DNA of 63,887 bases, counting the filler, from Octopus bimaculoides (taxonomy: Eukaryota), in the NCBI RefSeq assembly GCF_001194135.2. It is 5 parts of 5 records of this genome, joined end to end, with 100 filler letters (N's around TTAATTAATTAA, not from the genome) between each part and the next. Parts side by side here need not be neighbours in the genome. Positions count along the whole stretch, not along the records: positions 23,480 to 50,003 come from NC_068989.1; 4 more parts are not named here. The stretch is one strand, 5' to 3'. Numbering within the stretch: position 1 is the first letter of the stretch; each line of letters starts with the position of its first letter. The notes under the pieces are model-generated. The model was not told where the DNA came from. It did no database searches and was given only the letters and a program-made list of their open reading frames with translations. The position numbers were made by a program, and so were the translations under genes. Of this stretch, positions 1-63,887 are shown piece after piece.

Positions 1-463
1 GTAACTAGTGTCCAGTCGGAAAGAGCTTTTTCAGTTACTGGACTTTTCAACACAAAAATTAGGACAAGTTTGTCAGGTAAAACACTGAATGCATTGTGTT
101 TTTTAAAAGATTATTTTCGAAGGAAAGTGAATCATCAAGCAAGTCAAGAAACTTGATTGATTCTCAAAAATAGAACGACTTGGAAAAACGTTGCATTCCT
201 GATTAAATAAATAAAATACCATTTTTTGTTATTGTTTGTACATAGATACAGATACAGGCACCACCAACATATTTGTGGATATCAGTCAAACTGTTACTTT
301 CTCTCTTTCTCTGTGTATGTATATAAACAAAATACAATATATGACAAACTTCTTCGTTACAGGGACACCGCTCTAAATCCACGAAAACCTGTTTTTAACC
401 GGTTTTGAGAATTACTTGTACTTAAACTCGGTTTTTTGAATTATCGGTTTTGTGCGAGCCCTA
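1..463 (+). mobile_element. 3' end of a hAT-superfamily DNA transposon (transposase C-terminal dimerization domain, subterminal repeats, TIR)
   Basis: Frame 1, 1-156, reads VTSVQSERAFSVTGLFNTKIRTSLSGKTLNALCFLKDYF...stop, matching the hAT dimerization motif TSxxSERxFS..G....R.SL....L.AL.FLK. CGGTTTT subterminal repeats lie at about 399-450, and the end ...GCGAGCCCTA (463) is a TAGGG-type hAT terminus. Confidence 0.85.
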
Positions 464-707
464 GCTCTCACCCTCTGTGTCATGAACAGTTATGTGGCCC
501 ACTCTTAATAAAAGCCAGAGCTTCCTTCGACCACTACATAAAAAATATTAAGAAAAATTGTTATTTAGATATATTTTTATTTTAGTTGTTTACACTATTT
601 TACACTTGTTTATACTTTTATACATTCAAAATTCACAAACTTCTTTATTTAAATTATGAATCATATTCCTTTTGATAATTCAAATTACTGGAGTCCATTT
701 CTCTACT

Positions 708-776
708 CATAGGAGTGGGTAAAAATACAACTACACGATCTAAAGTCTGACCCTGTGCTTTGTTTGCTGTGAATGC
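708..776 (-). mobile_element. Helitron/Pif1-type helicase remnant
   Basis: The minus strand reads AFTANKAQGQTLDRVVVFLPTPM, matching the Pif1/Helitron motif AxTINKxQGQTLxxVxxxL. A degenerate next motif (HEQL-VAHS, cf. HGQLYVALS) lies on the + strand at 481-506. Confidence 0.65.
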
Positions 777-846
777 GCAAGTGAAATCTTTAGGGTCGCA
801 AAAAAGCAAACTTAGACTTTACCTCTCACTGTCCTATGTAAATAAT

Positions 847-1060
847 CTTTTCTACTCTAGGTACAAAGCCTGAAATTTTTGGAGAGGGGCCAGTTGATTA
901 GATCAACCCCAATATGCAACTGGTACTTAATTTATCAACCCTGAAAGAATTGAAAGGCAAAGTCAACCTCAGTGGAATTTGAACTCAAGAACATAAAGAC
1001 AGACAAAATACTGCTAAGCATTTCACCTGGTGTGCTAATGTTTCTTCCAGCTTGCCACCT
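847..1060 (-). mobile_element. tRNA-derived SINE, family A
   Basis: Reverse complement of the GGCGGCGAGCTGGCAGAA...GAGTTCAAATTCC (B-box)...GTACCAGTT...ACTGGGGTCGAT consensus that recurs about 15 times in the window (e.g. 5272-5478, 13802-14036, 15362-15630, 25795-26224, 32965-33192, 39325-39530, 39620-39835, 44195-44413, 53985-54088, 54166-54380). Confidence 0.85.
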
Positions 1061-1454
1061 TGTTCTATGCGAATAATGTCTGGATGTTCTCGTACCATGG
1101 GTTATTTTGATTGACAAAACTGAGATGTAAACAACAGCTGCTTCGATTAGCCATTTCAAATCCTGCTCGAGACTGACACACTTTAATAACCACTAAATAA
1201 TCAAACACTTTTTCCATTTCATTTTTGCTATTAACCATCCTCACGACCCCCTTTGTGTCTGATCACTCTTAGCAGACGGCTGGACCAATAGTTATGATAT
1301 TTTGGGGGATTACAAAAACTCTCATCAGGAAGGTTTTTGGCATAAAAAAATCAGCAAGTATGATTATTTCGTGGCTATCAATTTTTGAATTGATAAACCA
1401 CCTTCACATTTTTATTAAAAATTCACCAACCACGAGTAACTCTGAATTTTCATC

Positions 1455-2495
1455 TTATAGTTCATGGTAGCACAGGGCTTGGAATTTTTCAGCATTAGAC
1501 TGCATATTATTATCCTCAGTCCATCTGTAAATTGAGTTCAACTCCTGCTGCAGGTGTGTAACGTTGCTGGGGTTCTGTATCCTCTCCGAGACTTTCATAT
1601 CATCTGTGTAGCTAGTAAGGGTGACTATCCAGGCAGTTGAGGGCATATCTGAGAGGGCTACTATGAAAAGCAGTGGTTCCAAGATAGTACCCTGTGAAAC
1701 ACCGCTCACTATTTGTGTTTGCATTGAGGTGGCTCCATTGGCCTTTACTGCCTGGATTCTATCTTTCAGAAAGTCATGTAACCACTCTCCAAGTTTTCCA
1801 GCTATGCCGAGATCATGCAGTTTGTGGCATATCATACCATGATCCACTTTATCAAAAGCTTTTACAAAATCAAGGTATATTACATCCACATTTGAGTTGT
1901 TGAGTAACTGCCTCAACGCCCAATCATAGTGCTGTAAGAGCTGGGTCAGGCAGCTCCTACCTGGTTGAAAGCCATGCTGGGTATCACTCAGCAAGTTGTT
2001 TTCTTCAAGGAATGCGATTAGTTTCCTTCTGACTATCCATTCCATGACTTTGCTGATGTTTGAAGTCAGAGAGATAGGCCTATAGTTTTTGGCATCTGCT
2101 CTGCTTCCCTCTTTATGGATTGGGCATATTATTCCCTCCTCCAGTTTGCTTGGCGGCTTGCCATTTGCAAGAAAGCTCTGGAAGAGAATCTGTAGGAGTT
2201 TTGCCAGAGCATGCTTACACAATTTGAGGTGGATTGCTGGGAAACCATCAGGACCAGCAGTTGAGTTTGTGTCCACCTCATCTATGGCTAGTAGTATATC
2301 TTCTTCACTAATGTTGATGTAATCCATCGTAACTGCCTCACTGGTTATAAGTGAGGCTGCAGAGAAATTCACTGGTTTGTTCACTTGTCTGTGTTCCAAC
2401 AGGGTGGTAAGGACACTTTTGAACTAGTCATTCAGTACCTCACTGATCCTGGTTGGACTATCTGTGAGGGAACCATCTTTTTGGAAGAGGGGTCC
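1455..2495 (-). mobile_element. 5'-truncated CR1/L2-group LINE reverse transcriptase remnant
   Basis: ORF 1455-2399 contains GPDGFP, NYRPISLTSNISKVME, QHGFQPGRSCLTQLL, YLDFVKAFDKVDHG, QGTILEPLLF and a degenerate YTDD. Upstream GPLFQKDGSLTDSPTRISEVL is interrupted by a stop. Confidence 0.9.
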
Positions 2496-2950
2496 TATCT
2501 TGCAGGTTGTAGTTTGCACAGTCCAGCATCTCTTGAGCAATTTCCATGCGGAGTTGATTCTGCTGCTCCACCAGTACCTTGGGGACAAATTTTGTTAACA
2601 CTTTTTGCATTCACAAATCTTCCATTAAAATGCAATGTGCTGATCCTGTGCTTATTCCCACTTTGTGTGCAACTTCCTGGATTGTTACATGATGATCTTC
2701 TATGACTGCTCGCTCAATTGGCATCTTCTCAATTGGCATCTTCTCAATTGGCATCACAGTTCAGCTTGTGGATGGCCTGCCTGCGTGTGCCTAGCTCTCA
2801 CTTAGATGTGGCCATATCTGAAGTGGTTGTACCACTCCTTGATCTGAGTTTTGCCCATGACATCATTGCCAAAGGCCTGCTGAATAATCTGGATGGTTTG
2901 AATGAGTATCACGAAGCTTTTGGCAAAACTTGATGCAATATCATTGCTCG
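2496..2950 (-). mobile_element. mariner transposase N-terminal remnant (frameshifted, with stops)
   Basis: Minus-strand pieces CIKFCQKL, IQQAFGNDVMGKTQIKEWYNHF, GRPSTS and VGISTGSAHCILMEDL*MQKVLTKFVPKVL...LRMEIAQEML match the mariner double-HTH region. Confidence 0.85.
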
Positions 2951-4356
2951 ATGCATTTGGTGAAACAAAAATCTAATGAGACGCACTACACGTCTGTACT
3001 CTAGGCATAACAGCTGAGAACTGACAATTGTGTGAAATTTTTCACACATGCACAGAAAGTGGGGCATCATCAACCGAAAGGATTTTGCCTATTCAGCATT
3101 AATTTTGGTGGGAAATAAATAAAGTCAGCTACCTTTTTGAATGCATCTCATATATGTGTGTGTATGTTTGTGTCTCCTTGTCCTGATGTGGCATAATAGT
3201 TGGAAGTAAGTGTTGTAGTCATAGAAGCAGTGTTGTTCATTTTCAATATTCTTTATAAACATGTCTGGCCATGGGGAAATGTAACTTTACCTGGAAACAG
3301 GTGAGTATTGGTAACAGAAATGGCATCTGATTGGAAAATCTGCCTTAACAAGCTCCATTTGTCCCATACAAGAATAGACAAGTGAGCATTGAAATGATGA
3401 TGATAATGATTGGATGTTGGTTAAGATGTTTTGGGAAAAGTTTTATATAAGTACATATGCAGAGTACTTTTGCATATATATAATTATGCTAAAACATTAA
3501 GACGATCAATTGGCAGAGTCATTAGAGTATTGGGTAGGCTGCTTTGCAGTATTCATCATGGATCTCTGCATTCGGAGATCAAATCCACCATGGTCAACTT
3601 TCCCTTTTTTGAGGAAAATAAATAAAATACTGCTCTTAATTCTTCTCTCTCACTTTTTCTCGGGAAGAAATAGGCTGTGTTTCAGATATAGAGAGGTATG
3701 GGCTTTGCCAAATTGAATAAAATTTTTTTTTTAATCCCAAAACTTGACTCCATCAAGTGTTGAGTGCACCTGTCACCTATCATATTTAAATTCTTTTAAC
3801 AAAAATATGACCAACAAGTTTTGCAATTTTATTTTCTATGAGAGAGCAAATGATTGTATTTATATGTTATCAGACAAGTGCTAATGTCAGTGGCTACCCT
3901 AATACCAACACTGCATTGTATTCATTGTGGACTATTATCTCTCAAAAGGGGCTGGTAGCCACCCTCCCTAGGGGTGGGGGTTGAGTGTGCTGGAAAATTG
4001 TGTATGGATACTCTAAATAGAGAACGGAAATAGGGAAGGTGATAGATGCGTCTGTACAGTTGTTTTTAATCTTTGCTTTCTGTGTATAATATTCAAACAA
4101 ATTTTGATGTAATATTATAAAACTATTTATTGTCCACAATCACAATAACTATGACAATATCAACAATAATAATAGACTTTGGAATGAGTAAATAAATAAA
4201 AGCAAATATATATGACCTATACATGTAAGTTACATAGAAAGGAAGAATTTAAAAGACATTGTCAATATTTGTGGGTTTTTTCATATATGTAATAAAGATG
4301 GCCACTTCGTCTATAGCATTAGGTCCTGATGTGTGTGCTTCTGCTCATTGTCACAA

Positions 4357-4576
4357 CCCTTTAGCATTTAAACCAGCCAAATCCAGCCCATATATTCAAC
4401 CCCTTTTATGTACAAACTGGCTAGATCTAATCTTTCACACCTACTCTGCAATGTCATTCTAAAAATAAATAATGACATCATTGAAACCTCAAAGCTATAA
4501 GACATTGCATGATTATTTCTAAATAATGTGAATGAATAAGCATTACATTTGACAGAGTAATATGAATGCTAAAGGG
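4357..4576. mobile_element. piggyBac-like MITE
   Basis: 12-bp TIR CCCTTTAGCATT / AATGCTAAAGGG with degenerate TTAA-like flanks (ACAA, ATAA). Confidence 0.55.
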
Positions 4577-4639
4577 ATAATACATCAAGAGTAAATCAGT
4601 TCAGCCTGAACTTGCCAGTGTTATTAAAATTTTTGGTGT

Positions 4640-5245
4640 TACTGGGGTAGTCATGATGGGTATATCAGGCTTTGTATATTTGTGCCTCAGTGTCACTTTG
4701 ATAGCAGGCAGTGGCTCTCATGGTTTCTGATCTTAACTGATTGGAAGTGTTATCATGTACATTGTTTTGTCTTGGTATAAAAAGATGGGCTACAGCAAAT
4801 ATTCTGCTTAATACCACAGATTTGCTTGTCAGTTATTTGACCTTAACCAGTTGAGCATGTCCCTTGGTGGCTGACGATATGTGCATCTCTGATCATGAGC
4901 AGAAGTAGTGAAGGAACATCATAGCCATGTGTTGAGAGGAATTCTTTTGGGGTTTGGATAATTCAACTCTGAAAACATGGGTGTTTTGCTCAACATCCTT
5001 AAACAAACCTTATTCAAGGACCTTTTGAGCGAGATGGGCTACTTGACCTGAAGAAAATTCTATCTGGGCCCCACCTGCGAGGTCATGTGCTGTTTATCTT
5101 GATATGAGATCACCATGTCGCGCACATATGGTTGTGATGCATGTGCCTGATGTACCCTTATCAGACGGGTAGTCACAATGGGTATAATGGGCTTTGTATA
5201 TTTTACCCCAGTGTCACTTTGATGGCATGCATTGCTCTCTCATTC
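4640..5245 (+). repeat. ~600 bp interspersed repeat with ~55 bp direct terminal repeats; second copy at 38545-39062 (-)
   Basis: GGGTAGTCA..ATGGGTATA...GGCTTTGTATATTT...CAGTGTCACTTTGAT occurs at about 4646-4701 and 5167-5223. A diverged reverse copy lies at 38545-39062. Confidence 0.7.
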
Positions 5246-5484
5246 AATAATAATAATAATGATGATGATGTGCTAACGATTCTGCCAGCTCGCCACCTTA
5301 ATTATAATTCTTTCTACTGGAAGCACAAGGCCTCAAATTTCGGGGAAGGGAATAAATCGATTACATCGACCCCAGTGCATAACTGGTATTTATTTAATCG
5401 CTCTCGAAAGGATAAAAGGCAAAGTCGACTTCAGTGGAATTTGAACTCAGAACATAGTGACAGACGAAATACCGTTAAGCATGA

Positions 5485-6065
5485 TAATAATAATAATAAA
5501 ACGATGGCAAGAAAAGCCCCTACATGGTAAATACTGGGCTAAACTAAATGCGAAAGAAATAGACAGAGAAAAATCCCAGCAATGGCTGAGAAGCTCAGGA
5601 CTCAAAGCAGAGACTGAAGGATTTTTAATTGCTGCACAAGACCAAAGCCTCCCCACCAGAAATTACCAAAAACACATAATGAAAAGAAATATAACAAGTA
5701 ACTGTAGAATATGTGGAGATCGACAAGAAACAATAAATCATATTATCTCTGGCTGCCCAGTCCTGGCTAAGAAGGAATATATTCACAGACACGACAGAGC
5801 TGGGACCTATATACACTGGAAGCTATGCCAACATTATGGANNNNNNNNNNNNNNNNNNNNNNNNNNNNNNNNNNNNNNNNNNNNNNNNNNNNNNNNNNNN
5901 NNNNNNNNNNNNNNNNNNNNNCACTACTGGGTACTGCACACATTCTACGCAAAACACTTTCAATACAGTAAACATAAGAGCACCACAGCAAACCACAGCA
6001 CATACCCAAGGCGCACAGAGCTGCGCTCGGTAGTGAAGTGAAAGCACGTTATAAAAATAAAACTA

Positions 6066-6100
<35 letters not shown>
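5485..6100 (+). mobile_element. R4/Dong-like non-LTR retrotransposon (RLE type), 5'-truncated, in (TAA)n
   Basis: LHGKYW...LKAETEGFLIAAQDQSLPTRNY...CRICG...ETINHIISGC (CCHC)...RHD...IHWKLC, then after the gap LLGTAHILRKTLSIQ*. The element has a (TAA)10 tail at 6071-6100 and (TAA)5 at its 5' junction. Confidence 0.85.
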
Positions 6101-6102
<2 letters not shown>

Positions 6103-6262
6103 GTTTCTTAAACATTCTCTAGAACAACACTGTACAAATCCAAATATATGGTACCCTAGGCATAACACCTACATGAACTTCTAGCTTGTTCTCTCTTGAG
6201 GTCTCTGGGTGAGACTTGGATCCAACTTGTACAAATGCAAAGCAAAAGTCAAACATAAAATA
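6101..6262 (+). repeat. interspersed repeat, probably the 3' UTR of a Dong-like family; second copy at 37878-38058 (-)
   Basis: TGGTTTCTTAAACATT...GGTACCCTAGGCATAACACC...GAGGTCTCTGGGTGAGACTTGGATCCAACTTGTACAAATG...AAAGTCAAACATAAAATAAT; the reverse copy abuts a (TAT)n tract. Confidence 0.65.
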
Positions 6263-6689
6263 ATATGCATATTGCGCTCAGGTTCGCCACAACTCATCGA
6301 AAAGGGTAAATGAGGGGACAAAAAGAAGCGATAATAAAGTAAAGAAAGACAGCAATGAAAGCTGGATGTGCATGCATAGTACACAGGATAAAACACGTAA
6401 AAGTGCTGTAGAGAAGAAAGGGTACAAGTGGCACATCAGGAGTGGTGTAAGCAAATTTTGCGAAGCGTGGAATTTTTGAAGGAAGCAGTGTTACTGACAG
6501 CTAGCAACCGATGATGATGCTGGTGATGATGATGATAATAATGATGACGACGACGACGATGATGATGATGCCGATCCTCCTCTTGTTTCTTTTCATTATC
6601 ATCATTACCACCATCACCACCACTATTACCATCATCCTCATCATTAGTATGCAAAAGATGAAGGCTTCAATGACGACGACGACCCTGCA

Positions 6690-6940
6690 AGTCAGTTAGT
6701 AGAATACGCATGCGGGTCCGAAAACTAGTTGCAGTTTACGGATGTAGGCAGACAAGCGAAGAGAAGGCAGCAAGGCAGTAAAACAGACACAAGTTTGACA
6801 ACCAACAAACTGACATTTTATTTATCCATTTTTCGTCGTTGTCAGTTTTTCGGCGAAAACAGTTGGTTTTCTTGTTTTCATGTGATTTTGGAGAATGGCG
6901 AAAATTTACGAACCGGTCGGTAATCTACTGAGAGGTACGT
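6690..6940 (+). promoter_or_regulatory. CpG-retaining segment; candidate promoter/first exon (ATG 6895, donor after 6934)
   Basis: CpG dinucleotides are locally dense in a CpG-poor background. GAGAATGGCG start context, MAKIYEPVGNLLR, then AG|GTACGT donor. Confidence 0.3.
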
Positions 6941-8314
6941 GTTTAATTTGTTACATTCCTACATCACACACACACACACACACACACATACAGATATTAT
7001 ATTCCTTACATACTCTTACAGGGAAATGCAGATTTCAATTAATAGAAAAACCTTTGAAGTTCTGTCTCATTTTCTCTCTCGTATACATCATATTCGGTTC
7101 ATTTAAATCTTCATTCATTTAGTTCCTCAATAAAAGTAAATACCAAACGTACAGAATAAACCATTTACTAAAATACAAAATCAGGAACACACAAATACAC
7201 ATACATTCGGAGACATACTAATACATAGTCGTATAAGCTTATTAAATGTAGTTTCAGTTAAGTGTTAATTCTAGTTTGTTCCTACGTAGGATAAAATGGT
7301 AAGGAGCGGAACAGGCGTCGAGGCTGGTTTTGTTCTCATCTATGTCGTACCTCCGAGATGGAGTCATTCTTGCTTTATTGTTGTTGTTTAACCGCAGGTC
7401 AGCTCTGATGAATCAGATCTATGATCAAAGAGACAGGACGGTCACTTTTTAGCCGCGGACATTCCGTCTTTTTAAAAATTTTGTTATATCAAGAACTACA
7501 TTGTCTATTGTATTCCCCTTTATCAAATAAAAAAGAAAAAGGAAAAATTCGACTGCTATTTTCAGCAGATAGGATGGCTGTATAGAGGTCTGTAGGAAAA
7601 CGTTTATTCGTTGCATTTTATTTTGCTTGTCTGCTCGAAGCTCGATTTTCCTATCATATCGGAATGATTGATAATTTAATGTTTACGTGTACCGTCACAG
7701 TCCGATATATAAATATATACATTAAAGTATAAAACCAATAATCGCCAATATACGAATGATATATAGGCACGAACCCAGATCTTGTTCATTTTGATCATAC
7801 ATACATACACATATACACACGCATATATACTCGACATTACTTTTGCCCTTGCGATTTTGTTGTACACACATACATACGTGTGTGTGTTTAGGGCAAACGT
7901 AAATATAACCACACACACACACACAGTACAAATGCACAAAGCGATTTACATGAATACATTGAATACATTTATATACATAAACAAAATATAACCCATCATA
8001 GACATTTTTTCAGTATCAGCCGGTGCAGCTGGTGTACATCGCTAGTGTTACTTACATTTATGAAATTATAAATAACAATTCTTGCATTTATTCATCTTTA
8101 AATATTATGAAACAACATAATCGAATCTTCCTCAGCACGGGCCGTTTGGTGTCATGTTACTATCGTTTTGTGAAATTAACATTTGACATCCTGGAGTAGC
8201 TTCAGAATTCCCAGTTACGAAATTCTAATATCTAAGCAAATCAAGGTATTAGCATTCTTGAAATAAATAAGATGGTTGTATAAGTGTGTGTGTGTGTAGG
8301 CATAAGTTCCATGC

Positions 8315-8360
<46 letters not shown>

Positions 8361-8394
8361 GCATATGTATGTATGTATGTATGCAGATATATAT

Positions 8395-8574
8395 ATCATC
8401 AGTTAACGTCCGCTTTCCATGCTAGAATGGGTTGGACGATTTGACTGGGGACTGGCGAACCAGATGGCTACACAAGACTCCAATCTGATCTGGCAGAGTT
8501 TCTACAGGTGGATGCCCTTCCTAACGCCAACAACTCCGAGACTGTAGTGGGTGCTTTTTACATGCCACTAGCAC

Positions 8575-8576
<2 letters not shown>
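8395..8576 (-). mobile_element. RTE LINE 3' end / RTE-tailed short element
   Basis: Reverse complement of AAAAGCACCCACTAC...GGAAGGGCATCCA..TGTAGAAACTCTGCC...CCCATGCTAGCATGGAAAGCGGACGTTAA(GAT)n, the same tail as at 19061-19253. Related copies lie at 10240-10560, 14940-15360, 19600-19860, 54835-55760 and 55990-56200. Confidence 0.8.
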
Positions 8577-8618
<42 letters not shown>

Positions 8619-9806
8619 GCACACACACCGTGAACAGTCTGTTACGCAAACTAGGTGCTGTAATTATAAGTTGTTCTGTAAACCTTTGTCGCCATGATAC
8701 ATCTTCCTCTTTAAACTTGCTGTTTTTTTAAAATCAGCATCTGCATTTTTGTGGTTAGATTTTCGAAAACCTGTAAAAAGGAGTGTGATAGTCAATTCTG
8801 AGATGCTTCAAGTGCTGACTCTAATTTTTCTCGAGAACCTGTTTCGTTTACGAAAAGGCTTATTATTATTTTCGGCAGGCACCTCAAACAGTTTCATATT
8901 CTAAATGACTGTTTTACTTTTAGCCATTTAGTGTTATATTACGTTAATTGATAAATTATTCAAACACTTAATTAATTTGTAAAGAGATTATAGATATTAG
9001 TTTATCGTTTTATAAAAAATTTAGTGTTTATTACTTTGGGTGATTGGAGTGATTGATGCCGTTATAAATTTGGTTATAATTTACATTACATTTTTAATGT
9101 ATTTCTGTTGTAATTTTATATTTAATAGCATCTAAAAATAAAACAGTTGTTAAATAAATAAATTATTAAATATAAAAGGCGGTGAGTGTGTATCTCCTAC
9201 AAAAAGAAAAATATAACACAAACTGTTGATTTTTGCTTTACTTAATTACAGAATTTGTCATAGGGCAAAACATCTTACGATGGGAAAATCCTGTTGCTTG
9301 CAATAGAATCCGGATATATTTTATTGTTAACAATATTTAACCTATGTAATTATATACTGATAAAAAGAAAATGTGAGTCAATGAAATAGTATGAACTAAT
9401 AGATTTATCAGGTTATAAGTTATATAACGCTTATATAATACAGTTCAGTTTGTTAGCAATGGATGTCCTGTATTCAATATTTTCTGTTCACTGTTCAATA
9501 TCTGTTCATGCATATCATACTACACTGGAAATTTCTGTATTTCTTGCTGATGGAGAGAAATGGTATGAGTCATCTGTGTGTATTGAAAAGCAAGAGACTC
9601 GGAGTAGTGATGGGAATGAATCATCAGCTTTAGCTAAATAAATTAATTTCTTCTAGTTGTATTGGGTACCTTATTTTGTTTTGCATACACAAACTGATCT
9701 CTCTCACACTTTGTATTTGTGTTATCTTCCTCCCTCCCTTCCTCTCTTTATGCCTGTGTATGTATGTGTGTCTATGCGTGTATATATATGTATGTGTATG
9801 TATATA

Positions 9807-9895
<89 letters not shown>

Positions 9896-9924
9896 ATAAG
9901 TGTATTAATGATAGTCTGTATATG

Positions 9925-9980
<56 letters not shown>

Positions 9981-11604
9981 TATATGTGCATGCATGTGTA
10001 GATTTTTTGTGTGCATGTTTATAGTTTTAAAGCAATCTCACCTCAATGCACTCAGAAGTAGAGTTATATATATTTACTATTGGTTAGTTTACAGCTTTAT
10101 AAACCTGTTTCAGACAAAATCACAAAGACTGAATCAGGTTTAGGAAGCTTTTAAATGTGCCAAGAGAAATGAAGTGCCATTCAAAACTTTTTATTCTTTA
10201 CAAACAATACACAATGCTTCAAGCGAACTACAATACTCTCCTATAAATATAATCATTGTCATCTTCATGTCTGCTTTCCATGCTAGCATAGGTGGGACTG
10301 TTGAACAGGGTCCAGTAGGTCAGAAAATCACATTTTGCTCTAGTGTTAGGAAGGCCATCCAGCTGCAGAAACCATTTGGGAAGTTTTCTATAATTGGATG
10401 CTCTTCCTAATGTCAGCCATTTTACAATGTACCAAGTGCTCTTCATGGCACCAATACTAGTGAAGTCACTGTGTGGCTTGTAGCACTAAAGTGGTTGGTG
10501 TAGTAGAAAGGGAGGTGGTTTTATGCTAGGTGTTGAGCGGTTAAAGCATGATAGATGGTGCCAGAACAGAATAGAAGTTTCTTGTTGTAAGAGATACATG
10601 GCTATCTTGCATTATATAAGGGTAGGTTGAAGTAATTAGGGTGGAGCTGGAAACAGAGATAACGATAAGTGTGATGATGTGTCTGAGTCCAAGTTCAATG
10701 GAAGAGTGAATGGGACAGAAGATCAAGTGGATGGATAAAGGCTGCAAGAGTACTGGAAATAGTAAGAGATGGGGCACAGGAGTGAATATAGCAAATGGTC
10801 AGTGGTAATTGTGAGTGTGAGAATTGGCGATATGAATGAGGGATAGATGTCAGGAGAAGTGGCTCAGTGGAGAGGAAGTGATAACTGGCACTTATAGAAA
10901 GTGGTGAACAGAAAAGAAGCCAAGAGTGTCAGGGAGAGTGAAACACAGATAATAGCAGAGGTGGAGGTGGTTAGAGGTACATAGGGGTGAATGTAGTGAG
11001 TAGCAAACAAAAGTGGCGGCTGGTCAATGATAAATATGAGATGACGTTAAGAGTGAGGTATGTGTGTCAATAGTAAGTGGCTTGGAGGAGAGAGAGTGAG
11101 GACTGGCAGCTTAGAAATGAGGAACCATAATGTTAAGTATGAAGGATGGATGTCTAAAAGAAGTGGTTCCACAGAAAGAGAGAGAGAGAGAGGGATGGTG
11201 TTATATGTAATTCTACTTTAATTACAGTAGCAAAATAATGCAATATTTAGAAGAGTGATGGAAGGATAAGGGGTGGGGAGATGATTTTGATAATAGTGCA
11301 CTTTGAGTACCATTTGGCTTTTGAATGCTTTTAGCAGAGTTCACACTGTTATAAGCATTTGGACCAGGCCTCTGGTTTAGTGATTTCCATGAGCATTCTA
11401 TGTACCATCACCTTCTACACTTTCTTGCCCAATTCTTTCCCCTCTTTTCAAACATTCAAGGATTTCTCACCAACCCTGATCCCTCACATCTCTTACACCC
11501 TAACCACACTTAATTCTCTCTAAGGTAGAAATTTCTCAGCCCCTATCTATCTCTCTTGTCCATAGTACACTCTCTACTCAAATTTGGCTTCAAAATGTGG
11601 TGTC

Positions 11605-11681
<77 letters not shown>

Positions 11682-11699
11682 TCCACTCTCTCTGCCTTT

Positions 11700-12060
11700 C
11701 ATTTTTCTTGCCTGAATTTGAACAATAATGACTTCCAGTCATTCTGGCTCAGTTTTCTCTCTCCCTCATTCACCTAAATATATATGCCCCTTCTATCACC
11801 CTCTGAACTTCCTAAACCTTCAGCAATTCTTTGACTGCATCTCCTGTTGCACTGAGAACATTTGTCTCCCTTTTTGAAATTATTGTCCTAGGTGACTTCA
11901 ATGTTCACTACTCCTCATGGTTCCCACACTGATGCTGCCAGTGCAAAGGCTGAATCCTTTGCTATTCTCAACTTTTTACACCAATGCATTTTATTTCCTG
12001 CACGCATCCCACATGGACTCAGACACTCAAACACCCTTTTCTAACCTAAAAACTCGACCA
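11700..12060 (+). mobile_element. degenerate LINE AP-endonuclease domain remnant
   Basis: IVLGDFNVH at about 11883-11909, followed across frameshifts by HTDA...AESFAILN..HQ...PARIP, typical of the CR1/Jockey-group APE region. Confidence 0.6.
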
Positions 12061-12548
12061 TTTCTAAACCATATCCTTCTCTGTACCTATTGAATCATCT
12101 AACTACTGCTTCATTGCAATTGTCCAATGTGCTATCACATATTTGCATAGTACCCCCTTTCTTTAGATACTATAGCTCTTCAAGACTGGTTGGGATTCTA
12201 CCAGTTTTATGTCACTTACCCCTGGCTGTACATGTGCTTAATTCTTGACCTACAAATATACTGTCTCTTGTCTCTCTACCTTTTCTGTCACTTCTATAAG
12301 GGTCTCTGTTTCTTGGAGCTGGCTGGCTTTGTGCCTCCTCCATTTAGGTACCTATGACACACCCATCTCCCCACTTCTCCTCATTCTTGGTGCATCCAAC
12401 TTTCTCAGCCCTGCATTAACCAATACACCCTTTCTCTCCAGAAACTTCTCCCTGTTCACGTCTTTCCTGTTTGGTTTAAACAGAACAATTATAATATCAA
12501 GCTTAGCCTCTTGGACAGCCTATCCCTTCTCCAGACTTCAAAAGTGAA

Positions 12549-12598
<50 letters not shown>

Positions 12599-12599
12599 A

Positions 12600-12900
12600 G
12601 TGAAAATGCATGGCCTAGTGGTTAGGGTGTGGTACTTACAATCACAAATTGTGGTTTCAATTCTCAGACCAGGTGTTGTGTTGTGTTCTTGAGCCAAACA
12701 CTTCATTTCATGCTGCTCTGTGATCATTTTGATATTTGACATGCAACACGCTTGTGCACCTGTACAGGTAATGTCAGTTTCATGGAGGGAGTGAGTTTAT
12801 GTGAACACAAACATCTGATCGCTATAAGTAAATCATCTGTGTGGTTGTTCAGCAAGAAATTGCAGAACTCTCATCTGTTGTCTAATGACAGAAGAGCTCA
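12600..12900 (+). mobile_element. tRNA-derived SINE (family of 61874-62185), degenerate
   Basis: TGGCCTAGTGGTTAGGG A-box head and TGTGTTCTTGAGCCAAACACTTCATTTCA central block homologous to 61874-62185. Confidence 0.65.
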
Positions 12901-12917
12901 TAAGACACACACACACA

Positions 12918-12961
<44 letters not shown>

Positions 12962-13384
12962 CATGTATACTTATATTCTCTCTCACACACAGACACACTC
13001 ATACAATAAGCTTTCTACACTTTTTGTGTACTATATTCACTCATATAGCACTAGTTGGACTAAAGTTAGAGACTCTTGCCCAAGTTTCTGCACAGTTGGA
13101 CTGAATTCTAGAAACTATGTGACTAAACCTGAAACCTGAAACCATGCAAAGTGGATTTCTTAACCACATAGCCACACACATGATTTTTCATTGAGTTTTA
13201 TTTAAGTTCTTCTTAAGAACATTCAAGTCGTTCACTAACAAAGTGACAAGACTTTCTGGAGTTAAGAGAGTTCCTGGTCTTGAGTTGGTGTGTTGATTGA
13301 GCTGCTGATGCATACACCTAAATGTGTGTATCTATTTGCCTAAAAAATCTCAGATGTAGAATCCTTGGAATGTTTTACAAATCT

Positions 13385-14434
13385 TCACTGTGCTGCTAAC
13401 ACTAGTCTGCATTTGGGAATTTTTTATTTTTATTCATGGATGTGATGTTACATATTCTTGGGGTGCTGATTTTAAATATCTAAACCATTTTGCTCTGTCA
13501 CATAAGGATGTTGAATAAAATGCAAATTATTAATAATAATGAAAAATGTGAATTTTTAATAAATCATTACTTTATTAAAATGAAGCAAATAATCAAGGAA
13601 AAACTCATTCTGTTAGTTTTAAGAACATATGTTTTCCAAATCAACATGAAATGAACCACGTTCATCATGAAATGAATTAGAATTATCAACATCAAACCAA
13701 ATGAATGTAAAAAATATGCTCCTAATGGTTAGCCTACATATTGATTCAAAGGAAGGACTGTTTTGATTTCTGCTTGTGTTGTCTCCTTGTATTGAGTTTC
13801 CTATTTCTTTATTGCCCACAAGGGGCTAAACATAGAGGGAACAAATAAGGACAGACAAAGGGATTAAGTCGATTACATCGACCCCAGTGCGTAACTGGTA
13901 CTTAATTTATCGACCCCGAAAGGATGAAAGGTAAAGTCGACCTCGGCGGAATTTGAACTCAGAACGTAACGGCAGACAAAATACTGCTAAGCATTTCGCC
14001 CGGCGTGCTAACGTTTCTGCCAGCTCGCCGCCTTTATTGTGTCCTTGTATTGAGTTTCCATGCTGCAAATGTCTTCACGGAACTGCTCACCTTGTTCCTC
14101 ACTGTAGTCCCCACAATTCTTGAGGAAATCTTCACACTTATTCTAGACCCAAGTTGTTGGAAACTTGATATCAGGTCTTGGATCATTTTTTCATATTCTG
14201 GGGAGCGGCTGTTTCTCAAGAAGTTTTGGTCACTTCGACACCTGCTATAATACTTCCTCAAAATGCTTGTCCCTCATCAGTTCCTGAATCTGAGGGCCAA
14301 CAAAGATTTCTGCTTTTAGCTTGCCTTCACTTATATGAGGACATTTTGACTCCAGGAACTTGAAAGCAGCTCCATTCTTGTTCAGGGCGTTTGCAAAATT
14401 TTTCATAAGCCCTAATTTGATGTGGAGTGGTGGC
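13385..14434 (-). mobile_element. Chapaev-like (CMC superfamily) transposase remnant
   Basis: The minus strand reads PPLHIKLGLMKNFANALNKNGAAFKFL...KLKAEIFVGPQIQELM (from 14433) and NCGDYSEEQGEQFREDICSMETQY (14050-14118). A candidate CACTG terminus lies at about 13386. Confidence 0.75.
13802..14036 (-). mobile_element. full-length family A SINE with target-site duplication
   Basis: An exact 18-bp direct repeat TCCTTGTATTGAGTTTCC lies at 13784-13801 and 14042-14059 (23 bp with one mismatch). The SINE interrupts the Chapaev-like ORF. Confidence 0.9.
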
Positions 14435-14704
14435 TGTTATGTTTCCCTCGGGTGACTCGTAGAGATAACACAACGAGTTATACAATTTAATTATTACATT
14501 TATTGTTCAATTACATACAAAGAACGCACTCACCCAATGTTCGTTATGAATAAACAAAAGTCATGTCCGCCATATATATATCAATGACATTATACTACGA
14601 CAGTCCCACAAGACAACAACAATGAAACAATGAACTCAGACGAACCACATGACACACGGAACGTCAGACGAATTACATATCTAACAGTCCATATAACAGT
14701 GGCA
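14435..14704 (-). mobile_element. possible LTR end inserted into the Chapaev-like element
   Basis: The Chapaev-like frame breaks at a TGTTATG... start. On the minus strand the segment ends ...ACATAACA, with AATAAA about 60 nt upstream. The other end is lost in a gap. Confidence 0.35.
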
Positions 14705-14748
14705 NNNNNNNNNNNNNNNNNNNNNNNNNNNNNNNNNNNNNNNNNNNN

Positions 14749-14760
14749 TTAATTAATTAA
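14749..14760. other. artificial six-frame-stop linker TTAATTAATTAA inside an N gap (also 23424-23435, 50048-50059, 62282-62293)
   Basis: The same 12-mer sits in the middle of ~100-nt N gaps (44 N + 12 + 44 N at the first site). Confidence 0.95.
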
Positions 14761-16054
14761 NNNNNNNNNNNNNNNNNNNNNNNNNNNNNNNNNNNNNNNN
14801 NNNNTGTTTACTCAGCCATTGATTTCCTTTTCTCCTGTTTGTTTTCCCTCCTAAGCCTACATCTATAAATCTATGTCTATATAAATATAAATAGGTACAT
14901 CTATATATGTGTGTTTATATCATCATCATCTTCATCATCATCATTTAACATCTGCCGTGTTAAATGATGCATGTCTGCCATGCATGCATGGGTAGGACGG
15001 TTGATAGGAGCCGGCCAGGTAGAAGAATACCCCAGGCTACTGTGTCTATTTTGGCAGGGTTTTTACGGATGGATGCCCTTCCTAACACCAACCACTTCAC
15101 AGCGCGAACTGGGTGCTTTTTACCTGGCACCAGCCCAGGCAAGGTCAGCCTTGGCATGGTTTTTACAGCTGGATGCCCTTCCAAAGGCCAACCACTTCAC
15201 AGCGTGGAGTGAATGCTTTATATGTGGCACCAGCATCAGCAGGGTTACAAAGTAATTTTGCAAGACAAGGAATTATTAAGAGGGGAGAGTGCATTGGAGG
15301 GGAGGATTTTGTGTCAGACGATGAAAGGTTAGTGTGACAAGGAGACAAAGAGGCAGAAACGGGTGTCTTAAGGTGGCGAGCTGGCAGAAACGTTAGCACG
15401 CCAGATGAAATGCTTAGCAGTATTTGGTCTGCTCTTACGTTCTGAGTTCAAATTCTGCCAAGGTTGACTTTGCCTTTCATCCTTTCATCCTTTGCCTTTC
15501 ATCCAATGACTTTATCTTTAATCCTTTCATCCTTTCATCCACTGGGGTTGATATAACTGACTTAATCCGTTTGTCTGACCTTGTTTGTCCCCTCTATGTT
15601 TAGCCCCTTGTGTTCAATAAAGAAATAAGAAACAGGTGTCTTGATGTAAAGGAGGTAGATGGTTACCTGGCCAGAAAGAGTGAGAGAGAGAGGAAGAGGT
15701 ACAAGAAAGAAGACAGAAACTGGTGTGCTGATATAAAGGGGATACAAGGAAACCCAGCCTGAGAGAAGAGCAAAGGAAAAAGTGAGAGAGTGGGAGAGAG
15801 CAAGAGCAGGAGACGGATGGTGGCAAGTGCCAGGGTATACTTGCAAGGAGCAGGGATCAGGGCATAGATGGGATGGTAGAATGAAGGAAGAGGGAGATAA
15901 ATGATGGCAATTTCCAGGGCATGCCCTCAAGGAATGGAGGTCATAATATACGTGGTTGAGTATTGCCAAGAAGGCACGAGTAGGGAGGGGGGATTGCAGT
16001 GACTGGTGAAAACCTGGGTATAAAGATGGGGTAGGGGAAAGCAGCGATGCTTTG

Positions 16055-16193
16055 TAAATCTCTGAAGAGGCCTAGAGAATCATGCATGTACCTCCATTGC
16101 ATCCACTTCATCTGCCAATTACTCCAGCTAACTGGAGTTATATAGATAGAATGAGGCATGCCACCTCTAGGCCGAAACAGCTGTAAGACTTTG
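16055..16193 (+). ncRNA. type I hammerhead ribozyme (Penelope-like pLTR type)
   Basis: Core CTGAAGA 16062-16068; helix II GGCCTAGAG/CTCTAGGCC (9 bp, perfect); GAAA 16174-16177; palindromic helix III ACAGCTGT; GUA triplet; helix I TAAATCT/AGA(C)TTTG. Confidence 0.8.
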
Positions 16194-16595
16194 TCCCTTC
16201 TTCGGTCACTAGAGGTCCTTTTGAATTTTGAATTTTTAATTGTTGATATGACATATTGTGACATATGTGTTTGTATATTGTCTTTATTGTCATTTTGGTT
16301 GAAAAATAAACAGGTTAATTAACAGAATACAATGTATGCAAGTTGATGAGTACCACCTATTCCCCTCCATTCTCTTATTGCTATATAAATTTAGGGTAAA
16401 ATCTCCTTTTACCCGCACCCATTTATTGCACTTGGTAAAAACATCATCATGTTGAAACACGTGTACCGCAGAATCCTTTGTGTTTTTGTTTTTATTTTTT
16501 CATTTACAATTTATTCATTCACCTCAACCACGAGCTGGCATACACAGGTGCTTACAATTGTCAAGTATTACCTCTAACATTTACTTAACCTACGT

Positions 16596-16655
16596 ATATA
16601 GATAGATAGATAGATAGATAGATATAGATAGATAGAGAGAGAGAGAGAGAGGGAG

Positions 16656-16748
<93 letters not shown>

Positions 16749-16772
16749 TCGATCAATCAATAGATAGATAGA
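16596..16772. repeat. compound microsatellite (GATA)n-(GA)n-(GACA)n
   Basis: Direct reading. Numerous other (TA)n, (CA)n, (TACA)n, (TAA)n, (GAT)n and (GA)n tracts occur throughout the window. Confidence 0.95.
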
Positions 16773-16847
16773 TAAACTTACTAATATATATCGTCCTTTA
16801 GGTAATAACAGGAATTCTGAGTCACTTTCAGAACTAGAGAAGAAATT

Positions 16848-17920
16848 TCAGGTATGGAAGCAAGGATTAGAATCGAAGGGCCTTAGAGACAATCTAGTTA
16901 AAACCAAAGTCCTAATAAGTAGGAAGGCAGACAAACTACAAATCCCTTCAGGTAGATGGCCCTGCTCGATCTGTAGGAAAGGCATAGATAGAAACTCTGT
17001 AAGATGTACCCAGCATAAGCTGGGGACACATAAAAGGTGCAGCAATATCAAAGGAAAGTTAACTGGGAAGATAGATTTTGTGTGTGGCAAATGCTCTGGT
17101 GCAATGAAGACTGAAAATGTGCAGAAAACAGCCTCCGTCACATTCCAGGGGAAAAAACTACAAGTAGTTGATAACTTCCATTACGTAGATGACCAAGTAG
17201 TAGCGGGGGTGGGGATGCTCTGAAAGTGTAGATGTTAGAATAAGAATAGCCTGGGCAAAGTTCAAAGAGCTCCTACCTCTGCTGGTGACAAAGGGCCTCT
17301 CGCTCAGAGTAAAAAGTAGACTGTATGATGCATGTGTGCAAACAGCCATGCTACATGGCAGTGTAACATGGGCCATGACTGCTGAGGACATGCATAAGTT
17401 TACAAGGAATGAAGCTAGTATGCTCTGCTGGATGTGTAATGTCAGTGTGCCTGCACGACATAGTGTAAGCGCCCTGAGAGAAAAGTTGGACATAAGAAGA
17501 ATCAGATGTGGTGTGCAAGAGAGATGACTGCTGGTTTGGTCATGTGTTGTGTATGGATGAGGACAGCTGTGTGAAAAAGTGTCACACCCTGGCAGTAGAG
17601 GAAACCTGTGGAAGAGGTAGACCCAAGAAGACCTGCGATGAGGTGGTAGAGCACGACCTTTGAACATTGGGCCTCACTGAGGTAATGAGAAGTGACTGAG
17701 ACTTTTGGAGAAATGCTCTGCTTGAGAAGCTCCGGCAAGCTAAGTGAGACCATTACCATAGCCTATGGCAGTGCTGTATAACCAGCCCATTTAAGAGTAC
17801 CCTTCAATCATTGAGCAATAAACTGTGCTTGTGAAGACCTGTTGAGTCAAGTGAAACCATTGTTGTAGCCAATGACAGTACTGGCTGATTGGCACCCATG
17901 CCAGTGGCATGTAAAAAGCA
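16848..17920 (+). mobile_element. degenerate RTE LINE ORF2 C-terminal half and 3' UTR
   Basis: KTKVL...CSICRKG...HKRC...VVDNFHY...RIRIAWAKFKELLPLL...LYDACVQTAMLHGS.TW...GRPKKT, with frameshifts and stops. Confidence 0.9.
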
Positions 17921-18000
17921 CCATTCACATATATATCGATATATATGTGTGCGTGTGTGTATGTGTAGATGCATGTGCATGTTTATGTATTATTTATGTA

Positions 18001-19253
18001 TGTAGATAAAACACAAACCCCTTCAGGTAGATGGCCCTGCTCAGTATGTAGAAAAGGAGTAGGTAGTAACTCTATAAGATGTACCCGGTGCAAGCTATGG
18101 ACACATAAGAGGTGCAGCAACATCAAAGGCAGGTTAACTAGCAAGTTAGTTTTTGTTTGTGGCAGATGCTCAGGTGCAATAAAGACTGCAAACAAACAGG
18201 AAACAACTTCTATCTCATTCCAGGGTGAAAAACTAGAGGTAGTCGATAGCTTCCGCTATCTGGGCGACCAAGTTAGTAGTGGGGGTGGGTGCGCTGAAAG
18301 TGTAGCTGCTNNNNNNNNNNNNNNNNNNNNNNNNNNNNNNNNNNNNNNNNNNNNNNNNNNNNNNNNNNNNNNNNNNNNNNNNNNNNNNNNNNNNNNNNNN
18401 NNNNNNNNNNNNNNNNNNNNNNNNNNNNNNNNNNNNNNNNNNNNNNNNNNNNNNNNNNNNNNNNNNNNNNNNNNNNNNNNNNNNNNNNNNNNNNNNNNNN
18501 NNNNNNNNNNNNNNNNNNNNNNNNNNNNNNNNNNNNNNNNNNNNNNNNNNNNNNNNNNNNNNNNNNNNNNNNNNNNNNNNNNNNNNNNNNNNNNNNNNNN
18601 NNNNNNNNNNNNNNNNNNNNNNNNNNNNNNNNNNNNNNNNNNNNNNNNNNNNNNNNNNNNNNNNNNNNNNNNNNNNNNNNNNNNNNNNNNNNNNNNNNNN
18701 NNNNNNNNNNNNNNNNNNNNNNNNNNNNNNNNNNNNNNNNNNNNNNNNNNNNNNNNNNNNNNNNNNNNNNNNNNNNNNNNNNNNNNNNNNNNNNNNNNNN
18801 NNNNNNNNNNNNNNNNNNNNNNNNNNNNNNNNNNNNNNNNNNNNNNNNNNNNNNNNNNNNNNNNNNNNNNNNNNNNNNNNNNNNNNNNNNNNNNNNNNNN
18901 NNNNNNNNNNNNNNNNNNNNNNNNNNNNNNNNNNNNNNNNNNNNNNNNNNNNNNNNNNNNNNNNNNNNNNNNNNNNNNNNNNNNNNNNNNNNNNNNNNNN
19001 NNNNNNNNNNNNNNNNNNNNNNNNNNNNNNNNNNNNNNNNNNNNNNNNNNNNNNNNNNNNNGTGCGGGTGACACGTAAAAGCACCCACTACACTCTCTGA
19101 GTGGTTGGCGTTAGGAAGGGCATCCAGCTGTAGAAACTCTGCCAAATCAGACTGGAGCCTGGTGTTGCCATCCGGTTTCACCAGTCCTCAGTCAAATCGT
19201 CCAACCCATGCTAGCATGGAAAGCGGACGTTAAACGATGATGATGATGATGAT
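18001..19253 (+). mobile_element. second RTE LINE copy (gapped) with PHD finger and intact 3' tail
   Basis: CSVC-x10-CTRC-x4-H-x2-C-x14-CGRC at 18038-18169, then LEVVDSFRYLGDQVSSGGGC. After the gap the RTE 3' end terminates in (GAT)n. Confidence 0.9.
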
Positions 19254-19926
19254 GTATGCTTAATTTTAGTTGCAAAGATGATGCTTTCTTATCAAAACAA
19301 GAAATTCCCTCAGCTGCGATCCATTGCTAATTATTCCCATCATCGTCAGTCTCTTGACAGAATCCATTTGAGGTCAGAAGAATACAGGACCGCAGGGCCA
19401 TAAGACCATAGGGCCACAGGGCTACAGGGCCATGTCTTGCCCCAGTGTCTCATTTTTGGCATTGTTTTCTGTGACTGGATGGGGTTTTTTTGTTATTTAT
19501 TCATGACACTTTCTAACTTGCAAGACTACATAAACACATACATACACATATACATACATACATACACACACACACATACATACATACATACATCATCGTC
19601 GTTTAATGTCCACCTTCTCTGCTGGCATGGCTGGGCCGGCCAGGTAGAAGCCTGCATCAGACTTCTGTAATTGTTTTGGCAGGGTTTTTACAGTTGGATG
19701 CCCTTCCAAACACCAACCCACTTTACAGTGTGGGATGGGTGCTTTTTAAGTGGCACCTGCACTGGGAGGGTCACCAGGTAACTTGCAAGACAGAAATCTT
19801 TTGAGAGGGGAGGGGGAGCATTGGAGGAGGTGATCTTGTGTCGGATGATAAAACGTTTTATTGAGGCAGAGATAGAAACATACATACACACATAAAAAAA
19901 CATACACACACATACATACATACATA

Positions 19927-20143
19927 TGAGGGTGTGTTGAGAAGTTCCTGGCTTTGGGTAAAAGAAAACACAGGAGGATCAGTTAATCATGATTCTATTC
20001 AACATAATCCCCTCTCAGATTCATACACTTATTGCAACAGTCCTTCAGTTTTTCTAAACCCTGTAAAAAACCTCTGGAGGTTGGACCTCCAGCCAGGCCT
20101 TTCGTGATACCCTTAAAGCCAGAAATTTTTCAGCACCCCTTTG
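19927..20143. mobile_element. mariner-derived MITE
   Basis: TIRs TGAGGGTGTGTTGAGAAGTTCCTGGCTTT / AAAGCCAGAAATTTTTCAGCACCCCTTTG, flanked by TA on both sides. Confidence 0.75.
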
Positions 20144-20159
20144 TATATACAGATCTGTG

Positions 20160-20520
20160 TTTCACCCGGGTTCAGTCCCACTGCGTGGCATCTTGGGCAA
20201 GTGTCTTCTACTATAGTCTCGGGCCGACCAAAGCCTTGTGAGTGGATTTGGTAGACGGAAACTGAAAGAAGCCTGTCGTATATGTGTATATATATGTGTG
20301 TATGTGTGTATATGTTTGTATGTCTGTGTTTGTCTCCGCAACATCGCTTGACAACCGATGCTGGTGTGTTTATGTCCCCGTAACTTAGCGGTTCGGCAAA
20401 AGAGACCGATAGAATAAGTACTAGGCTTCCAAAGAATAAGTCCTGGGGTCGATTTGCTCGACTAAAGGCGGTGCTCCAGCATGGCCACAGTCAAAAGACT
20501 GAAACAAGTAAAAGAGTAAT
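20160..20520 (+). mobile_element. tRNA-derived SINE, family B (internal microsatellite, CR1-like 3' tail)
   Basis: B-box GGTTCAGTCCC, GGGCAAGTGTCTTCTACTATAG block, internal (TATG/TG)n and tail GGCGGTGCTCCAGCATGGCC...CTGAAAC. Other copies lie at 30997-31310 (+), 31490-31890 (-), 33670-33830, 42490-42660 and 43140-43520. Confidence 0.85.
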
Positions 20521-20813
20521 ATATANNNNNNNNNNNNNNNNNNNNNNNNNNNNNNNNNNNNNNNNNNNNNNNNNNNNNNNNNNNNNNNNNNNNNNNNNNN
20601 NNNNNNNNNNNNNNNNNNNNNNNNNNNNNNNNNNNNNNNNNNNNNNNNNNNNNNNNNNNNNNNNNNNNNNNNNNNNNNNNNNNNNNNNNNNNNNNNNNNN
20701 NNNNNNNNNNNNNNNNNNNNNNNNNNNNNNNNNNNNNNNNNNNNNNNNNNNNNNNNNNNNNNNNNNNNNNNNNNNNNNNNNNNNNNNNNNNNNNNNNNNN
20801 NNNNNNNNNNNNN

Positions 20814-20862
<49 letters not shown>

Positions 20863-21959
20863 GAGATAGAGAGAGAGAGGCAAACAACTTGTTTTAAATC
20901 TCTAAGTGAGAGACATACAGTAACACTACCAGAAGGTAATGTCTATATACCAACAGAATGTGGCAGTCCTATAAAGGACGTTGTTACTGTTGTTATAGTC
21001 CCAGGAAAACATCTTTTCCAGCTGGCTATCATCACTCAGTTTGTGTCCATATAGCATTTGCAAGGGAGGTCATCGCTCCTATCTCCAGCCTTACGTGATA
21101 CTCACAGACCCAGGTTTCTACATATACATATGTAAAAAGCATTGTAAAAAGCACCCAGCACATTCTGTAAAGTGGTTGGTGTTAGTTAGGGCATCCAGCT
21201 GTAGAAACTAAGCCAGGACCTAGAACGGAGCCTGGTACGGCTGTGGCTATGCCAGTATGTATCAAAAGTGTCCAACCCATGCCAGCTTGGAAAACAGGCC
21301 TGAAATGATGATGATGATGATATATATATACATATATATATATTGAGAGAGAGAGAGAGATATGTAAGGCAGTGAGATGGCAGAATTGTTAGCATGCTGG
21401 GTGGAATGCTTACTTTCATCTGTCTTCAGGTTCTGAGTTCAAATTCCACCAAGGTCAATTTGGCCCTTCGTCCTTTTGGTGTCACTGAACTAAGTAACAG
21501 TTGAATGCTGGCGGTCAATGCTGCACCCCTCTGCCAAACCAGTGTTGCTGAATAGGCTCATCAAAGAAGCAGGATCTCAAGCTCACATTCATGGCCTCCA
21601 CATCAGACTGTGGTTGGTGGAGAGAACACACTGAGGTCTTGGTCCTGCAGTGGACTGAACATGGGCAATCCAGTCCAATATACCGTGTATCTTATACATA
21701 CATCCACACGCATGCAAGCTCACCCCAACACCCACTCTATCTGCATCTGTATAGTGCATAGCCTCATGGGTTAGTTGTGAGAATGCTGAGACTCACTCTT
21801 AAACCTTTTGATCCCAAATTGCCTGAGACTCTTCTACGACACAAGCTTAACATTTTAAAGAGATTCAAATGAAAACCTTTCATGAAAATTTTAATTAAAC
21901 AGCAGTTTAATAATACCAACATTATTATACTAAATTTTTTATTATTTTCAAAATTTATT

Positions 21960-23255
21960 TAACTCTTTTGATACCAATCTGGCTGAAACCGCCTCTGGCT
22001 CTGTAGTACAAATGTTTTGTTTTCTAAAGTTCTGAATTAAAATCTTCCACCAAACCTTAGTCACAATTTATGTTCCTAACACTAGCTTAATGATAACAAA
22101 GTTATTTTACTAAATTCTTTGTTAGATTTAAAATTAATTGAAAGAAACATAGAGCATCTCAACAGAAATATGGTAACAAAAGGGTTAAACAAAGTCAATG
22201 TANNNNNNNNNNNNNNNNNNNNNNNNNNNNNNNNNNNNNNNNNNNNNNNNNNNNNNNNNNNNNNNNNNNNNNNNNNNNNNNNNNNNNNNNNNNNNNNNNN
22301 NNNNNNNNNNNNNNNNNNNNNNNNNNNNNNNNNNNNNNNNNNNNNNNNNNNNNNNNNNNNNNNNNNNNNNNNNNNNNNNNNNNNNNNNNNNNNNNNNNNN
22401 NNNNNNNNNNNNNNNNNNNNNNNNNNNNNNNNNNNNNNNNNNNNNNNNNNNNNNNNNNNNNNNNNNNNNNNNNNNNNNNNNNNNNNNNNNNNNNNNNNNN
22501 NNNNNNNNNNNNNNNNNNNNNNNNNNNNNNNNNNNNNNNNNNNNNNNNNNNNNNNNNNNNNNNNNNNNNNNNNNNNNNNNNNNNNNNNNNNNNNNNNNNN
22601 NNNNNNNNNNNNNNNNNNNNNNNNNNNNNNNNNNNNNNNNNNNNNNNNNNNNNNNNNNNNNNNNNNNNNNNNNNNNNNNNNNNNNNNNNNNNNNNNNNNN
22701 NNNNNNNNNNNNNNNNNNNNNNNNNNNNNNNNNNNNNNNNNNNNNNNNNNNNNNNNNNNNNNNNNNNNNNNNNNNNNNNNNNNNNNNNNNNNNNNNNNNN
22801 NNNNNNNNNNNNNNNNNNNNNNNNNNNNNNNNNNNNNNNNNNNNNNNNNNNNNNNNNNNNNNNNNNNNNNNNNNNNNNNNNNNNNNNNNNNNNNNNNNNN
22901 NNNNNNNNNNNNNNNNNNNNNNNNNNNNNNNNNNNNNNNNNNNNNNNNNNNNNNNNNNNNNNNNNNNNNNNNNNNNNNNNNNNNNNNNNNNNNNNNNNNN
23001 NNNNNNNNNNNNNNNNNNNNNNNNNNNNNNNNNNNNNNNNTCTAAAGTTCTGAATTAAAATCTTCCACCAAACCTTAGTCACAATTTATGTTCCTAACAC
23101 TAGCTTAATGATAACAAAGTTATTTTACTAAATTCTTTGTTAGATTTAAAATTAATTGAAAGAAACATAGAGCATCTCAACAGAAATATGGTAACAAAAG
23201 GGTTAAACAAAGTCAATGTATTTCTACAGGAATATATGGTAACAAAAGGGTTAAA
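21960..23255. mobile_element. piggyBac-like non-autonomous element (partly gap)
   Basis: TTAACTCTTTTGATACC at about 21959 and repeated ATATGGTAACAAAAGGGTTAA ends (about 22168-22188, 23186-23206, 23235-23255), i.e. CCCTTT/AAAGGG termini with TTAA. Confidence 0.5.
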
Positions 23256-23501
23256 GTGATCTAAATTAAAACCTTCCATCAGAATGTCATGTTGATTTAT
23301 GTTCCAAATCTTAATAATACCAAAATAATCTTAACTAAATTAATTAAAACAAAGGCAGTATATTTCAACAGGAATATGGNNNNNNNNNNNNNNNNNNNNN
23401 NNNNNNNNNNNNNNNNNNNNNNNTTAATTAATTAANNNNNNNNNNNNNNNNNNNNNNNNNNNNNNNNNNNNNNNNNNNNCATCATCATCATCATCATCAT
23501 C

Positions 23502-23640
<139 letters not shown>

Positions 23641-24068
23641 ATTGTATTAGAAGTAGCAGCAGTAACGTTAGGAGCATATAGGAAGGTCACGTATAAATCT
23701 ATCGTTTCCTTTAAATAGAAATATTTTTGACATCACGGAAACAAAATAGGCAGCAATACGAAAATTGTTATCACAGAGAAGTAGCTGGGGATTGTTAGGA
23801 ATGGTCAATGTAAAAATAGAATGTAGAAAAATATGCCAGAATGGTAGAAAATACAGGGGAGGATGAACAGGAAGAGGAATTAGAAAAATAATGTAGGCGG
23901 CGTTGCTAGCTTCTTTGCGGTCAGTTTTAGTCCAAATTTAGCAATCGCCCACGTTGATTTCACGTAGTAATAATTATAACTACATGGTGTTTTAAATAAA
24001 TTCGACACGTAAATTTGTCAGATAGTCCACCCACACATACACAAATACGCACATACATACATACATAA

Positions 24069-24103
<35 letters not shown>

Positions 24104-24120
24104 GACACAGACACACACAG

Positions 24121-24164
<44 letters not shown>

Positions 24165-24240
24165 GTCTAGGGCAGCAAACCTTTACAAATTTCGTGGCCT
24201 AGCATGTATAAAAAGTCAATAAACGACATATTATTCAATA

Positions 24241-24675
24241 TAAAATAGTGTACATTTAAACACGAGAGAAATTACCTATAACAGGCAATTTCTACACACT
24301 AGCAGACAGTCAAAACGACCTAGGACCACAAAATTTAAGCAATTTCAAAGGGAATGAAAAATAAAACTTTTATCTTATTTTTAACGGTTGGACCTATAAG
24401 TTTCGAATTTTTATAGTAAATAAAATAATTTACTAGGCAAATTCTCTTCAGTAACCAGCCGTCAAAGATTAACTTATAATTATGAGACAAATCGCACGTG
24501 TCTCATCGTTATATGTTATTTTTTTCAAACCGTGAAAGCAAGGTAAAAGTTTTTATTTTTTCTTCCCATTGAAATGTTTTACTTTGTGGTTTTCGGTCGT
24601 TTTTGACTGTCTTCTAGCGTGTAGAAGTTGCCTGTTATTGGTAATTTCCCTTGTGTTTAAATGTACACTATTTTA
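24241..24675. repeat. fold-back element with ~135 bp inverted arms
   Basis: 24241-24376 (TAAAATAGTGTACATTTAAACAC...CTTTTATCTT) matches the reverse complement of 24540-24675 at roughly 85% by eye. Confidence 0.9.
24386..24456 (-). ncRNA. type I hammerhead ribozyme inside the fold-back element
   Basis: Minus strand: GGTTA-CTGAAGA-GAATTT..TAGTAAAT/ATTTACTA..AAATTC-GAAA-CTTATAG-GTC-CAACC. Helix III is ACUUAUAGGU (near-palindrome) with a GUC triplet; the first pair of helix I is an A-C mismatch. Confidence 0.75.
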
Positions 24676-24819
24676 CTATTTTATATATATATAGTTGAAG
24701 TTTATAAGAAAACAAAAGACGAAGACAGGTGTATGAACAACAAGCAAGTGTATCAGTTTGGCGCCCGCAAAAATGTAAAAGTCTTTTACGTTTCGAGCCT
24801 ATGCTAGAGAGAATGGTTA

Positions 24820-25620
24820 CTAGGATGCAAAGACACACTCATATGAATAACAGTGATTCATCAGTTCTACTTATCAACTTTGATTTAGCGAATGTATTTT
24901 CGCTCCCTCGTACCAATGTTCGCTCTGCTTATTACAAGAGAAAACTCAACACTTATAATCTTATAGCTTGGGTTGAGCAAACTAGAAAAACATATAATGG
25001 AATTCCGGAAGAGTCTACTTCAGGTAGAAATCCAAATGATTTAGCCAGTGTAGTTATCCATACTCTTAAACAAATCTTAATAGCCAGTCCAATGGCATGT
25101 TCATTAACTCTTTGATTTGATTCTTTTGTGGCCCAGAATCGCAATAAAAAATCTAACCTTATGCACTTCAGCATTTCTTAGAGAGAACAGTACCCAGTAT
25201 ATCACATACATATTGTGAGTCTGGGCATTGAAATATAGAGGATATTGACAATTTACGCTCTTGCATTGAAAGACATCTGAATGGTTTGGACATACATTTA
25301 TCTGTATCTCTTATACCTCTGTTAAAACAATTCTCACCAACTAATTTGCCGATATATGTAGATTTAATGTCTGACTATGAATTTTATGATTACAAAACTT
25401 ACAGTCATAGTGGAAATTATACTGGAGCCGTGTATTTTAGTGCTAATGAGATTACATATAAAAAACTCTAATCTTTATAGATTTGCAATTAGAAACTTGC
25501 TAACCCTAGAAGCTGAAAAATCAATTATGAATCTGTTAAAGAAAGTGTCATTGAGAAAAAACGTAAGTCAAGCCACTAACAACCCCAAAAAACTTCCGAT
25601 GCTGTGCTAATATCAGGAAG
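24820..25620 (+). mobile_element. Sola-like DDD transposase remnant
   Basis: INFDLANVFSLP...YYKRKLNTYNL...SGRNPNDLAS...LTL*FDSFVAQNRNK...SGH*..EDIDNL..CIERHL resembles the Sola1 motifs FDLQ..L.xP / YYKRKL..YN / GRG.NEIAS / SDSC.GQN.N / GHS..D..H..IE. Confidence 0.7.
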
Positions 25621-27363
25621 GAGAAAACAGATTTGAATTTATTGCTCATACATATGGATGGTGATGATTACACCATCATGCCCTCACTTGTTACAAAAGC
25701 ACTGTCCCAAGTAAGACAGATAGCAAAATAAAACATTTTTATTAACAAATAATCTACTTCATTTTTTCTTGCTCTAATATGCAGTCAAATATTCTTTTCT
25801 ATTCTAGGCACAAGACCCGAAATTTTGGGGGAGGGAGCCAGTTCATTACACCGACCCCAGTACACAACTGGTACTTAGTTTAACGACCCCGAAAGGATGA
25901 AAGGTAAAGTTGACCTCCGCGGAATTTGAACTCGGAGCGCAAAGACAGACGAAACACCGCTAAGCATTTCGCCCGGCGTGCTAACGTTTCTTATTTCTTT
26001 ATTGCCCACAAGCGGCTAAACATAGAAGGGACAAACAAGGACAGACAAAGAGATTAAGTCGATTACATCGACTCCAGTGCGTAACTGGTACTTAATTTAT
26101 CGACCCCGAAAGGATGAAAGGCAAAGTCAACCTCGGCGGAATTTCACCTCAGAACGCAAAGACAGACGAAATACCGCTAAGCATTTCGCCCGGTGTGCTA
26201 ACGTTTCTGCCAGCTTACCGCCTTGTAAGCAGTCAACTATCGAAAATATTTACTTGACTTTAGCTTAGCTGTAGCGTATTACATAATTATTTCAATGTTA
26301 TTGAAATCTTTCAATGTTATTAATTGCGGTGTCAGGAGTGTGAAAATATATTAGATATTAGGTGTCAAGGCAAAAAATTGTTAATAGTTGGTCCCATGTA
26401 CTTTGCCGTTCACTGTTGAGGTTTTGTTAATGAGGCATCAATGTATTCAAAGAGACTGTGCAGACATGAAACACTCCTCATGCTCTCGCAAGCGGAAATT
26501 TGTTCCACTTCTATGAAAGTATGTGTATGATGGTTTGTGATTTATCCATCATAGAAAATTAACAGTATGCATTTACTAAAAGGTGTCACTATCTTACATT
26601 TCATATTTTTTTGACATTATAACTTAGGGTTTGAAGCTATAAGACTTAATAAATTATTCTGAGCAAGTAAATTATTTAAGCTGTACATTATAAAACCGGG
26701 GTATGCTATAAAATGAAAACCTGGTGTGTCAGAAAAGAATGGATGCCATATTTGAAATCAGTATCACAAAATTAACCGAAGTCAGCAAAAAAAAAAAAAA
26801 AATCCTGTTAGCCAGTGTTAGTTATTCTGCATTGTACACCATTTAATTACCCATAGGATACTTCATAGACAACATTATAAATGACATTATAAATCTCTGA
26901 CATAGCTGTTGTTCTGAAAGTTTACTGTAACGCGCTCTCAACACGTCACGCCACTTCAGTCCCTTTTTAATTTTTCTCCTCCTTCCACATAGTTTTCTAT
27001 GTCAATGAACAATAACCAAATGGGTTTATCTAGAACGCAGAGCTAGTGATATACCTTCAACATACATGACATCTGAGCCGTAAAGTCACCTTACAATCCA
27101 TGCATTTATCTTTATAGTCCCTTTGGTGGTATAAACTGAAACAATGAAACAAATAACAAACGAAGCGTGTGATGAAATGAAATAAGAAAGTAGAAACGAT
27201 TCAAGCATTAAATATTAAGGAAGAGAGAAAGTAATTGGAGACGGGAAAACGGGGTTTTGGTTGTGACATTAAACAGCATTTAAATCATTAATAAATATCA
27301 AATGAAATTTTTTTTTCTGGTTTTATTGACTGAATTACTACAAATCCCAGTGTACAGTTATGA

Positions 27364-27407
<44 letters not shown>

Positions 27408-27675
27408 NNNNNNNNNNNNNNNNNNNNNNNNNNNNNNNNNNNNNNNNNNNNNNNNNNNNNNNNNNNNNNNNNNNNNNNNNNNNNNNNNNNNNNNNNNNNN
27501 NNNNNNNNNNNNNNNNNNNNNNNNNNNNNNTATATATAACAATTGCAGCGTAGAAGGTGGTTAAAAGCCATTTAAGAAACACGCAAAAACCGTTAGATTC
27601 ACATCAACATTTAACTTGCCAAAATATTTTCGTCGCTTTGAGACCGCGAACTGTTCACTAACAAAATTCCGTGCT

Positions 27676-28972
27676 GTTTCAGCTGCAAAGCTGCGGTCAT
27701 GCTAGAACACCACCGTTGACTGAGCTATACCATTGTTTGAAACCTCCTCTGATATGTAGCATTTAGTCAATGAGGGAGTTTCATGCTGCTACCTTCATGT
27801 TTGTTTTCTGGCGTGAGTTAGGCTCGTCTGGAACCCGTAATAGGAAGAGATCCAGTTTTGTTTTTAAGACACTTACATCCACACCATGCAGGTCTTTCAG
27901 GCATTTTGGAAGGACTTTAATGAGCTGTAGGCCCTTGAAGATCAAGCTGTTGCAGTATCTGGTCCTGTATTTTGATAGCGATGCTGGGATCTTTGGCATT
28001 ATGCCGTGGCACCCCGTTCTGCAGTTTGAGTAACTTTCAATCCAAAGTTTGGTACAAGGCCTTCTAGGATTTTCCAAATGTATATCATTGCATGTATCTC
28101 TCGCCTTCGTTCCAGGGAGAAGAGTTTTAATTCTTTCAGTCTTTCCCAATAGCTGATACGTTGCATCGAGATGATTTTTTTAGTATAGTTTCGTTGGATT
28201 GCTTCGAGTTCCGCCGTGGAATTTTTATTTTGTGGTGTCCATAATTTGGAGTAATAGTCTAAACGGCTGAGAACGTATGTCCTCCAAAGGATCATCAATG
28301 TCTCCTTTTCTCTTGTTTTGAAAGTTCGGAGGATCCAGCCAGGCAGCCGTCTGCATTTTGTTATCAAATTGGTAATATGCACTTGGAAAGATGCATCATT
28401 GCCCATGTCAATGCCCAGGTCACGCACTGATTTTGATTCATGGATTTCAATTCCTCCTGGGCCAGTATATCCTGTCTGCATGTCGTTTAGCTTTGTGTGC
28501 TGGTAGCGTAGAGCCCGGAATTTTTCTGCATTAAACTGCATGTTTTCGTCAGCCCACCTATATATTGCGTCTAACTCTCGTTGCAGATGTGCTATATTTC
28601 CAGGATTTTGTATTGTCTGGGAAACTTTTGTGTCATCTGCATAGCAATTGTGGCTATCTGAGCAGCCGAGGGCATCTCTGAGAGGGCCAATATGAACAGC
28701 AGTGGCCCCAAGACAGTGCCTTGTGGAACATTACTTGCTTTTTGTGTTTCCTTGGAGGTAGTTCCATTGGCCACTACTGCCTGACGTCTATCCTTTAGAA
28801 AGTTGTGCAGCCATTCTCCAAGTTTCCCGCATGTGCCGAGATCGCGCAATTTGTGACATGTCATACCATGGTCAACTTTATCAAAGGCTTTTGCAAAGTC
28901 GAGATATATCACATCCACGCTTGAGTCACTCAGCTGTTCCAACACCCAGTCGTAGTGTTGCAGGAGCCGCGT
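27676..28972 (-). mobile_element. 5'-truncated CR1-type LINE, RT C-terminus to 3' tail (same family as 1455-2495)
   Basis: QLLQHYDWVLEQL...YLDFAKAFDKVDHG...PQGTVLGPLLF...MQFNAEKF...RDLGI...LSRLDY..KLW...LEAIQR...SYWERLKELKLFSLERRRE; frameshifted. The tail GGTGGTGTTCTAGCATGACC...CTGAAAC lies at 27676-27714. Confidence 0.9.
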
Positions 28973-29290
28973 CTGACATCCACAGCTTGTCTAGAAATTC
29001 GTTGTTTCCGTTTATGTTTTCCGTAATTTGTTGACAGAATTCTAATCGCAATTGGTGATCGTTCTCCTTCAGTTCTTCAATGATTTGCAGCTTGTTCGGA
29101 TGAAATTTTAAGTCAAAATGGAGAATTCGTCGAACACTCTTATGAGCCAACCTTACTGTTCTTGCTTGTTTATGAGCTGAACGCTGTGGGTTCCGCAAGA
29201 CAGAAACGCGTAGAGCCTCAATATTCTGTGGCGCTTTTTGTTCAACGTGTCGATTTTTTTTTTTAAGAACTGATCCAGTTCCTTCAGAAA
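28973..29290 (-). mobile_element. Tc1/mariner-superfamily (maT/DD37D-like) transposase fragment
   Basis: ENIEALRVSVLRNPQRSA...VRRILHFDLKFHPNKLQIIEELKENDHQLRLEFC...LWMSD, cut at the first catalytic Asp by the LINE junction. Confidence 0.75.
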
Positions 29291-30636
29291 TATTGAAAGT
29301 GCAAGGGAAAATTAGAAAAAAAAAACTGCTTAAATATGATCAAATGTTCAAGCGAAATTCAATATGGAAAACGTTTCACGGACATAGACTGTAATAGAAG
29401 TTCAAATGCTCGAAGAATTTTATAACAGTCATACGTTATTGAAAGTTCAGTAACATTGAGTTATATTAGCAATTAAATACGATGGATTTTATAAGCGTAA
29501 AGCCAAAAAATAAAAAAGATGAAAAAAGTTATTTTCTTTTTACAATTTCCCTCGTAATGCATGAAGGAGGAATCTTTGTCACTAGTTTTACTGGTAAGAG
29601 CTTGAATAGTCTTAAGCTGCAAGTGCTTTGTATGTACAGGTTTTTAAGGTAAAGATCAACTACAGATTGGTTGTTAATTTAATGGTGTCACTTATTTATG
29701 TCCTCCTGCGGTTTCTAGTATTTTTACTGACCAACTGCCTGAATATATTCTGGTCAAATATTTTGGTTTGACTAGTAGAAATTCCGTACACTGGTTGGCT
29801 GATTTCGTTTTTATCAAAAGTCTTGGTAACTCATTTTTTTCTAACGGTCGCCCGGTTGACTGAATCCCTTAAGAAGCCAATGGTCTCGGTCAGCACAATG
29901 TTCAATTGTTTTTTTCTTCTTCTTCGGGTGCTACGGTTTTGTCAAGAAAAAAAATCTAATTGGTTAAGCCTAGGGTGACGTCGTCAACTGGAGTTTGAGA
30001 AGATGCAAGGTGTTATTGTACAGTTAATGTTTCCAATCCCAGGGGCAGCTCGGTATTAAACTTTGATTTATGTTTGTTGTTTCTTGTCGTTTTTCATGAA
30101 TAAATTGAGTTTTCTCATCCTGGTGTGTTGTTTAGTGTGTTTACTTGCGGTTTATATTCCCTCATAAACTTATTTCCCTATTTCAATCGGAATTGGGTTA
30201 AAGTGTTTCTGGTGCATTGATATTGATGTAACATTTGGTATTTGATATTTGGTCCTGGAGTACTGGTCTTGATGTTTACTATCGGGAATTTTCATAGATG
30301 TGGTATCATAAATCTGTTGACGATGTACCGTCATTCGGTCTCTGAAAAGCAAGCTCGTTTGGCCTTTGTAATCGCTTGGCCGCTACAGAATGTGCAAAAA
30401 CGGCAGACATCAGATAATTATGAAAATCAAGAAAAACACTTTGACATACTTAAAACTTTACCGTATATATCAACACACCAACGAAAAAGCATGGAAGCAT
30501 ACAAGATGATCCATATGAATATACCCCTTTTGACGGAGGACCTGAAAATGATAAAAACCACTAGAAACATAAAATTTTAAAACTACCACACATTTTAAGG
30601 CTCAGATACATTTTCAATCCCCAAACCAACCTTCCC

Positions 30637-30680
<44 letters not shown>

Positions 30681-31699
30681 NNNNNNNNNNNNNNNNNNNN
30701 NNNNNNNNNNNNNNNNNNNNNNNNNNNNNNNNNNNNNNNNNNNNNNNNNNNNNNNNNNNNNNNNNNNNNNNNNNNNNNNNNNNNNNNNNNNNNNNNNNNN
30801 NNNNNNNNNNNNNNNNNNNNNNNNNNNNNNNNNNNNNNNNNNNNNNNNNNNNNNNNNNNNNNNNNNNNNNNNNNNNNNNNNNNNNNNNNNNNNNNNNNNN
30901 NNNNNNNNNNNNNNNNNNNNNNNNNNNNNNNNNNNNNNNNNNNNNNNNNNNNNNNNNNNNNNNNNNNNNNNNNNNNNNNNNNNNNNNNNNNNNNNAGCCT
31001 CGGGCCGACCAAAGCCTTGTGAGTGGATTTGGTAGACGGAAACTGAAAGAAGCCCATCGTATATATGTATATATATATGTATGTGTGTGTATATGTTTGT
31101 GTGTCTGTGTTTGGTCCCCCCCCCCCACATCGCTTGACAACCGATTCTGGTGTGTTTACGTCCCCGTAACTTAGCGGTTCGGCAAAAGAGACCGATAGAA
31201 CAAGTACTAGGCATCCAAAGAATAAGTCCTGGGATCGATTTGTTCGACTAAAGGTGGTGCTCCAGCATGGCCGCGGTCAAATGACTGAAACAAGGAAAAG
31301 AGTAAAAGAGTGTGTGTGAAGATCGGCTGCTAAACAGTTTCTGTCTCTCAAATTTACTCATAAAGCATTTGCTTGATCCGAGATCTACAGTAGAAAACAC
31401 ATACCCATAGTGCCGTGCGGTGAGACTGAGCTAGAAACCTCGTGGCTGCAAGACAAGCTTTTAACTATAGAGTCATGCTTGCGACTATGCTAGAATTTCA
31501 GTTTCTTCTTTATCTCTTTATCTGGATCACCGCCTTTAGTCGAGCAAATCGTCCTCAGGACTTATTCTTTGGAAGCCTAGTACTTATTCTTTCGGTCTCT
31601 TTTGCCGAACCGCTAAGTTACGGGGACGTAAACACACCACCATCGGTTGTCGAGTGATGTTGGGGGGACAGACACAGACACACAAACGTATACACACAC

Positions 31700-31730
<31 letters not shown>

Positions 31731-32639
31731 CGACGGGCTTCTTTCAGTTTTCGTCTACCAAATCCACTCACAAGGCTTTGGTCGGCCCGAGGCTATAGTA
31801 AAAGACACTTGTCCAAGGTACCGCGCAGTGGGAATGAACCCGGAACCATGTGGTTAGTAAGCAAGCTACTTACCACACACCCACTCCTGCGCCTATACAC
31901 ACGCACACAAATACATTATTTACATTTGACGGATATTTTTCCTCATCTTGTTTGTTGTTAACTCTTAAATATAGAACTGTCTTTCCCAGATACTTTCATT
32001 ATGTACTTTACTATATTAATTCTTAACAGATATTGTCTATATGTTATTCCATCGTTTGTTCATGCATACGATTCGGTTAAAGTTATTCTTGTCTTCGATA
32101 CGTCGAAGTGGGCAATTCCATATATATATATTTTTTTTAGCCTTTTATCCATTTTACACTGTTTATTGTGTAACATACAATTCAGGCATTATATCTAGAG
32201 CCTCGTACGAAATAAGTAAATATTGTAGTGTTGTGTATATTGTGCTACATGAAGTAAACACAGAAAGTTTTGTATAATGCACTGCTTTCTATGGAATTAA
32301 CATGACAGGCGTTGTTTAAATTACTTTGCGGAAATAAATAAAGCATTTTGATATACATAAGATGAGTTCAAATCCTACTGAGATGAACTTTGCCTTACAT
32401 ACATTCAACGTCGATGAAATAAAGTACCAGTTAAGTACTCGGTGATTGGTATCGACTTACCCCCTCTACTCAAAATGATTAATCTCTCGCCTGAATTAGA
32501 AGCCATTATATATTTTTCAGCAATTTATGTTAGTGATTCTTGGGGCCCTGTACTGCATATACTTTATACAGTACGATATTCTGTTTTTATATGTACGTAC
32601 AGTACACTATACCTATAAAAAAAAATACGTACCCTATGA

Positions 32640-32717
32640 ATATTCGTTTAACGACGAATTTGCATAACGACGGGGCTGTTGGAACGTAACTCGGTCGTTA
32701 AATGAGGGCAGCCTGTA
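32640..32717 (+). mobile_element. Tigger/pogo-like 3' terminal fragment
   Basis: TTCGTTTAACGACG...GGAACGTAACTCGGTCGTTAAATGAGGGCAGCCTG-TA resembles Tigger termini. Confidence 0.45.
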
Positions 32718-34170
32718 GAGTAATTTCGAAATTTAGAAAAAGAGAAGAAACCTGTAAACAGAACATGTTTATCTAACAGCGACAGGTTGGTATTTTATAC
32801 TTATCAGGTCTCATTTAACTTTAACGTAGTCAAATAGTACATTCTCTCTGTAAGTATCGATAATCATTCATAATATGACGTTGTGCGGTAAATACACAGA
32901 CGTAGTTCCTTTTAATATCTGTTATGGAATCGTTATATGTTTAGGAATCATTTATAATATATTGGTTTCAAATTTTGGCACAAGGCCAGTAATTTCGGAT
33001 TACTAAGTCGAATACATTGACTCCCCCTCCCCCAGTGCTTAACTGCTACTTATTTTATAGACAGCAAAAGAATGAAAGGCAAAGGCAAAGGCAAAGTCAA
33101 TCCTGGCTGCATTCGAACTCAAAACGTAAAGACAGACGGATTGTCACTAAGAACTTTGCCCGGCGCGCTGATGAGTCTACCAGCTAGCCGCCTTACTCAG
33201 AGAAAGCCTAGCGACGTATGATTATGTTTCTTTACATTTGATTCCAAACGAGATGAACATTACATTTTCTCTCTGGAATTAAAGAAATAAATTATCATTC
33301 AAGCAATTATGCTCTACCTCAATATATTTGCTACTGTACTTCAGTTAGAATCCAATACGAACTACACGGATTGTTACACTCAGTGAAATCTTTATATTTT
33401 ATCATGGTAGAATGAGTTTCGAGAGAGAAATTTGGCTGCAAATTCTACGAGGACTCCTACGTAGGCTTATCTGGTTGGCTTGTGAACAAAGAACAATTTA
33501 ATATAAGTTTAATTAGCACAAAAGTAATTAGGTGTAGTAATGTAAAATATGAAACAGTCATATATATTAGATGTAACAGGTGGAATAAAATATCGATATC
33601 AACTCGACTATAATATTCAAAGAGCTGTCATATCTATTCATAAAACAAACATCTAGAATATTTAATAAAAGACATGGCTGTGTACTAAAAAGCTTGCTTC
33701 CTAACCACGTGGTTCCAAGTTGAGTCCCACTTGCGTAGCACCTTAGGCAAGTGCATTTTACTATAACATCGGGCCGAACAGCCTTGTGAGTGGATTTCAT
33801 AGATGGAACCTGAAAGAAGCTTGTCGTGTGTGTATATATNNNNNNNNNNGAGGAATATATTATTTTGTTTAAAAGAGTTCCAACACTGTCTGTTTTTTAT
33901 GTTTTATTTATATTCCTGCAGAACCAATGTGGGGTATAGAATATGGAATATACAATATATAACATAAAATAAAATAAAATAAAAATGGATGGCACCATGA
34001 AATAAAGTATTGAATGTAGATGAAATATTGAGTGTTCAATATAAAGGATCAAATATATAAATATAAATATAAATATATAAAGGCGACTTGAGTTTCAGGG
34101 CTATTTCCCTTCACCATGGCCGGTATGACAGACTTTATATATATATAAGAGATGAAAGTAGTAATTAAAG

Positions 34171-34518
34171 TTAATCAGGCAGGTCTTCCGCCAGCTGGTT
34201 ATAGGTGCAGCCTGCACTCTGTATATATTGTAAGCAAGGGAGTGAAACCCTAACATCCTCCAATAGACGACGGTGTCGCGAGAACGACATGGTTTCGGAC
34301 TATTTCTGTCTATTCTCAGTCGCGAACACACGACGGCTAGAGAGATGGTAAGAGTCCGCTCAAGCTCGCAATATTTAGAAAGCAAAGCGACCATCGGTCA
34401 CTAATTTGCAATCATATCGTCTGCTCGAGGATGGTAAGGATTCGATTCCCTGTTTATAATATATACAGGGTGCACGCCGCACCTATAACCAGCCGGCGGA
34501 AGATCTTCCCAGGATTAA
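34171..34518. repeat. CpG-rich inverted-repeat element with ~100 bp arms
   Basis: 34171-34270 matches the reverse complement of 34417-34518 (core TCTTCCGCC.GCTGGTTATAGGTGC.GC.TGCAC.CTGTATATATT.TAA) at about 75-80% by eye; the spacer is 146 bp. Confidence 0.85.
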
Positions 34519-34567
34519 AACGGTAGTAACATCGAACAGAAATATTGTTGTGGTGATTCACTTTACT

Positions 34568-34607
<40 letters not shown>

Positions 34608-34612
34608 TGCGT

Positions 34613-34654
<42 letters not shown>

Positions 34655-34844
34655 CCGTGTATGTGCGCATGTATGTGTATGTGTGCTTGCGTTTGTCCCC
34701 TACCATCGCTTGACAACCTGTGTCCGTGTGTTTACATCACCGTAGATGAGCAGTTCGGTAAAAGAGACCGATAGAATAAGTACCAGACTTAATAAGAAAA
34801 GGCAAAAAAATGAACTGGGCTCGATTCAGTCGTTAAAGCATTCT

Positions 34845-34890
<46 letters not shown>

Positions 34891-35807
34891 NNNNNNNNNN
34901 NNNNNNNNNNNNNNNNNNNNNNNNNNNNNNNNNNNNNNNNNNNNNNNNNNNNNNNNNNNNNNNNNNNNNNNNNNNNNNNNNNNNNNNNNNNNNNNNNNNN
35001 NNNNNNNNNNNNNNNNNNNNNNNNNNNNNNNNNNNNNNNNNNNNNNNNNNNNNNNNNNNNNNNNNNNNNNNNNNNNNNNNNNNNNNNNNNTATCTGTCTG
35101 TCTATCTGTCTGTCTGTCTGTCTGTCGTCTGTTTGTCTGTCTGTCTATCTCTCTCTCTGTCTATCTATGTGTGTGTGTGTCTGTCTATTTGTCTCTCTGT
35201 CTCAATATCTCTATATATATTTGTATGTATGTAAGTATGTATGTACGTACGTATGTATGTATGTATGTATGTATGTATGTATGTATGTATGTATGTATGT
35301 ACATCTATGTGTCTATCTTTATATTTATCCCGCACAAAACGTAACATACATATGAATTCATACATATCAGTATTTTCATTGAATCCGTCTGAAGTGTTTT
35401 ACTTTCCCCACACCTTCCAATTCCCTATCTCTCCCTTCTGTTACACGACTCCTCCTCTTCCTATTTTTTCTCCTCTTGTCTCTCTCTCTCTCTCTCTCTC
35501 ATGCGCACATACTCTCACACAAACACACACATACACACATATACAAAACAAACGAATAAACAAACGCACTCACATATACACTTAAAAACATCCTCATACA
35601 TCCGAACTTATATACATAATAACGGAAACTTATATTCGAGTGATGAATTTCCCTTAACGCCGGATGATGTAGGATCGACAAGATTTATATACGTTTGTGG
35701 CTGATTAATATATTTAGTGTATGTGTTAATATTAAAGCTGCCTGCATTCAGCTTGACTTCGTTCGAGACGAGATAGCTTAGGCGAGAGAGAGTCAGCGAC
35801 TACGAAA

Positions 35808-37727
35808 ATGCTGGTGCTCACGTACTTTCTAGTAGCACTTTTCACTTTGATTTTAGCCAAAGATAAATGTGGTCAACACGAATGTGCCGACCAAGCATTT
35901 AACCAAAGCTATCACTTTTACTTACAGGGTTGTTTCTGCGATACTCGCTGTGAGGTTTATGGCGACTGCTGTGTTAATTACAACTCAACAGACATATCAA
36001 CCAGCGATAAATATGGTGAATCTAATTGTGTCGCACTCGATGACGATCATGCGTTGATGATGGTAACGTCTTGTAGCAAAGAGTACTCGCCTGAGTCTGA
36101 AATAAGTCAAAACTGCTATACGGACACTGGCCATCCAGCTTGGGGCATTCCCGTAACAAGTATTGAATCCAAGATTGTCTACAAAAATATGTTTTGTGCT
36201 CTTTGTAACAGTGAAAATCACTATACGTTTTGGAACATACGCATAGAATGCCCAGAGGAAATTGACACTAGCAATCTTAGTAAAACTCTTGATGAAAATA
36301 TGGAAGGATGCAATACAAAAATGGAAAACTTAGAACCTTCTTACGAACATAAATGTAACAGCAGTATAATCTCCAGCTGTCCACAAGGAACAAAAGATGA
36401 ACAGACTGTGAAAGATTGCCGTAATGGTTACTACGGAGTTGTTTACGATCTTAACGGTACAATGTATAAAAATATTTTTTGTTTCAATTGCAATGTAAAT
36501 AAGTCGGAAGAAATACTTTGTCACTATGACACAGGACCTACGATAATCGAAATGGAAGCAAGATTATCGTTTTCAGTTCTGCTTAATTTCAATCGAGATG
36601 TTACTGTAAACAAGGCAGACCACCTGGTACGGATGAATCCTTGTAAAGAAGGGTACATATATACTAACGGAGAGTGTCGAAAGAAACTGCAAGTGGAAAA
36701 AAGCGGTCCGAAGTGTACGCAGGTAAAACTTAACAACCATGAATTTGTATTCTTAGCAAATGGAACACTTTACCATAATTCAACAAAGACATTTCACGGA
36801 AAAGAATATTATTCTATAAATGACACAAGCCGTATGGATGTGTATATATGCATGGATCGGATTTTAAACAAAGATGTACAACGAATACCTTTAACTACTT
36901 CTGAAACCGAAATCCAGCTCACATATGTGTGTTCTGTAATTTCAATGATTGCTTTAGCCATTCTTATTGCTAAATTTTTATATTTTCGTAATATTCGCTC
37001 ACTGTCCGGTTTCATATATGTTTCATTTGCCATCACTTTATTTATAGCGCAACTTCTCTTCGTCCTAACACCTCATTTTTCCAAGATGGTCATTTCATCC
37101 TGTCGTGCAGTAGCAGTGGTTATGCACTACGCGTTTCTGTCATCATTCTTCTGGTTAAATTCCATCACTATTAACATATGGCTATCTGTCTGCTGGACAC
37201 CATGTCAATCAAAAAAATATTCAGAAAAACGTTCTTTTATCTCCTATTCGGCCTTTTCATGGCTTGCACCCATACTCTTGATTGTACCTGCAATTCTACT
37301 CGATAAGTACCAACCGAATTCTATTTTCGCTCCCAGTTATGGGTTATATGAATTCTGCTGGATAAACAATGGGTCGAGTATTATGCTTTTCTTCGCAGGT
37401 CCGCTTGCTTTGATTATTCTCATAAATATGATACTTTACATACATACCGCTGTCACAATTTACAAACTCCGTAAATTTACTCAGCAACATTCGGACAGAA
37501 ACGATGTTGTAGCAATATTTATCAACATGAAACTTTGTTTATTGACTGGTATTACGTGGAGTATTGGATATGTTGCAATCGTAACACATTCTTACCACTT
37601 AAGAGTTGCTTTCATCTTTTTAAATTCATCTTTCGGACTTTGGGTTGCAATGTCTTTCTTGTTTACTCGAAGCATCTTCACCAAAATGAAACAGAAAATA
37701 AGAACATTAACTGAAACCGGAGAATAA
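35808..37727 (+). CDS. intronless class B-like (secretin/Methuselah-like) GPCR with somatomedin-B-like ectodomain, 639 aa
   Basis: Signal peptide MLVLTYFLVALFTLILA; SMB-like CFCDTRCEVYGDCCVNY; two YKNxFCxxCN repeats. Seven hydrophobic helices with class B signatures: HYAFLSSFFWLN (TM3), SWLAP (TM4), FCWI (ECL2), GP..IILIN (TM5), LTGITWSIG (TM6), FLNSSFGLW (TM7). No GPS motif. Confidence 0.93.
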   Translation: MLVLTYFLVALFTLILAKDKCGQHECADQAFNQSYHFYLQGCFCDTRCEVYGDCCVNYNSTDISTSDKYGESNCVALDDDHALMMVTSCSKEYSPESEISQNCYTDTGHPAWGIPVTSIESKIVYKNMFCALCNSENHYTFWNIRIECPEEIDTSNLSKTLDENMEGCNTKMENLEPSYEHKCNSSIISSCPQGTKDEQTVKDCRNGYYGVVYDLNGTMYKNIFCFNCNVNKSEEILCHYDTGPTIIEMEARLSFSVLLNFNRDVTVNKADHLVRMNPCKEGYIYTNGECRKKLQVEKSGPKCTQVKLNNHEFVFLANGTLYHNSTKTFHGKEYYSINDTSRMDVYICMDRILNKDVQRIPLTTSETEIQLTYVCSVISMIALAILIAKFLYFRNIRSLSGFIYVSFAITLFIAQLLFVLTPHFSKMVISSCRAVAVVMHYAFLSSFFWLNSITINIWLSVCWTPCQSKKYSEKRSFISYSAFSWLAPILLIVPAILLDKYQPNSIFAPSYGLYEFCWINNGSSIMLFFAGPLALIILINMILYIHTAVTIYKLRKFTQQHSDRNDVVAIFINMKLCLLTGITWSIGYVAIVTHSYHLRVAFIFLNSSFGLWVAMSFLFTRSIFTKMKQKIRTLTETGE

Positions 37728-37838
37728 ACCGATTCTTATAAACTCCGCATTTGTAAATATATCATTTTAGCTGATTGTATATTAAATTGTAAATATTTCT
37801 CCACGCATAAAAATGTCAAGATATTTCCATTATTATTA

Positions 37839-37881
<43 letters not shown>

Positions 37882-38021
37882 CATTTTATGTTTGACTTTT
37901 GTTTTGCATTTGTACAAGTTGGATCCAAGTCTCACCCAGAGACCTCAAGAGACAAGTTAGAAGTTCATGTAGGTGTTATGCCTAGGGTACCATATATTTG
38001 GATTTGTACAGTTTTGTTCAA

Positions 38022-38100
38022 GTGAATGTTTAAGAAACCATAAGAAAATTATGTGTTTGCTTTAAACACATAATTTTCTTATGGTTTCTTAAACATTCAC
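38022..38100. repeat. perfect 37-bp inverted repeat with 5-nt loop
   Basis: GTGAATGTTTAAGAAACCATAAGAAAATTATGTGTTT-GCTTT-AAACACATAATTTTCTTATGGTTTCTTAAACATTCAC. Confidence 0.95.
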
Positions 38101-38228
38101 CGGAATATTCCAACAGATGGCCATCCATGCTCGTCATCAAATAACCAAAAGAAAAAGAATGAAAAATGGTCTAGGGAAGATAATAAAGAAGTTCTTACAG
38201 CCTTCTACCATGCCATATATTCCCCATA

Positions 38229-38292
<64 letters not shown>

Positions 38293-38520
38293 TATCTCCG
38301 GATTTCTTCTAACCCCCGCAGACTTGCATGCGTAGCGGTCTTGCTGTCTGAAGCCTAAGGTACAAAGCTATCCGTTCTTTTCAACTTTCCTGGTAATTCT
38401 GGCCGTGCCAAGGCGGCAAAACTTTTGTAACAGTTCTACTGAGTACTCTACACCGATTTCCTTTATATTTCTCTTGGTGTCTTCTGATACTGTCCCCAAG
38501 GAACCAAGAATATAATTGGG
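38229..38520 (-). mobile_element. R4/Dong-like 3' fragment with (TAA)n tail
   Basis: ILGSLGTVSEDTKRNIKEIGVEYSVELLQKFCRLGTARITRKV*, followed on the minus strand by (TAA)n at 38229-38290. Confidence 0.8.
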
Positions 38521-39103
38521 ACCATTATCATCATCATCATCATAATTGAGCGAGAGAGCAGTGCATGCCATCAAAGTGACACTGGGTTACAAATATACGA
38601 AGCCCATTATACCCATCATGACTACCCGTCTGATAAGGGTACACCAGGCCCATGCATCACAAATATATGTGCGCTACATGGTGATCTTATATCTAAATAA
38701 ACACCTCAAGAACGTGTAGGCAGAGCTCTGTTAGAATTTTCTTGAGGTCGAGTGTCACAACCGGCTCCAAACGTCCCCGTGTAAGGGTTTTTAAAAGGAT
38801 ATTGAACGAAACACAGGTCTCAAGAGAGAAATCGTTCAAACACCAAAGAATTCCTCTCAACATATGATTATGATGCATTCCTCACTCCTCCTGCGCGTGG
38901 TGACAGATGCACATATCGTCAGCCACTAAGGGAAATGCTCAAATGGTTATGGTCAAACAGCTGGCACGAAGATCTGTGGAATTGAGCAGAGTATTTGCTG
39001 TAGCCCATCGTTTACATCAAGAGAAAGCTTATAACACTTTCAATCAGTTAAGATCAGAAGCTTGGTATTAGATCAGGGTAGTTATTATTATTATCGTTAT
39101 TAT

Positions 39104-39178
<75 letters not shown>

Positions 39179-39255
39179 CACCACCACCACTGTGGTCAAT
39201 CTAATAGACTCGGCCCTTTCCCAAAATTTCAGGCTTTGTGCCTTCAGGAGAAAGG

Positions 39256-39326
<71 letters not shown>

Positions 39327-39554
39327 GGCGACAATCTGGCTGAATCGTTTCGACGTTGGCCAAAATGTTTAGCGCTATTTCGTCCGTCTTTACGTTCTGA
39401 GTTCAAATTCCGCCGAGGTGGACTTTGCGTTTCATCCTATTGGCGTCGATAAATTAAGTACCAGTTAAATACTGGGGCCGATGTCGTCGAATAGTCCCCT
39501 CTCCCAATTTTCAGGCCTCGTGGCTGTACAGAAATTATTATTATNNNNNNNNNN

Positions 39555-39602
<48 letters not shown>

Positions 39603-39837
39603 ATTATTATTATTATTATTAAGGCGGCAATCTGGTACAATTGTTAGCACGCTGGGCAAAGGATGCTTAGCGGCATTTCGTTCGACTTTACATTCTGGTT
39701 TCAAATTCCGCGGAGGTCGACTTTGCCTTTCATTCATTTGGGGCTCGATATCATAAGTACCAGTTAAGTACTGGGTTTGTGCAACCGACTTTTCCTCTTT
39801 TCCGAAACTGCTGGCTTTGTGCCAAAATTTGAAACCA

Positions 39838-39852
39838 TTATTATTATTATTC

Positions 39853-39887
<35 letters not shown>

Positions 39888-40520
39888 TCCTTTTATCACA
39901 GGTTTTGCTGGAACTTCTGAAGAATTTCTCGCATAGCGAGCTTACTACCTACAAATTATGGTACCATGCTCTCTGTTCTTTTCAACTATTTAATACTTTC
40001 CTGATTATTCTGGCCGTGCTAAGGAGGCAAACCTTTGTAGCAGTTCTACTGGGTGTTCTATTCCGATTTCCTTTATATTCCTCTTGATGTCTTCTGATAC
40101 TGTCCCCAAGGATCCAACAATAATTGGCACTATCTTCACCTTCTTCATTTTCCATATCCGAGCTATTTCGTACTTAAGAGGGTTGTATTTATCTATTTTT
40201 TTTTTTGTTTTCCTTCTTGTCTATTCGTGGGTCAAAGGAGCACGCAACATCAACTATATAGCACAAGTGGCGACCACCACTAGGTCTGGTCTGTTATGCT
40301 CGAGCACCTGATCTGTTTGGATTGGGAAATCCAAAAAGATTTTTGCAGGTCTCCGACTCCGCCATTCTCTACTTTTCGCACCATTTCCAATGTAGCACCT
40401 TCACTACCTGATCGTATCGCCACAGCTTGTAGTGGTTTGGAGCGAGTCTAGGACATTCGTTTACGATATGGGCAATGATCCACTCTATTACAAATGCGGG
40501 AAGAGCTGAGACACTTACTT
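39838..40520 (-). mobile_element. R4/Dong-like RLE endonuclease fragment
   Basis: HIVNECP (zinc knuckle end), DQVVKVLHWK, HNRPDLVVV..YIVDVAC (PD-(D/E)xK), KYNPLKYEIARIW..KVKIVPIIVGSLG; flanked by (TAA)n. Confidence 0.85.
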
Positions 40521-41173
40521 ATGCGTTTCGCATCATGGAATTCTTAGTTACGGCTAGATTTTTTATGAACATGACTCTTCCGTACTACAGTGATTATCCT
40601 TCCAAGAATTTCCAATCTTACAAGTGAATTTTTAACGCAAAATAGAGAGTAGATGTAAGAATACTGTACGTTTAAATAACAAACGCTATACGGCGATTGA
40701 AGGGAGGTTATTATATCAGTTTTATTTCTATTATCTCCCTTGTGTTGTGTACGTATTTATATTTTTAGGAGCACACACAGCATCCTTAAACTCTTACAGA
40801 ATTTAAAGAAAAGTTGATAGGGGTACGCAAATCAAATGGCACTTGGGGTGATCATGATAGAAACTAGCTGAAAAGAAGAAGAAAAGACAAAGAAGGAGAA
40901 GAAGAAGAGGAAAAAGTGGAAGAAGGAGACTATGCCTAGTAAATTCACACACAATATCATTCATTTTTAGTAAATACCTAGAGTAATTTAGAATATTTTC
41001 TTGTACATACATGGTCTATATTGCAAACTCACTTTGCTGCTACGATGTTTCGGGTTCAATCCCGGCGTGCGGCATTTTGGACAAGTGTTTTCAACCATGA
41101 TCCCGGACTGACCAAATTCTTGTGTGGGAATTTCGTAGTTTCGTAGAAAGAAGCTGAGTGGAAACGCGTTGTC

Positions 41174-41204
<31 letters not shown>

Positions 41205-41813
41205 NNNNNNNNNNNNNNNNNNNNNNNNNNNNNNNNNNNNNNNNNNNNNNNNNNNNNNNNNNNNNNNNNNNNNNNNNNNNNNNNNNNNNNNNNNNNNNNN
41301 NNNNNNNNNNNNNNNNNNNNNNNNNNNNNNNNNNNNNNNNNNNNNNNNNNNNNNNNNNNNNNNNNNNNNNNNNNNNNNNNNNNNNNNNNNNNNNNNNNNN
41401 NNNNNNNNNNNNNNNNATATATATATATATGTATATATATACATATATATATATATAAGTATGTATGTATGCATGTATGTATTTGTATGTATGTATATAT
41501 TTGTATGTATTTGTGTGTGTGTACGTATAAAAATTATGACCCCCCACCTTCGGTCATGAAGAGCAGCTGCCTTGCACCTAGGAAGTTCCCGTCCAAGGTA
41601 TAAGTCCAGGCAAGATTGTTTAAGGAAGACAAGCAGTCGCCCATGCATTTATCCCAGCCTCCCCACTCCATGCAACTGATGTTATCCAAGGGGAAAGGCC
41701 GATACAGTTTGACTCCGGTGACGTCACAACTTATTTCTACGGATGAGTGAACTGGAACAACGTAAAATAAAGTGTCTTGCTCAATAGCACAACCCCCGCC
41801 CCCACACGCGCGC

Positions 41814-41854
<41 letters not shown>

Positions 41855-42656
41855 CATATATAACGAAAATATTTGACCTTCTCAGCCTAATTTATTCTAT
41901 TCAGTTGTCAAGATAATTCTGCATTCTAACATTTCTGATGCTGCATCTTTCGTGTATCTATTTAGTAAATATATCATCAAACCGCAAGTTTCATATAAAC
42001 AAAAATAAACGATAGTGTTATTCCTGTTCTGGCTTATCTCAGTGGAACTGACATGTAAGATAAACATGAAGTTGATATCGAAACTCCAGTGCATGTATTA
42101 ACAGATATAAGTCTTTTAAAAATGCTGAGAACATAAGATGTTCAACAAAGAATGCGTTGTGAGTGTAAAACATGTGCAGTGAGTAGACAGGATTGTTGGA
42201 AAACTAGTAAATATGTAGGCGCTAGCGGGATTAAATGTTTTATTATCATTATTTCGAAAACATAAGGTTACTGGTTCAATATCCTTTCGGAGTACCTTGA
42301 GAAAATGCTTTTCATTCTATAGCTTAGGGTTAAAGAACACGGTGTGAATGAAAAAAAAGAAGAAATGCGAGTTAGCTATATGGAAAGTTTGGGTGTGGTG
42401 CATCTGTAAAGCAAAGGCGAACATTTTACAAATTAAGTGCGTCACACTGATTAAATCTGGAGATATTAAGTATACAATTGCATCAGTCTATAGGCGCAGT
42501 CGTAGCTTTATGGTAAGAAGCTTCTTCCTAACCAACCACATGGTTCCGAGTTCAGTTCCACAGTGTGGCACTTCGGGTAAGTGTCTTATACTATAGCCTC
42601 AGGCCGACCAAATCCTTGTGAGTAGATTTCGTAGACAGAAACTGAAAGAAGTCTGT

Positions 42657-42687
<31 letters not shown>

Positions 42688-42845
42688 TTCTCTTTTTTCC
42701 TCCTTTTCTTCCTTCCTCGTCCAACGTACTGTCTCGTAGCGTTGCATTTTCCAACGGTATTTTCAAATAAGCTATGTAGCATGCTTCTCTACTCGCAGTT
42801 GTCACATTCGGTAATAATGTCTTACGGTTGAGTTGATTTTTTAAG

Positions 42846-42937
42846 TATTTCCCTGAAGAGAAGATTATATCTTTCTCAACATCACTCATTCCTTTGGAAT
42901 GAACCAATTGTAATCTTCGAAACATATGTCGGAAATA
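42846..42937 (+). ncRNA. type I hammerhead ribozyme (Penelope-like pLTR type)
   Basis: Helix I TATTTCC/GGAAATA (7 bp); core CTGAAGA 42853-42859; helix II GAAGATTATA/TGTAATCTTC (10 bp, one GU); GAAA 42919-42922; palindromic helix III ACATATGT; GUC triplet ending at 42930. Confidence 0.85.
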
Positions 42938-43267
42938 AAAGAAATCATTTAACACATGCGTATAACTCCATTTATTTAACCTTATATTTATTCAAAATAC
43001 CTCAAATTAACGGAGTTTCTACCTCATAAACAGGAGTTACACCAAAGTTATTTTGTATATATATAATATATATCACCATTACCTTTATTACCATACGTTT
43101 ATCGTATATACATATATATATATATAAATATGTATGTATATAATTATTTGTGCGTCTGTGTTTGTTCCTACACCATCGCTTGACAACCGATGCTGGTGTG
43201 TCTACTTCACCCGTAACTTAGCGCTCATCAAAGGACTCCGATAGAATAAGTACACTGCTTTTAAAGA

Positions 43268-43318
<51 letters not shown>

Positions 43319-45771
43319 TGAGTATGCCTTTGTGTCTATGTTTGTCCCCCCACCATCACATAACAACCAACATTGGTGTGTTTACGTCTCCGTAACATAG
43401 CAGTTCGGCAAAAGAGCCGATGGAATAAGTACTAGGCTTACAAAGAATGAGTCCTGAAAGCCCTTTTAAGGCGGTACTCCAGCATGTCTGCAGTCAAATG
43501 ATTATAATGTATAAACGTAAAAGAGTATGCGGGAGGAGCAATGTAGCTATACATCTGTTTATATAAAGTTTGAGAGGGGACGAAAAAAGTGAGAGGAATT
43601 CTTGGATGCCTTATTTACTTAATTGTTTGTTCTTTTGTGATGAACTTCTACAAAGCTGCTTGAGTGGTTGTAAGAAAGCATATGAAATATATTTTAGTGT
43701 TAATGGAGTTACGTCCCTTGACAATGTATTGCCTCTAAATTTACTCTATGGAGTTATGTCCCTTCTACAGTTACGGTTACAAACTCGCACAACACCCTTA
43801 ACATTAATTATTTCATTTTTCATTTTTCATTTTATCTAGTTTCAGCTCATGAGCTGTGGCCATGCTGGGGCACCGCCATTTTATTATTTTTTTTTTGCAG
43901 GATATACAAAGTAAGTACCATTGGTGAACTGGAATCGATTTAATCGATTATCTAGTATGGTGTTGTCGAAGTATTCGGTACAGGTCCGATAATGCATTCG
44001 GCCCATATTTGATGATAACTTTTTTTTTTTTTCTTAAATATATGTTTTACCTGTGAATTTAAGTGTATAAACTGGGAATATATACAACGAGTTTCTCTGC
44101 CCTAGGTTTACGGAAAACACTCGGCGAGAAATGGAAGAAAATTTGAAGAAAGAAGAAAAAAAACAACAACAACATAATAATAATAATAATAATAATCCTT
44201 TGTACTATAGGAACAAGGCCTCAAATTTGGTTGGAGGGGACTAGTCGGTTACATCGACCCCAGTGTTTCACTGGTACTTTACTTATTTTGTTGACCCCGA
44301 AAGGATGAAAGATAAAGTCGACCTCGGCGGAATTTGAACTCAGAACATAACGGCAGACGAAATACCGCTAAGCATTTTGCCCGGTGTGCTACGATTCTGC
44401 CAGCTCACCGCCTTCAATAATAACAATAATAATGATTTTATCTATTTGCCACAAGGACGAAGAAGGAGGGGGACTGACATAGAGTGCGGGGGTTTACATT
44501 TAATGAAATGATTAAAAGAAAGATACTTAATGACTAACATACATGAAATTCTTGAGTTTAGCGTGCAAAAAGTTTTATTAATGCTCACATCATGGATTTA
44601 TTAACTTAGTATTAAACGCCATGGTTTTAATTAACATGTAATAGTAGAACTGGCATCATGTTTTAAATACGTAAGCAATGAGAAAAATAAAAAGAGAGAA
44701 ACAATAGTGGCTTGTACACCAACGGTGTATGAAGAGTGCATAGTACTACCCGCCTCCCCTGCCCCCTGCCCCCTCCACTCACACAAAACACAAATGTACA
44801 ACTACACACAAAATATACAGAAACTCTAAGAGAAACGGCCATGCATATGTTTTCAAGCACAGTTTATAAACATACATACATACATGGGTCTTTGTGATAT
44901 GGAAAGATAACTCATCTGGCAAAGCAGCTTAGACTCCGCCACATGTCTAAATCCAAGAACTGAACTTTTCGGATCATGTCCACATGAGGCTAAATATTTG
45001 TTACGTTTTTGGTTTCCCCAAGATTACAGATAGGGCTTGCTTTCTATATTGCGTCCACGTGCAAGCTTTTTATCTCTCTATACTTTTTACTTATATTTCT
45101 TATATATTTTTGTATTTTCTTACGTATTTATAGAGATATTGTTTTATAGTTTTATTGCTCATATATTTTTTACACATATTTTTTTTGTATTCTATCTTTC
45201 ACCCTGCATTTTTCCTGTGCGTATATAGACGTGTATATGGAATCTTTGTGCGCGCGTGTGGATGTATGCGTGTGTGTGGGCATGTGCGTATATAGACGTG
45301 TGTGTATGCGTGCATGCGAGTATGTGCGTATATAGATGTGTTTTACTCTTATTGCTTATTTTTTTACACTTTTTTCTGTATTTTGCCTTTAGCCCTGTTT
45401 TTTCTTGTGCATGTGCGTATATAGACGTGTGTATGAACAGTTTTTGTGCGCGTGCGTGCGTGTGTGTGTGCGAGCGTGTATGCGGACATGTATATATTTT
45501 TTGGCGAATGTGTGGGTGAGTATGTGTGTGTTTCAAGTGAGGGGGGAAGAGTATATACATATAGGCACATGTACATGTGTGTGCGGGCGCTCATGTGTAG
45601 GTATGGACATACGCGCTTACGCGATTACTATGAGCATCTTTATTCCTTTACCTTTACTCCCTCCCCTAACTTAGCAGTCATTCTAATAGCCCTTTTATCT
45701 TAATAACGGTCAACCACAAAGTAATTCCCTTTGTTTAACGGTCATTTTCAGAGCATTTTTTTCGATGGTCC

Positions 45772-45832
45772 GATAACTGAAGAGATGCCGTCGAGGGCGT
45801 CCGCCTCGACATCCGAAACTCGGAGTTTTATC
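45772..45832 (+). ncRNA. type I hammerhead ribozyme candidate (GC-rich family)
   Basis: Helix I GATAA/TTATC; core CTGAAGA 45777-45783; helix II GTCGAGG/CCTCGAC with an irregular base; GAAA 45815-45818; helix III ACT-CGG-AGT; GUU triplet. Confidence 0.65.
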
Positions 45833-46872
45833 ATGGCTACCGAATAATTGTCGCATATTATATTTACAGATATATATGTATATATATATATGCTGATGTT
45901 TGGAACAACGTGAAGAAGAATGACGAAAGCACGAGGGGAAAGGAACACATGTTGCGGCAAGCGGAGTCGTCTCGGCAATGGACAGCCTGGCCGGTCCAGG
46001 TGTTCCGGGTAATATCCTATGTATATTGTGAAAAAGTATCATTTTGGCTTTAATTTTTGTCTGGAAGACTTCGGTTGGTTAACGAACGAAAGCGCTGATT
46101 AAAGAATTCTAACTCGTTCCAAAATTCCGACAGCCTCTTTTTCTCAATATACAATATCTGTACACCAATTTAAACACTGTATACATACATACATACACAC
46201 ATACATACATACATACATACACAGACTTATACATATAAATAATTATATACACGTAAATACCTCTGTGTGCGCGTGTCGAAGTATGTATATGTATGTGTAA
46301 ATATTTTTTTATATATGTATGTATATATATATATATATATATATNNNNNNNNNNTGAGAATTCAGAAATAGCAGTCAAAGAACTACTGATTTCAAAACTA
46401 CAAATTATTACTCCAGATTGATAGCGATATTTTTGTCAATCCCTATATATTTATGATTATAAATGTTTTTTTACCGAAAAGGTTTTTTCATACTGAGCTA
46501 CCCGGCAAAATTGTTAATTATTAATTTTATTACTAATTGACGATTCCCTGCCCTGCATATCTATCTATCTATCTATATATATATATATATAATTATATGT
46601 CTATATGTATATCGTATATATATATATGTGTGTGTGTGTGTGTTTATATGCATACTTACATACATACATGCATACATATATATATATAAATAAATATATG
46701 TATATATATATATATAATATGTATATATATATATATATCTATCACATCACACCACACCAATACCCTCGCATCACACCACGCACACACTACAACTGACCAA
46801 CCACTTTCTCCCTTTCTCCCTTCCCCATTTTCACACTACACACGCAAACATACACTCACCCACACATATATA

Positions 46873-47105
46873 CATTGCTGGTCAAAAGTCACCGGACAGT
46901 AAATCGCAAGCATTTAATTCCGAGATTCATTTATGCTTAATTTCTGAATGAATTTAATAAAAGCATCTAAATGTGAAACGTCATGAAAATTGTTGAAACC
47001 GAAGTCCATCTCTGTTGACATATTTTCCCATTCGAGTGAATACAGTATTACAGATAATATTTATGGAATTTCGATTTACTGTCGGTTGACTTTCGGTCAA
47101 CATAT
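46873..47105. mobile_element. Tc1-like MITE
   Basis: TA-CATTGCTGGTCAAAAGTCACCGGACAGTAAATCG ... CGATTTACTGTCGGTTGACTTTCGGTCAACATAT-TA; 25/32 identity between the TIRs. Confidence 0.7.
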
Positions 47106-47107
47106 TA

Positions 47108-47197
<90 letters not shown>

Positions 47198-47371
47198 TAT
47201 ATATATATATATGTACATATATATATATATATATAAATGTATCAGTTTATATGTATGATACTTTTGTGCGTATATTTTGGTTTATTCAAACAAACTTTGT
47301 AACAGTAACTTTAATAGAATACTTTGTATTCCGTAAACTGATTGCTTACATGTCTGTTTATATATTTTACA

Positions 47372-49219
47372 TTAACTTGCAGATGCAGTTACAGATCTGA
47401 TTTTTTCTTTGGCCAGATTAGCTACAGTTTCCGTGCAAAGAAAGCAGCATGCAACCCATAATCCGAAAGTTGCATTTAAAAGCACGTAGAGTGTCCGAAG
47501 AAATTGTACATCTGATGTGATTGAAATGTAACCAAAAATCCACATAGCTCCAGTGAGGCAACATAATTTCACGTTTATAATGATTGTGAACATAGTTTGC
47601 TTTTTAGGCTGTGCCTTCATGACAGATCGAGCTCTACAAATTTCGGAAGCCGTGCGTATATAAACAATTATATTGATGACAATTATCACTGCCATCGGAA
47701 TGTCGAAAAAGATTAAAATACTCAGTGGCGTACTCATCCAGCAAAAAGTACCTCGCCCGTATTGAGGTGCGAACTTAGATGTCGGATCGTACCTGTCCAG
47801 TAATAATGCAGGCATTATGATGAGTAAAGGTGTAAACCAAGCGTAAAGAGAGCATAGCAAAAATGTCCTATTCTTGTTCAAGAGCATTACATGATGAGCA
47901 GTTCTGTGGCAAATTGATATATAAACACTAATACTTATGACATTCATCCAGAAAAAGGATGCCAAAAAGGAATATTGTATACATACAGCAACCCAATAAC
48001 AGAAACCTGGAAATTCTCCAATTAGTAATACAATAAGGAAACATATATCTGCGATAAATAGTGACAATGCAAATGAAGCGTTAATTCGACCCGATAAATT
48101 TCGGAGTGGCGGCAAAACAAGGTACATGATGAAGTACACAGCTAAAGCTATAACGGATATCATAGTTCCAGTCAATGATATATAGAATTCAGATTTCGTA
48201 AGAATGATAGTTCCTCCATATCCAGGACTATCTAACACGCGTTCTTGGCAAATATAAACACGACTGTTATTTATAATATAGAAATCCTGACTGTGAAAAC
48301 TTTCAGTAGCGTTGTGGAAAAGGGTTTGGTTTTCTAAAAGAAAATACTCGGTAGAATTTAGTTCGATTAATGTTGTACAGTTTAGACGATCGTTTCTGGT
48401 AATGCGATTAGCATCGTACGACTTACGGCACTTACCTAAATAATGATCAAAAACAGAATTTTCAGGACAAAGTTTACCACTTTTTCCCATATTTGTATCC
48501 CAAAAGTTTTCGTCATTAAAGTCGATAAGTATCCTGAATGATATAGTAAATTTGTAGCCTGTAGGATGATGTTTACTTCGAATGGTTGGTATTGTATATA
48601 TAGTAGAAGAATTGCAGCACAGGTTTTCATAAAATAGATCACGAGAACTTTCATTTAAAGCATTTTCCTTATTATTATTGCAACAGCAATCAATAGTTTT
48701 CGGACAACGACTGTTATGAAAAGGAAAAGGTGGATGTCTAAATGACCACTCACATTTACTTGAATCAAATGTGATATTCGGATATTTGATATAATTTAAA
48801 CACTCCACGCTGTTTATTTTCAAATTCCAGAATATAAAATCATCCTCGTTATTGCATAAAGCGCAGTATTTATTTCGATAGACTTTCCCTGTTTTACGAC
48901 TGGTTACATAAACATTAAATAACGAGGAGTTGCTTTGAGATTCACACTTTTCTCTAATTGTTTTATCGTCCACATATTCTTCACTGCAAATCTTTATAGA
49001 GTTTAGTTTATCGAAATTTGAATAGTAACGATCGTACATTTCTGATAGGTCTCGACTGTTATTAGCATTGTTGAAGTCACTACAGACACAGGTTTTATTT
49101 TCATTCAATTCACATTTAACATCCGAACATGATAATACGTTTGCTTCGGGTATCATTACCAGATGGCTAGGATATGTATTGATAAATAGTAGCAGATAGT
49201 AAAATCCAAACAAATTCAT
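47372..49219 (-). CDS. intronless class B-like (secretin/Methuselah-like) GPCR, paralog of 35808-37727, 615 aa
   Basis: Signal peptide; Cys-rich ectodomain with VYRNKYCALCN, SFRILIDFN and CPENSVFDHYLGKCRK. 7TM with QYSFLASFFWMN, AWFTP, FCWM, LTGAMWIFG and LLNATFGLW. Colinear with the other receptor. Confidence 0.93.
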   Translation of the reverse strand: MNLFGFYYLLLFINTYPSHLVMIPEANVLSCSDVKCELNENKTCVCSDFNNANNSRDLSEMYDRYYSNFDKLNSIKICSEEYVDDKTIREKCESQSNSSLFNVYVTSRKTGKVYRNKYCALCNNEDDFIFWNLKINSVECLNYIKYPNITFDSSKCEWSFRHPPFPFHNSRCPKTIDCCCNNNKENALNESSRDLFYENLCCNSSTIYTIPTIRSKHHPTGYKFTISFRILIDFNDENFWDTNMGKSGKLCPENSVFDHYLGKCRKSYDANRITRNDRLNCTTLIELNSTEYFLLENQTLFHNATESFHSQDFYIINNSRVYICQERVLDSPGYGGTIILTKSEFYISLTGTMISVIALAVYFIMYLVLPPLRNLSGRINASFALSLFIADICFLIVLLIGEFPGFCYWVAVCIQYSFLASFFWMNVISISVYISICHRTAHHVMLLNKNRTFLLCSLYAWFTPLLIIMPALLLDRYDPTSKFAPQYGRGTFCWMSTPLSILIFFDIPMAVIIVINIIVYIRTASEICRARSVMKAQPKKQTMFTIIINVKLCCLTGAMWIFGYISITSDVQFLRTLYVLLNATFGLWVACCFLCTETVANLAKEKIRSVTASAS

Positions 49220-49947
49220 TATGGATCGGCTGCTTGTAAAACAGTGTGGCAGACAGAATATAAGAGAGACAACAAATCCATTAGCAATGCTTCATTTACA
49301 GATGTAGATTGTGTTAACTGTATGAGAATCCTCCTCTGTCTCGCTGCGCTCTATCTCACCCTCAGTCCTACATCTTCATTCATAGTAACTCTAATTTTCT
49401 CTCCCTCAAACTTTACTTCTTTCTCTTTCTCTTTCTCCGTCTCTCTCTCTCTCTCTCCCTCTCTCACCTTCTCTATCTGTCCCTCTCTTTGTCTCTATCT
49501 CTGTCTGTCTGTCTGTCTCTCTCTCTGTTTCTCGTTGCCTCTAGTGTTGCAAAATAAATGCTGGAGTCAAACTAGCCCAGAAGTTAACTGAGAAAACTAA
49601 CCAACGGTACAACAACAAATCATCAGCAGGGGTGAAGAAAGACGATATAAGGGGAGAGGGGAGGATGAATGTACGCCAACCATAGCAGGTGGGGAGAGGG
49701 GGGGGGAGAAATGTCAGCACCAACAACAGCAGCTACAAGAAAATCAACCACAGTAATCAGCAGGGGCAGAAGCAGCAGAAGCAGCAGCAGCAGTAGAATG
49801 GGTGGGAAAAGACAAAATATTGAACAACTACACAAACGCCAGCAGTGGCAGTCATTTGCGCGCCGAAAAAATAGCAGTTATTTCCCCTCAAATGGCACAC
49901 TACTATCTTAAAATAGGAAGGACACCTTGGAAAATATAAGTCACTCT

Positions 49948-50003
<56 letters not shown>

Positions 50004-50260
50004 NNNNNNNNNNNNNNNNNNNNNNNNNNNNNNNNNNNNNNNNNNNNTTAATTAATTAANNNNNNNNNNNNNNNNNNNNNNNNNNNNNNNNNNNNNNNNN
50101 NNNATATGTATGTATGTGTTGTATATATGTGCACACACATACATGGTGCGTAAGTACTAATGCATAAAGGAAGAAAGAAAAAAGTAATTAAAAATTTTTA
50201 TAAATAATTTTTAAAAAACTGTAATTGAAAATTAATTAAATACAGAGAAGATGTGTGTTG

Positions 50261-50299
<39 letters not shown>

Positions 50300-50868
50300 C
50301 AACCAAGACGTTTGGGTAAGAAAACAAAATAAGTATAAGGAAATATATTTCATGCTTTAAGGAAGACACAAAACCTGCCACCAACACCAGTACTGTAATC
50401 ACCACCAGCACCACTACCACTACCACAAAAACCAGCCCTCAGTCATCACCATCACTACCACTGTTATTACGACTGTCACCACTACCACAAAAAACAACTA
50501 CTGCTATCACAGCCACTACTACAACCACAACCACCATAACCACTGTTATTACTACTACCACCACCACCATTACTACTACTACTACTATTACTATCACCAC
50601 TACTACTGCTATTACAACTACTGTATTTAAATATAATCTTGTTTTTGGCTTAATTATACACTGACCAGCTACGGACAGTAAGCTACGAAATTCTTACATT
50701 CTTTCGATTTCTTGTAATTCAGACCACCTCATGATACCAACAAACAAAATGGAAAAGGTGTTGCCTCAGATGACGAGGGAGATGTGCTGGGACAGCCACT
50801 CTGGACTCACAGGGCCCACACTTGCTAAAAGCCATCTCCATCTCCAACAGTGGCGAGCAGGGATATTG

Positions 50869-51557
50869 TCTAGGGGCAGAGAACACCAGAGGCCTCCACT
50901 GCCACAGGCTCAGCCACAAACTACTACATCAAGTTGAAGTACCAATTGAGCTGTAGATGAAAGGCCAATGAGAAATTTTACTTTCCCCAAGTCTAGGGGC
51001 CAAGAGAACCAGAGGTCTCCACTGCCACAGGCTCAGCCACAAACTACTACATCAAGTTGAAGTACTGACTGAGCCATAGATGAAAGGTCAAGGGGAAATT
51101 TTATTGTCCCCAGGTCTAGGGGCTGAGAACTCCAGAAGTCTCCACTGCCACAACTACTACATCAAATTGAAGTACTGGCTGAGCCATAGATGAAAGGCTG
51201 TGGAGAAATTTTACTTTCCTCAGGTCTAGGGGCCGAGAACTCCAGAGGTCCCCACTGCCACAGGTTCAACCACAACTACTACATCAAATTGAAGTATTGG
51301 CTGAACCGTAGATGAAAGGCTGTGGAGAAATTTACTTTCCCAAGGTCTCTACTGTTACAGACTCAACCACAAACTACTACATCAAGTTGGGAGTACCAAC
51401 TGAGCTGTTGATGAAAGGTCAAGGGGAAATTTTACTGTCCCCAGGTCTAGGGGCCGAGAACTTCAGCGGTCTCCACTGCCACAAACTACTACATCAGGCT
51501 GAAGTACTGATTGAATTATACATGGAAAGCCAAGGAGAAATTTTTACTATCCCCAGA
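50869..51557. repeat. minisatellite, 6 units of 100-123 bp
   Basis: Units start with TCT(AGGGG) at 50869, 50992, 51115, 51225, 51346 and 51446. Each contains CCACTG..AC...ACTACTACATCA..TTG.AGTAC...ATGAAAG...GAAATTT. Confidence 0.95.
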
Positions 51558-51669
51558 AAAAGCAAAACTTCTATGCAACTTAGTTTTTCCTTTTATCATT
51601 TGACTCTCTTTTTGGTGGGGGGGNNNNNNNNNNNNNNNNNNNNNNNNNNNNGGGGGGGGGGGGGGGAGC

Positions 51670-52416
51670 GGGCAACAAACGATCTCTGTTCTAATTGTAG
51701 TGGAGTTGGTGACATTGGTAGTAGTGGTAATTGCAATACAGGTGTAGTAGTAATAATAGCAACAGTGGTGGTAGCGGTAGTGGTGGTAGTAATTGGTGAA
51801 GGTGGTAGTAATGGTGTGGCAGTAGTGGTGGTTGTGGTAATGACTGAAGACTAGTTTCTGTGGTAGTGGTGCTGGTCGTAGTCCCAGTACTGGTGTTAGT
51901 GGTGGTCGTGGTCGTGGTCGTAGTCTTAAACTGCAGTATTGGCTGCAGTGGTGACGGTAGAGGTGGCGGTGGGTACAATACTACTTGTTGTGGTGGTGGC
52001 TACAGCCCAAGTGTTAGTAGTAGTGGTGGTGGTGGTGGTGTTGTTGATAGTTGTGATAGTGGAGGGTGAGGTTGTGGTAATAGTGGTGGTGGTGGTGGTG
52101 GTGATGTTGGTGGCAGCAATTGTGGCAGCAGTTCTGGCACCAGTGGTGATGTGACATTGAGGTGATGGTGATGCTAGCAACCAGAAGGTAGTAGTAGTAG
52201 TAGTAGTAGTAGCAGTAGCAGTGGTAGTGGTGGTAGTTGCAGTGGTGGTGGTGGTGGTGGTGGTGGCTATGGATGGAGGTGTTGCAAGGTGGTAGTAAGA
52301 TAATGGTGGTGATTGTAGTGGTTCAGACAATGGTAGTAAAAGGTAGTAGCACTGGTATTGCATAATGCTAATTCTATTAATTGTTGCTGATGCTGTTATT
52401 GATGCTGTTGTTGTTG

Positions 52417-52448
<32 letters not shown>

Positions 52449-52470
52449 GGTGGTGGTGGCAGCGGGTGGG
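51670..52470. repeat. low-complexity (GTG/GTA/GTT)n tract
   Basis: Direct reading. Complementary (ACC/ACT)n tracts lie at 50385-50620 and 52560-52630. Confidence 0.9.
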
Positions 52471-52742
52471 GTATATTGCATAGTAAAAAAAGCTTTTGAC
52501 ACTAATCCCCTCAAGGGTATATACAGTGGTATGTAGCTTACTAACTGTCCGTTCATCAACAGCACCACCACCAACAACAACATCTCCACTACCATCACCG
52601 CTACCACCACCACCACCACCACCAATACCACCTTGACTGCAAATATAATTGCCACCTAAAATATTGACTAAACTAGATGCGTACCTGTGTAGGTATACAT
52701 GTATGAATGTCTGTATGTGTATGTGTGTGTGTGTGTGCGTGT

Positions 52743-52794
<52 letters not shown>

Positions 52795-52887
52795 AGTTAG
52801 TCATATGTAGGTAGGTATGTAAATGAACCAATATAGTTTAATCACATAATTATCTACACATCACACACATATGGATGTCCAAACATG

Positions 52888-52925
<38 letters not shown>

Positions 52926-53538
52926 TATTCGTATCAATAAATAAATAGATACGTGTGTGTGTGTGTGTGTGTAAACCACTGTTGTTGAGTGCTCTTTTCT
53001 TTTGTTTGTATCAGTAGTTCAGCTACAGGGGGGGGGGCAAGGGGGTTATCCTCCCTGGGTGTCACTTTTATGAAGGCAGCTCTTCTGGGTCTGCTGTATA
53101 AGCGTGTATAAGCTTGGGGGACCCAGTGGGAGAGCAAGGGGCAGTAAACTGAAGTACTGCCCAAGGTGACATACAGTCTAGATATGTCATTGGTTTGTAA
53201 ACTAATTTTTTTACAGTTTCTATATTAAAACACACACCTCCGTTATATTTAATTTCAAGTTTATTACCAATTAATTAGATAATTATATATATTGTTGTGT
53301 CTGGGGAGTGTCATTCTCTTTTAGTGCCTTATTATTTAACACACTCACTGGCAAAGTTTCCACTCATTTACTCATTTATTTTTCCTGAAATGTTCATTGT
53401 GTCTTGCAACCATTTCAATAGTCGTTGACTCTGTCTCTTATCTGAGCTGCGTCCTTTCCCAGACACAACAAAATATGCTTCAACACATGACCTCACATAA
53501 AGAATCTTGCAAACCAAATCCCAAAACGAAGTATATAT

Positions 53539-53592
<54 letters not shown>

Positions 53593-53594
53593 AC

Positions 53595-53630
<36 letters not shown>

Positions 53631-54517
53631 ATAATTTAAAGAAAAACTATTAAATAATATATATATATACATATACATACATACATACATACATACATAC
53701 ATACATACATACATACACAATTATTGAATTCATCCATGAAAATCCACAATCACATATAGAAAAATTTAATAAGTAAATACACTAAAAAGACCTATAATAA
53801 AAATCAAAAAGTACAAAATAGTAAATATTAAAATAATAAAATGACTACACATGTTTCATAACCATGTTTTCAAATAGAAAATAAAATAAAAAATCAAACC
53901 GATTCAAAATAAATTAATCGAAAATCAATTCTATTCAAAAATATAGTTAATCTTCAGGTCAAAATACAATAATAATAATAAAATACCAAGTCACTCTTGG
54001 TGGAATTTGAATTCAGAATGCAAAGACAGATGAATTGCCACTAAGCATTTTGTCCAGCATGCTAACAATTCTGCCAGCTCACTGCCTTAATAGCATGTAA
54101 ATATTAGAAAAAGTTGGAGGCTGCCCTTACTATTATATTTACATGCTGTTATTTTAAACTTTATCAAGGCGGTGAGCTGACAGAATCTTTGTCACACTGG
54201 GTGAAATGCTTAGCAGCATTTCATCTGTTTTTACATTCTGAGTTCAAATGGTGCCGAGGCCGACTTTGCCTTTCATCCTTTTGGGGTCAAAAAAATAAGT
54301 ACCAGTTGAGCTCTGAGGTCAATGGAATCAACTTACACCCTCCACCGAAATTGCTGGCCGGGTACCAAAATTCGAAACCATTATTTATAACTTCATCTAT
54401 TTCGAGTTCCACCATTAAAAACAAATTATTTGGCATTCAAAAATATGATGTTAGTAGCCTCATAAGCAATAATCCTACAAATAATGACTTTTCACAGATA
54501 TTTCCAAAATGACTTAC

Positions 54518-54595
54518 ATCGTATTCAGAAAGTTCTTCTCTCGACATTTTAAATCTTGCCTCAACTTCCTGCTCTCTTCACGGAGTTCTTTCATC
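54518..54595 (-). other. candidate internal exon of an unidentified spliced gene (78 nt)
   Basis: TTATTGCTTTTAATTCTTCAG| acceptor and |GTAAGT donor. One open frame, MKELREESRKLRQDLKCREKNFLNT, is coiled-coil-like. Confidence 0.45.
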
Positions 54596-57500
54596 CTGAA
54601 GAATTAAAAGCAATAATCGAACCATTTAGTCTACTGTGCATTCTTCTTACTGTTTCAGCAGCAAAAAAATAACAGTCTACCCTCACCCCAATAGCACTTC
54701 AGGCTTTTTTTAGAGCCTCCAGAATTTTAGTTGGGGACAGAATTATCTTCAAACTGGAAATTTTGCCCAAATGCTTACAACAGACTGAACTCTGTTAAAA
54801 GGTGCCCAAGAACCAGGTAGTTATCATCATTTAACATCCACCTTCGGTGCTGGCATGGGTTGGACGGTTTGACCAGGGCTGGCAAGCTGGAGTGGGGGAC
54901 TGCACCAGACTCCAGTCTGATTTGGCGTGCTTTCTATGGCTGGATGCCCTTCCTAATGCCAACCACTTTATAGAGTTCCTGGATGCTTTTATGCGGAGAC
55001 ATCCAGGTAGAAAACTACACCAGGCGACTATGTCAGTTTTGGAACGGTTTTTATGACTGCATGCCCTTTCTAACACCAGCCACCCCACAGAGTGGACTGA
55101 GTGCTTTTTACGTGGGACCAGCACAGGCGAGGTCAGTTTCGGCATGGTTTTTACAGCTGGATGCCCTTCTAAATGCCAACCACTTCACAGTGTGGACTGG
55201 ATGCTTTTTATGTAGCACCAGCAGNNNNNNNNNNNNNNNNNNNNNNNNNNNNNNNNNNNNNNNNNNNNNNNNNNNNNNNNNNNNNNNNNNNNNNNNNNNN
55301 NNNNNNNNNNNTGGAGTGGGGGACTGCACCAGACTCCAGTCTGATTTGGCGTGCTTTCTATGGCTGGATGCCCTTCCTAATGCCAACCACTTTATAGAGT
55401 TCCTGGATGCTTTTATGCGGAGACATCCAGGTAGAAAACTACACCAGGCGACTATGTCAGTTTTGGAACGGTTTTTATGACTGCATGCCCTTTCTAACAC
55501 CAGCCACCCCACAGAGTGGACTGAGTGCTTTTTACGTGGGACCAGCACAGGCGAGGTCAGTTTCGGCATGGTTTTTACAGCTGGATGCCCTTCTAAATGC
55601 CAACCACTTCACAGTGTGGACTGGATGCTTTTTATGTAGCACCAGCAGGGTCACTAGGTAACTTGCAAGACAGGAAATTTTGTGATGGGAGCGGGGCATT
55701 GGAGGAGATGATCTTGTGTCAGATGATGAACAATTTGAGTGTGACAGAGAGACAGAAACAGGTGTCTTGCTGTAGAGGAGGTTTATATGTTTACCCAGCC
55801 AGAGAGAGAGAGAAGAGAGAAAGATGGTGGGTGGGGGTTAATCCAAATGAGGGATTAAGTCAGTCACCCATTTTGTGCTGATGTAATCCATTGTTCTTAA
55901 GGGCTGTCTCTGTCATTCTCTAATCTCTCAGTTCCACTCCCTCTCTCAGCTGTGAGTTCCTTGTCTTGCAAGCTCACTGATGCCGGTGTCATGTAAAAGC
56001 ATCATATAAAAGACACCCATGCTGGTGCCATGTAAGATGCACCAAGTACACTCTGTAAAGTGGCTGGCATTAGAAAATCCATCCAGCCATAGAAACCATG
56101 CCAAAACAGACAATTGGAACCTGGTGCAGTTCTCCAGCTTTGCCAGCTCCTGTCAAACTGTCCAACCCATGTCAGCATGGAAAAAATGATGATGACGATG
56201 ATGATGACAACGACAATGATGATGATGGTGATCAGGATCATGATGATCATGATGATGGTGATGATAGTGATGAGGATGGTGATGAAGAAGAGGAGGGAGA
56301 GGAAGAGAAGGTTAGTGGTGGTGATGGGTGGTGGTGGTGGTGGGTGGTTGTAGTAATGGTTGTGGTAATGGTGGTGGTCGTCGTCGTCGTTGTCATCGTC
56401 ATCGGCCTTGTCGTCGTCGTCGTCATAACGGTGATTTATGACAAGGACTGAAAACTTTATTAGCTTTCGGGGTCAACATGTTCACAACCAACATTAAGCA
56501 ATCCTGTATAAAAAAAACCAAAAAACAAGGACATAAAGTAATCTACAGTTACCTCTCTTCAAATTTGTATCTGGAGACCTTATCCTCATAACTGTGTTCC
56601 ATCCATGCCGTCTTCGGATATTCATGAAATTGGTACCGAGATTTGTTATCTCCATCTATAATAAATATACTCACTGTAATGAGCCAACAATGATACCTAT
56701 ATATGGCTGCTTGACCTCTTAGAAGTAGCAGTCAAGTTTCCCTCAAATCAGAAAAGAAAAAAGGTCCGATCCTTGTTAGGACATAATGGCTTTGGCTTGT
56801 GTGTCTCAATGATTTTGAGAGTTATGCCAACAGGGCAGAGCACAAGCGCCTGGTATGACCTTCCATGCTGGACAAGTCAAAGGGTAGAGGCTGGACTGGA
56901 CTAATATGGACCACCTCTTTCCAAGGGTAAAAATGGGGTTGTGTAAAAATGACACTCCTGCCTAGAATAAAAAACAGAGGCAAAGTTATAGAAGCATCAA
57001 TGAAAAACAAAACCAACAAGACCAACAAGAGGAAAGACAGCCCAGAGTTGAGAACACTGGAGACAAGTTGTTGATTGGCTATGCTCAACAGGAAGTGAAG
57101 GGTTTAAGTCAGAAGATATTGGGTAATGTAGTCCTTGACAAAGGCACATGACTCAACCAGGTGTCTATATGGTCTCTTGGAGGCCCATTGAAGATTTTGT
57201 TCTTAAAATTTATCTGCAATAAATTGATTATATTTCTACAATATAAAGTACTGAAGGACAACCTCTGGACATTGAACTTTACAGATGTAACATGACAGTG
57301 CTTGTAACATGACACCAGCACAAGTGCTTTTTATGTGGCACCAGCACCAGTATCAATTCTGTTGTGGCAGACAAGTAATCTTGAGTGCAGTAATGTGCCA
57401 GATATCTCAGTCTTTAGTCATCCCCAGTGTCTTCAGATTGGCCTTCAATACTTCATTCCACATCTTCCTGGGCTTCTGTCTTCCACAAGTCCCAACTACA

Positions 57501-57821
57501 CGTCAGGAATAAATAAAAGATGGATAACCATTGCTGGAATAGTTTTGCTTTCCTGCAGAGTGAGGAGGAGTAGGTCTAAAGAACAACAGTAGCACACTGT
57601 AGTTTGTTCCCATGTGTCCGGGATGTGTGGAAATGAAGGTGGGTAGTGAAGGTAGCATATAACAAAGAGTATGAGACGTTTTGGCACAGCTGTTTTGGTG
57701 CCAGGAATCTGGAGTTGCTGATTCAACACTGACTTACTTGATATGACATGTTTTAATGTTTCTCTCATTCTCTCCCATCTCTCACTCTTCCATCTCTCTC
57801 ACTCTCCCATCTCTCTCTCTC

Positions 57822-57856
<35 letters not shown>

Positions 57857-57861
<5 letters not shown>

Positions 57862-58192
57862 ATGTGTGTGAGCATCTAGTTGTGTTTGTATGCATATGTA
57901 ATCTCTCTCAGTCTCTCTCTCTCTCTTTCTTTCTCTTTCTCTCTTTGTTTATGTGTGTGAGCATCTAGTTGTTTGTGTATACATATAATCTCTCTCCCCC
58001 CCTCTCTCTCTCCCTCTCTCTCTCGCTCTCTCTCTCCCTTTCTCTCTCCATCTCTCTCTCTCTCTTTCTCTCTGTTTATACGTGTGAGCATCCAGTTGTG
58101 TTTGTGTATATATATAATCTCTCTCTCCCTCTCTCTCTCTCTTTCTCTGTTTATGTGTGTGAGCATCTAGTTGTATTTGTATCTACATGTAA

Positions 58193-58193
<1 letters not shown>
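57857..58193. repeat. 4 copies of a ~45 bp unit separated by variable (CT)n
   Basis: TGTTTATGTGTGTGAGCATCTAGTTGT.TTTGT...TAATC at about 57857, 57946, 58073 and 58148. Confidence 0.85.
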
Positions 58194-58247
<54 letters not shown>

Positions 58248-58369
58248 CTATATGCATGTATATATTTCTGTACGCATGCATATGTATTTGCTTCCAGTAC
58301 CAAAAATGTACTGTCACTTAAACAGGTTCAACACCCAGTCAGCTGTGCCAAATCTGCTGCTTGTCCTAA

Positions 58370-58404
<35 letters not shown>

Positions 58405-58498
58405 TATACATATGTAGATACATGCTGCAACTTCTCTTTTTATCCATATATCTTATTAAGGAAAAAAAAAGTTTAAAAAAAAAGAACGCAAAACTTAC

Positions 58499-58639
58499 AA
58501 CTGCTGCTATAGATGTTATCCATTTGGGAATTGTTAAAGAAATTGTCCCCTGTATTCTCTGTGGAATTCTTATTTAACAAATCTAGCTGTTCCTTTTTCA
58601 GAATCCTGTTTCTCTCTTCCAAACATAGTTTCAGTTTCA
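58499..58639 (-). other. candidate internal exon of an unidentified spliced gene (141 nt)
   Basis: TTTTGCTTTCTTTGATGCCAG| acceptor and |GTAAGT donor. One open frame: KLKLCLEERNRILKKEQLDLLNKNSTENTGDNFFNNSQMDNIYSSS. Confidence 0.45.
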
Positions 58640-58695
58640 CTGGCATCAAAGAAAGCAAAAACAAGATATCGAGGTTTTTTACATAAGAAGTAAGG

Positions 58696-58731
<36 letters not shown>

Positions 58732-59042
58732 TATCATCACATCGTCATCATCAACATCATCGTTATTTTAATGTTCGTGTGAATTTCATTGAGGCAGATT
58801 TTCAAGGGTCAGATGCCCTATCCCACTACCAAACCCTCACCTGTTTCCATATAAAGTAATATTTCCCTAGGCTAGACGAGTTTTCATAGGAAACTGGAAA
58901 TCAATGACATTGCTTGTATGGCAGTGACACAACTATCAAGAGAAGGAAGTGCAAACACACACTCACACACACACATATATATATACATATACATAAACAT
59001 ACATACATATATATATATACATACATTCATACGTACATACAC

Positions 59043-59098
<56 letters not shown>

Positions 59099-59129
59099 GT
59101 GTGTGTGTGTATTTTTTCAATGGGTAGAA

Positions 59130-63887: not shown

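What the first reader, a model, noticed from the sequence alone, without database searches (positions are those of the whole stretch)
35808..49219. Convergent pair of intronless SMB/Methuselah-like GPCR paralogs in TE-dense DNA
Two single-exon receptors of 639 and 615 aa share ectodomain blocks (PVTS/YVTS..VY.N..CALCN; SF.(V/I)L..FN; C..G/N..(Y/F)...G.CRK; L...E(F/Y)..L.N.TL(Y/F)HN.T..FH...(Y/F)Y.IN....VYIC) and the 7TM, but are highly diverged. They lie tail-to-tail 9644 bp apart. The intronless structure suggests retroposition followed by an inverted duplication. Both ORFs stay open amid decayed TEs, which implies selection. They may belong to a lineage-expanded orphan receptor family with a sensory or developmental role (inference).
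Basis: partly seen in the sequence, partly recalled or inferred. Interest (0 to 1): 0.75.

Follow-up and report, generated by a model that had tools for sequence, protein, structure and literature searches.

The report
Paired Methuselah-like receptor genes in octopus
Two real neighbouring single-exon genes in Octopus bimaculoides encode orphan class B (Methuselah-like) cell-surface receptors; they are already annotated, belong to a large animal-wide family, and are ordinary apart from one copy having lost part of its ligand-binding head.

Summary
ORF A (35808-37727, +, 639 aa) and ORF B (47372-49219, -, 615 aa) are intact, lie tail-to-tail 9644 bp apart, and are 33% identical (E=3e-92). All N gaps are in the spacer, not in the ORFs.

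The window is Octopus bimaculoides chromosome CM046609.1. Both proteins have a signal peptide, a Cys-rich ectodomain (Pfam DUF8401) and a class B 7TM domain. They lack GAIN/GPS, hormone-receptor and Methuselah_N domains. A has a divergent somatomedin-B-like knot. B has lost it.

The family is large and found in many phyla. NCBI names the orthologs "Mth-like 3". Published work already describes octopus Methuselah-like expansions and somatomedin-B domains in Methuselah-like receptors.

The convergent pair is conserved in O. sinensis (18.2 kb apart) and Argonauta hians (5.8 kb), so the duplication is old. dN/dS is 0.46 overall, 0.22 in the 7TM and 0.65-0.83 in the ectodomain.

A single coding exon is typical of this family (Limulus, Adineta, Argonauta; one short intron in Liolophura and Owenia). 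It is therefore not evidence of a recent retrocopy.

Verdict: real, selected, already-annotated orphan receptor genes of low novelty. Ligand and expression remain unknown.

The parts
35808..37727 (+). Gene A: complete single-exon CDS of 639 aa. It is an orphan class B (Methuselah-like) GPCR of the SMB-like + DUF8401 + 7tm_2 family.
   Evidence: ORF. Exact protein found on O. bimaculoides CM046609.1 at 76,537,635-76,539,554 with precomputed DUF8401 + 7tm_2. Orthologs are 87% identical in O. sinensis, 83% in a third Octopus species and 61% in Argonauta.
35808..35858 (+). Gene A signal peptide (about residues 1-17, MLVLTYFLVALFTLILA).
   Evidence: Hydrophobic N-terminus read from the sequence. 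It forms a helix at residues 2-17 in the AF2 model. The cleavage site is inferred.
35865..35987 (+). Gene A divergent somatomedin-B-like cysteine knot (residues 20-60; CxxxxC...CFCDxxCxxYGDCC).
   Evidence: Pfam Somatomedin_B 17.5 bits, E=0.005, below the 23.1 cut-off. The same match occurs in 15/19 family members, best 3e-5. The family profile's best PDB hit is vitronectin SMB, E=0.056. The model has low pLDDT here.
36021..36857 (+). Gene A DUF8401 ectodomain core (residues ~72-350). It holds two homologous Cys-rich modules (residues 86-150 and 181-242, each ending Y-K-N-x-x-C-x-x-C-N), followed by a beta-rich membrane-proximal part.
   Evidence: Conserved 24-Cys framework. The two modules align with hhalign probability 97.8%, E=8e-13. 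The ectodomain AF2 model has pLDDT 71. Foldseek finds no significant PDB match; the top hit is the Methuselah ectodomain 1FJR at E=1.3.
36903..37724 (+). Gene A seven-transmembrane domain plus helix 8 and a short tail (residues 366-639).
   Evidence: Pfam 7tm_2 at residues 371-611, E=1e-24. The model shows seven long helices plus H8. The closest solved structures are adhesion-GPCR 7TMs ADGRL2, ADGRD1 and ADGRE1. The TM3-ECL2 Cys pair C432/C517 is invariant.
37728..47371 (.). Spacer between the two stop codons. It contains microsatellites, short interspersed repeats and three assembly gaps. No gene was recognised.
   Evidence: Gap flanks. Repeat copies at 39325-39525, 39621-39842, 44193-44414, 41047-41202, 42505-42673 and 43149-43496 are shared with unlinked locus L003. 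Its ORFs of 70 aa or more are low-complexity or have no recognisable coding content. No tRNA or Rfam match. No extra paralog fragment.
47372..49219 (-). Gene B: complete single-exon CDS of 615 aa. It is a paralog of A with a remodelled ectodomain: SMB-like knot lost, second Cys module degenerate.
   Evidence: ORF. Called as a 615-aa DUF8401 + 7tm_2 gene next to A on the public contig. Orthologs are 83% identical in O. sinensis, 79% in a third Octopus species and 52% in Argonauta, where it is an intact 612-aa ORF. The B clade lacks 6 of the 24 family cysteines.
47465..48184 (-). Gene B 7tm_2 domain (residues 346-585).
   Evidence: Pfam 7tm_2 E=5.3e-18. dN/dS in the 7TM is 0.22.

Best explanation
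Shown: these are two old paralogous genes of Octopus bimaculoides. Each encodes, from one coding exon, an orphan class B G-protein-coupled receptor of the Methuselah-like branch. The architecture is a signal peptide, a disulphide-rich ectodomain (divergent somatomedin-B-like knot plus Pfam DUF8401, itself an internal duplication of a Cys module), seven transmembrane helices and a short tail. There is no GAIN/GPS autoproteolysis module and no hormone-receptor domain. The two genes have stayed tail-to-tail neighbours since before Octopus and Argonauta diverged. Both remain under purifying selection, strong on the 7TM and weak on the ectodomain. Copy B lost half of the SMB-like knot and one Cys pair of the second module early, and has kept that derived form.

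Inferred: the ectodomain binds an unknown extracellular ligand, and the signal passes through the class B 7TM core to a heterotrimeric G protein, without a tethered-agonist step. The two copies have probably diverged in ligand specificity. The tail-to-tail arrangement itself is probably inherited rather than functional.
For: - Identity and architecture.
- Organism and public annotation. O. sinensis XP_029642078 and XP_029641985 are both named 'probable G-protein coupled receptor Mth-like 3'. Argonauta has GAB1603460. B exists in full length in NCBI and UniRef.
- Family size and breadth: the profile search found 3796 proteins at E<=1e-30, and the top 150 are all full-length matches at E<1e-130. 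Named members come from Strigamia, Limulus, Capitella, Owenia, Paralvinella, rotifers, Liolophura, Pinctada, Plakobranchus and the crinoid Anneissia.
- Age of the pair: it is convergent in O. sinensis (B-ortholog + strand 78,144,552-78,146,393; A-ortholog - strand 78,164,616-78,166,532). It is also convergent in Argonauta (A 10001-11929 +; B 17697-19535 -).
- Selection: NG86 dN/dS is 0.455 for A and 0.465 for B, 0.22 in the 7TM of both, and 0.83 and 0.65 in the ectodomains. Binomial tests against neutrality give p=2e-5 and 9e-6 for the whole genes. Only the coding regions align with Argonauta.
- Single exon as a family trait. Group-4 gene spans of 1.7-2.1 kb in the published table agree.
- Literature: an octopus Methuselah-like expansion with cd15039 7TM signatures (PMC6408891). 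Somatomedin_B domains in non-arthropod Mth/Mthl homologs, and the Mth ectodomain being arthropod-only (PMC4768249).
Against: - I found no expression data for A or B. Neither appears in the parts of the published expression table that I read. B's 2015 model was truncated to 472 aa.
- The ectodomain dN/dS of A (0.83) does not differ significantly from 1 (p=0.26). Constraint on that half rests on conserved cysteines and open frames, not on the rate ratio.
- Placement in the Methuselah 7TM branch was not tested directly, because no CDD cd15039 model or Drosophila sequences were on hand. It rests on database names and on a sister paralog's published signature.
- G-protein coupling and ligand binding are inferred from family membership only.
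- The A/B/C clade has replaced otherwise conserved 7TM residues: the TM7 Gln of N-S-L-Q-G, and the TM3 Asp of F-D-I-W. This might alter signalling.
Confidence: 0.85

Rival explanations
1. A multi-exon receptor gene was retroposed in the octopus lineage, giving an intronless copy, which was then duplicated in inverted orientation to give A and B.
For: Both CDSs are uninterrupted. The two genes are adjacent and inverted relative to each other.
Against: - Single-exon or nearly single-exon structure is shared by family members in Limulus, Adineta, Argonauta, Liolophura and Owenia, and by octopus paralogs C and P0069. Any retroposition would therefore predate the protostome radiation and says nothing about this pair.
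- No multi-exon parent was found.
- The pair predates the Argonauta/Octopus split, and dS between A and B is saturated.
- A groups with C, 4.5 Mb away, rather than with B (72% bootstrap). The history is more than one inverted duplication.
- No poly(A) remnant or target-site duplication could be expected to survive, and none was seen.
Confidence: 0.05
2. They are adhesion GPCRs. They would act by GAIN-domain autoproteolysis and a tethered (Stachel) agonist, since the nearest solved 7TM structures are adhesion receptors.
For: The best PDB sequence and fold matches for the 7TM are ADGRL2, ADGRE1, ADGRL4 and ADGRD1.
Against: - No GPS (PF01825) or GAIN match appears in any of 19 family members, even at E<=10.
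- There is no HL|T/S cleavage motif before TM1 (sequence).
- The ectodomain model has no significant PDB fold match, and GAIN domains are not among the listed hits.
- No Methuselah-type 7TM structure came up in these PDB searches; the only Methuselah entry met was the ectodomain 1FJR. Adhesion receptors may therefore simply be the nearest solved relatives.
Confidence: 0.03
3. One or both genes are unexpressed relics, open by chance or only recently inactivated.
For: I found no expression data for A or B. The ectodomain dN/dS of A is near 1. The surrounding DNA is repeat-rich.
Against: - Frames of 615-642 codons are intact in four species, including Argonauta, for both genes.
- The 7TM dN/dS is 0.22, with p<1e-6 against neutrality.
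- Flanking DNA is unalignable with Argonauta while the CDSs align.
- 18 to 24 framework cysteines are conserved.
Confidence: 0.04

Closest known systems
Octopus 'group 4' Methuselah-like GPCR expansion (Ritschard et al. 2019, PMC6408891)
   Same: Same species and same protein family. Group-4 member A0A0L8H6B0 (P0069) is a DUF8401 + 7tm_2 protein on the same chromosome, encoded by one exon (2016-bp span for 671 aa). Genes lie in local clusters of mixed orientation, and purifying selection is reported.
   Different: A and B are only about 26-28% identical to P0069. They fall in a separate small clade (A, B, C and an unidentified Logan group) that is sister to group 4 with weak support (66%). Paralog C (A0A0L8HT24) is listed there as non-expanded, group 0. 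A and B were not found in the parts of the published table that I read.
Drosophila Methuselah / Methuselah-like receptors (class B3)
   Same: Class B 7TM without GAIN/GPS, a Cys-rich ectodomain and a short C-tail. NCBI names the orthologs Mth-like 3. The top, non-significant fold hit of the ectodomain is the Mth ectodomain 1FJR.
   Different: No Methuselah_N (PF06652) match. The ectodomain is SMB-like + DUF8401 with 24 cysteines rather than the 10-Cys Mth ectodomain described in PMC4768249. From my own knowledge, not checked here, the Drosophila genes have several introns.
Somatomedin_B-bearing Mth/Mthl homologs of Nematostella, Branchiostoma and Saccoglossus (de Mendoza et al. 2016, PMC4768249)
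   Same: An N-terminal somatomedin-B domain on a Methuselah-type 7TM receptor outside arthropods. This matches A and 15 of the 19 aligned family members.
   Different: Those authors treated the SMB domains as separate acquisitions. Here the SMB-like knot is a constant part of a phylum-spanning architecture. I did not compare their three sequences directly.
Adhesion GPCRs (ADGRL, ADGRE, ADGRD)
   Same: Closest solved 7TM structures: sequence E=2e-16, Foldseek E~1e-9, TM-score about 0.75-0.8 on the target.
   Different: No GAIN/GPS, no adhesion-type repeats and no cleavage motif.
Pfam DUF8401 (PF28443)
   Same: Precomputed hits cover the ectodomains of A, B and all relatives.
   Different: It is a domain of unknown function. 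No paper in the library mentions it, and the model was not in the local Pfam copy, so I could not score it myself.

Membership tests
Class B (family 2) GPCR | 7tm_2 profile match above the curated cut-off | tested here: met
   A scores 87.6 bits and B 65.6 bits against a cut-off of 20.6.
Class B (family 2) GPCR | Seven membrane helices with the conserved TM3-ECL2 cysteine pair | tested here: met
   The AF2 model has seven long helices plus helix 8. C432 and C517 are invariant in 19 sequences.
SMB-like + DUF8401 + 7tm_2 receptor family | DUF8401 (PF28443) ectodomain match | tested here: met
   The precomputed Pfam hit is listed for A, B and all orthologs. The model is absent from the local library, so this was not re-scored.
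SMB-like + DUF8401 + 7tm_2 receptor family | Conserved framework of 24 ectodomain cysteines | tested here: met
   A and C have 24/24. The B clade has 18/24; the losses are C48, C54, C55, C74, C228 and C238 in A numbering.
Somatomedin B domain | Pfam PF01033 match above the cut-off, with the eight-Cys knot | tested here: inconclusive
   A scores 17.5 bits, below 23.1, but has all eight family Cys positions. 15/19 relatives match, and Anneissia scores 31.1 bits. B gives no match and has lost 4 of the 8 Cys, so the feature is not met for B.
Methuselah/Mthl family (defined by the 7TM) | 7TM groups with Mth/Mthl (CDD cd15039, or phylogeny with Drosophila Mthl) | not testable with these tools
   No CDD model or Drosophila sequences were on hand. 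Indirect evidence: NCBI names, a JGI name for P0029, and cd15039 hits published for other group-4 genes on P0069's scaffold (A0A0L8H6C3, A0A0L8H6V6) and stated in the paper's text for nearly all group-4 sequences.
Methuselah ectodomain | Methuselah_N (PF06652) match or fold | tested here: not met
   No hit in 19 members at E<=10. Foldseek's top hit is 1FJR, but at E=1.3, probability 0.51 and TM-score 0.23.
Adhesion GPCR | GAIN domain with a GPS cleavage motif before TM1 | tested here: not met
   No PF01825 or GAIN hit at E<=10. There is no HL|T/S motif in the 40 residues before TM1.
Secretin-like (B1) receptor | N-terminal hormone receptor domain (HRM, PF02793) | tested here: not met
   No hit at E<=10 in any member.
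Processed retrogene | An intron-bearing parent gene, with the copy as the intronless exception in its family | tested here: not met
   The relatives checked are themselves single-exon (Limulus, Adineta, Argonauta, C, P0069) or have one short intron (Liolophura, Owenia).
Processed retrogene | Poly(A) remnant and target-site duplications at the flanks | not testable with these tools
   The pair is older than the Octopus/Argonauta split, and the flanks are microsatellite-rich and unalignable with Argonauta. Such marks would have decayed.

The most novel reading that the evidence does not exclude
A and B may form a functional unit that has been kept together as tail-to-tail neighbours across octopods. 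A would be the full receptor. B lacks the SMB knot and has an altered second Cys module. It may act as a partner or modulator (heteromer or decoy), or may have acquired a new ligand, in a cephalopod-specific clade whose 7TM has also replaced the conserved TM7 Gln and TM3 Asp.

A family-level corollary is also not excluded. DUF8401 may be the ancestral ectodomain of the whole Methuselah family, with the insect Mth ectodomain as its diverged remnant.
Probability: 0.1. Interest if true: 0.5.

Novelty: already known. Interest (0 to 1): 0.2.

Why it matters
Little changes for the field. The genes are annotated, the family is in Pfam (as a DUF), and octopus Methuselah-like receptor expansions are published.

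The useful residue is modest:
- The pair and its paralog C form a small, old octopod subclade next to the expanded group. At least B, whose 2015 model was truncated, was not in the published census (its accession is absent from the supplementary files); A was not found in the table parts read.
- The single-exon structure is a family-wide trait across phyla and should not be read as recent retroposition.
- The DUF8401 ectodomain is an internal duplication of a Cys module behind an SMB-like knot. That gives a starting point for structural and ligand work on an orphan family that is absent from vertebrates.

Tried and rejected
- Logan contigs carrying the 83% and 79% orthologs looked like possible transcripts, because five runs gave the same ends. 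They are bounded by microsatellites and are colinear with the genome, so they are genomic and give no expression evidence and no UTR-intron test.
- I read parts 3-6 of Table S2 of PMC6408891 looking for A and B. I found only paralog C (A0A0L8HT24) and the group-4 member P0069. There was no class B row with a 1920-bp span and no A0A0L8HW34. The last few rows of that sheet (part 7) were not read.
- The third protein search, with a 25-sequence profile, did not widen the candidate set. It gave no named squid ortholog and no protein carrying both DUF8401 and Methuselah_N. The identity of the P0043 Logan group, and hence the timing relative to squids, stays open.
- Fold search of the ectodomain found nothing significant. 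The Methuselah ectodomain came first, but at E=1.3.
- Pfam and PDB searches of a LINE-like ORF (27999-28541, -) and of other ORFs in the piece found nothing. The tRNA and Rfam scans were empty.
- Literature searches for DUF8401, and for Methuselah-like combined with somatomedin B, found nothing.

Full report
**Observation.** In the piece 23480-50003 the ORF list gives exactly the two frames described. Gene A is 35808..37727 (+), 639 aa. Gene B is 47372..49219 (-), 615 aa. They converge, with 9644 bp between the stop codons. BLASTP of A against B gives 33% identity over 565 residues, E=3e-92, running from the mid-ectodomain to the C-terminus.

**Gaps.** The piece has seven runs of N. All abut microsatellites and none touches an ORF. 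The three within the finding's range are in the spacer, the nearest being 1.0 kb from B's stop. The reading frames are therefore not affected. The 9644 bp includes 232 N of estimated length. Blocks on either side of the first two gaps are colinear with the O. sinensis ortholog region. A tblastn search of four family proteins against the piece found no further copy or fragment.

**Source.** The exact A protein lies on Octopus bimaculoides chromosome CM046609.1 (GCA_001194135.2) at about 76.54 Mb. The 615-aa gene is called next to it on the opposite strand. B's full sequence is already in NCBI, UniRef and EukProt. An older UniProt model (A0A0L8HW34) was truncated to 472 aa.

**What the proteins are.**
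- Both pass Pfam 7tm_2 (E=1e-24 and 5e-18).
- Both carry a precomputed hit to Pfam DUF8401 over the ectodomain.
- The AF2 model of A (pLDDT 69) shows a signal-peptide helix, a mixed ectodomain, seven long helices and helix 8.
- The nearest solved structures, by sequence and by fold, are adhesion-GPCR 7TM cores, followed by secretin-family receptors.
- Across 19 family members scanned at E<=10 there is no GPS/GAIN, HRM or Methuselah_N match.
- An ectodomain-only model (pLDDT 71) has no significant PDB fold match. The first hit is the Methuselah ectodomain 1FJR, at E=1.3.
- At the N-terminus, A has a sub-threshold Somatomedin_B match (17.5 bits against 23.1). The same match recurs in 15 of 19 relatives (best 3e-5; the crinoid protein scores 31 bits). 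The family profile's best PDB hit is vitronectin SMB at E=0.056.
- The ectodomain has 24 conserved cysteines.
- It contains two homologous modules, A residues 86-150 and 181-242, each ending Y-K-N-x-x-C-x-x-C-N. hhalign gives 97.8% probability and E=8e-13.

**Family.** A profile search over 1.84 billion representatives found 16195 proteins at E<=1e-3 and 3796 at E<=1e-30. The best 150 all match over ectodomain plus 7TM at E<1e-130. Named members come from centipede, horseshoe crab, annelids, rotifers, chiton, bivalve, sea slug and crinoid. NCBI names the O. sinensis and Argonauta orthologs 'probable G-protein coupled receptor Mth-like 3'.

**Literature.**
- de Mendoza et al. 2016 (PMC4768249) showed that the Methuselah family is defined by its 7TM and that the Methuselah ectodomain is arthropod-only. 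They also found Somatomedin_B domains on homologs in Nematostella, Branchiostoma and Saccoglossus.
- Ritschard et al. 2019 (PMC6408891) described an octopus-specific Methuselah-like expansion, their group 4. [quoted passage not shown]
- The family member P0069 (A0A0L8H6B0) is in that group and has a 2016-bp span for 671 aa, so it is single-exon.
- Ten group-4 genes have spans of 1.7-2.1 kb.

**Relationships.**
- A third O. bimaculoides paralog, C (P0005 = A0A0L8HT24 = XP_014769632, 651 aa, 39% identical to A), is a single exon 4.56 Mb away on the same chromosome.
- The published table lists C as non-expanded. Its expression is mostly in the subesophageal brain (0.38), supraesophageal brain (0.22) and axial nerve cord (0.14).
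- A neighbour-joining tree (627 columns, 200 bootstraps) gives ((A,C) 72%, B) 84%. An unidentified Logan group joins them at 100%, and this clade is sister to group 4 at 66%.
- A and B were not found in the parts of the published table that I read.

**Age and selection.**
- In O. sinensis the B ortholog (+ strand) and the A ortholog (- strand) converge 18.2 kb apart.
- In Argonauta hians the A ortholog (+) and an intact 612-aa B ortholog (-), 52% identical to B, converge 5.8 kb apart.
- A third Octopus species has both genes intact.
- The duplication and the arrangement therefore predate the Octopus/Argonauta split. From memory that split is of the order of 100 million years old; I did not check this.
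- Nei-Gojobori dN/dS against O. sinensis is 0.455 for A (dS 0.146) and 0.465 for B (dS 0.188). It is 0.22 in both 7TM halves, and 0.83 (A) and 0.65 (B) in the ectodomains.
- Binomial tests against neutrality give p=2e-5 and 9e-6 for the whole genes, and below 1e-6 for the 7TMs. The ectodomains give p=0.26 (A) and 0.036 (B).
- Against Argonauta only the two coding regions align. The flanks do not.
- The B clade, Argonauta included, has lost 6 of the 24 framework cysteines. Four belong to the SMB-like knot and two to the second module. Six losses are enough for three whole disulphides, which would fit remodelling rather than decay, but the pairings were not determined.

**Introns.** The CDS is contiguous in Limulus (2538 bp for 845 aa), Adineta (2160 bp for 719 aa), Argonauta, and octopus C and P0069. 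Liolophura has one intron of about 198 bp. Owenia has one of about 262 bp, at a different place. Intronlessness is therefore the family's normal state and cannot date or explain this pair. Whether either gene has a 5'-UTR intron is unknown.

**Mechanism.**
- Shown: the architecture, the conservation and the absence of a GAIN/GPS module.
- Inferred from family membership: the Cys-rich ectodomain binds an extracellular ligand, and the class B core transmits the signal to a G protein without a tethered-agonist step. The fast-evolving ectodomains and B's remodelled head suggest divergence in ligand specificity.
- Caveat: the A/B/C clade has replaced the TM7 Gln of the N-S-L-Q-G motif (with F or Y) and the TM3 Asp of F-D-I-W. 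The consequences are unknown.

**Verdict.** It is wrong on retroposition and only half right on SMB. The genes are already annotated and belong to a described family, so novelty and interest are low.

Noticed in passing
window 36063-36257 and 36348-36533 (A residues 86-150 and 181-242): The DUF8401 ectodomain contains an internal duplication. Two Cys-rich modules, each ending Y-K-N-x-x-C-x-x-C-N, align with hhalign probability 97.8% and E=8e-13 across 16 family members.
   Followed up: partly
window 48500-49130 (-); B residues ~30-215: B and its orthologs in O. sinensis and a third Octopus species lack 6 of the family's 24 conserved ectodomain cysteines; the Argonauta B ORF, read by eye, lacks at least the SMB-knot cysteines. 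Four are from the SMB-like knot (YGDCC has become YDRYY) and two from the second module. B has also gained new Cys clusters (IDCCCNN, NLCCNSS).
   Followed up: partly
window 37100-37190 and 37610-37650 (A TM3 and TM7); same positions in B: The A/B/C clade and the unidentified P0043 Logan group replace otherwise conserved 7TM residues. TM7 N-S-L-Q-G-x-F-I has become N-S-S-F-G-L-W-V. The TM3 Asp of F-D-I-W is N or S. TM6 I-M-G is L-T-G.
   Followed up: no
window 25786-26224, 32959-33194, 39325-39842, 44193-44414; and 31001-31896, 33635-33833, 34658-34786, 41047-41202, 42505-42673, 43149-43496: Two families of short (150-350 bp) interspersed repeats have several copies in the piece, in an unlinked locus 4.5 Mb away, and in O. 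sinensis. They have no tRNA or Rfam match.
   Followed up: partly
window 27781-28541 (-): Two overlapping ORFs (180 and 122 aa) look, from memory, like the C-terminal region of a non-LTR retrotransposon ORF2. No Pfam or PDB match was obtained.
   Followed up: partly
window 27408-27530, 30681-30995, 33840-33849, 34891-35090, 39545-39554, 41205-41416, 46345-46354: All seven assembly gaps in the piece abut microsatellites ((AT)n, (TATC)n, (ATT)n, (GT)n). They mark unresolved simple repeats.
   Followed up: yes
L007 (Owenia) 10001-12521; L014 (Limulus) 2001-4538: Family members in Owenia and Limulus lie inside the called span of a larger gene. In Owenia this is a RhoGEF/WD40/LRRK2-like gene on the opposite strand. 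In Limulus it is a GOST_TM gene on the same strand. They look like genes nested in introns.
   Followed up: no
P0013 (Anneissia japonica, 1070 aa): This crinoid protein combines SMB + DUF8401 + a partial 7tm_2 (residues 695-785) with a full rhodopsin-type 7tm_1 (residues 785-1031). It is probably a fused gene model of two adjacent receptors.
   Followed up: no
P0043 and its cluster members P0171-P0180 (Logan contigs of about 2.1-3.0 kb): This group of 628-742-aa proteins is about 38% identical to A and C and 36% to B. It is sister to the A/B/C clade at 100% bootstrap. The species is unknown: it could be a squid or cuttlefish ortholog or a fourth octopod paralog.
   Followed up: partly
public annotation of gene B (window 47372-49219): The 2015 UniProt model A0A0L8HW34 is a 472-aa truncation with no 7tm_2 hit on record. 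This may explain why B is missing from the published octopus GPCR census. Gene A was also not found in the table parts read.
   Followed up: partly

What the first reader, a model, noticed from the sequence alone, without database searches (positions are those of the whole stretch)
42846..42937. Best-formed hammerhead, located between the two GPCR genes
All three helices and the core are intact, with a GUC site (cleavage after 42930). It is on the same strand as GPCR1 and 5.1 kb downstream, so it could cut read-through transcripts and limit antisense overlap between the convergent genes (inference).
Basis: partly seen in the sequence, partly recalled or inferred. Interest (0 to 1): 0.7.

Follow-up and report, generated by a model that had tools for sequence, protein, structure and literature searches.

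The report
Solitary hammerhead ribozyme motif in octopus
The sequence is a real, well-formed hammerhead ribozyme motif in the Octopus bimaculoides genome, but it is most likely a stray copy left by a mobile element and not a device that regulates the two neighbouring receptor genes.

Summary
Window 42846-42937 (+) carries a complete type I hammerhead: a 7-bp helix I, CUGAAGA, a 10-bp helix II with a 39-nt insert, GAAA, and a GUC site with cleavage after 42930. Rfam Hammerhead_1 scores it 30.8 bits, just under the gathering score of 34. My descriptor scan expects about 1e-6 motifs this good in the piece by chance.

"All three helices intact" overstates helix III. It is only A:U plus C:G around a palindromic AUAU loop. 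That is the usual animal architecture, which is weak as a monomer and cleaves as a dimer.

The locus is Octopus bimaculoides chromosome CM046609.1. The motif is a single copy inside a 417-bp AT-rich segment flanked by TA-rich microsatellite and SINE pieces.

In the orthologous O. sinensis spacer, the flanking anchors are conserved. Everything between them differs, and there is no hammerhead. Argonauta hians keeps the convergent receptor pair, also without one. Seven poly(A) signals lie between GPCR1 and the motif.

Best reading: a recent solitary relic of a hammerhead-bearing retroelement (Penelope-like element or retrozyme). I could not count copies across the genome. It is a new member of a known kind, of low interest.

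The parts
42846..42852 (+). Helix I, 5' strand (UAUUUCC)
   Evidence: Pairs with 42931-42937. Pair probabilities are 0.63-0.96.
42853..42859 (+). Catalytic core C3-A9 (CUGAAGA)
   Evidence: Read from the sequence. Aligned to the Rfam RF00163 core.
42860..42869 (+). Helix II, 5' strand (GAAGAUUAUA), starting with G10.1
   Evidence: 10 consecutive pairs with 42909-42918.
42870..42908 (+). 39-nt insert closing helix II, with an inner 7-bp hairpin (42886-42892 / 42896-42902)
   Evidence: Minimum-free-energy fold. Rfam treats it as a 55-nt insertion, which lowers the score.
42909..42918 (+). Helix II, 3' strand (UGUAAUCUUC), ending with C11.1
42919..42922 (+). Core G12 A13 A14 A15.1 (GAAA)
42923..42928 (+). 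Minimal helix III: C15.2:G16.2 closing a palindromic AUAU loop. ACAUAUGU (42922-42929) is self-complementary.
   Evidence: Read from the sequence. The monomer pair probability is about 0.09. A dimer forms an 8-bp intermolecular helix III, at -45.2 kcal/mol against 2 x -17.5.
42929..42930 (+). U16.1 and C17. The predicted scissile bond is after 42930.
   Evidence: GUC at 42928-42930.
42931..42937 (+). Helix I, 3' strand (GGAAAUA)
42685..43101 (+). 417-bp AT-rich segment (32% GC), unique within the data held, that carries the hammerhead. It is the presumed body of the inserted element.
   Evidence: No other copy in the piece. No counterpart in O. sinensis L002 or L005 or in Argonauta L003. GC content.
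42486..42684 (+). Octopus SINE, 5' half, ending in (TG)n(TA)n. This is the left flank of the segment and is orthologous to O. sinensis L002 about 16100-16336.
   Evidence: Matches SINE copies at 31705-31900 (-), 33686-33833 and others. The colinear anchor 41870-42684 matches L002 15512-16281 at 84%.
43102..43527 (+). Right flank: TA-rich microsatellite, then two SINE 3' halves (43102-43270 and about 43285-43527) separated by (GATA)n
   Evidence: Absent from the orthologous place in O. sinensis. The next anchor, 43639-43813, matches L002 19805-19979 at 92.6%.

Best explanation
This is a genuine type I hammerhead ribozyme motif of the kind common in animal genomes. Here it is a solitary copy inside a roughly 0.4-kb AT-rich segment in Octopus bimaculoides.

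The segment most likely arrived as, or is what remains of, a hammerhead-bearing retroelement. That could be the 3'/pseudo-LTR part of a Penelope-like element, or a monomer of its non-autonomous derivative, a non-LTR retrozyme. It landed in a TA-rich microsatellite that has also collected SINE fragments.

If an RNA is made through it on the + strand, the motif can fold helices I and II and would cleave after C42930. Because helix III is only one C:G pair closing a palindromic AUAU loop, efficient cleavage would need two copies pairing through ACAUAUGU, a double hammerhead. With a single genomic copy, cleavage is expected to be slow or absent.

It is not a conserved part of the GPCR gene pair.

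What is shown and what is inferred:
- Shown: the motif's anatomy, its statistical non-randomness, its lineage specificity, its repeat and microsatellite context, and the absence of a nearby ORF or tandem copy.
- Inferred: the retroelement origin, the recent age, and the weak monomer activity.
For: - Motif anatomy and core.
- Chance expectation is about 1e-6 per piece and below 1 per genome. The Rfam E-value of 4.2e-6 covers 442 nt times 4227 families. Rescaled by me to one family and a 2.3-Gb genome, that is about 0.01.
- The organism is O. bimaculoides, assembly GCA_001194135.2.
- The segment is single-copy within the data held and is flanked by (TG)n(TA)n and SINE halves.
- In O. sinensis the conserved anchors bracket the site, the interior is different, and there is no hammerhead across the whole 18-kb spacer.
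- Argonauta also has none.
- All 18 helix pairs and all core bases are intact, while neighbouring neutral DNA is 84-92% identical between the two Octopus species. This fits a young insertion.
- Dimer folding gives an 8-bp helix III.
- Literature: most animal hammerheads are type I, with a 1-2 bp helix III capped by a palindromic loop, and they work as dimers. Penelope-like-element hammerheads have long helix II stems and mostly occur as dispersed single motifs from truncated elements (PMC4209133).
- Literature: type I hammerheads sit in AT-rich 170-400-nt retrozyme units (PMC7229834).
- Literature: monomer derivatives are dispersed across chromosomes, and retrozymes derive from the pseudo-LTRs of Penelope-like elements (bioRxiv 10.64898/2026.07.22.740005).
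- Literature: Penelope-like elements favour (TA)n targets, which hides target-site duplications, and they occur in Octopus species (PMC8557442).
- Literature: 235 Hammerhead_1 loci were annotated in the giant squid genome (PMC6962438).
Against: - No second copy of the segment or motif could be found, because no tool here searches the octopus genome. Family membership therefore rests on context and analogy.
- No reverse transcriptase or GIY-YIG ORF lies within 41420-46340 on either strand. There is no tandem repeat.
- The motif lacks the unpaired base between A9 and G10.1 that is typical of Penelope-like-element minimal hammerheads. Its helix II (10 bp plus a 39-nt insert) differs from the 4-bp helix II of canonical retrozyme hammerheads. 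It fits neither subtype cleanly.
- The score is below the Rfam gathering threshold.
- Insertion in O. bimaculoides cannot be told apart from loss in O. sinensis. The only outgroup, Argonauta, does not align in the spacer.
Confidence: 0.6

Rival explanations
1. Exapted cis-acting ribozyme. Read-through transcripts from GPCR1 are cut at 42930, which triggers degradation or termination and limits antisense overlap with the convergent GPCR2.
For: The motif is on the strand of GPCR1 and lies between the convergent genes. The core and helices are fully intact. The intactness could reflect selection rather than youth.
Against: - Absent from the whole spacer in O. sinensis and from the Argonauta spacer, although the convergent arrangement is conserved.
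- It lies 5.1 kb past the stop, with seven poly(A) signals in between.
- It has the minimal palindromic helix III that makes monomers poorly active in other animals (PMC4209133, PMC7229834).
- It is embedded in SINE and microsatellite debris.
Confidence: 0.05
2. Chance look-alike. AT-rich intergenic DNA happens to spell the 13 core bases with complementary flanks, and no ribozyme ancestry is involved.
For: The score is below the Rfam gathering score (30.8 against 34). The fold z-score is only -1.64 and the helix II probability is 0.33. Helix II carries an atypical 39-nt insert. It is a single copy, and no relative was found.
Against: The descriptor-based expectation is about 1e-6 for the piece and 0.08-0.6 for the whole genome. 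The Rfam E-value, which I rescaled to the genome, is about 0.01. Features that the descriptor did not demand are present: G10.1-C11.1, and a palindromic 15.2-16.2 plus loop 3. These are the hallmarks listed in PMC4209133. Type I hammerheads are known to be multicopy in cephalopods (PMC6962438).
Confidence: 0.12
3. An active unit of an undescribed octopus non-autonomous element that still produces self-cleaving or circular RNA, with this locus as a live source copy.
For: The motif is perfectly intact. The segment has a retrozyme-like size (about 370-417 bp) and a low GC content of 32%. Retrozymes are highly expressed in molluscs such as mussels (PMC7229834).
Against: Retrozyme source loci are tandem dimers or multimers, so that two cleavage sites flank a unit. 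Here there is one site only. No promoter evidence exists. T-runs lie between the upstream SINE head and the motif.
Confidence: 0.1

Closest known systems
Canonical animal type I hammerheads of non-LTR retrozymes and newt/axolotl satellite repeats (PMC7229834; the Epstein and Gall 1987 and Forster 1988 references are as cited there)
   Same: Type I topology and an identical core. Helix III is one base pair capped by a palindromic tetraloop, so the active form is a dimer. The host unit is AT-rich and a few hundred bases long. The location is intergenic.
   Different: This copy is solitary, not in a tandem array. Helix II is 10 bp with a 39-nt insert, instead of about 4 bp with a small loop 2. 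The conserved loop 1-loop 2 contacts cannot be recognised.
Minimal hammerheads of Penelope-like elements (PMC4209133, PMC8557442)
   Same: Long helix II, G10.1-C11.1, and a palindromic 15.2-16.2/loop 3. These motifs are mostly found as dispersed single copies from truncated elements. Such elements prefer (TA)n targets. Penelope-like elements are present in cephalopods.
   Different: There is no unpaired base between A9 and G10.1. Helix I is 7 bp rather than 4-5. No reverse transcriptase/GIY-YIG ORF or pseudo-LTR partner lies within about 4 kb.
Schistosoma Sm-alpha SINE hammerhead (from my own knowledge; cited as ref. 15 in PMC7229834)
   Same: A type I hammerhead with a short helix III, carried by a short non-autonomous retroposon. 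A tRNA-derived SINE head lies about 360 nt upstream on the same strand here.
   Different: Here the SINE is a separate element that is also present without the hammerhead at other loci and in O. sinensis. Six T-runs of at least 4 bases separate it from the motif, which would stop Pol III.
Host-gene hammerheads: the discontinuous Clec2 3'UTR hammerhead of rodents and the intronic HH9/HH10 of amniotes (from my own knowledge; refs 22 and 25 in PMC7229834)
   Different: Those motifs are conserved across species, lie within defined transcripts, and have stable helices. This one is lineage-specific, lies 5 kb beyond the gene, and has a minimal helix III.

Membership tests
Hammerhead ribozyme, type I (Rfam RF00163) | Conserved core: C3 U4 G5 A6 N7 G8 A9, G12 A13 A14, the A15.1:U16.1 pair, and H17 at the cleavage site | tested here: met
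   CUGAAGA at 42853-42859, GAAA at 42919-42922, U at 42929 and C at 42930.
Hammerhead ribozyme, type I (Rfam RF00163) | Three helices around the core, with helix I open and helices II and III closed | tested here: met
   Helix I is 7 bp and helix II is 10 bp. Helix III is A:U plus C:G with an AUAU loop. That is minimal but typical of animal type I motifs (PMC4209133).
Hammerhead ribozyme, type I (Rfam RF00163) | Score at or above Rfam's gathering threshold (34 bits) | tested here: not met
   30.8 bits, E = 4.2e-6 in the 221-nt search. No hit in the 26.5-kb searches. The shortfall coincides with the 55-nt insertion in helix II.
Hammerhead ribozyme, type I (Rfam RF00163) | Loop 1-loop 2 tertiary contacts of canonical natural hammerheads | tested here: inconclusive
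   Loop 2 is replaced by a 39-nt insert. Past helix I there is a 3x3 internal loop and then 4 weak pairs. No recognisable conserved loop bases.
Hammerhead ribozyme, type I (Rfam RF00163) | Site-specific self-cleavage | not testable with these tools
   Needs in vitro transcription of monomer and dimer constructs.
Non-LTR retrozyme (animal) | Tandem repeats of 150-450 bp, each with a type I hammerhead | tested here: not met
   One motif only. No direct repeat of the segment appears in the piece.
Non-LTR retrozyme (animal) | Low-GC unit of about 170-400 nt | tested here: met
   The segment is 417 bp (about 370 bp between the TA runs) at 32% GC.
Non-LTR retrozyme (animal) | Multicopy family in the genome, expressed as linear and circular RNA | not testable with these tools
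   No octopus genome or transcriptome search is available. Indirect probes found nothing.
Penelope-like element (hammerhead in the pseudo-LTR) | Adjacent ORF with a reverse transcriptase and a GIY-YIG endonuclease, flanked by direct repeats | tested here: not met
   No Pfam domain in any of the six frames of 41420-46340. No flanking direct repeat. A 5'-truncated remnant is not excluded.
Penelope-like element (hammerhead in the pseudo-LTR) | Minimal-hammerhead hallmarks: an unpaired base between A9 and 10.1, G10.1-C11.1, a palindromic 15.2-16.2/loop 3, and a long helix II | tested here: inconclusive
   G10.1-C11.1, the palindrome and the long helix II are present. The unpaired base is absent, and helix I is longer than the usual 4-5 bp (criteria from PMC4209133).
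Penelope-like element (hammerhead in the pseudo-LTR) | Insertion bias for (TA)n microsatellites | tested here: met
   The segment lies between (TG)n(TA)n at 42657-42684 and TA-rich runs at 43056-43075 and 43104-43140. Criterion from PMC8557442. No target-site duplication can be called.

The most novel reading that the evidence does not exclude
The hammerhead is not debris. It is a recently acquired, selected element specific to O. bimaculoides that cleaves long intergenic or read-through RNA between the convergent Mth-like GPCR genes. Alternatively, it is the founder or source copy of an undescribed octopus family of (TA)n-targeting, hammerhead-bearing non-autonomous elements with an unusually long, insert-bearing helix II.
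Probability: 0.07. Interest if true: 0.5.

Novelty: new member of a known kind. Interest (0 to 1): 0.2.

Why it matters
Type I hammerheads are already known to be scattered through animal genomes, cephalopods included, mostly as cargo of Penelope-like elements and retrozymes. One more solitary copy adds little.

Its practical value is as a caution. A perfectly formed ribozyme motif next to genes is not evidence of gene regulation unless it is conserved or shown to cleave. It could also serve as a seed sequence for cataloguing hammerhead-bearing elements in Octopus genomes. If such a family exists there with this long, insert-bearing helix II, it would broaden the known structural range of animal hammerheads.

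Tried and rejected
- Rfam at gathering score and at E <= 10 over the whole piece gave no hammerhead. The hit appears only in a 221-nt search. I take this to be a filter effect, not absence.
- I looked for other copies within the piece by BLAST, repeat finder and a 19-mer with 3 mismatches. There were none.
- I used the 80-aa minus-strand ORF across the motif as a probe for other copies in the 5.8-billion-protein collection. It found no homologue.
- Two exact-pattern scans of JGI metagenome contigs for family-like hammerheads gave 0 hits. This is uninformative, since octopus DNA is not expected there.
- The supplements of the Penelope-like-element paper are not held.
- Six-frame Pfam scans of 41420-46340 for reverse transcriptase or GIY-YIG found nothing.
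- tRNA and bacterial promoter/terminator scans around the site found nothing relevant.
- I first read the locus as one SINE split by the insertion. I rejected this as stated. O. sinensis has the same SINE left half plus (TA)n without a right half, and both halves in O. bimaculoides carry the microsatellite start. The flanks are better seen as separate fragments piled into a microsatellite hotspot.
- A minimal-hammerhead-like string in O. sinensis (L005 4481-4526, -) has a decayed relative exactly at the orthologous (TA)n (L002 16362-16501). However, Rfam does not recognise it, and two of the four related copies lack the core. I did not use it as evidence.
- ORFs at L005 117-743 looked to me like a Penelope-like-element GIY-YIG domain. 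Pfam gave no support, so this remains an untested recollection.

Full report
**What is there**

Window 42846-42937 (+) reads UAUUUCC-CUGAAGA-[GAAGAUUAUA...39 nt...UGUAAUCUUC]-GAAA-C-AUAU-G-UC-GGAAAUA. This is a complete type I hammerhead:
- Helix I has 7 bp (42846-52 / 42931-37).
- The core bases C3-A9, G12-A14, A15.1:U16.1 and C17 are all present.
- Helix II has 10 consecutive pairs starting with G10.1-C11.1 (42860-69 / 42909-18). It encloses a 39-nt insert that has its own 7-bp hairpin.
- The GUC site puts cleavage after 42930.

Helix III is only the A15.1:U16.1 pair plus C42923:G42928 around an AUAU loop. The octamer ACAUAUGU is self-complementary.

**Is it more than chance?**

Rfam found nothing at gathering score or at E <= 10 over the 26.5-kb piece. 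A 221-nt search aligns Hammerhead_1 end to end at 30.8 bits, against a gathering score of 34, with E = 4.2e-6. The 55-nt insertion in helix II is what costs score, and it probably explains the filter loss.

My own descriptor finds this as the only hit in the piece. In 20 and 30 Mb of sequence simulated with the piece's dinucleotide content, loose hits occur at about 0.008 per piece. Extrapolating with the measured extension probabilities (0.40 and 0.37 per pair) gives about 1e-6 per piece, and 0.08-0.6 per 2.3-Gb genome, for helices this long. The motif is therefore real.

Thermodynamically it is unremarkable as a monomer:
- The fold z-score is -1.64.
- The hammerhead-compatible fold is -16.7 kcal/mol against a minimum free energy of -17.5.
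- The helix III pair probability is about 0.09.

Two copies, by contrast, form an 8-bp intermolecular helix III at -45.2 kcal/mol.

**Where it is**

GPCR1 (35808-37727, +) and GPCR2 (47372-49219, -) are single-ORF secretin-family (7tm_2) receptors that sources name Mth-like. An exact protein look-up places the window on Octopus bimaculoides GCA_001194135.2, chromosome CM046609.1, at about 76.53-76.56 Mb.

The hammerhead lies in a 417-bp, 32%-GC stretch (42685-43101) with no other copy in the piece.
- To its left is the 5' half of an abundant octopus SINE, ending in (TG)n(TA)n (42486-42684).
- To its right are TA-rich runs, two SINE 3' halves and a (GATA)n run (43102-43527).
- No Pfam domain is found in any frame of 41420-46340, so no reverse transcriptase or endonuclease ORF is adjacent.
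- There is no tandem or inverted partner motif.

**Comparison with relatives**

The O. sinensis orthologues of both receptors were fetched with 10-kb flanks (L002, L005). Together they cover the whole 18-kb spacer. Two colinear anchors bracket the site:
- Window 41870-42684 matches L002 15512-16281 at 84%.
- Window 43639-43813 matches L002 19805-19979 at 92.6%.

Everything between the anchors differs. O. bimaculoides has 954 bp there, including the hammerhead segment. O. sinensis has 3.5 kb of other repeats. The 417-bp segment has no match anywhere in L002 or L005. No hammerhead is found in either locus by the strict or the loose descriptor.

Argonauta hians keeps the convergent pair, with GPCR1 at 61% identity, GPCR2 at 52% identity and a 5.8-kb spacer. 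It too has no hammerhead.

So the gene arrangement is old, and the ribozyme motif is specific to the O. bimaculoides lineage as far as these genomes show.

Neutral DNA nearby has diverged 8-16% between the two Octopus species. A motif with about 49 constrained positions and no defect is most simply explained as younger than that split.

**What it most likely is**

The anatomy matches what the literature describes for animal genomes.
[quoted passage not shown] They are inactive as monomers and active as dimers.
- Hammerheads of Penelope-like elements have long helix II stems, G10.1-C11.1 and a palindromic 15.2-16.2. They mostly occur as dispersed single motifs from truncated elements (PMC4209133).
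- Canonical type I hammerheads sit in AT-rich 170-400-nt retrozyme repeats (PMC7229834).
- Retrozymes appear to derive from the pseudo-LTRs of Penelope-like elements, and they leave dispersed monomers (bioRxiv 10.64898/2026.07.22.740005).
- Penelope-like elements favour (TA)n targets, which obscures target-site duplications, and they are present in Octopus species (PMC8557442).
- The giant squid genome has 235 annotated Hammerhead_1 loci (PMC6962438).

I therefore read the motif as a solitary, recent relic of such an element, inserted in a microsatellite that also collected SINE fragments. If transcribed, it would cleave after C42930. It would do so poorly, because no second copy is available to build helix III.

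This origin is inferred, not shown. I could not search the octopus genome for sister copies. The motif also fits neither subtype perfectly: it has no unpaired base after A9, its helix I is 7 bp, and helix II carries a large insert.

The evidence is against a role in trimming GPCR1 read-through.
- The motif is missing from both related spacers, although the convergent arrangement is conserved.
- Seven AATAAA/ATTAAA signals precede it on the + strand, the first 54 nt after the stop.
- It has the dimer-dependent helix III.
- It sits in repeat debris.

The idea cannot be excluded without RNA data, and I give it about 5%. Pure chance gets about 12%, because of the sub-threshold Rfam score and the single copy. 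A live retrozyme source locus gets about 10%, because it lacks the tandem partner such loci need.

**Dead ends**

An ORF-based probe for other copies, two metagenome pattern scans and a supplement look-up all gave nothing.

My first idea, that one SINE was split by the insertion, did not survive comparison with O. sinensis.

A minimal-hammerhead-like string in O. sinensis, and a possible Penelope-like-element endonuclease remnant there, could not be substantiated.

**Verdict**

This is a real hammerhead motif, correctly located. It is ordinary in kind: a new member of a known class. It is most likely a stray retroelement copy with no demonstrated role for the neighbouring genes.

Noticed in passing
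window 38022-38100: A perfect 38-bp inverted repeat with a 3-nt loop lies about 300 nt downstream of the GPCR1 stop. The RNA fold is -52.3 kcal/mol with z = -17.4. Rfam gives only generic long-hairpin miRNA-like hits on both strands. An exact 25-mer from it is absent from the O. sinensis and Argonauta loci. It could be a foldback or MITE-like element, or a source of hairpin RNA.
   Followed up: partly
L005 4481-4526 (-), L002 16362-16501 (-), window 31912-31962 (-): O. sinensis has a string shaped like a Penelope-like-element minimal hammerhead: CUGAAGA, an unpaired A, a 5-6-bp helix II, GAAA, CG, and a 5-bp helix I. It sits in a short repeat of about 165 bp. A decayed copy of that repeat, in the opposite orientation, abuts the (TA)n at the site orthologous to the O. 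bimaculoides hammerhead. Rfam does not recognise it, and two of the four related copies lack the core.
   Followed up: partly
L005 117-743 (+): Two adjacent ORFs in O. sinensis, about 9 kb upstream of GPCR2, contain C..C...IYVGCT...L..R..GH. This reminded me of the GIY-YIG endonuclease of Penelope-like elements. Pfam gave no support, so it is an untested recollection.
   Followed up: partly
window 35808-37727 (+) and 47372-49219 (-); L003 10001-11929 (+) and 17697-19535 (-): The two receptors are intronless paralogues, 39% identical, with DUF8401 plus 7tm_2 domains. Sources name them Mth-like. Their convergent arrangement is conserved from Octopus to Argonauta hians, while the spacer ranges from 5.8 to 18 kb.
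   Followed up: partly
window 42486-42684, 31563-31900 (-), 33686-33833, 41047-41204, 43102-43527: There are many copies and fragments of a SINE of about 340 bp, with a head that looks tRNA-derived (from my own knowledge of the sequence; ARAGORN finds no tRNA there). It has an internal (TG)n/(TA)n microsatellite. Assembly gaps (N runs) in the piece sit next to such microsatellites.
   Followed up: partly
window 27781-28541 (-): Overlapping ORFs of 122 and 180 aa look like the C-terminal part of a LINE reverse transcriptase. Pfam gave no hit.
   Followed up: no
window 24394-24454 (-): A weak hammerhead-core string has a helix I of 3 bp, a helix II of 6 bp and no helix III. It is probably chance.
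   Followed up: no
window 38523-39168; L002 12245-12786, 12965-13629, 19997-20632: A repeat of about 640 bp is present once downstream of GPCR1 in O. bimaculoides and three times in the O. sinensis spacer, at 77-79% identity. It was not identified.
   Followed up: no
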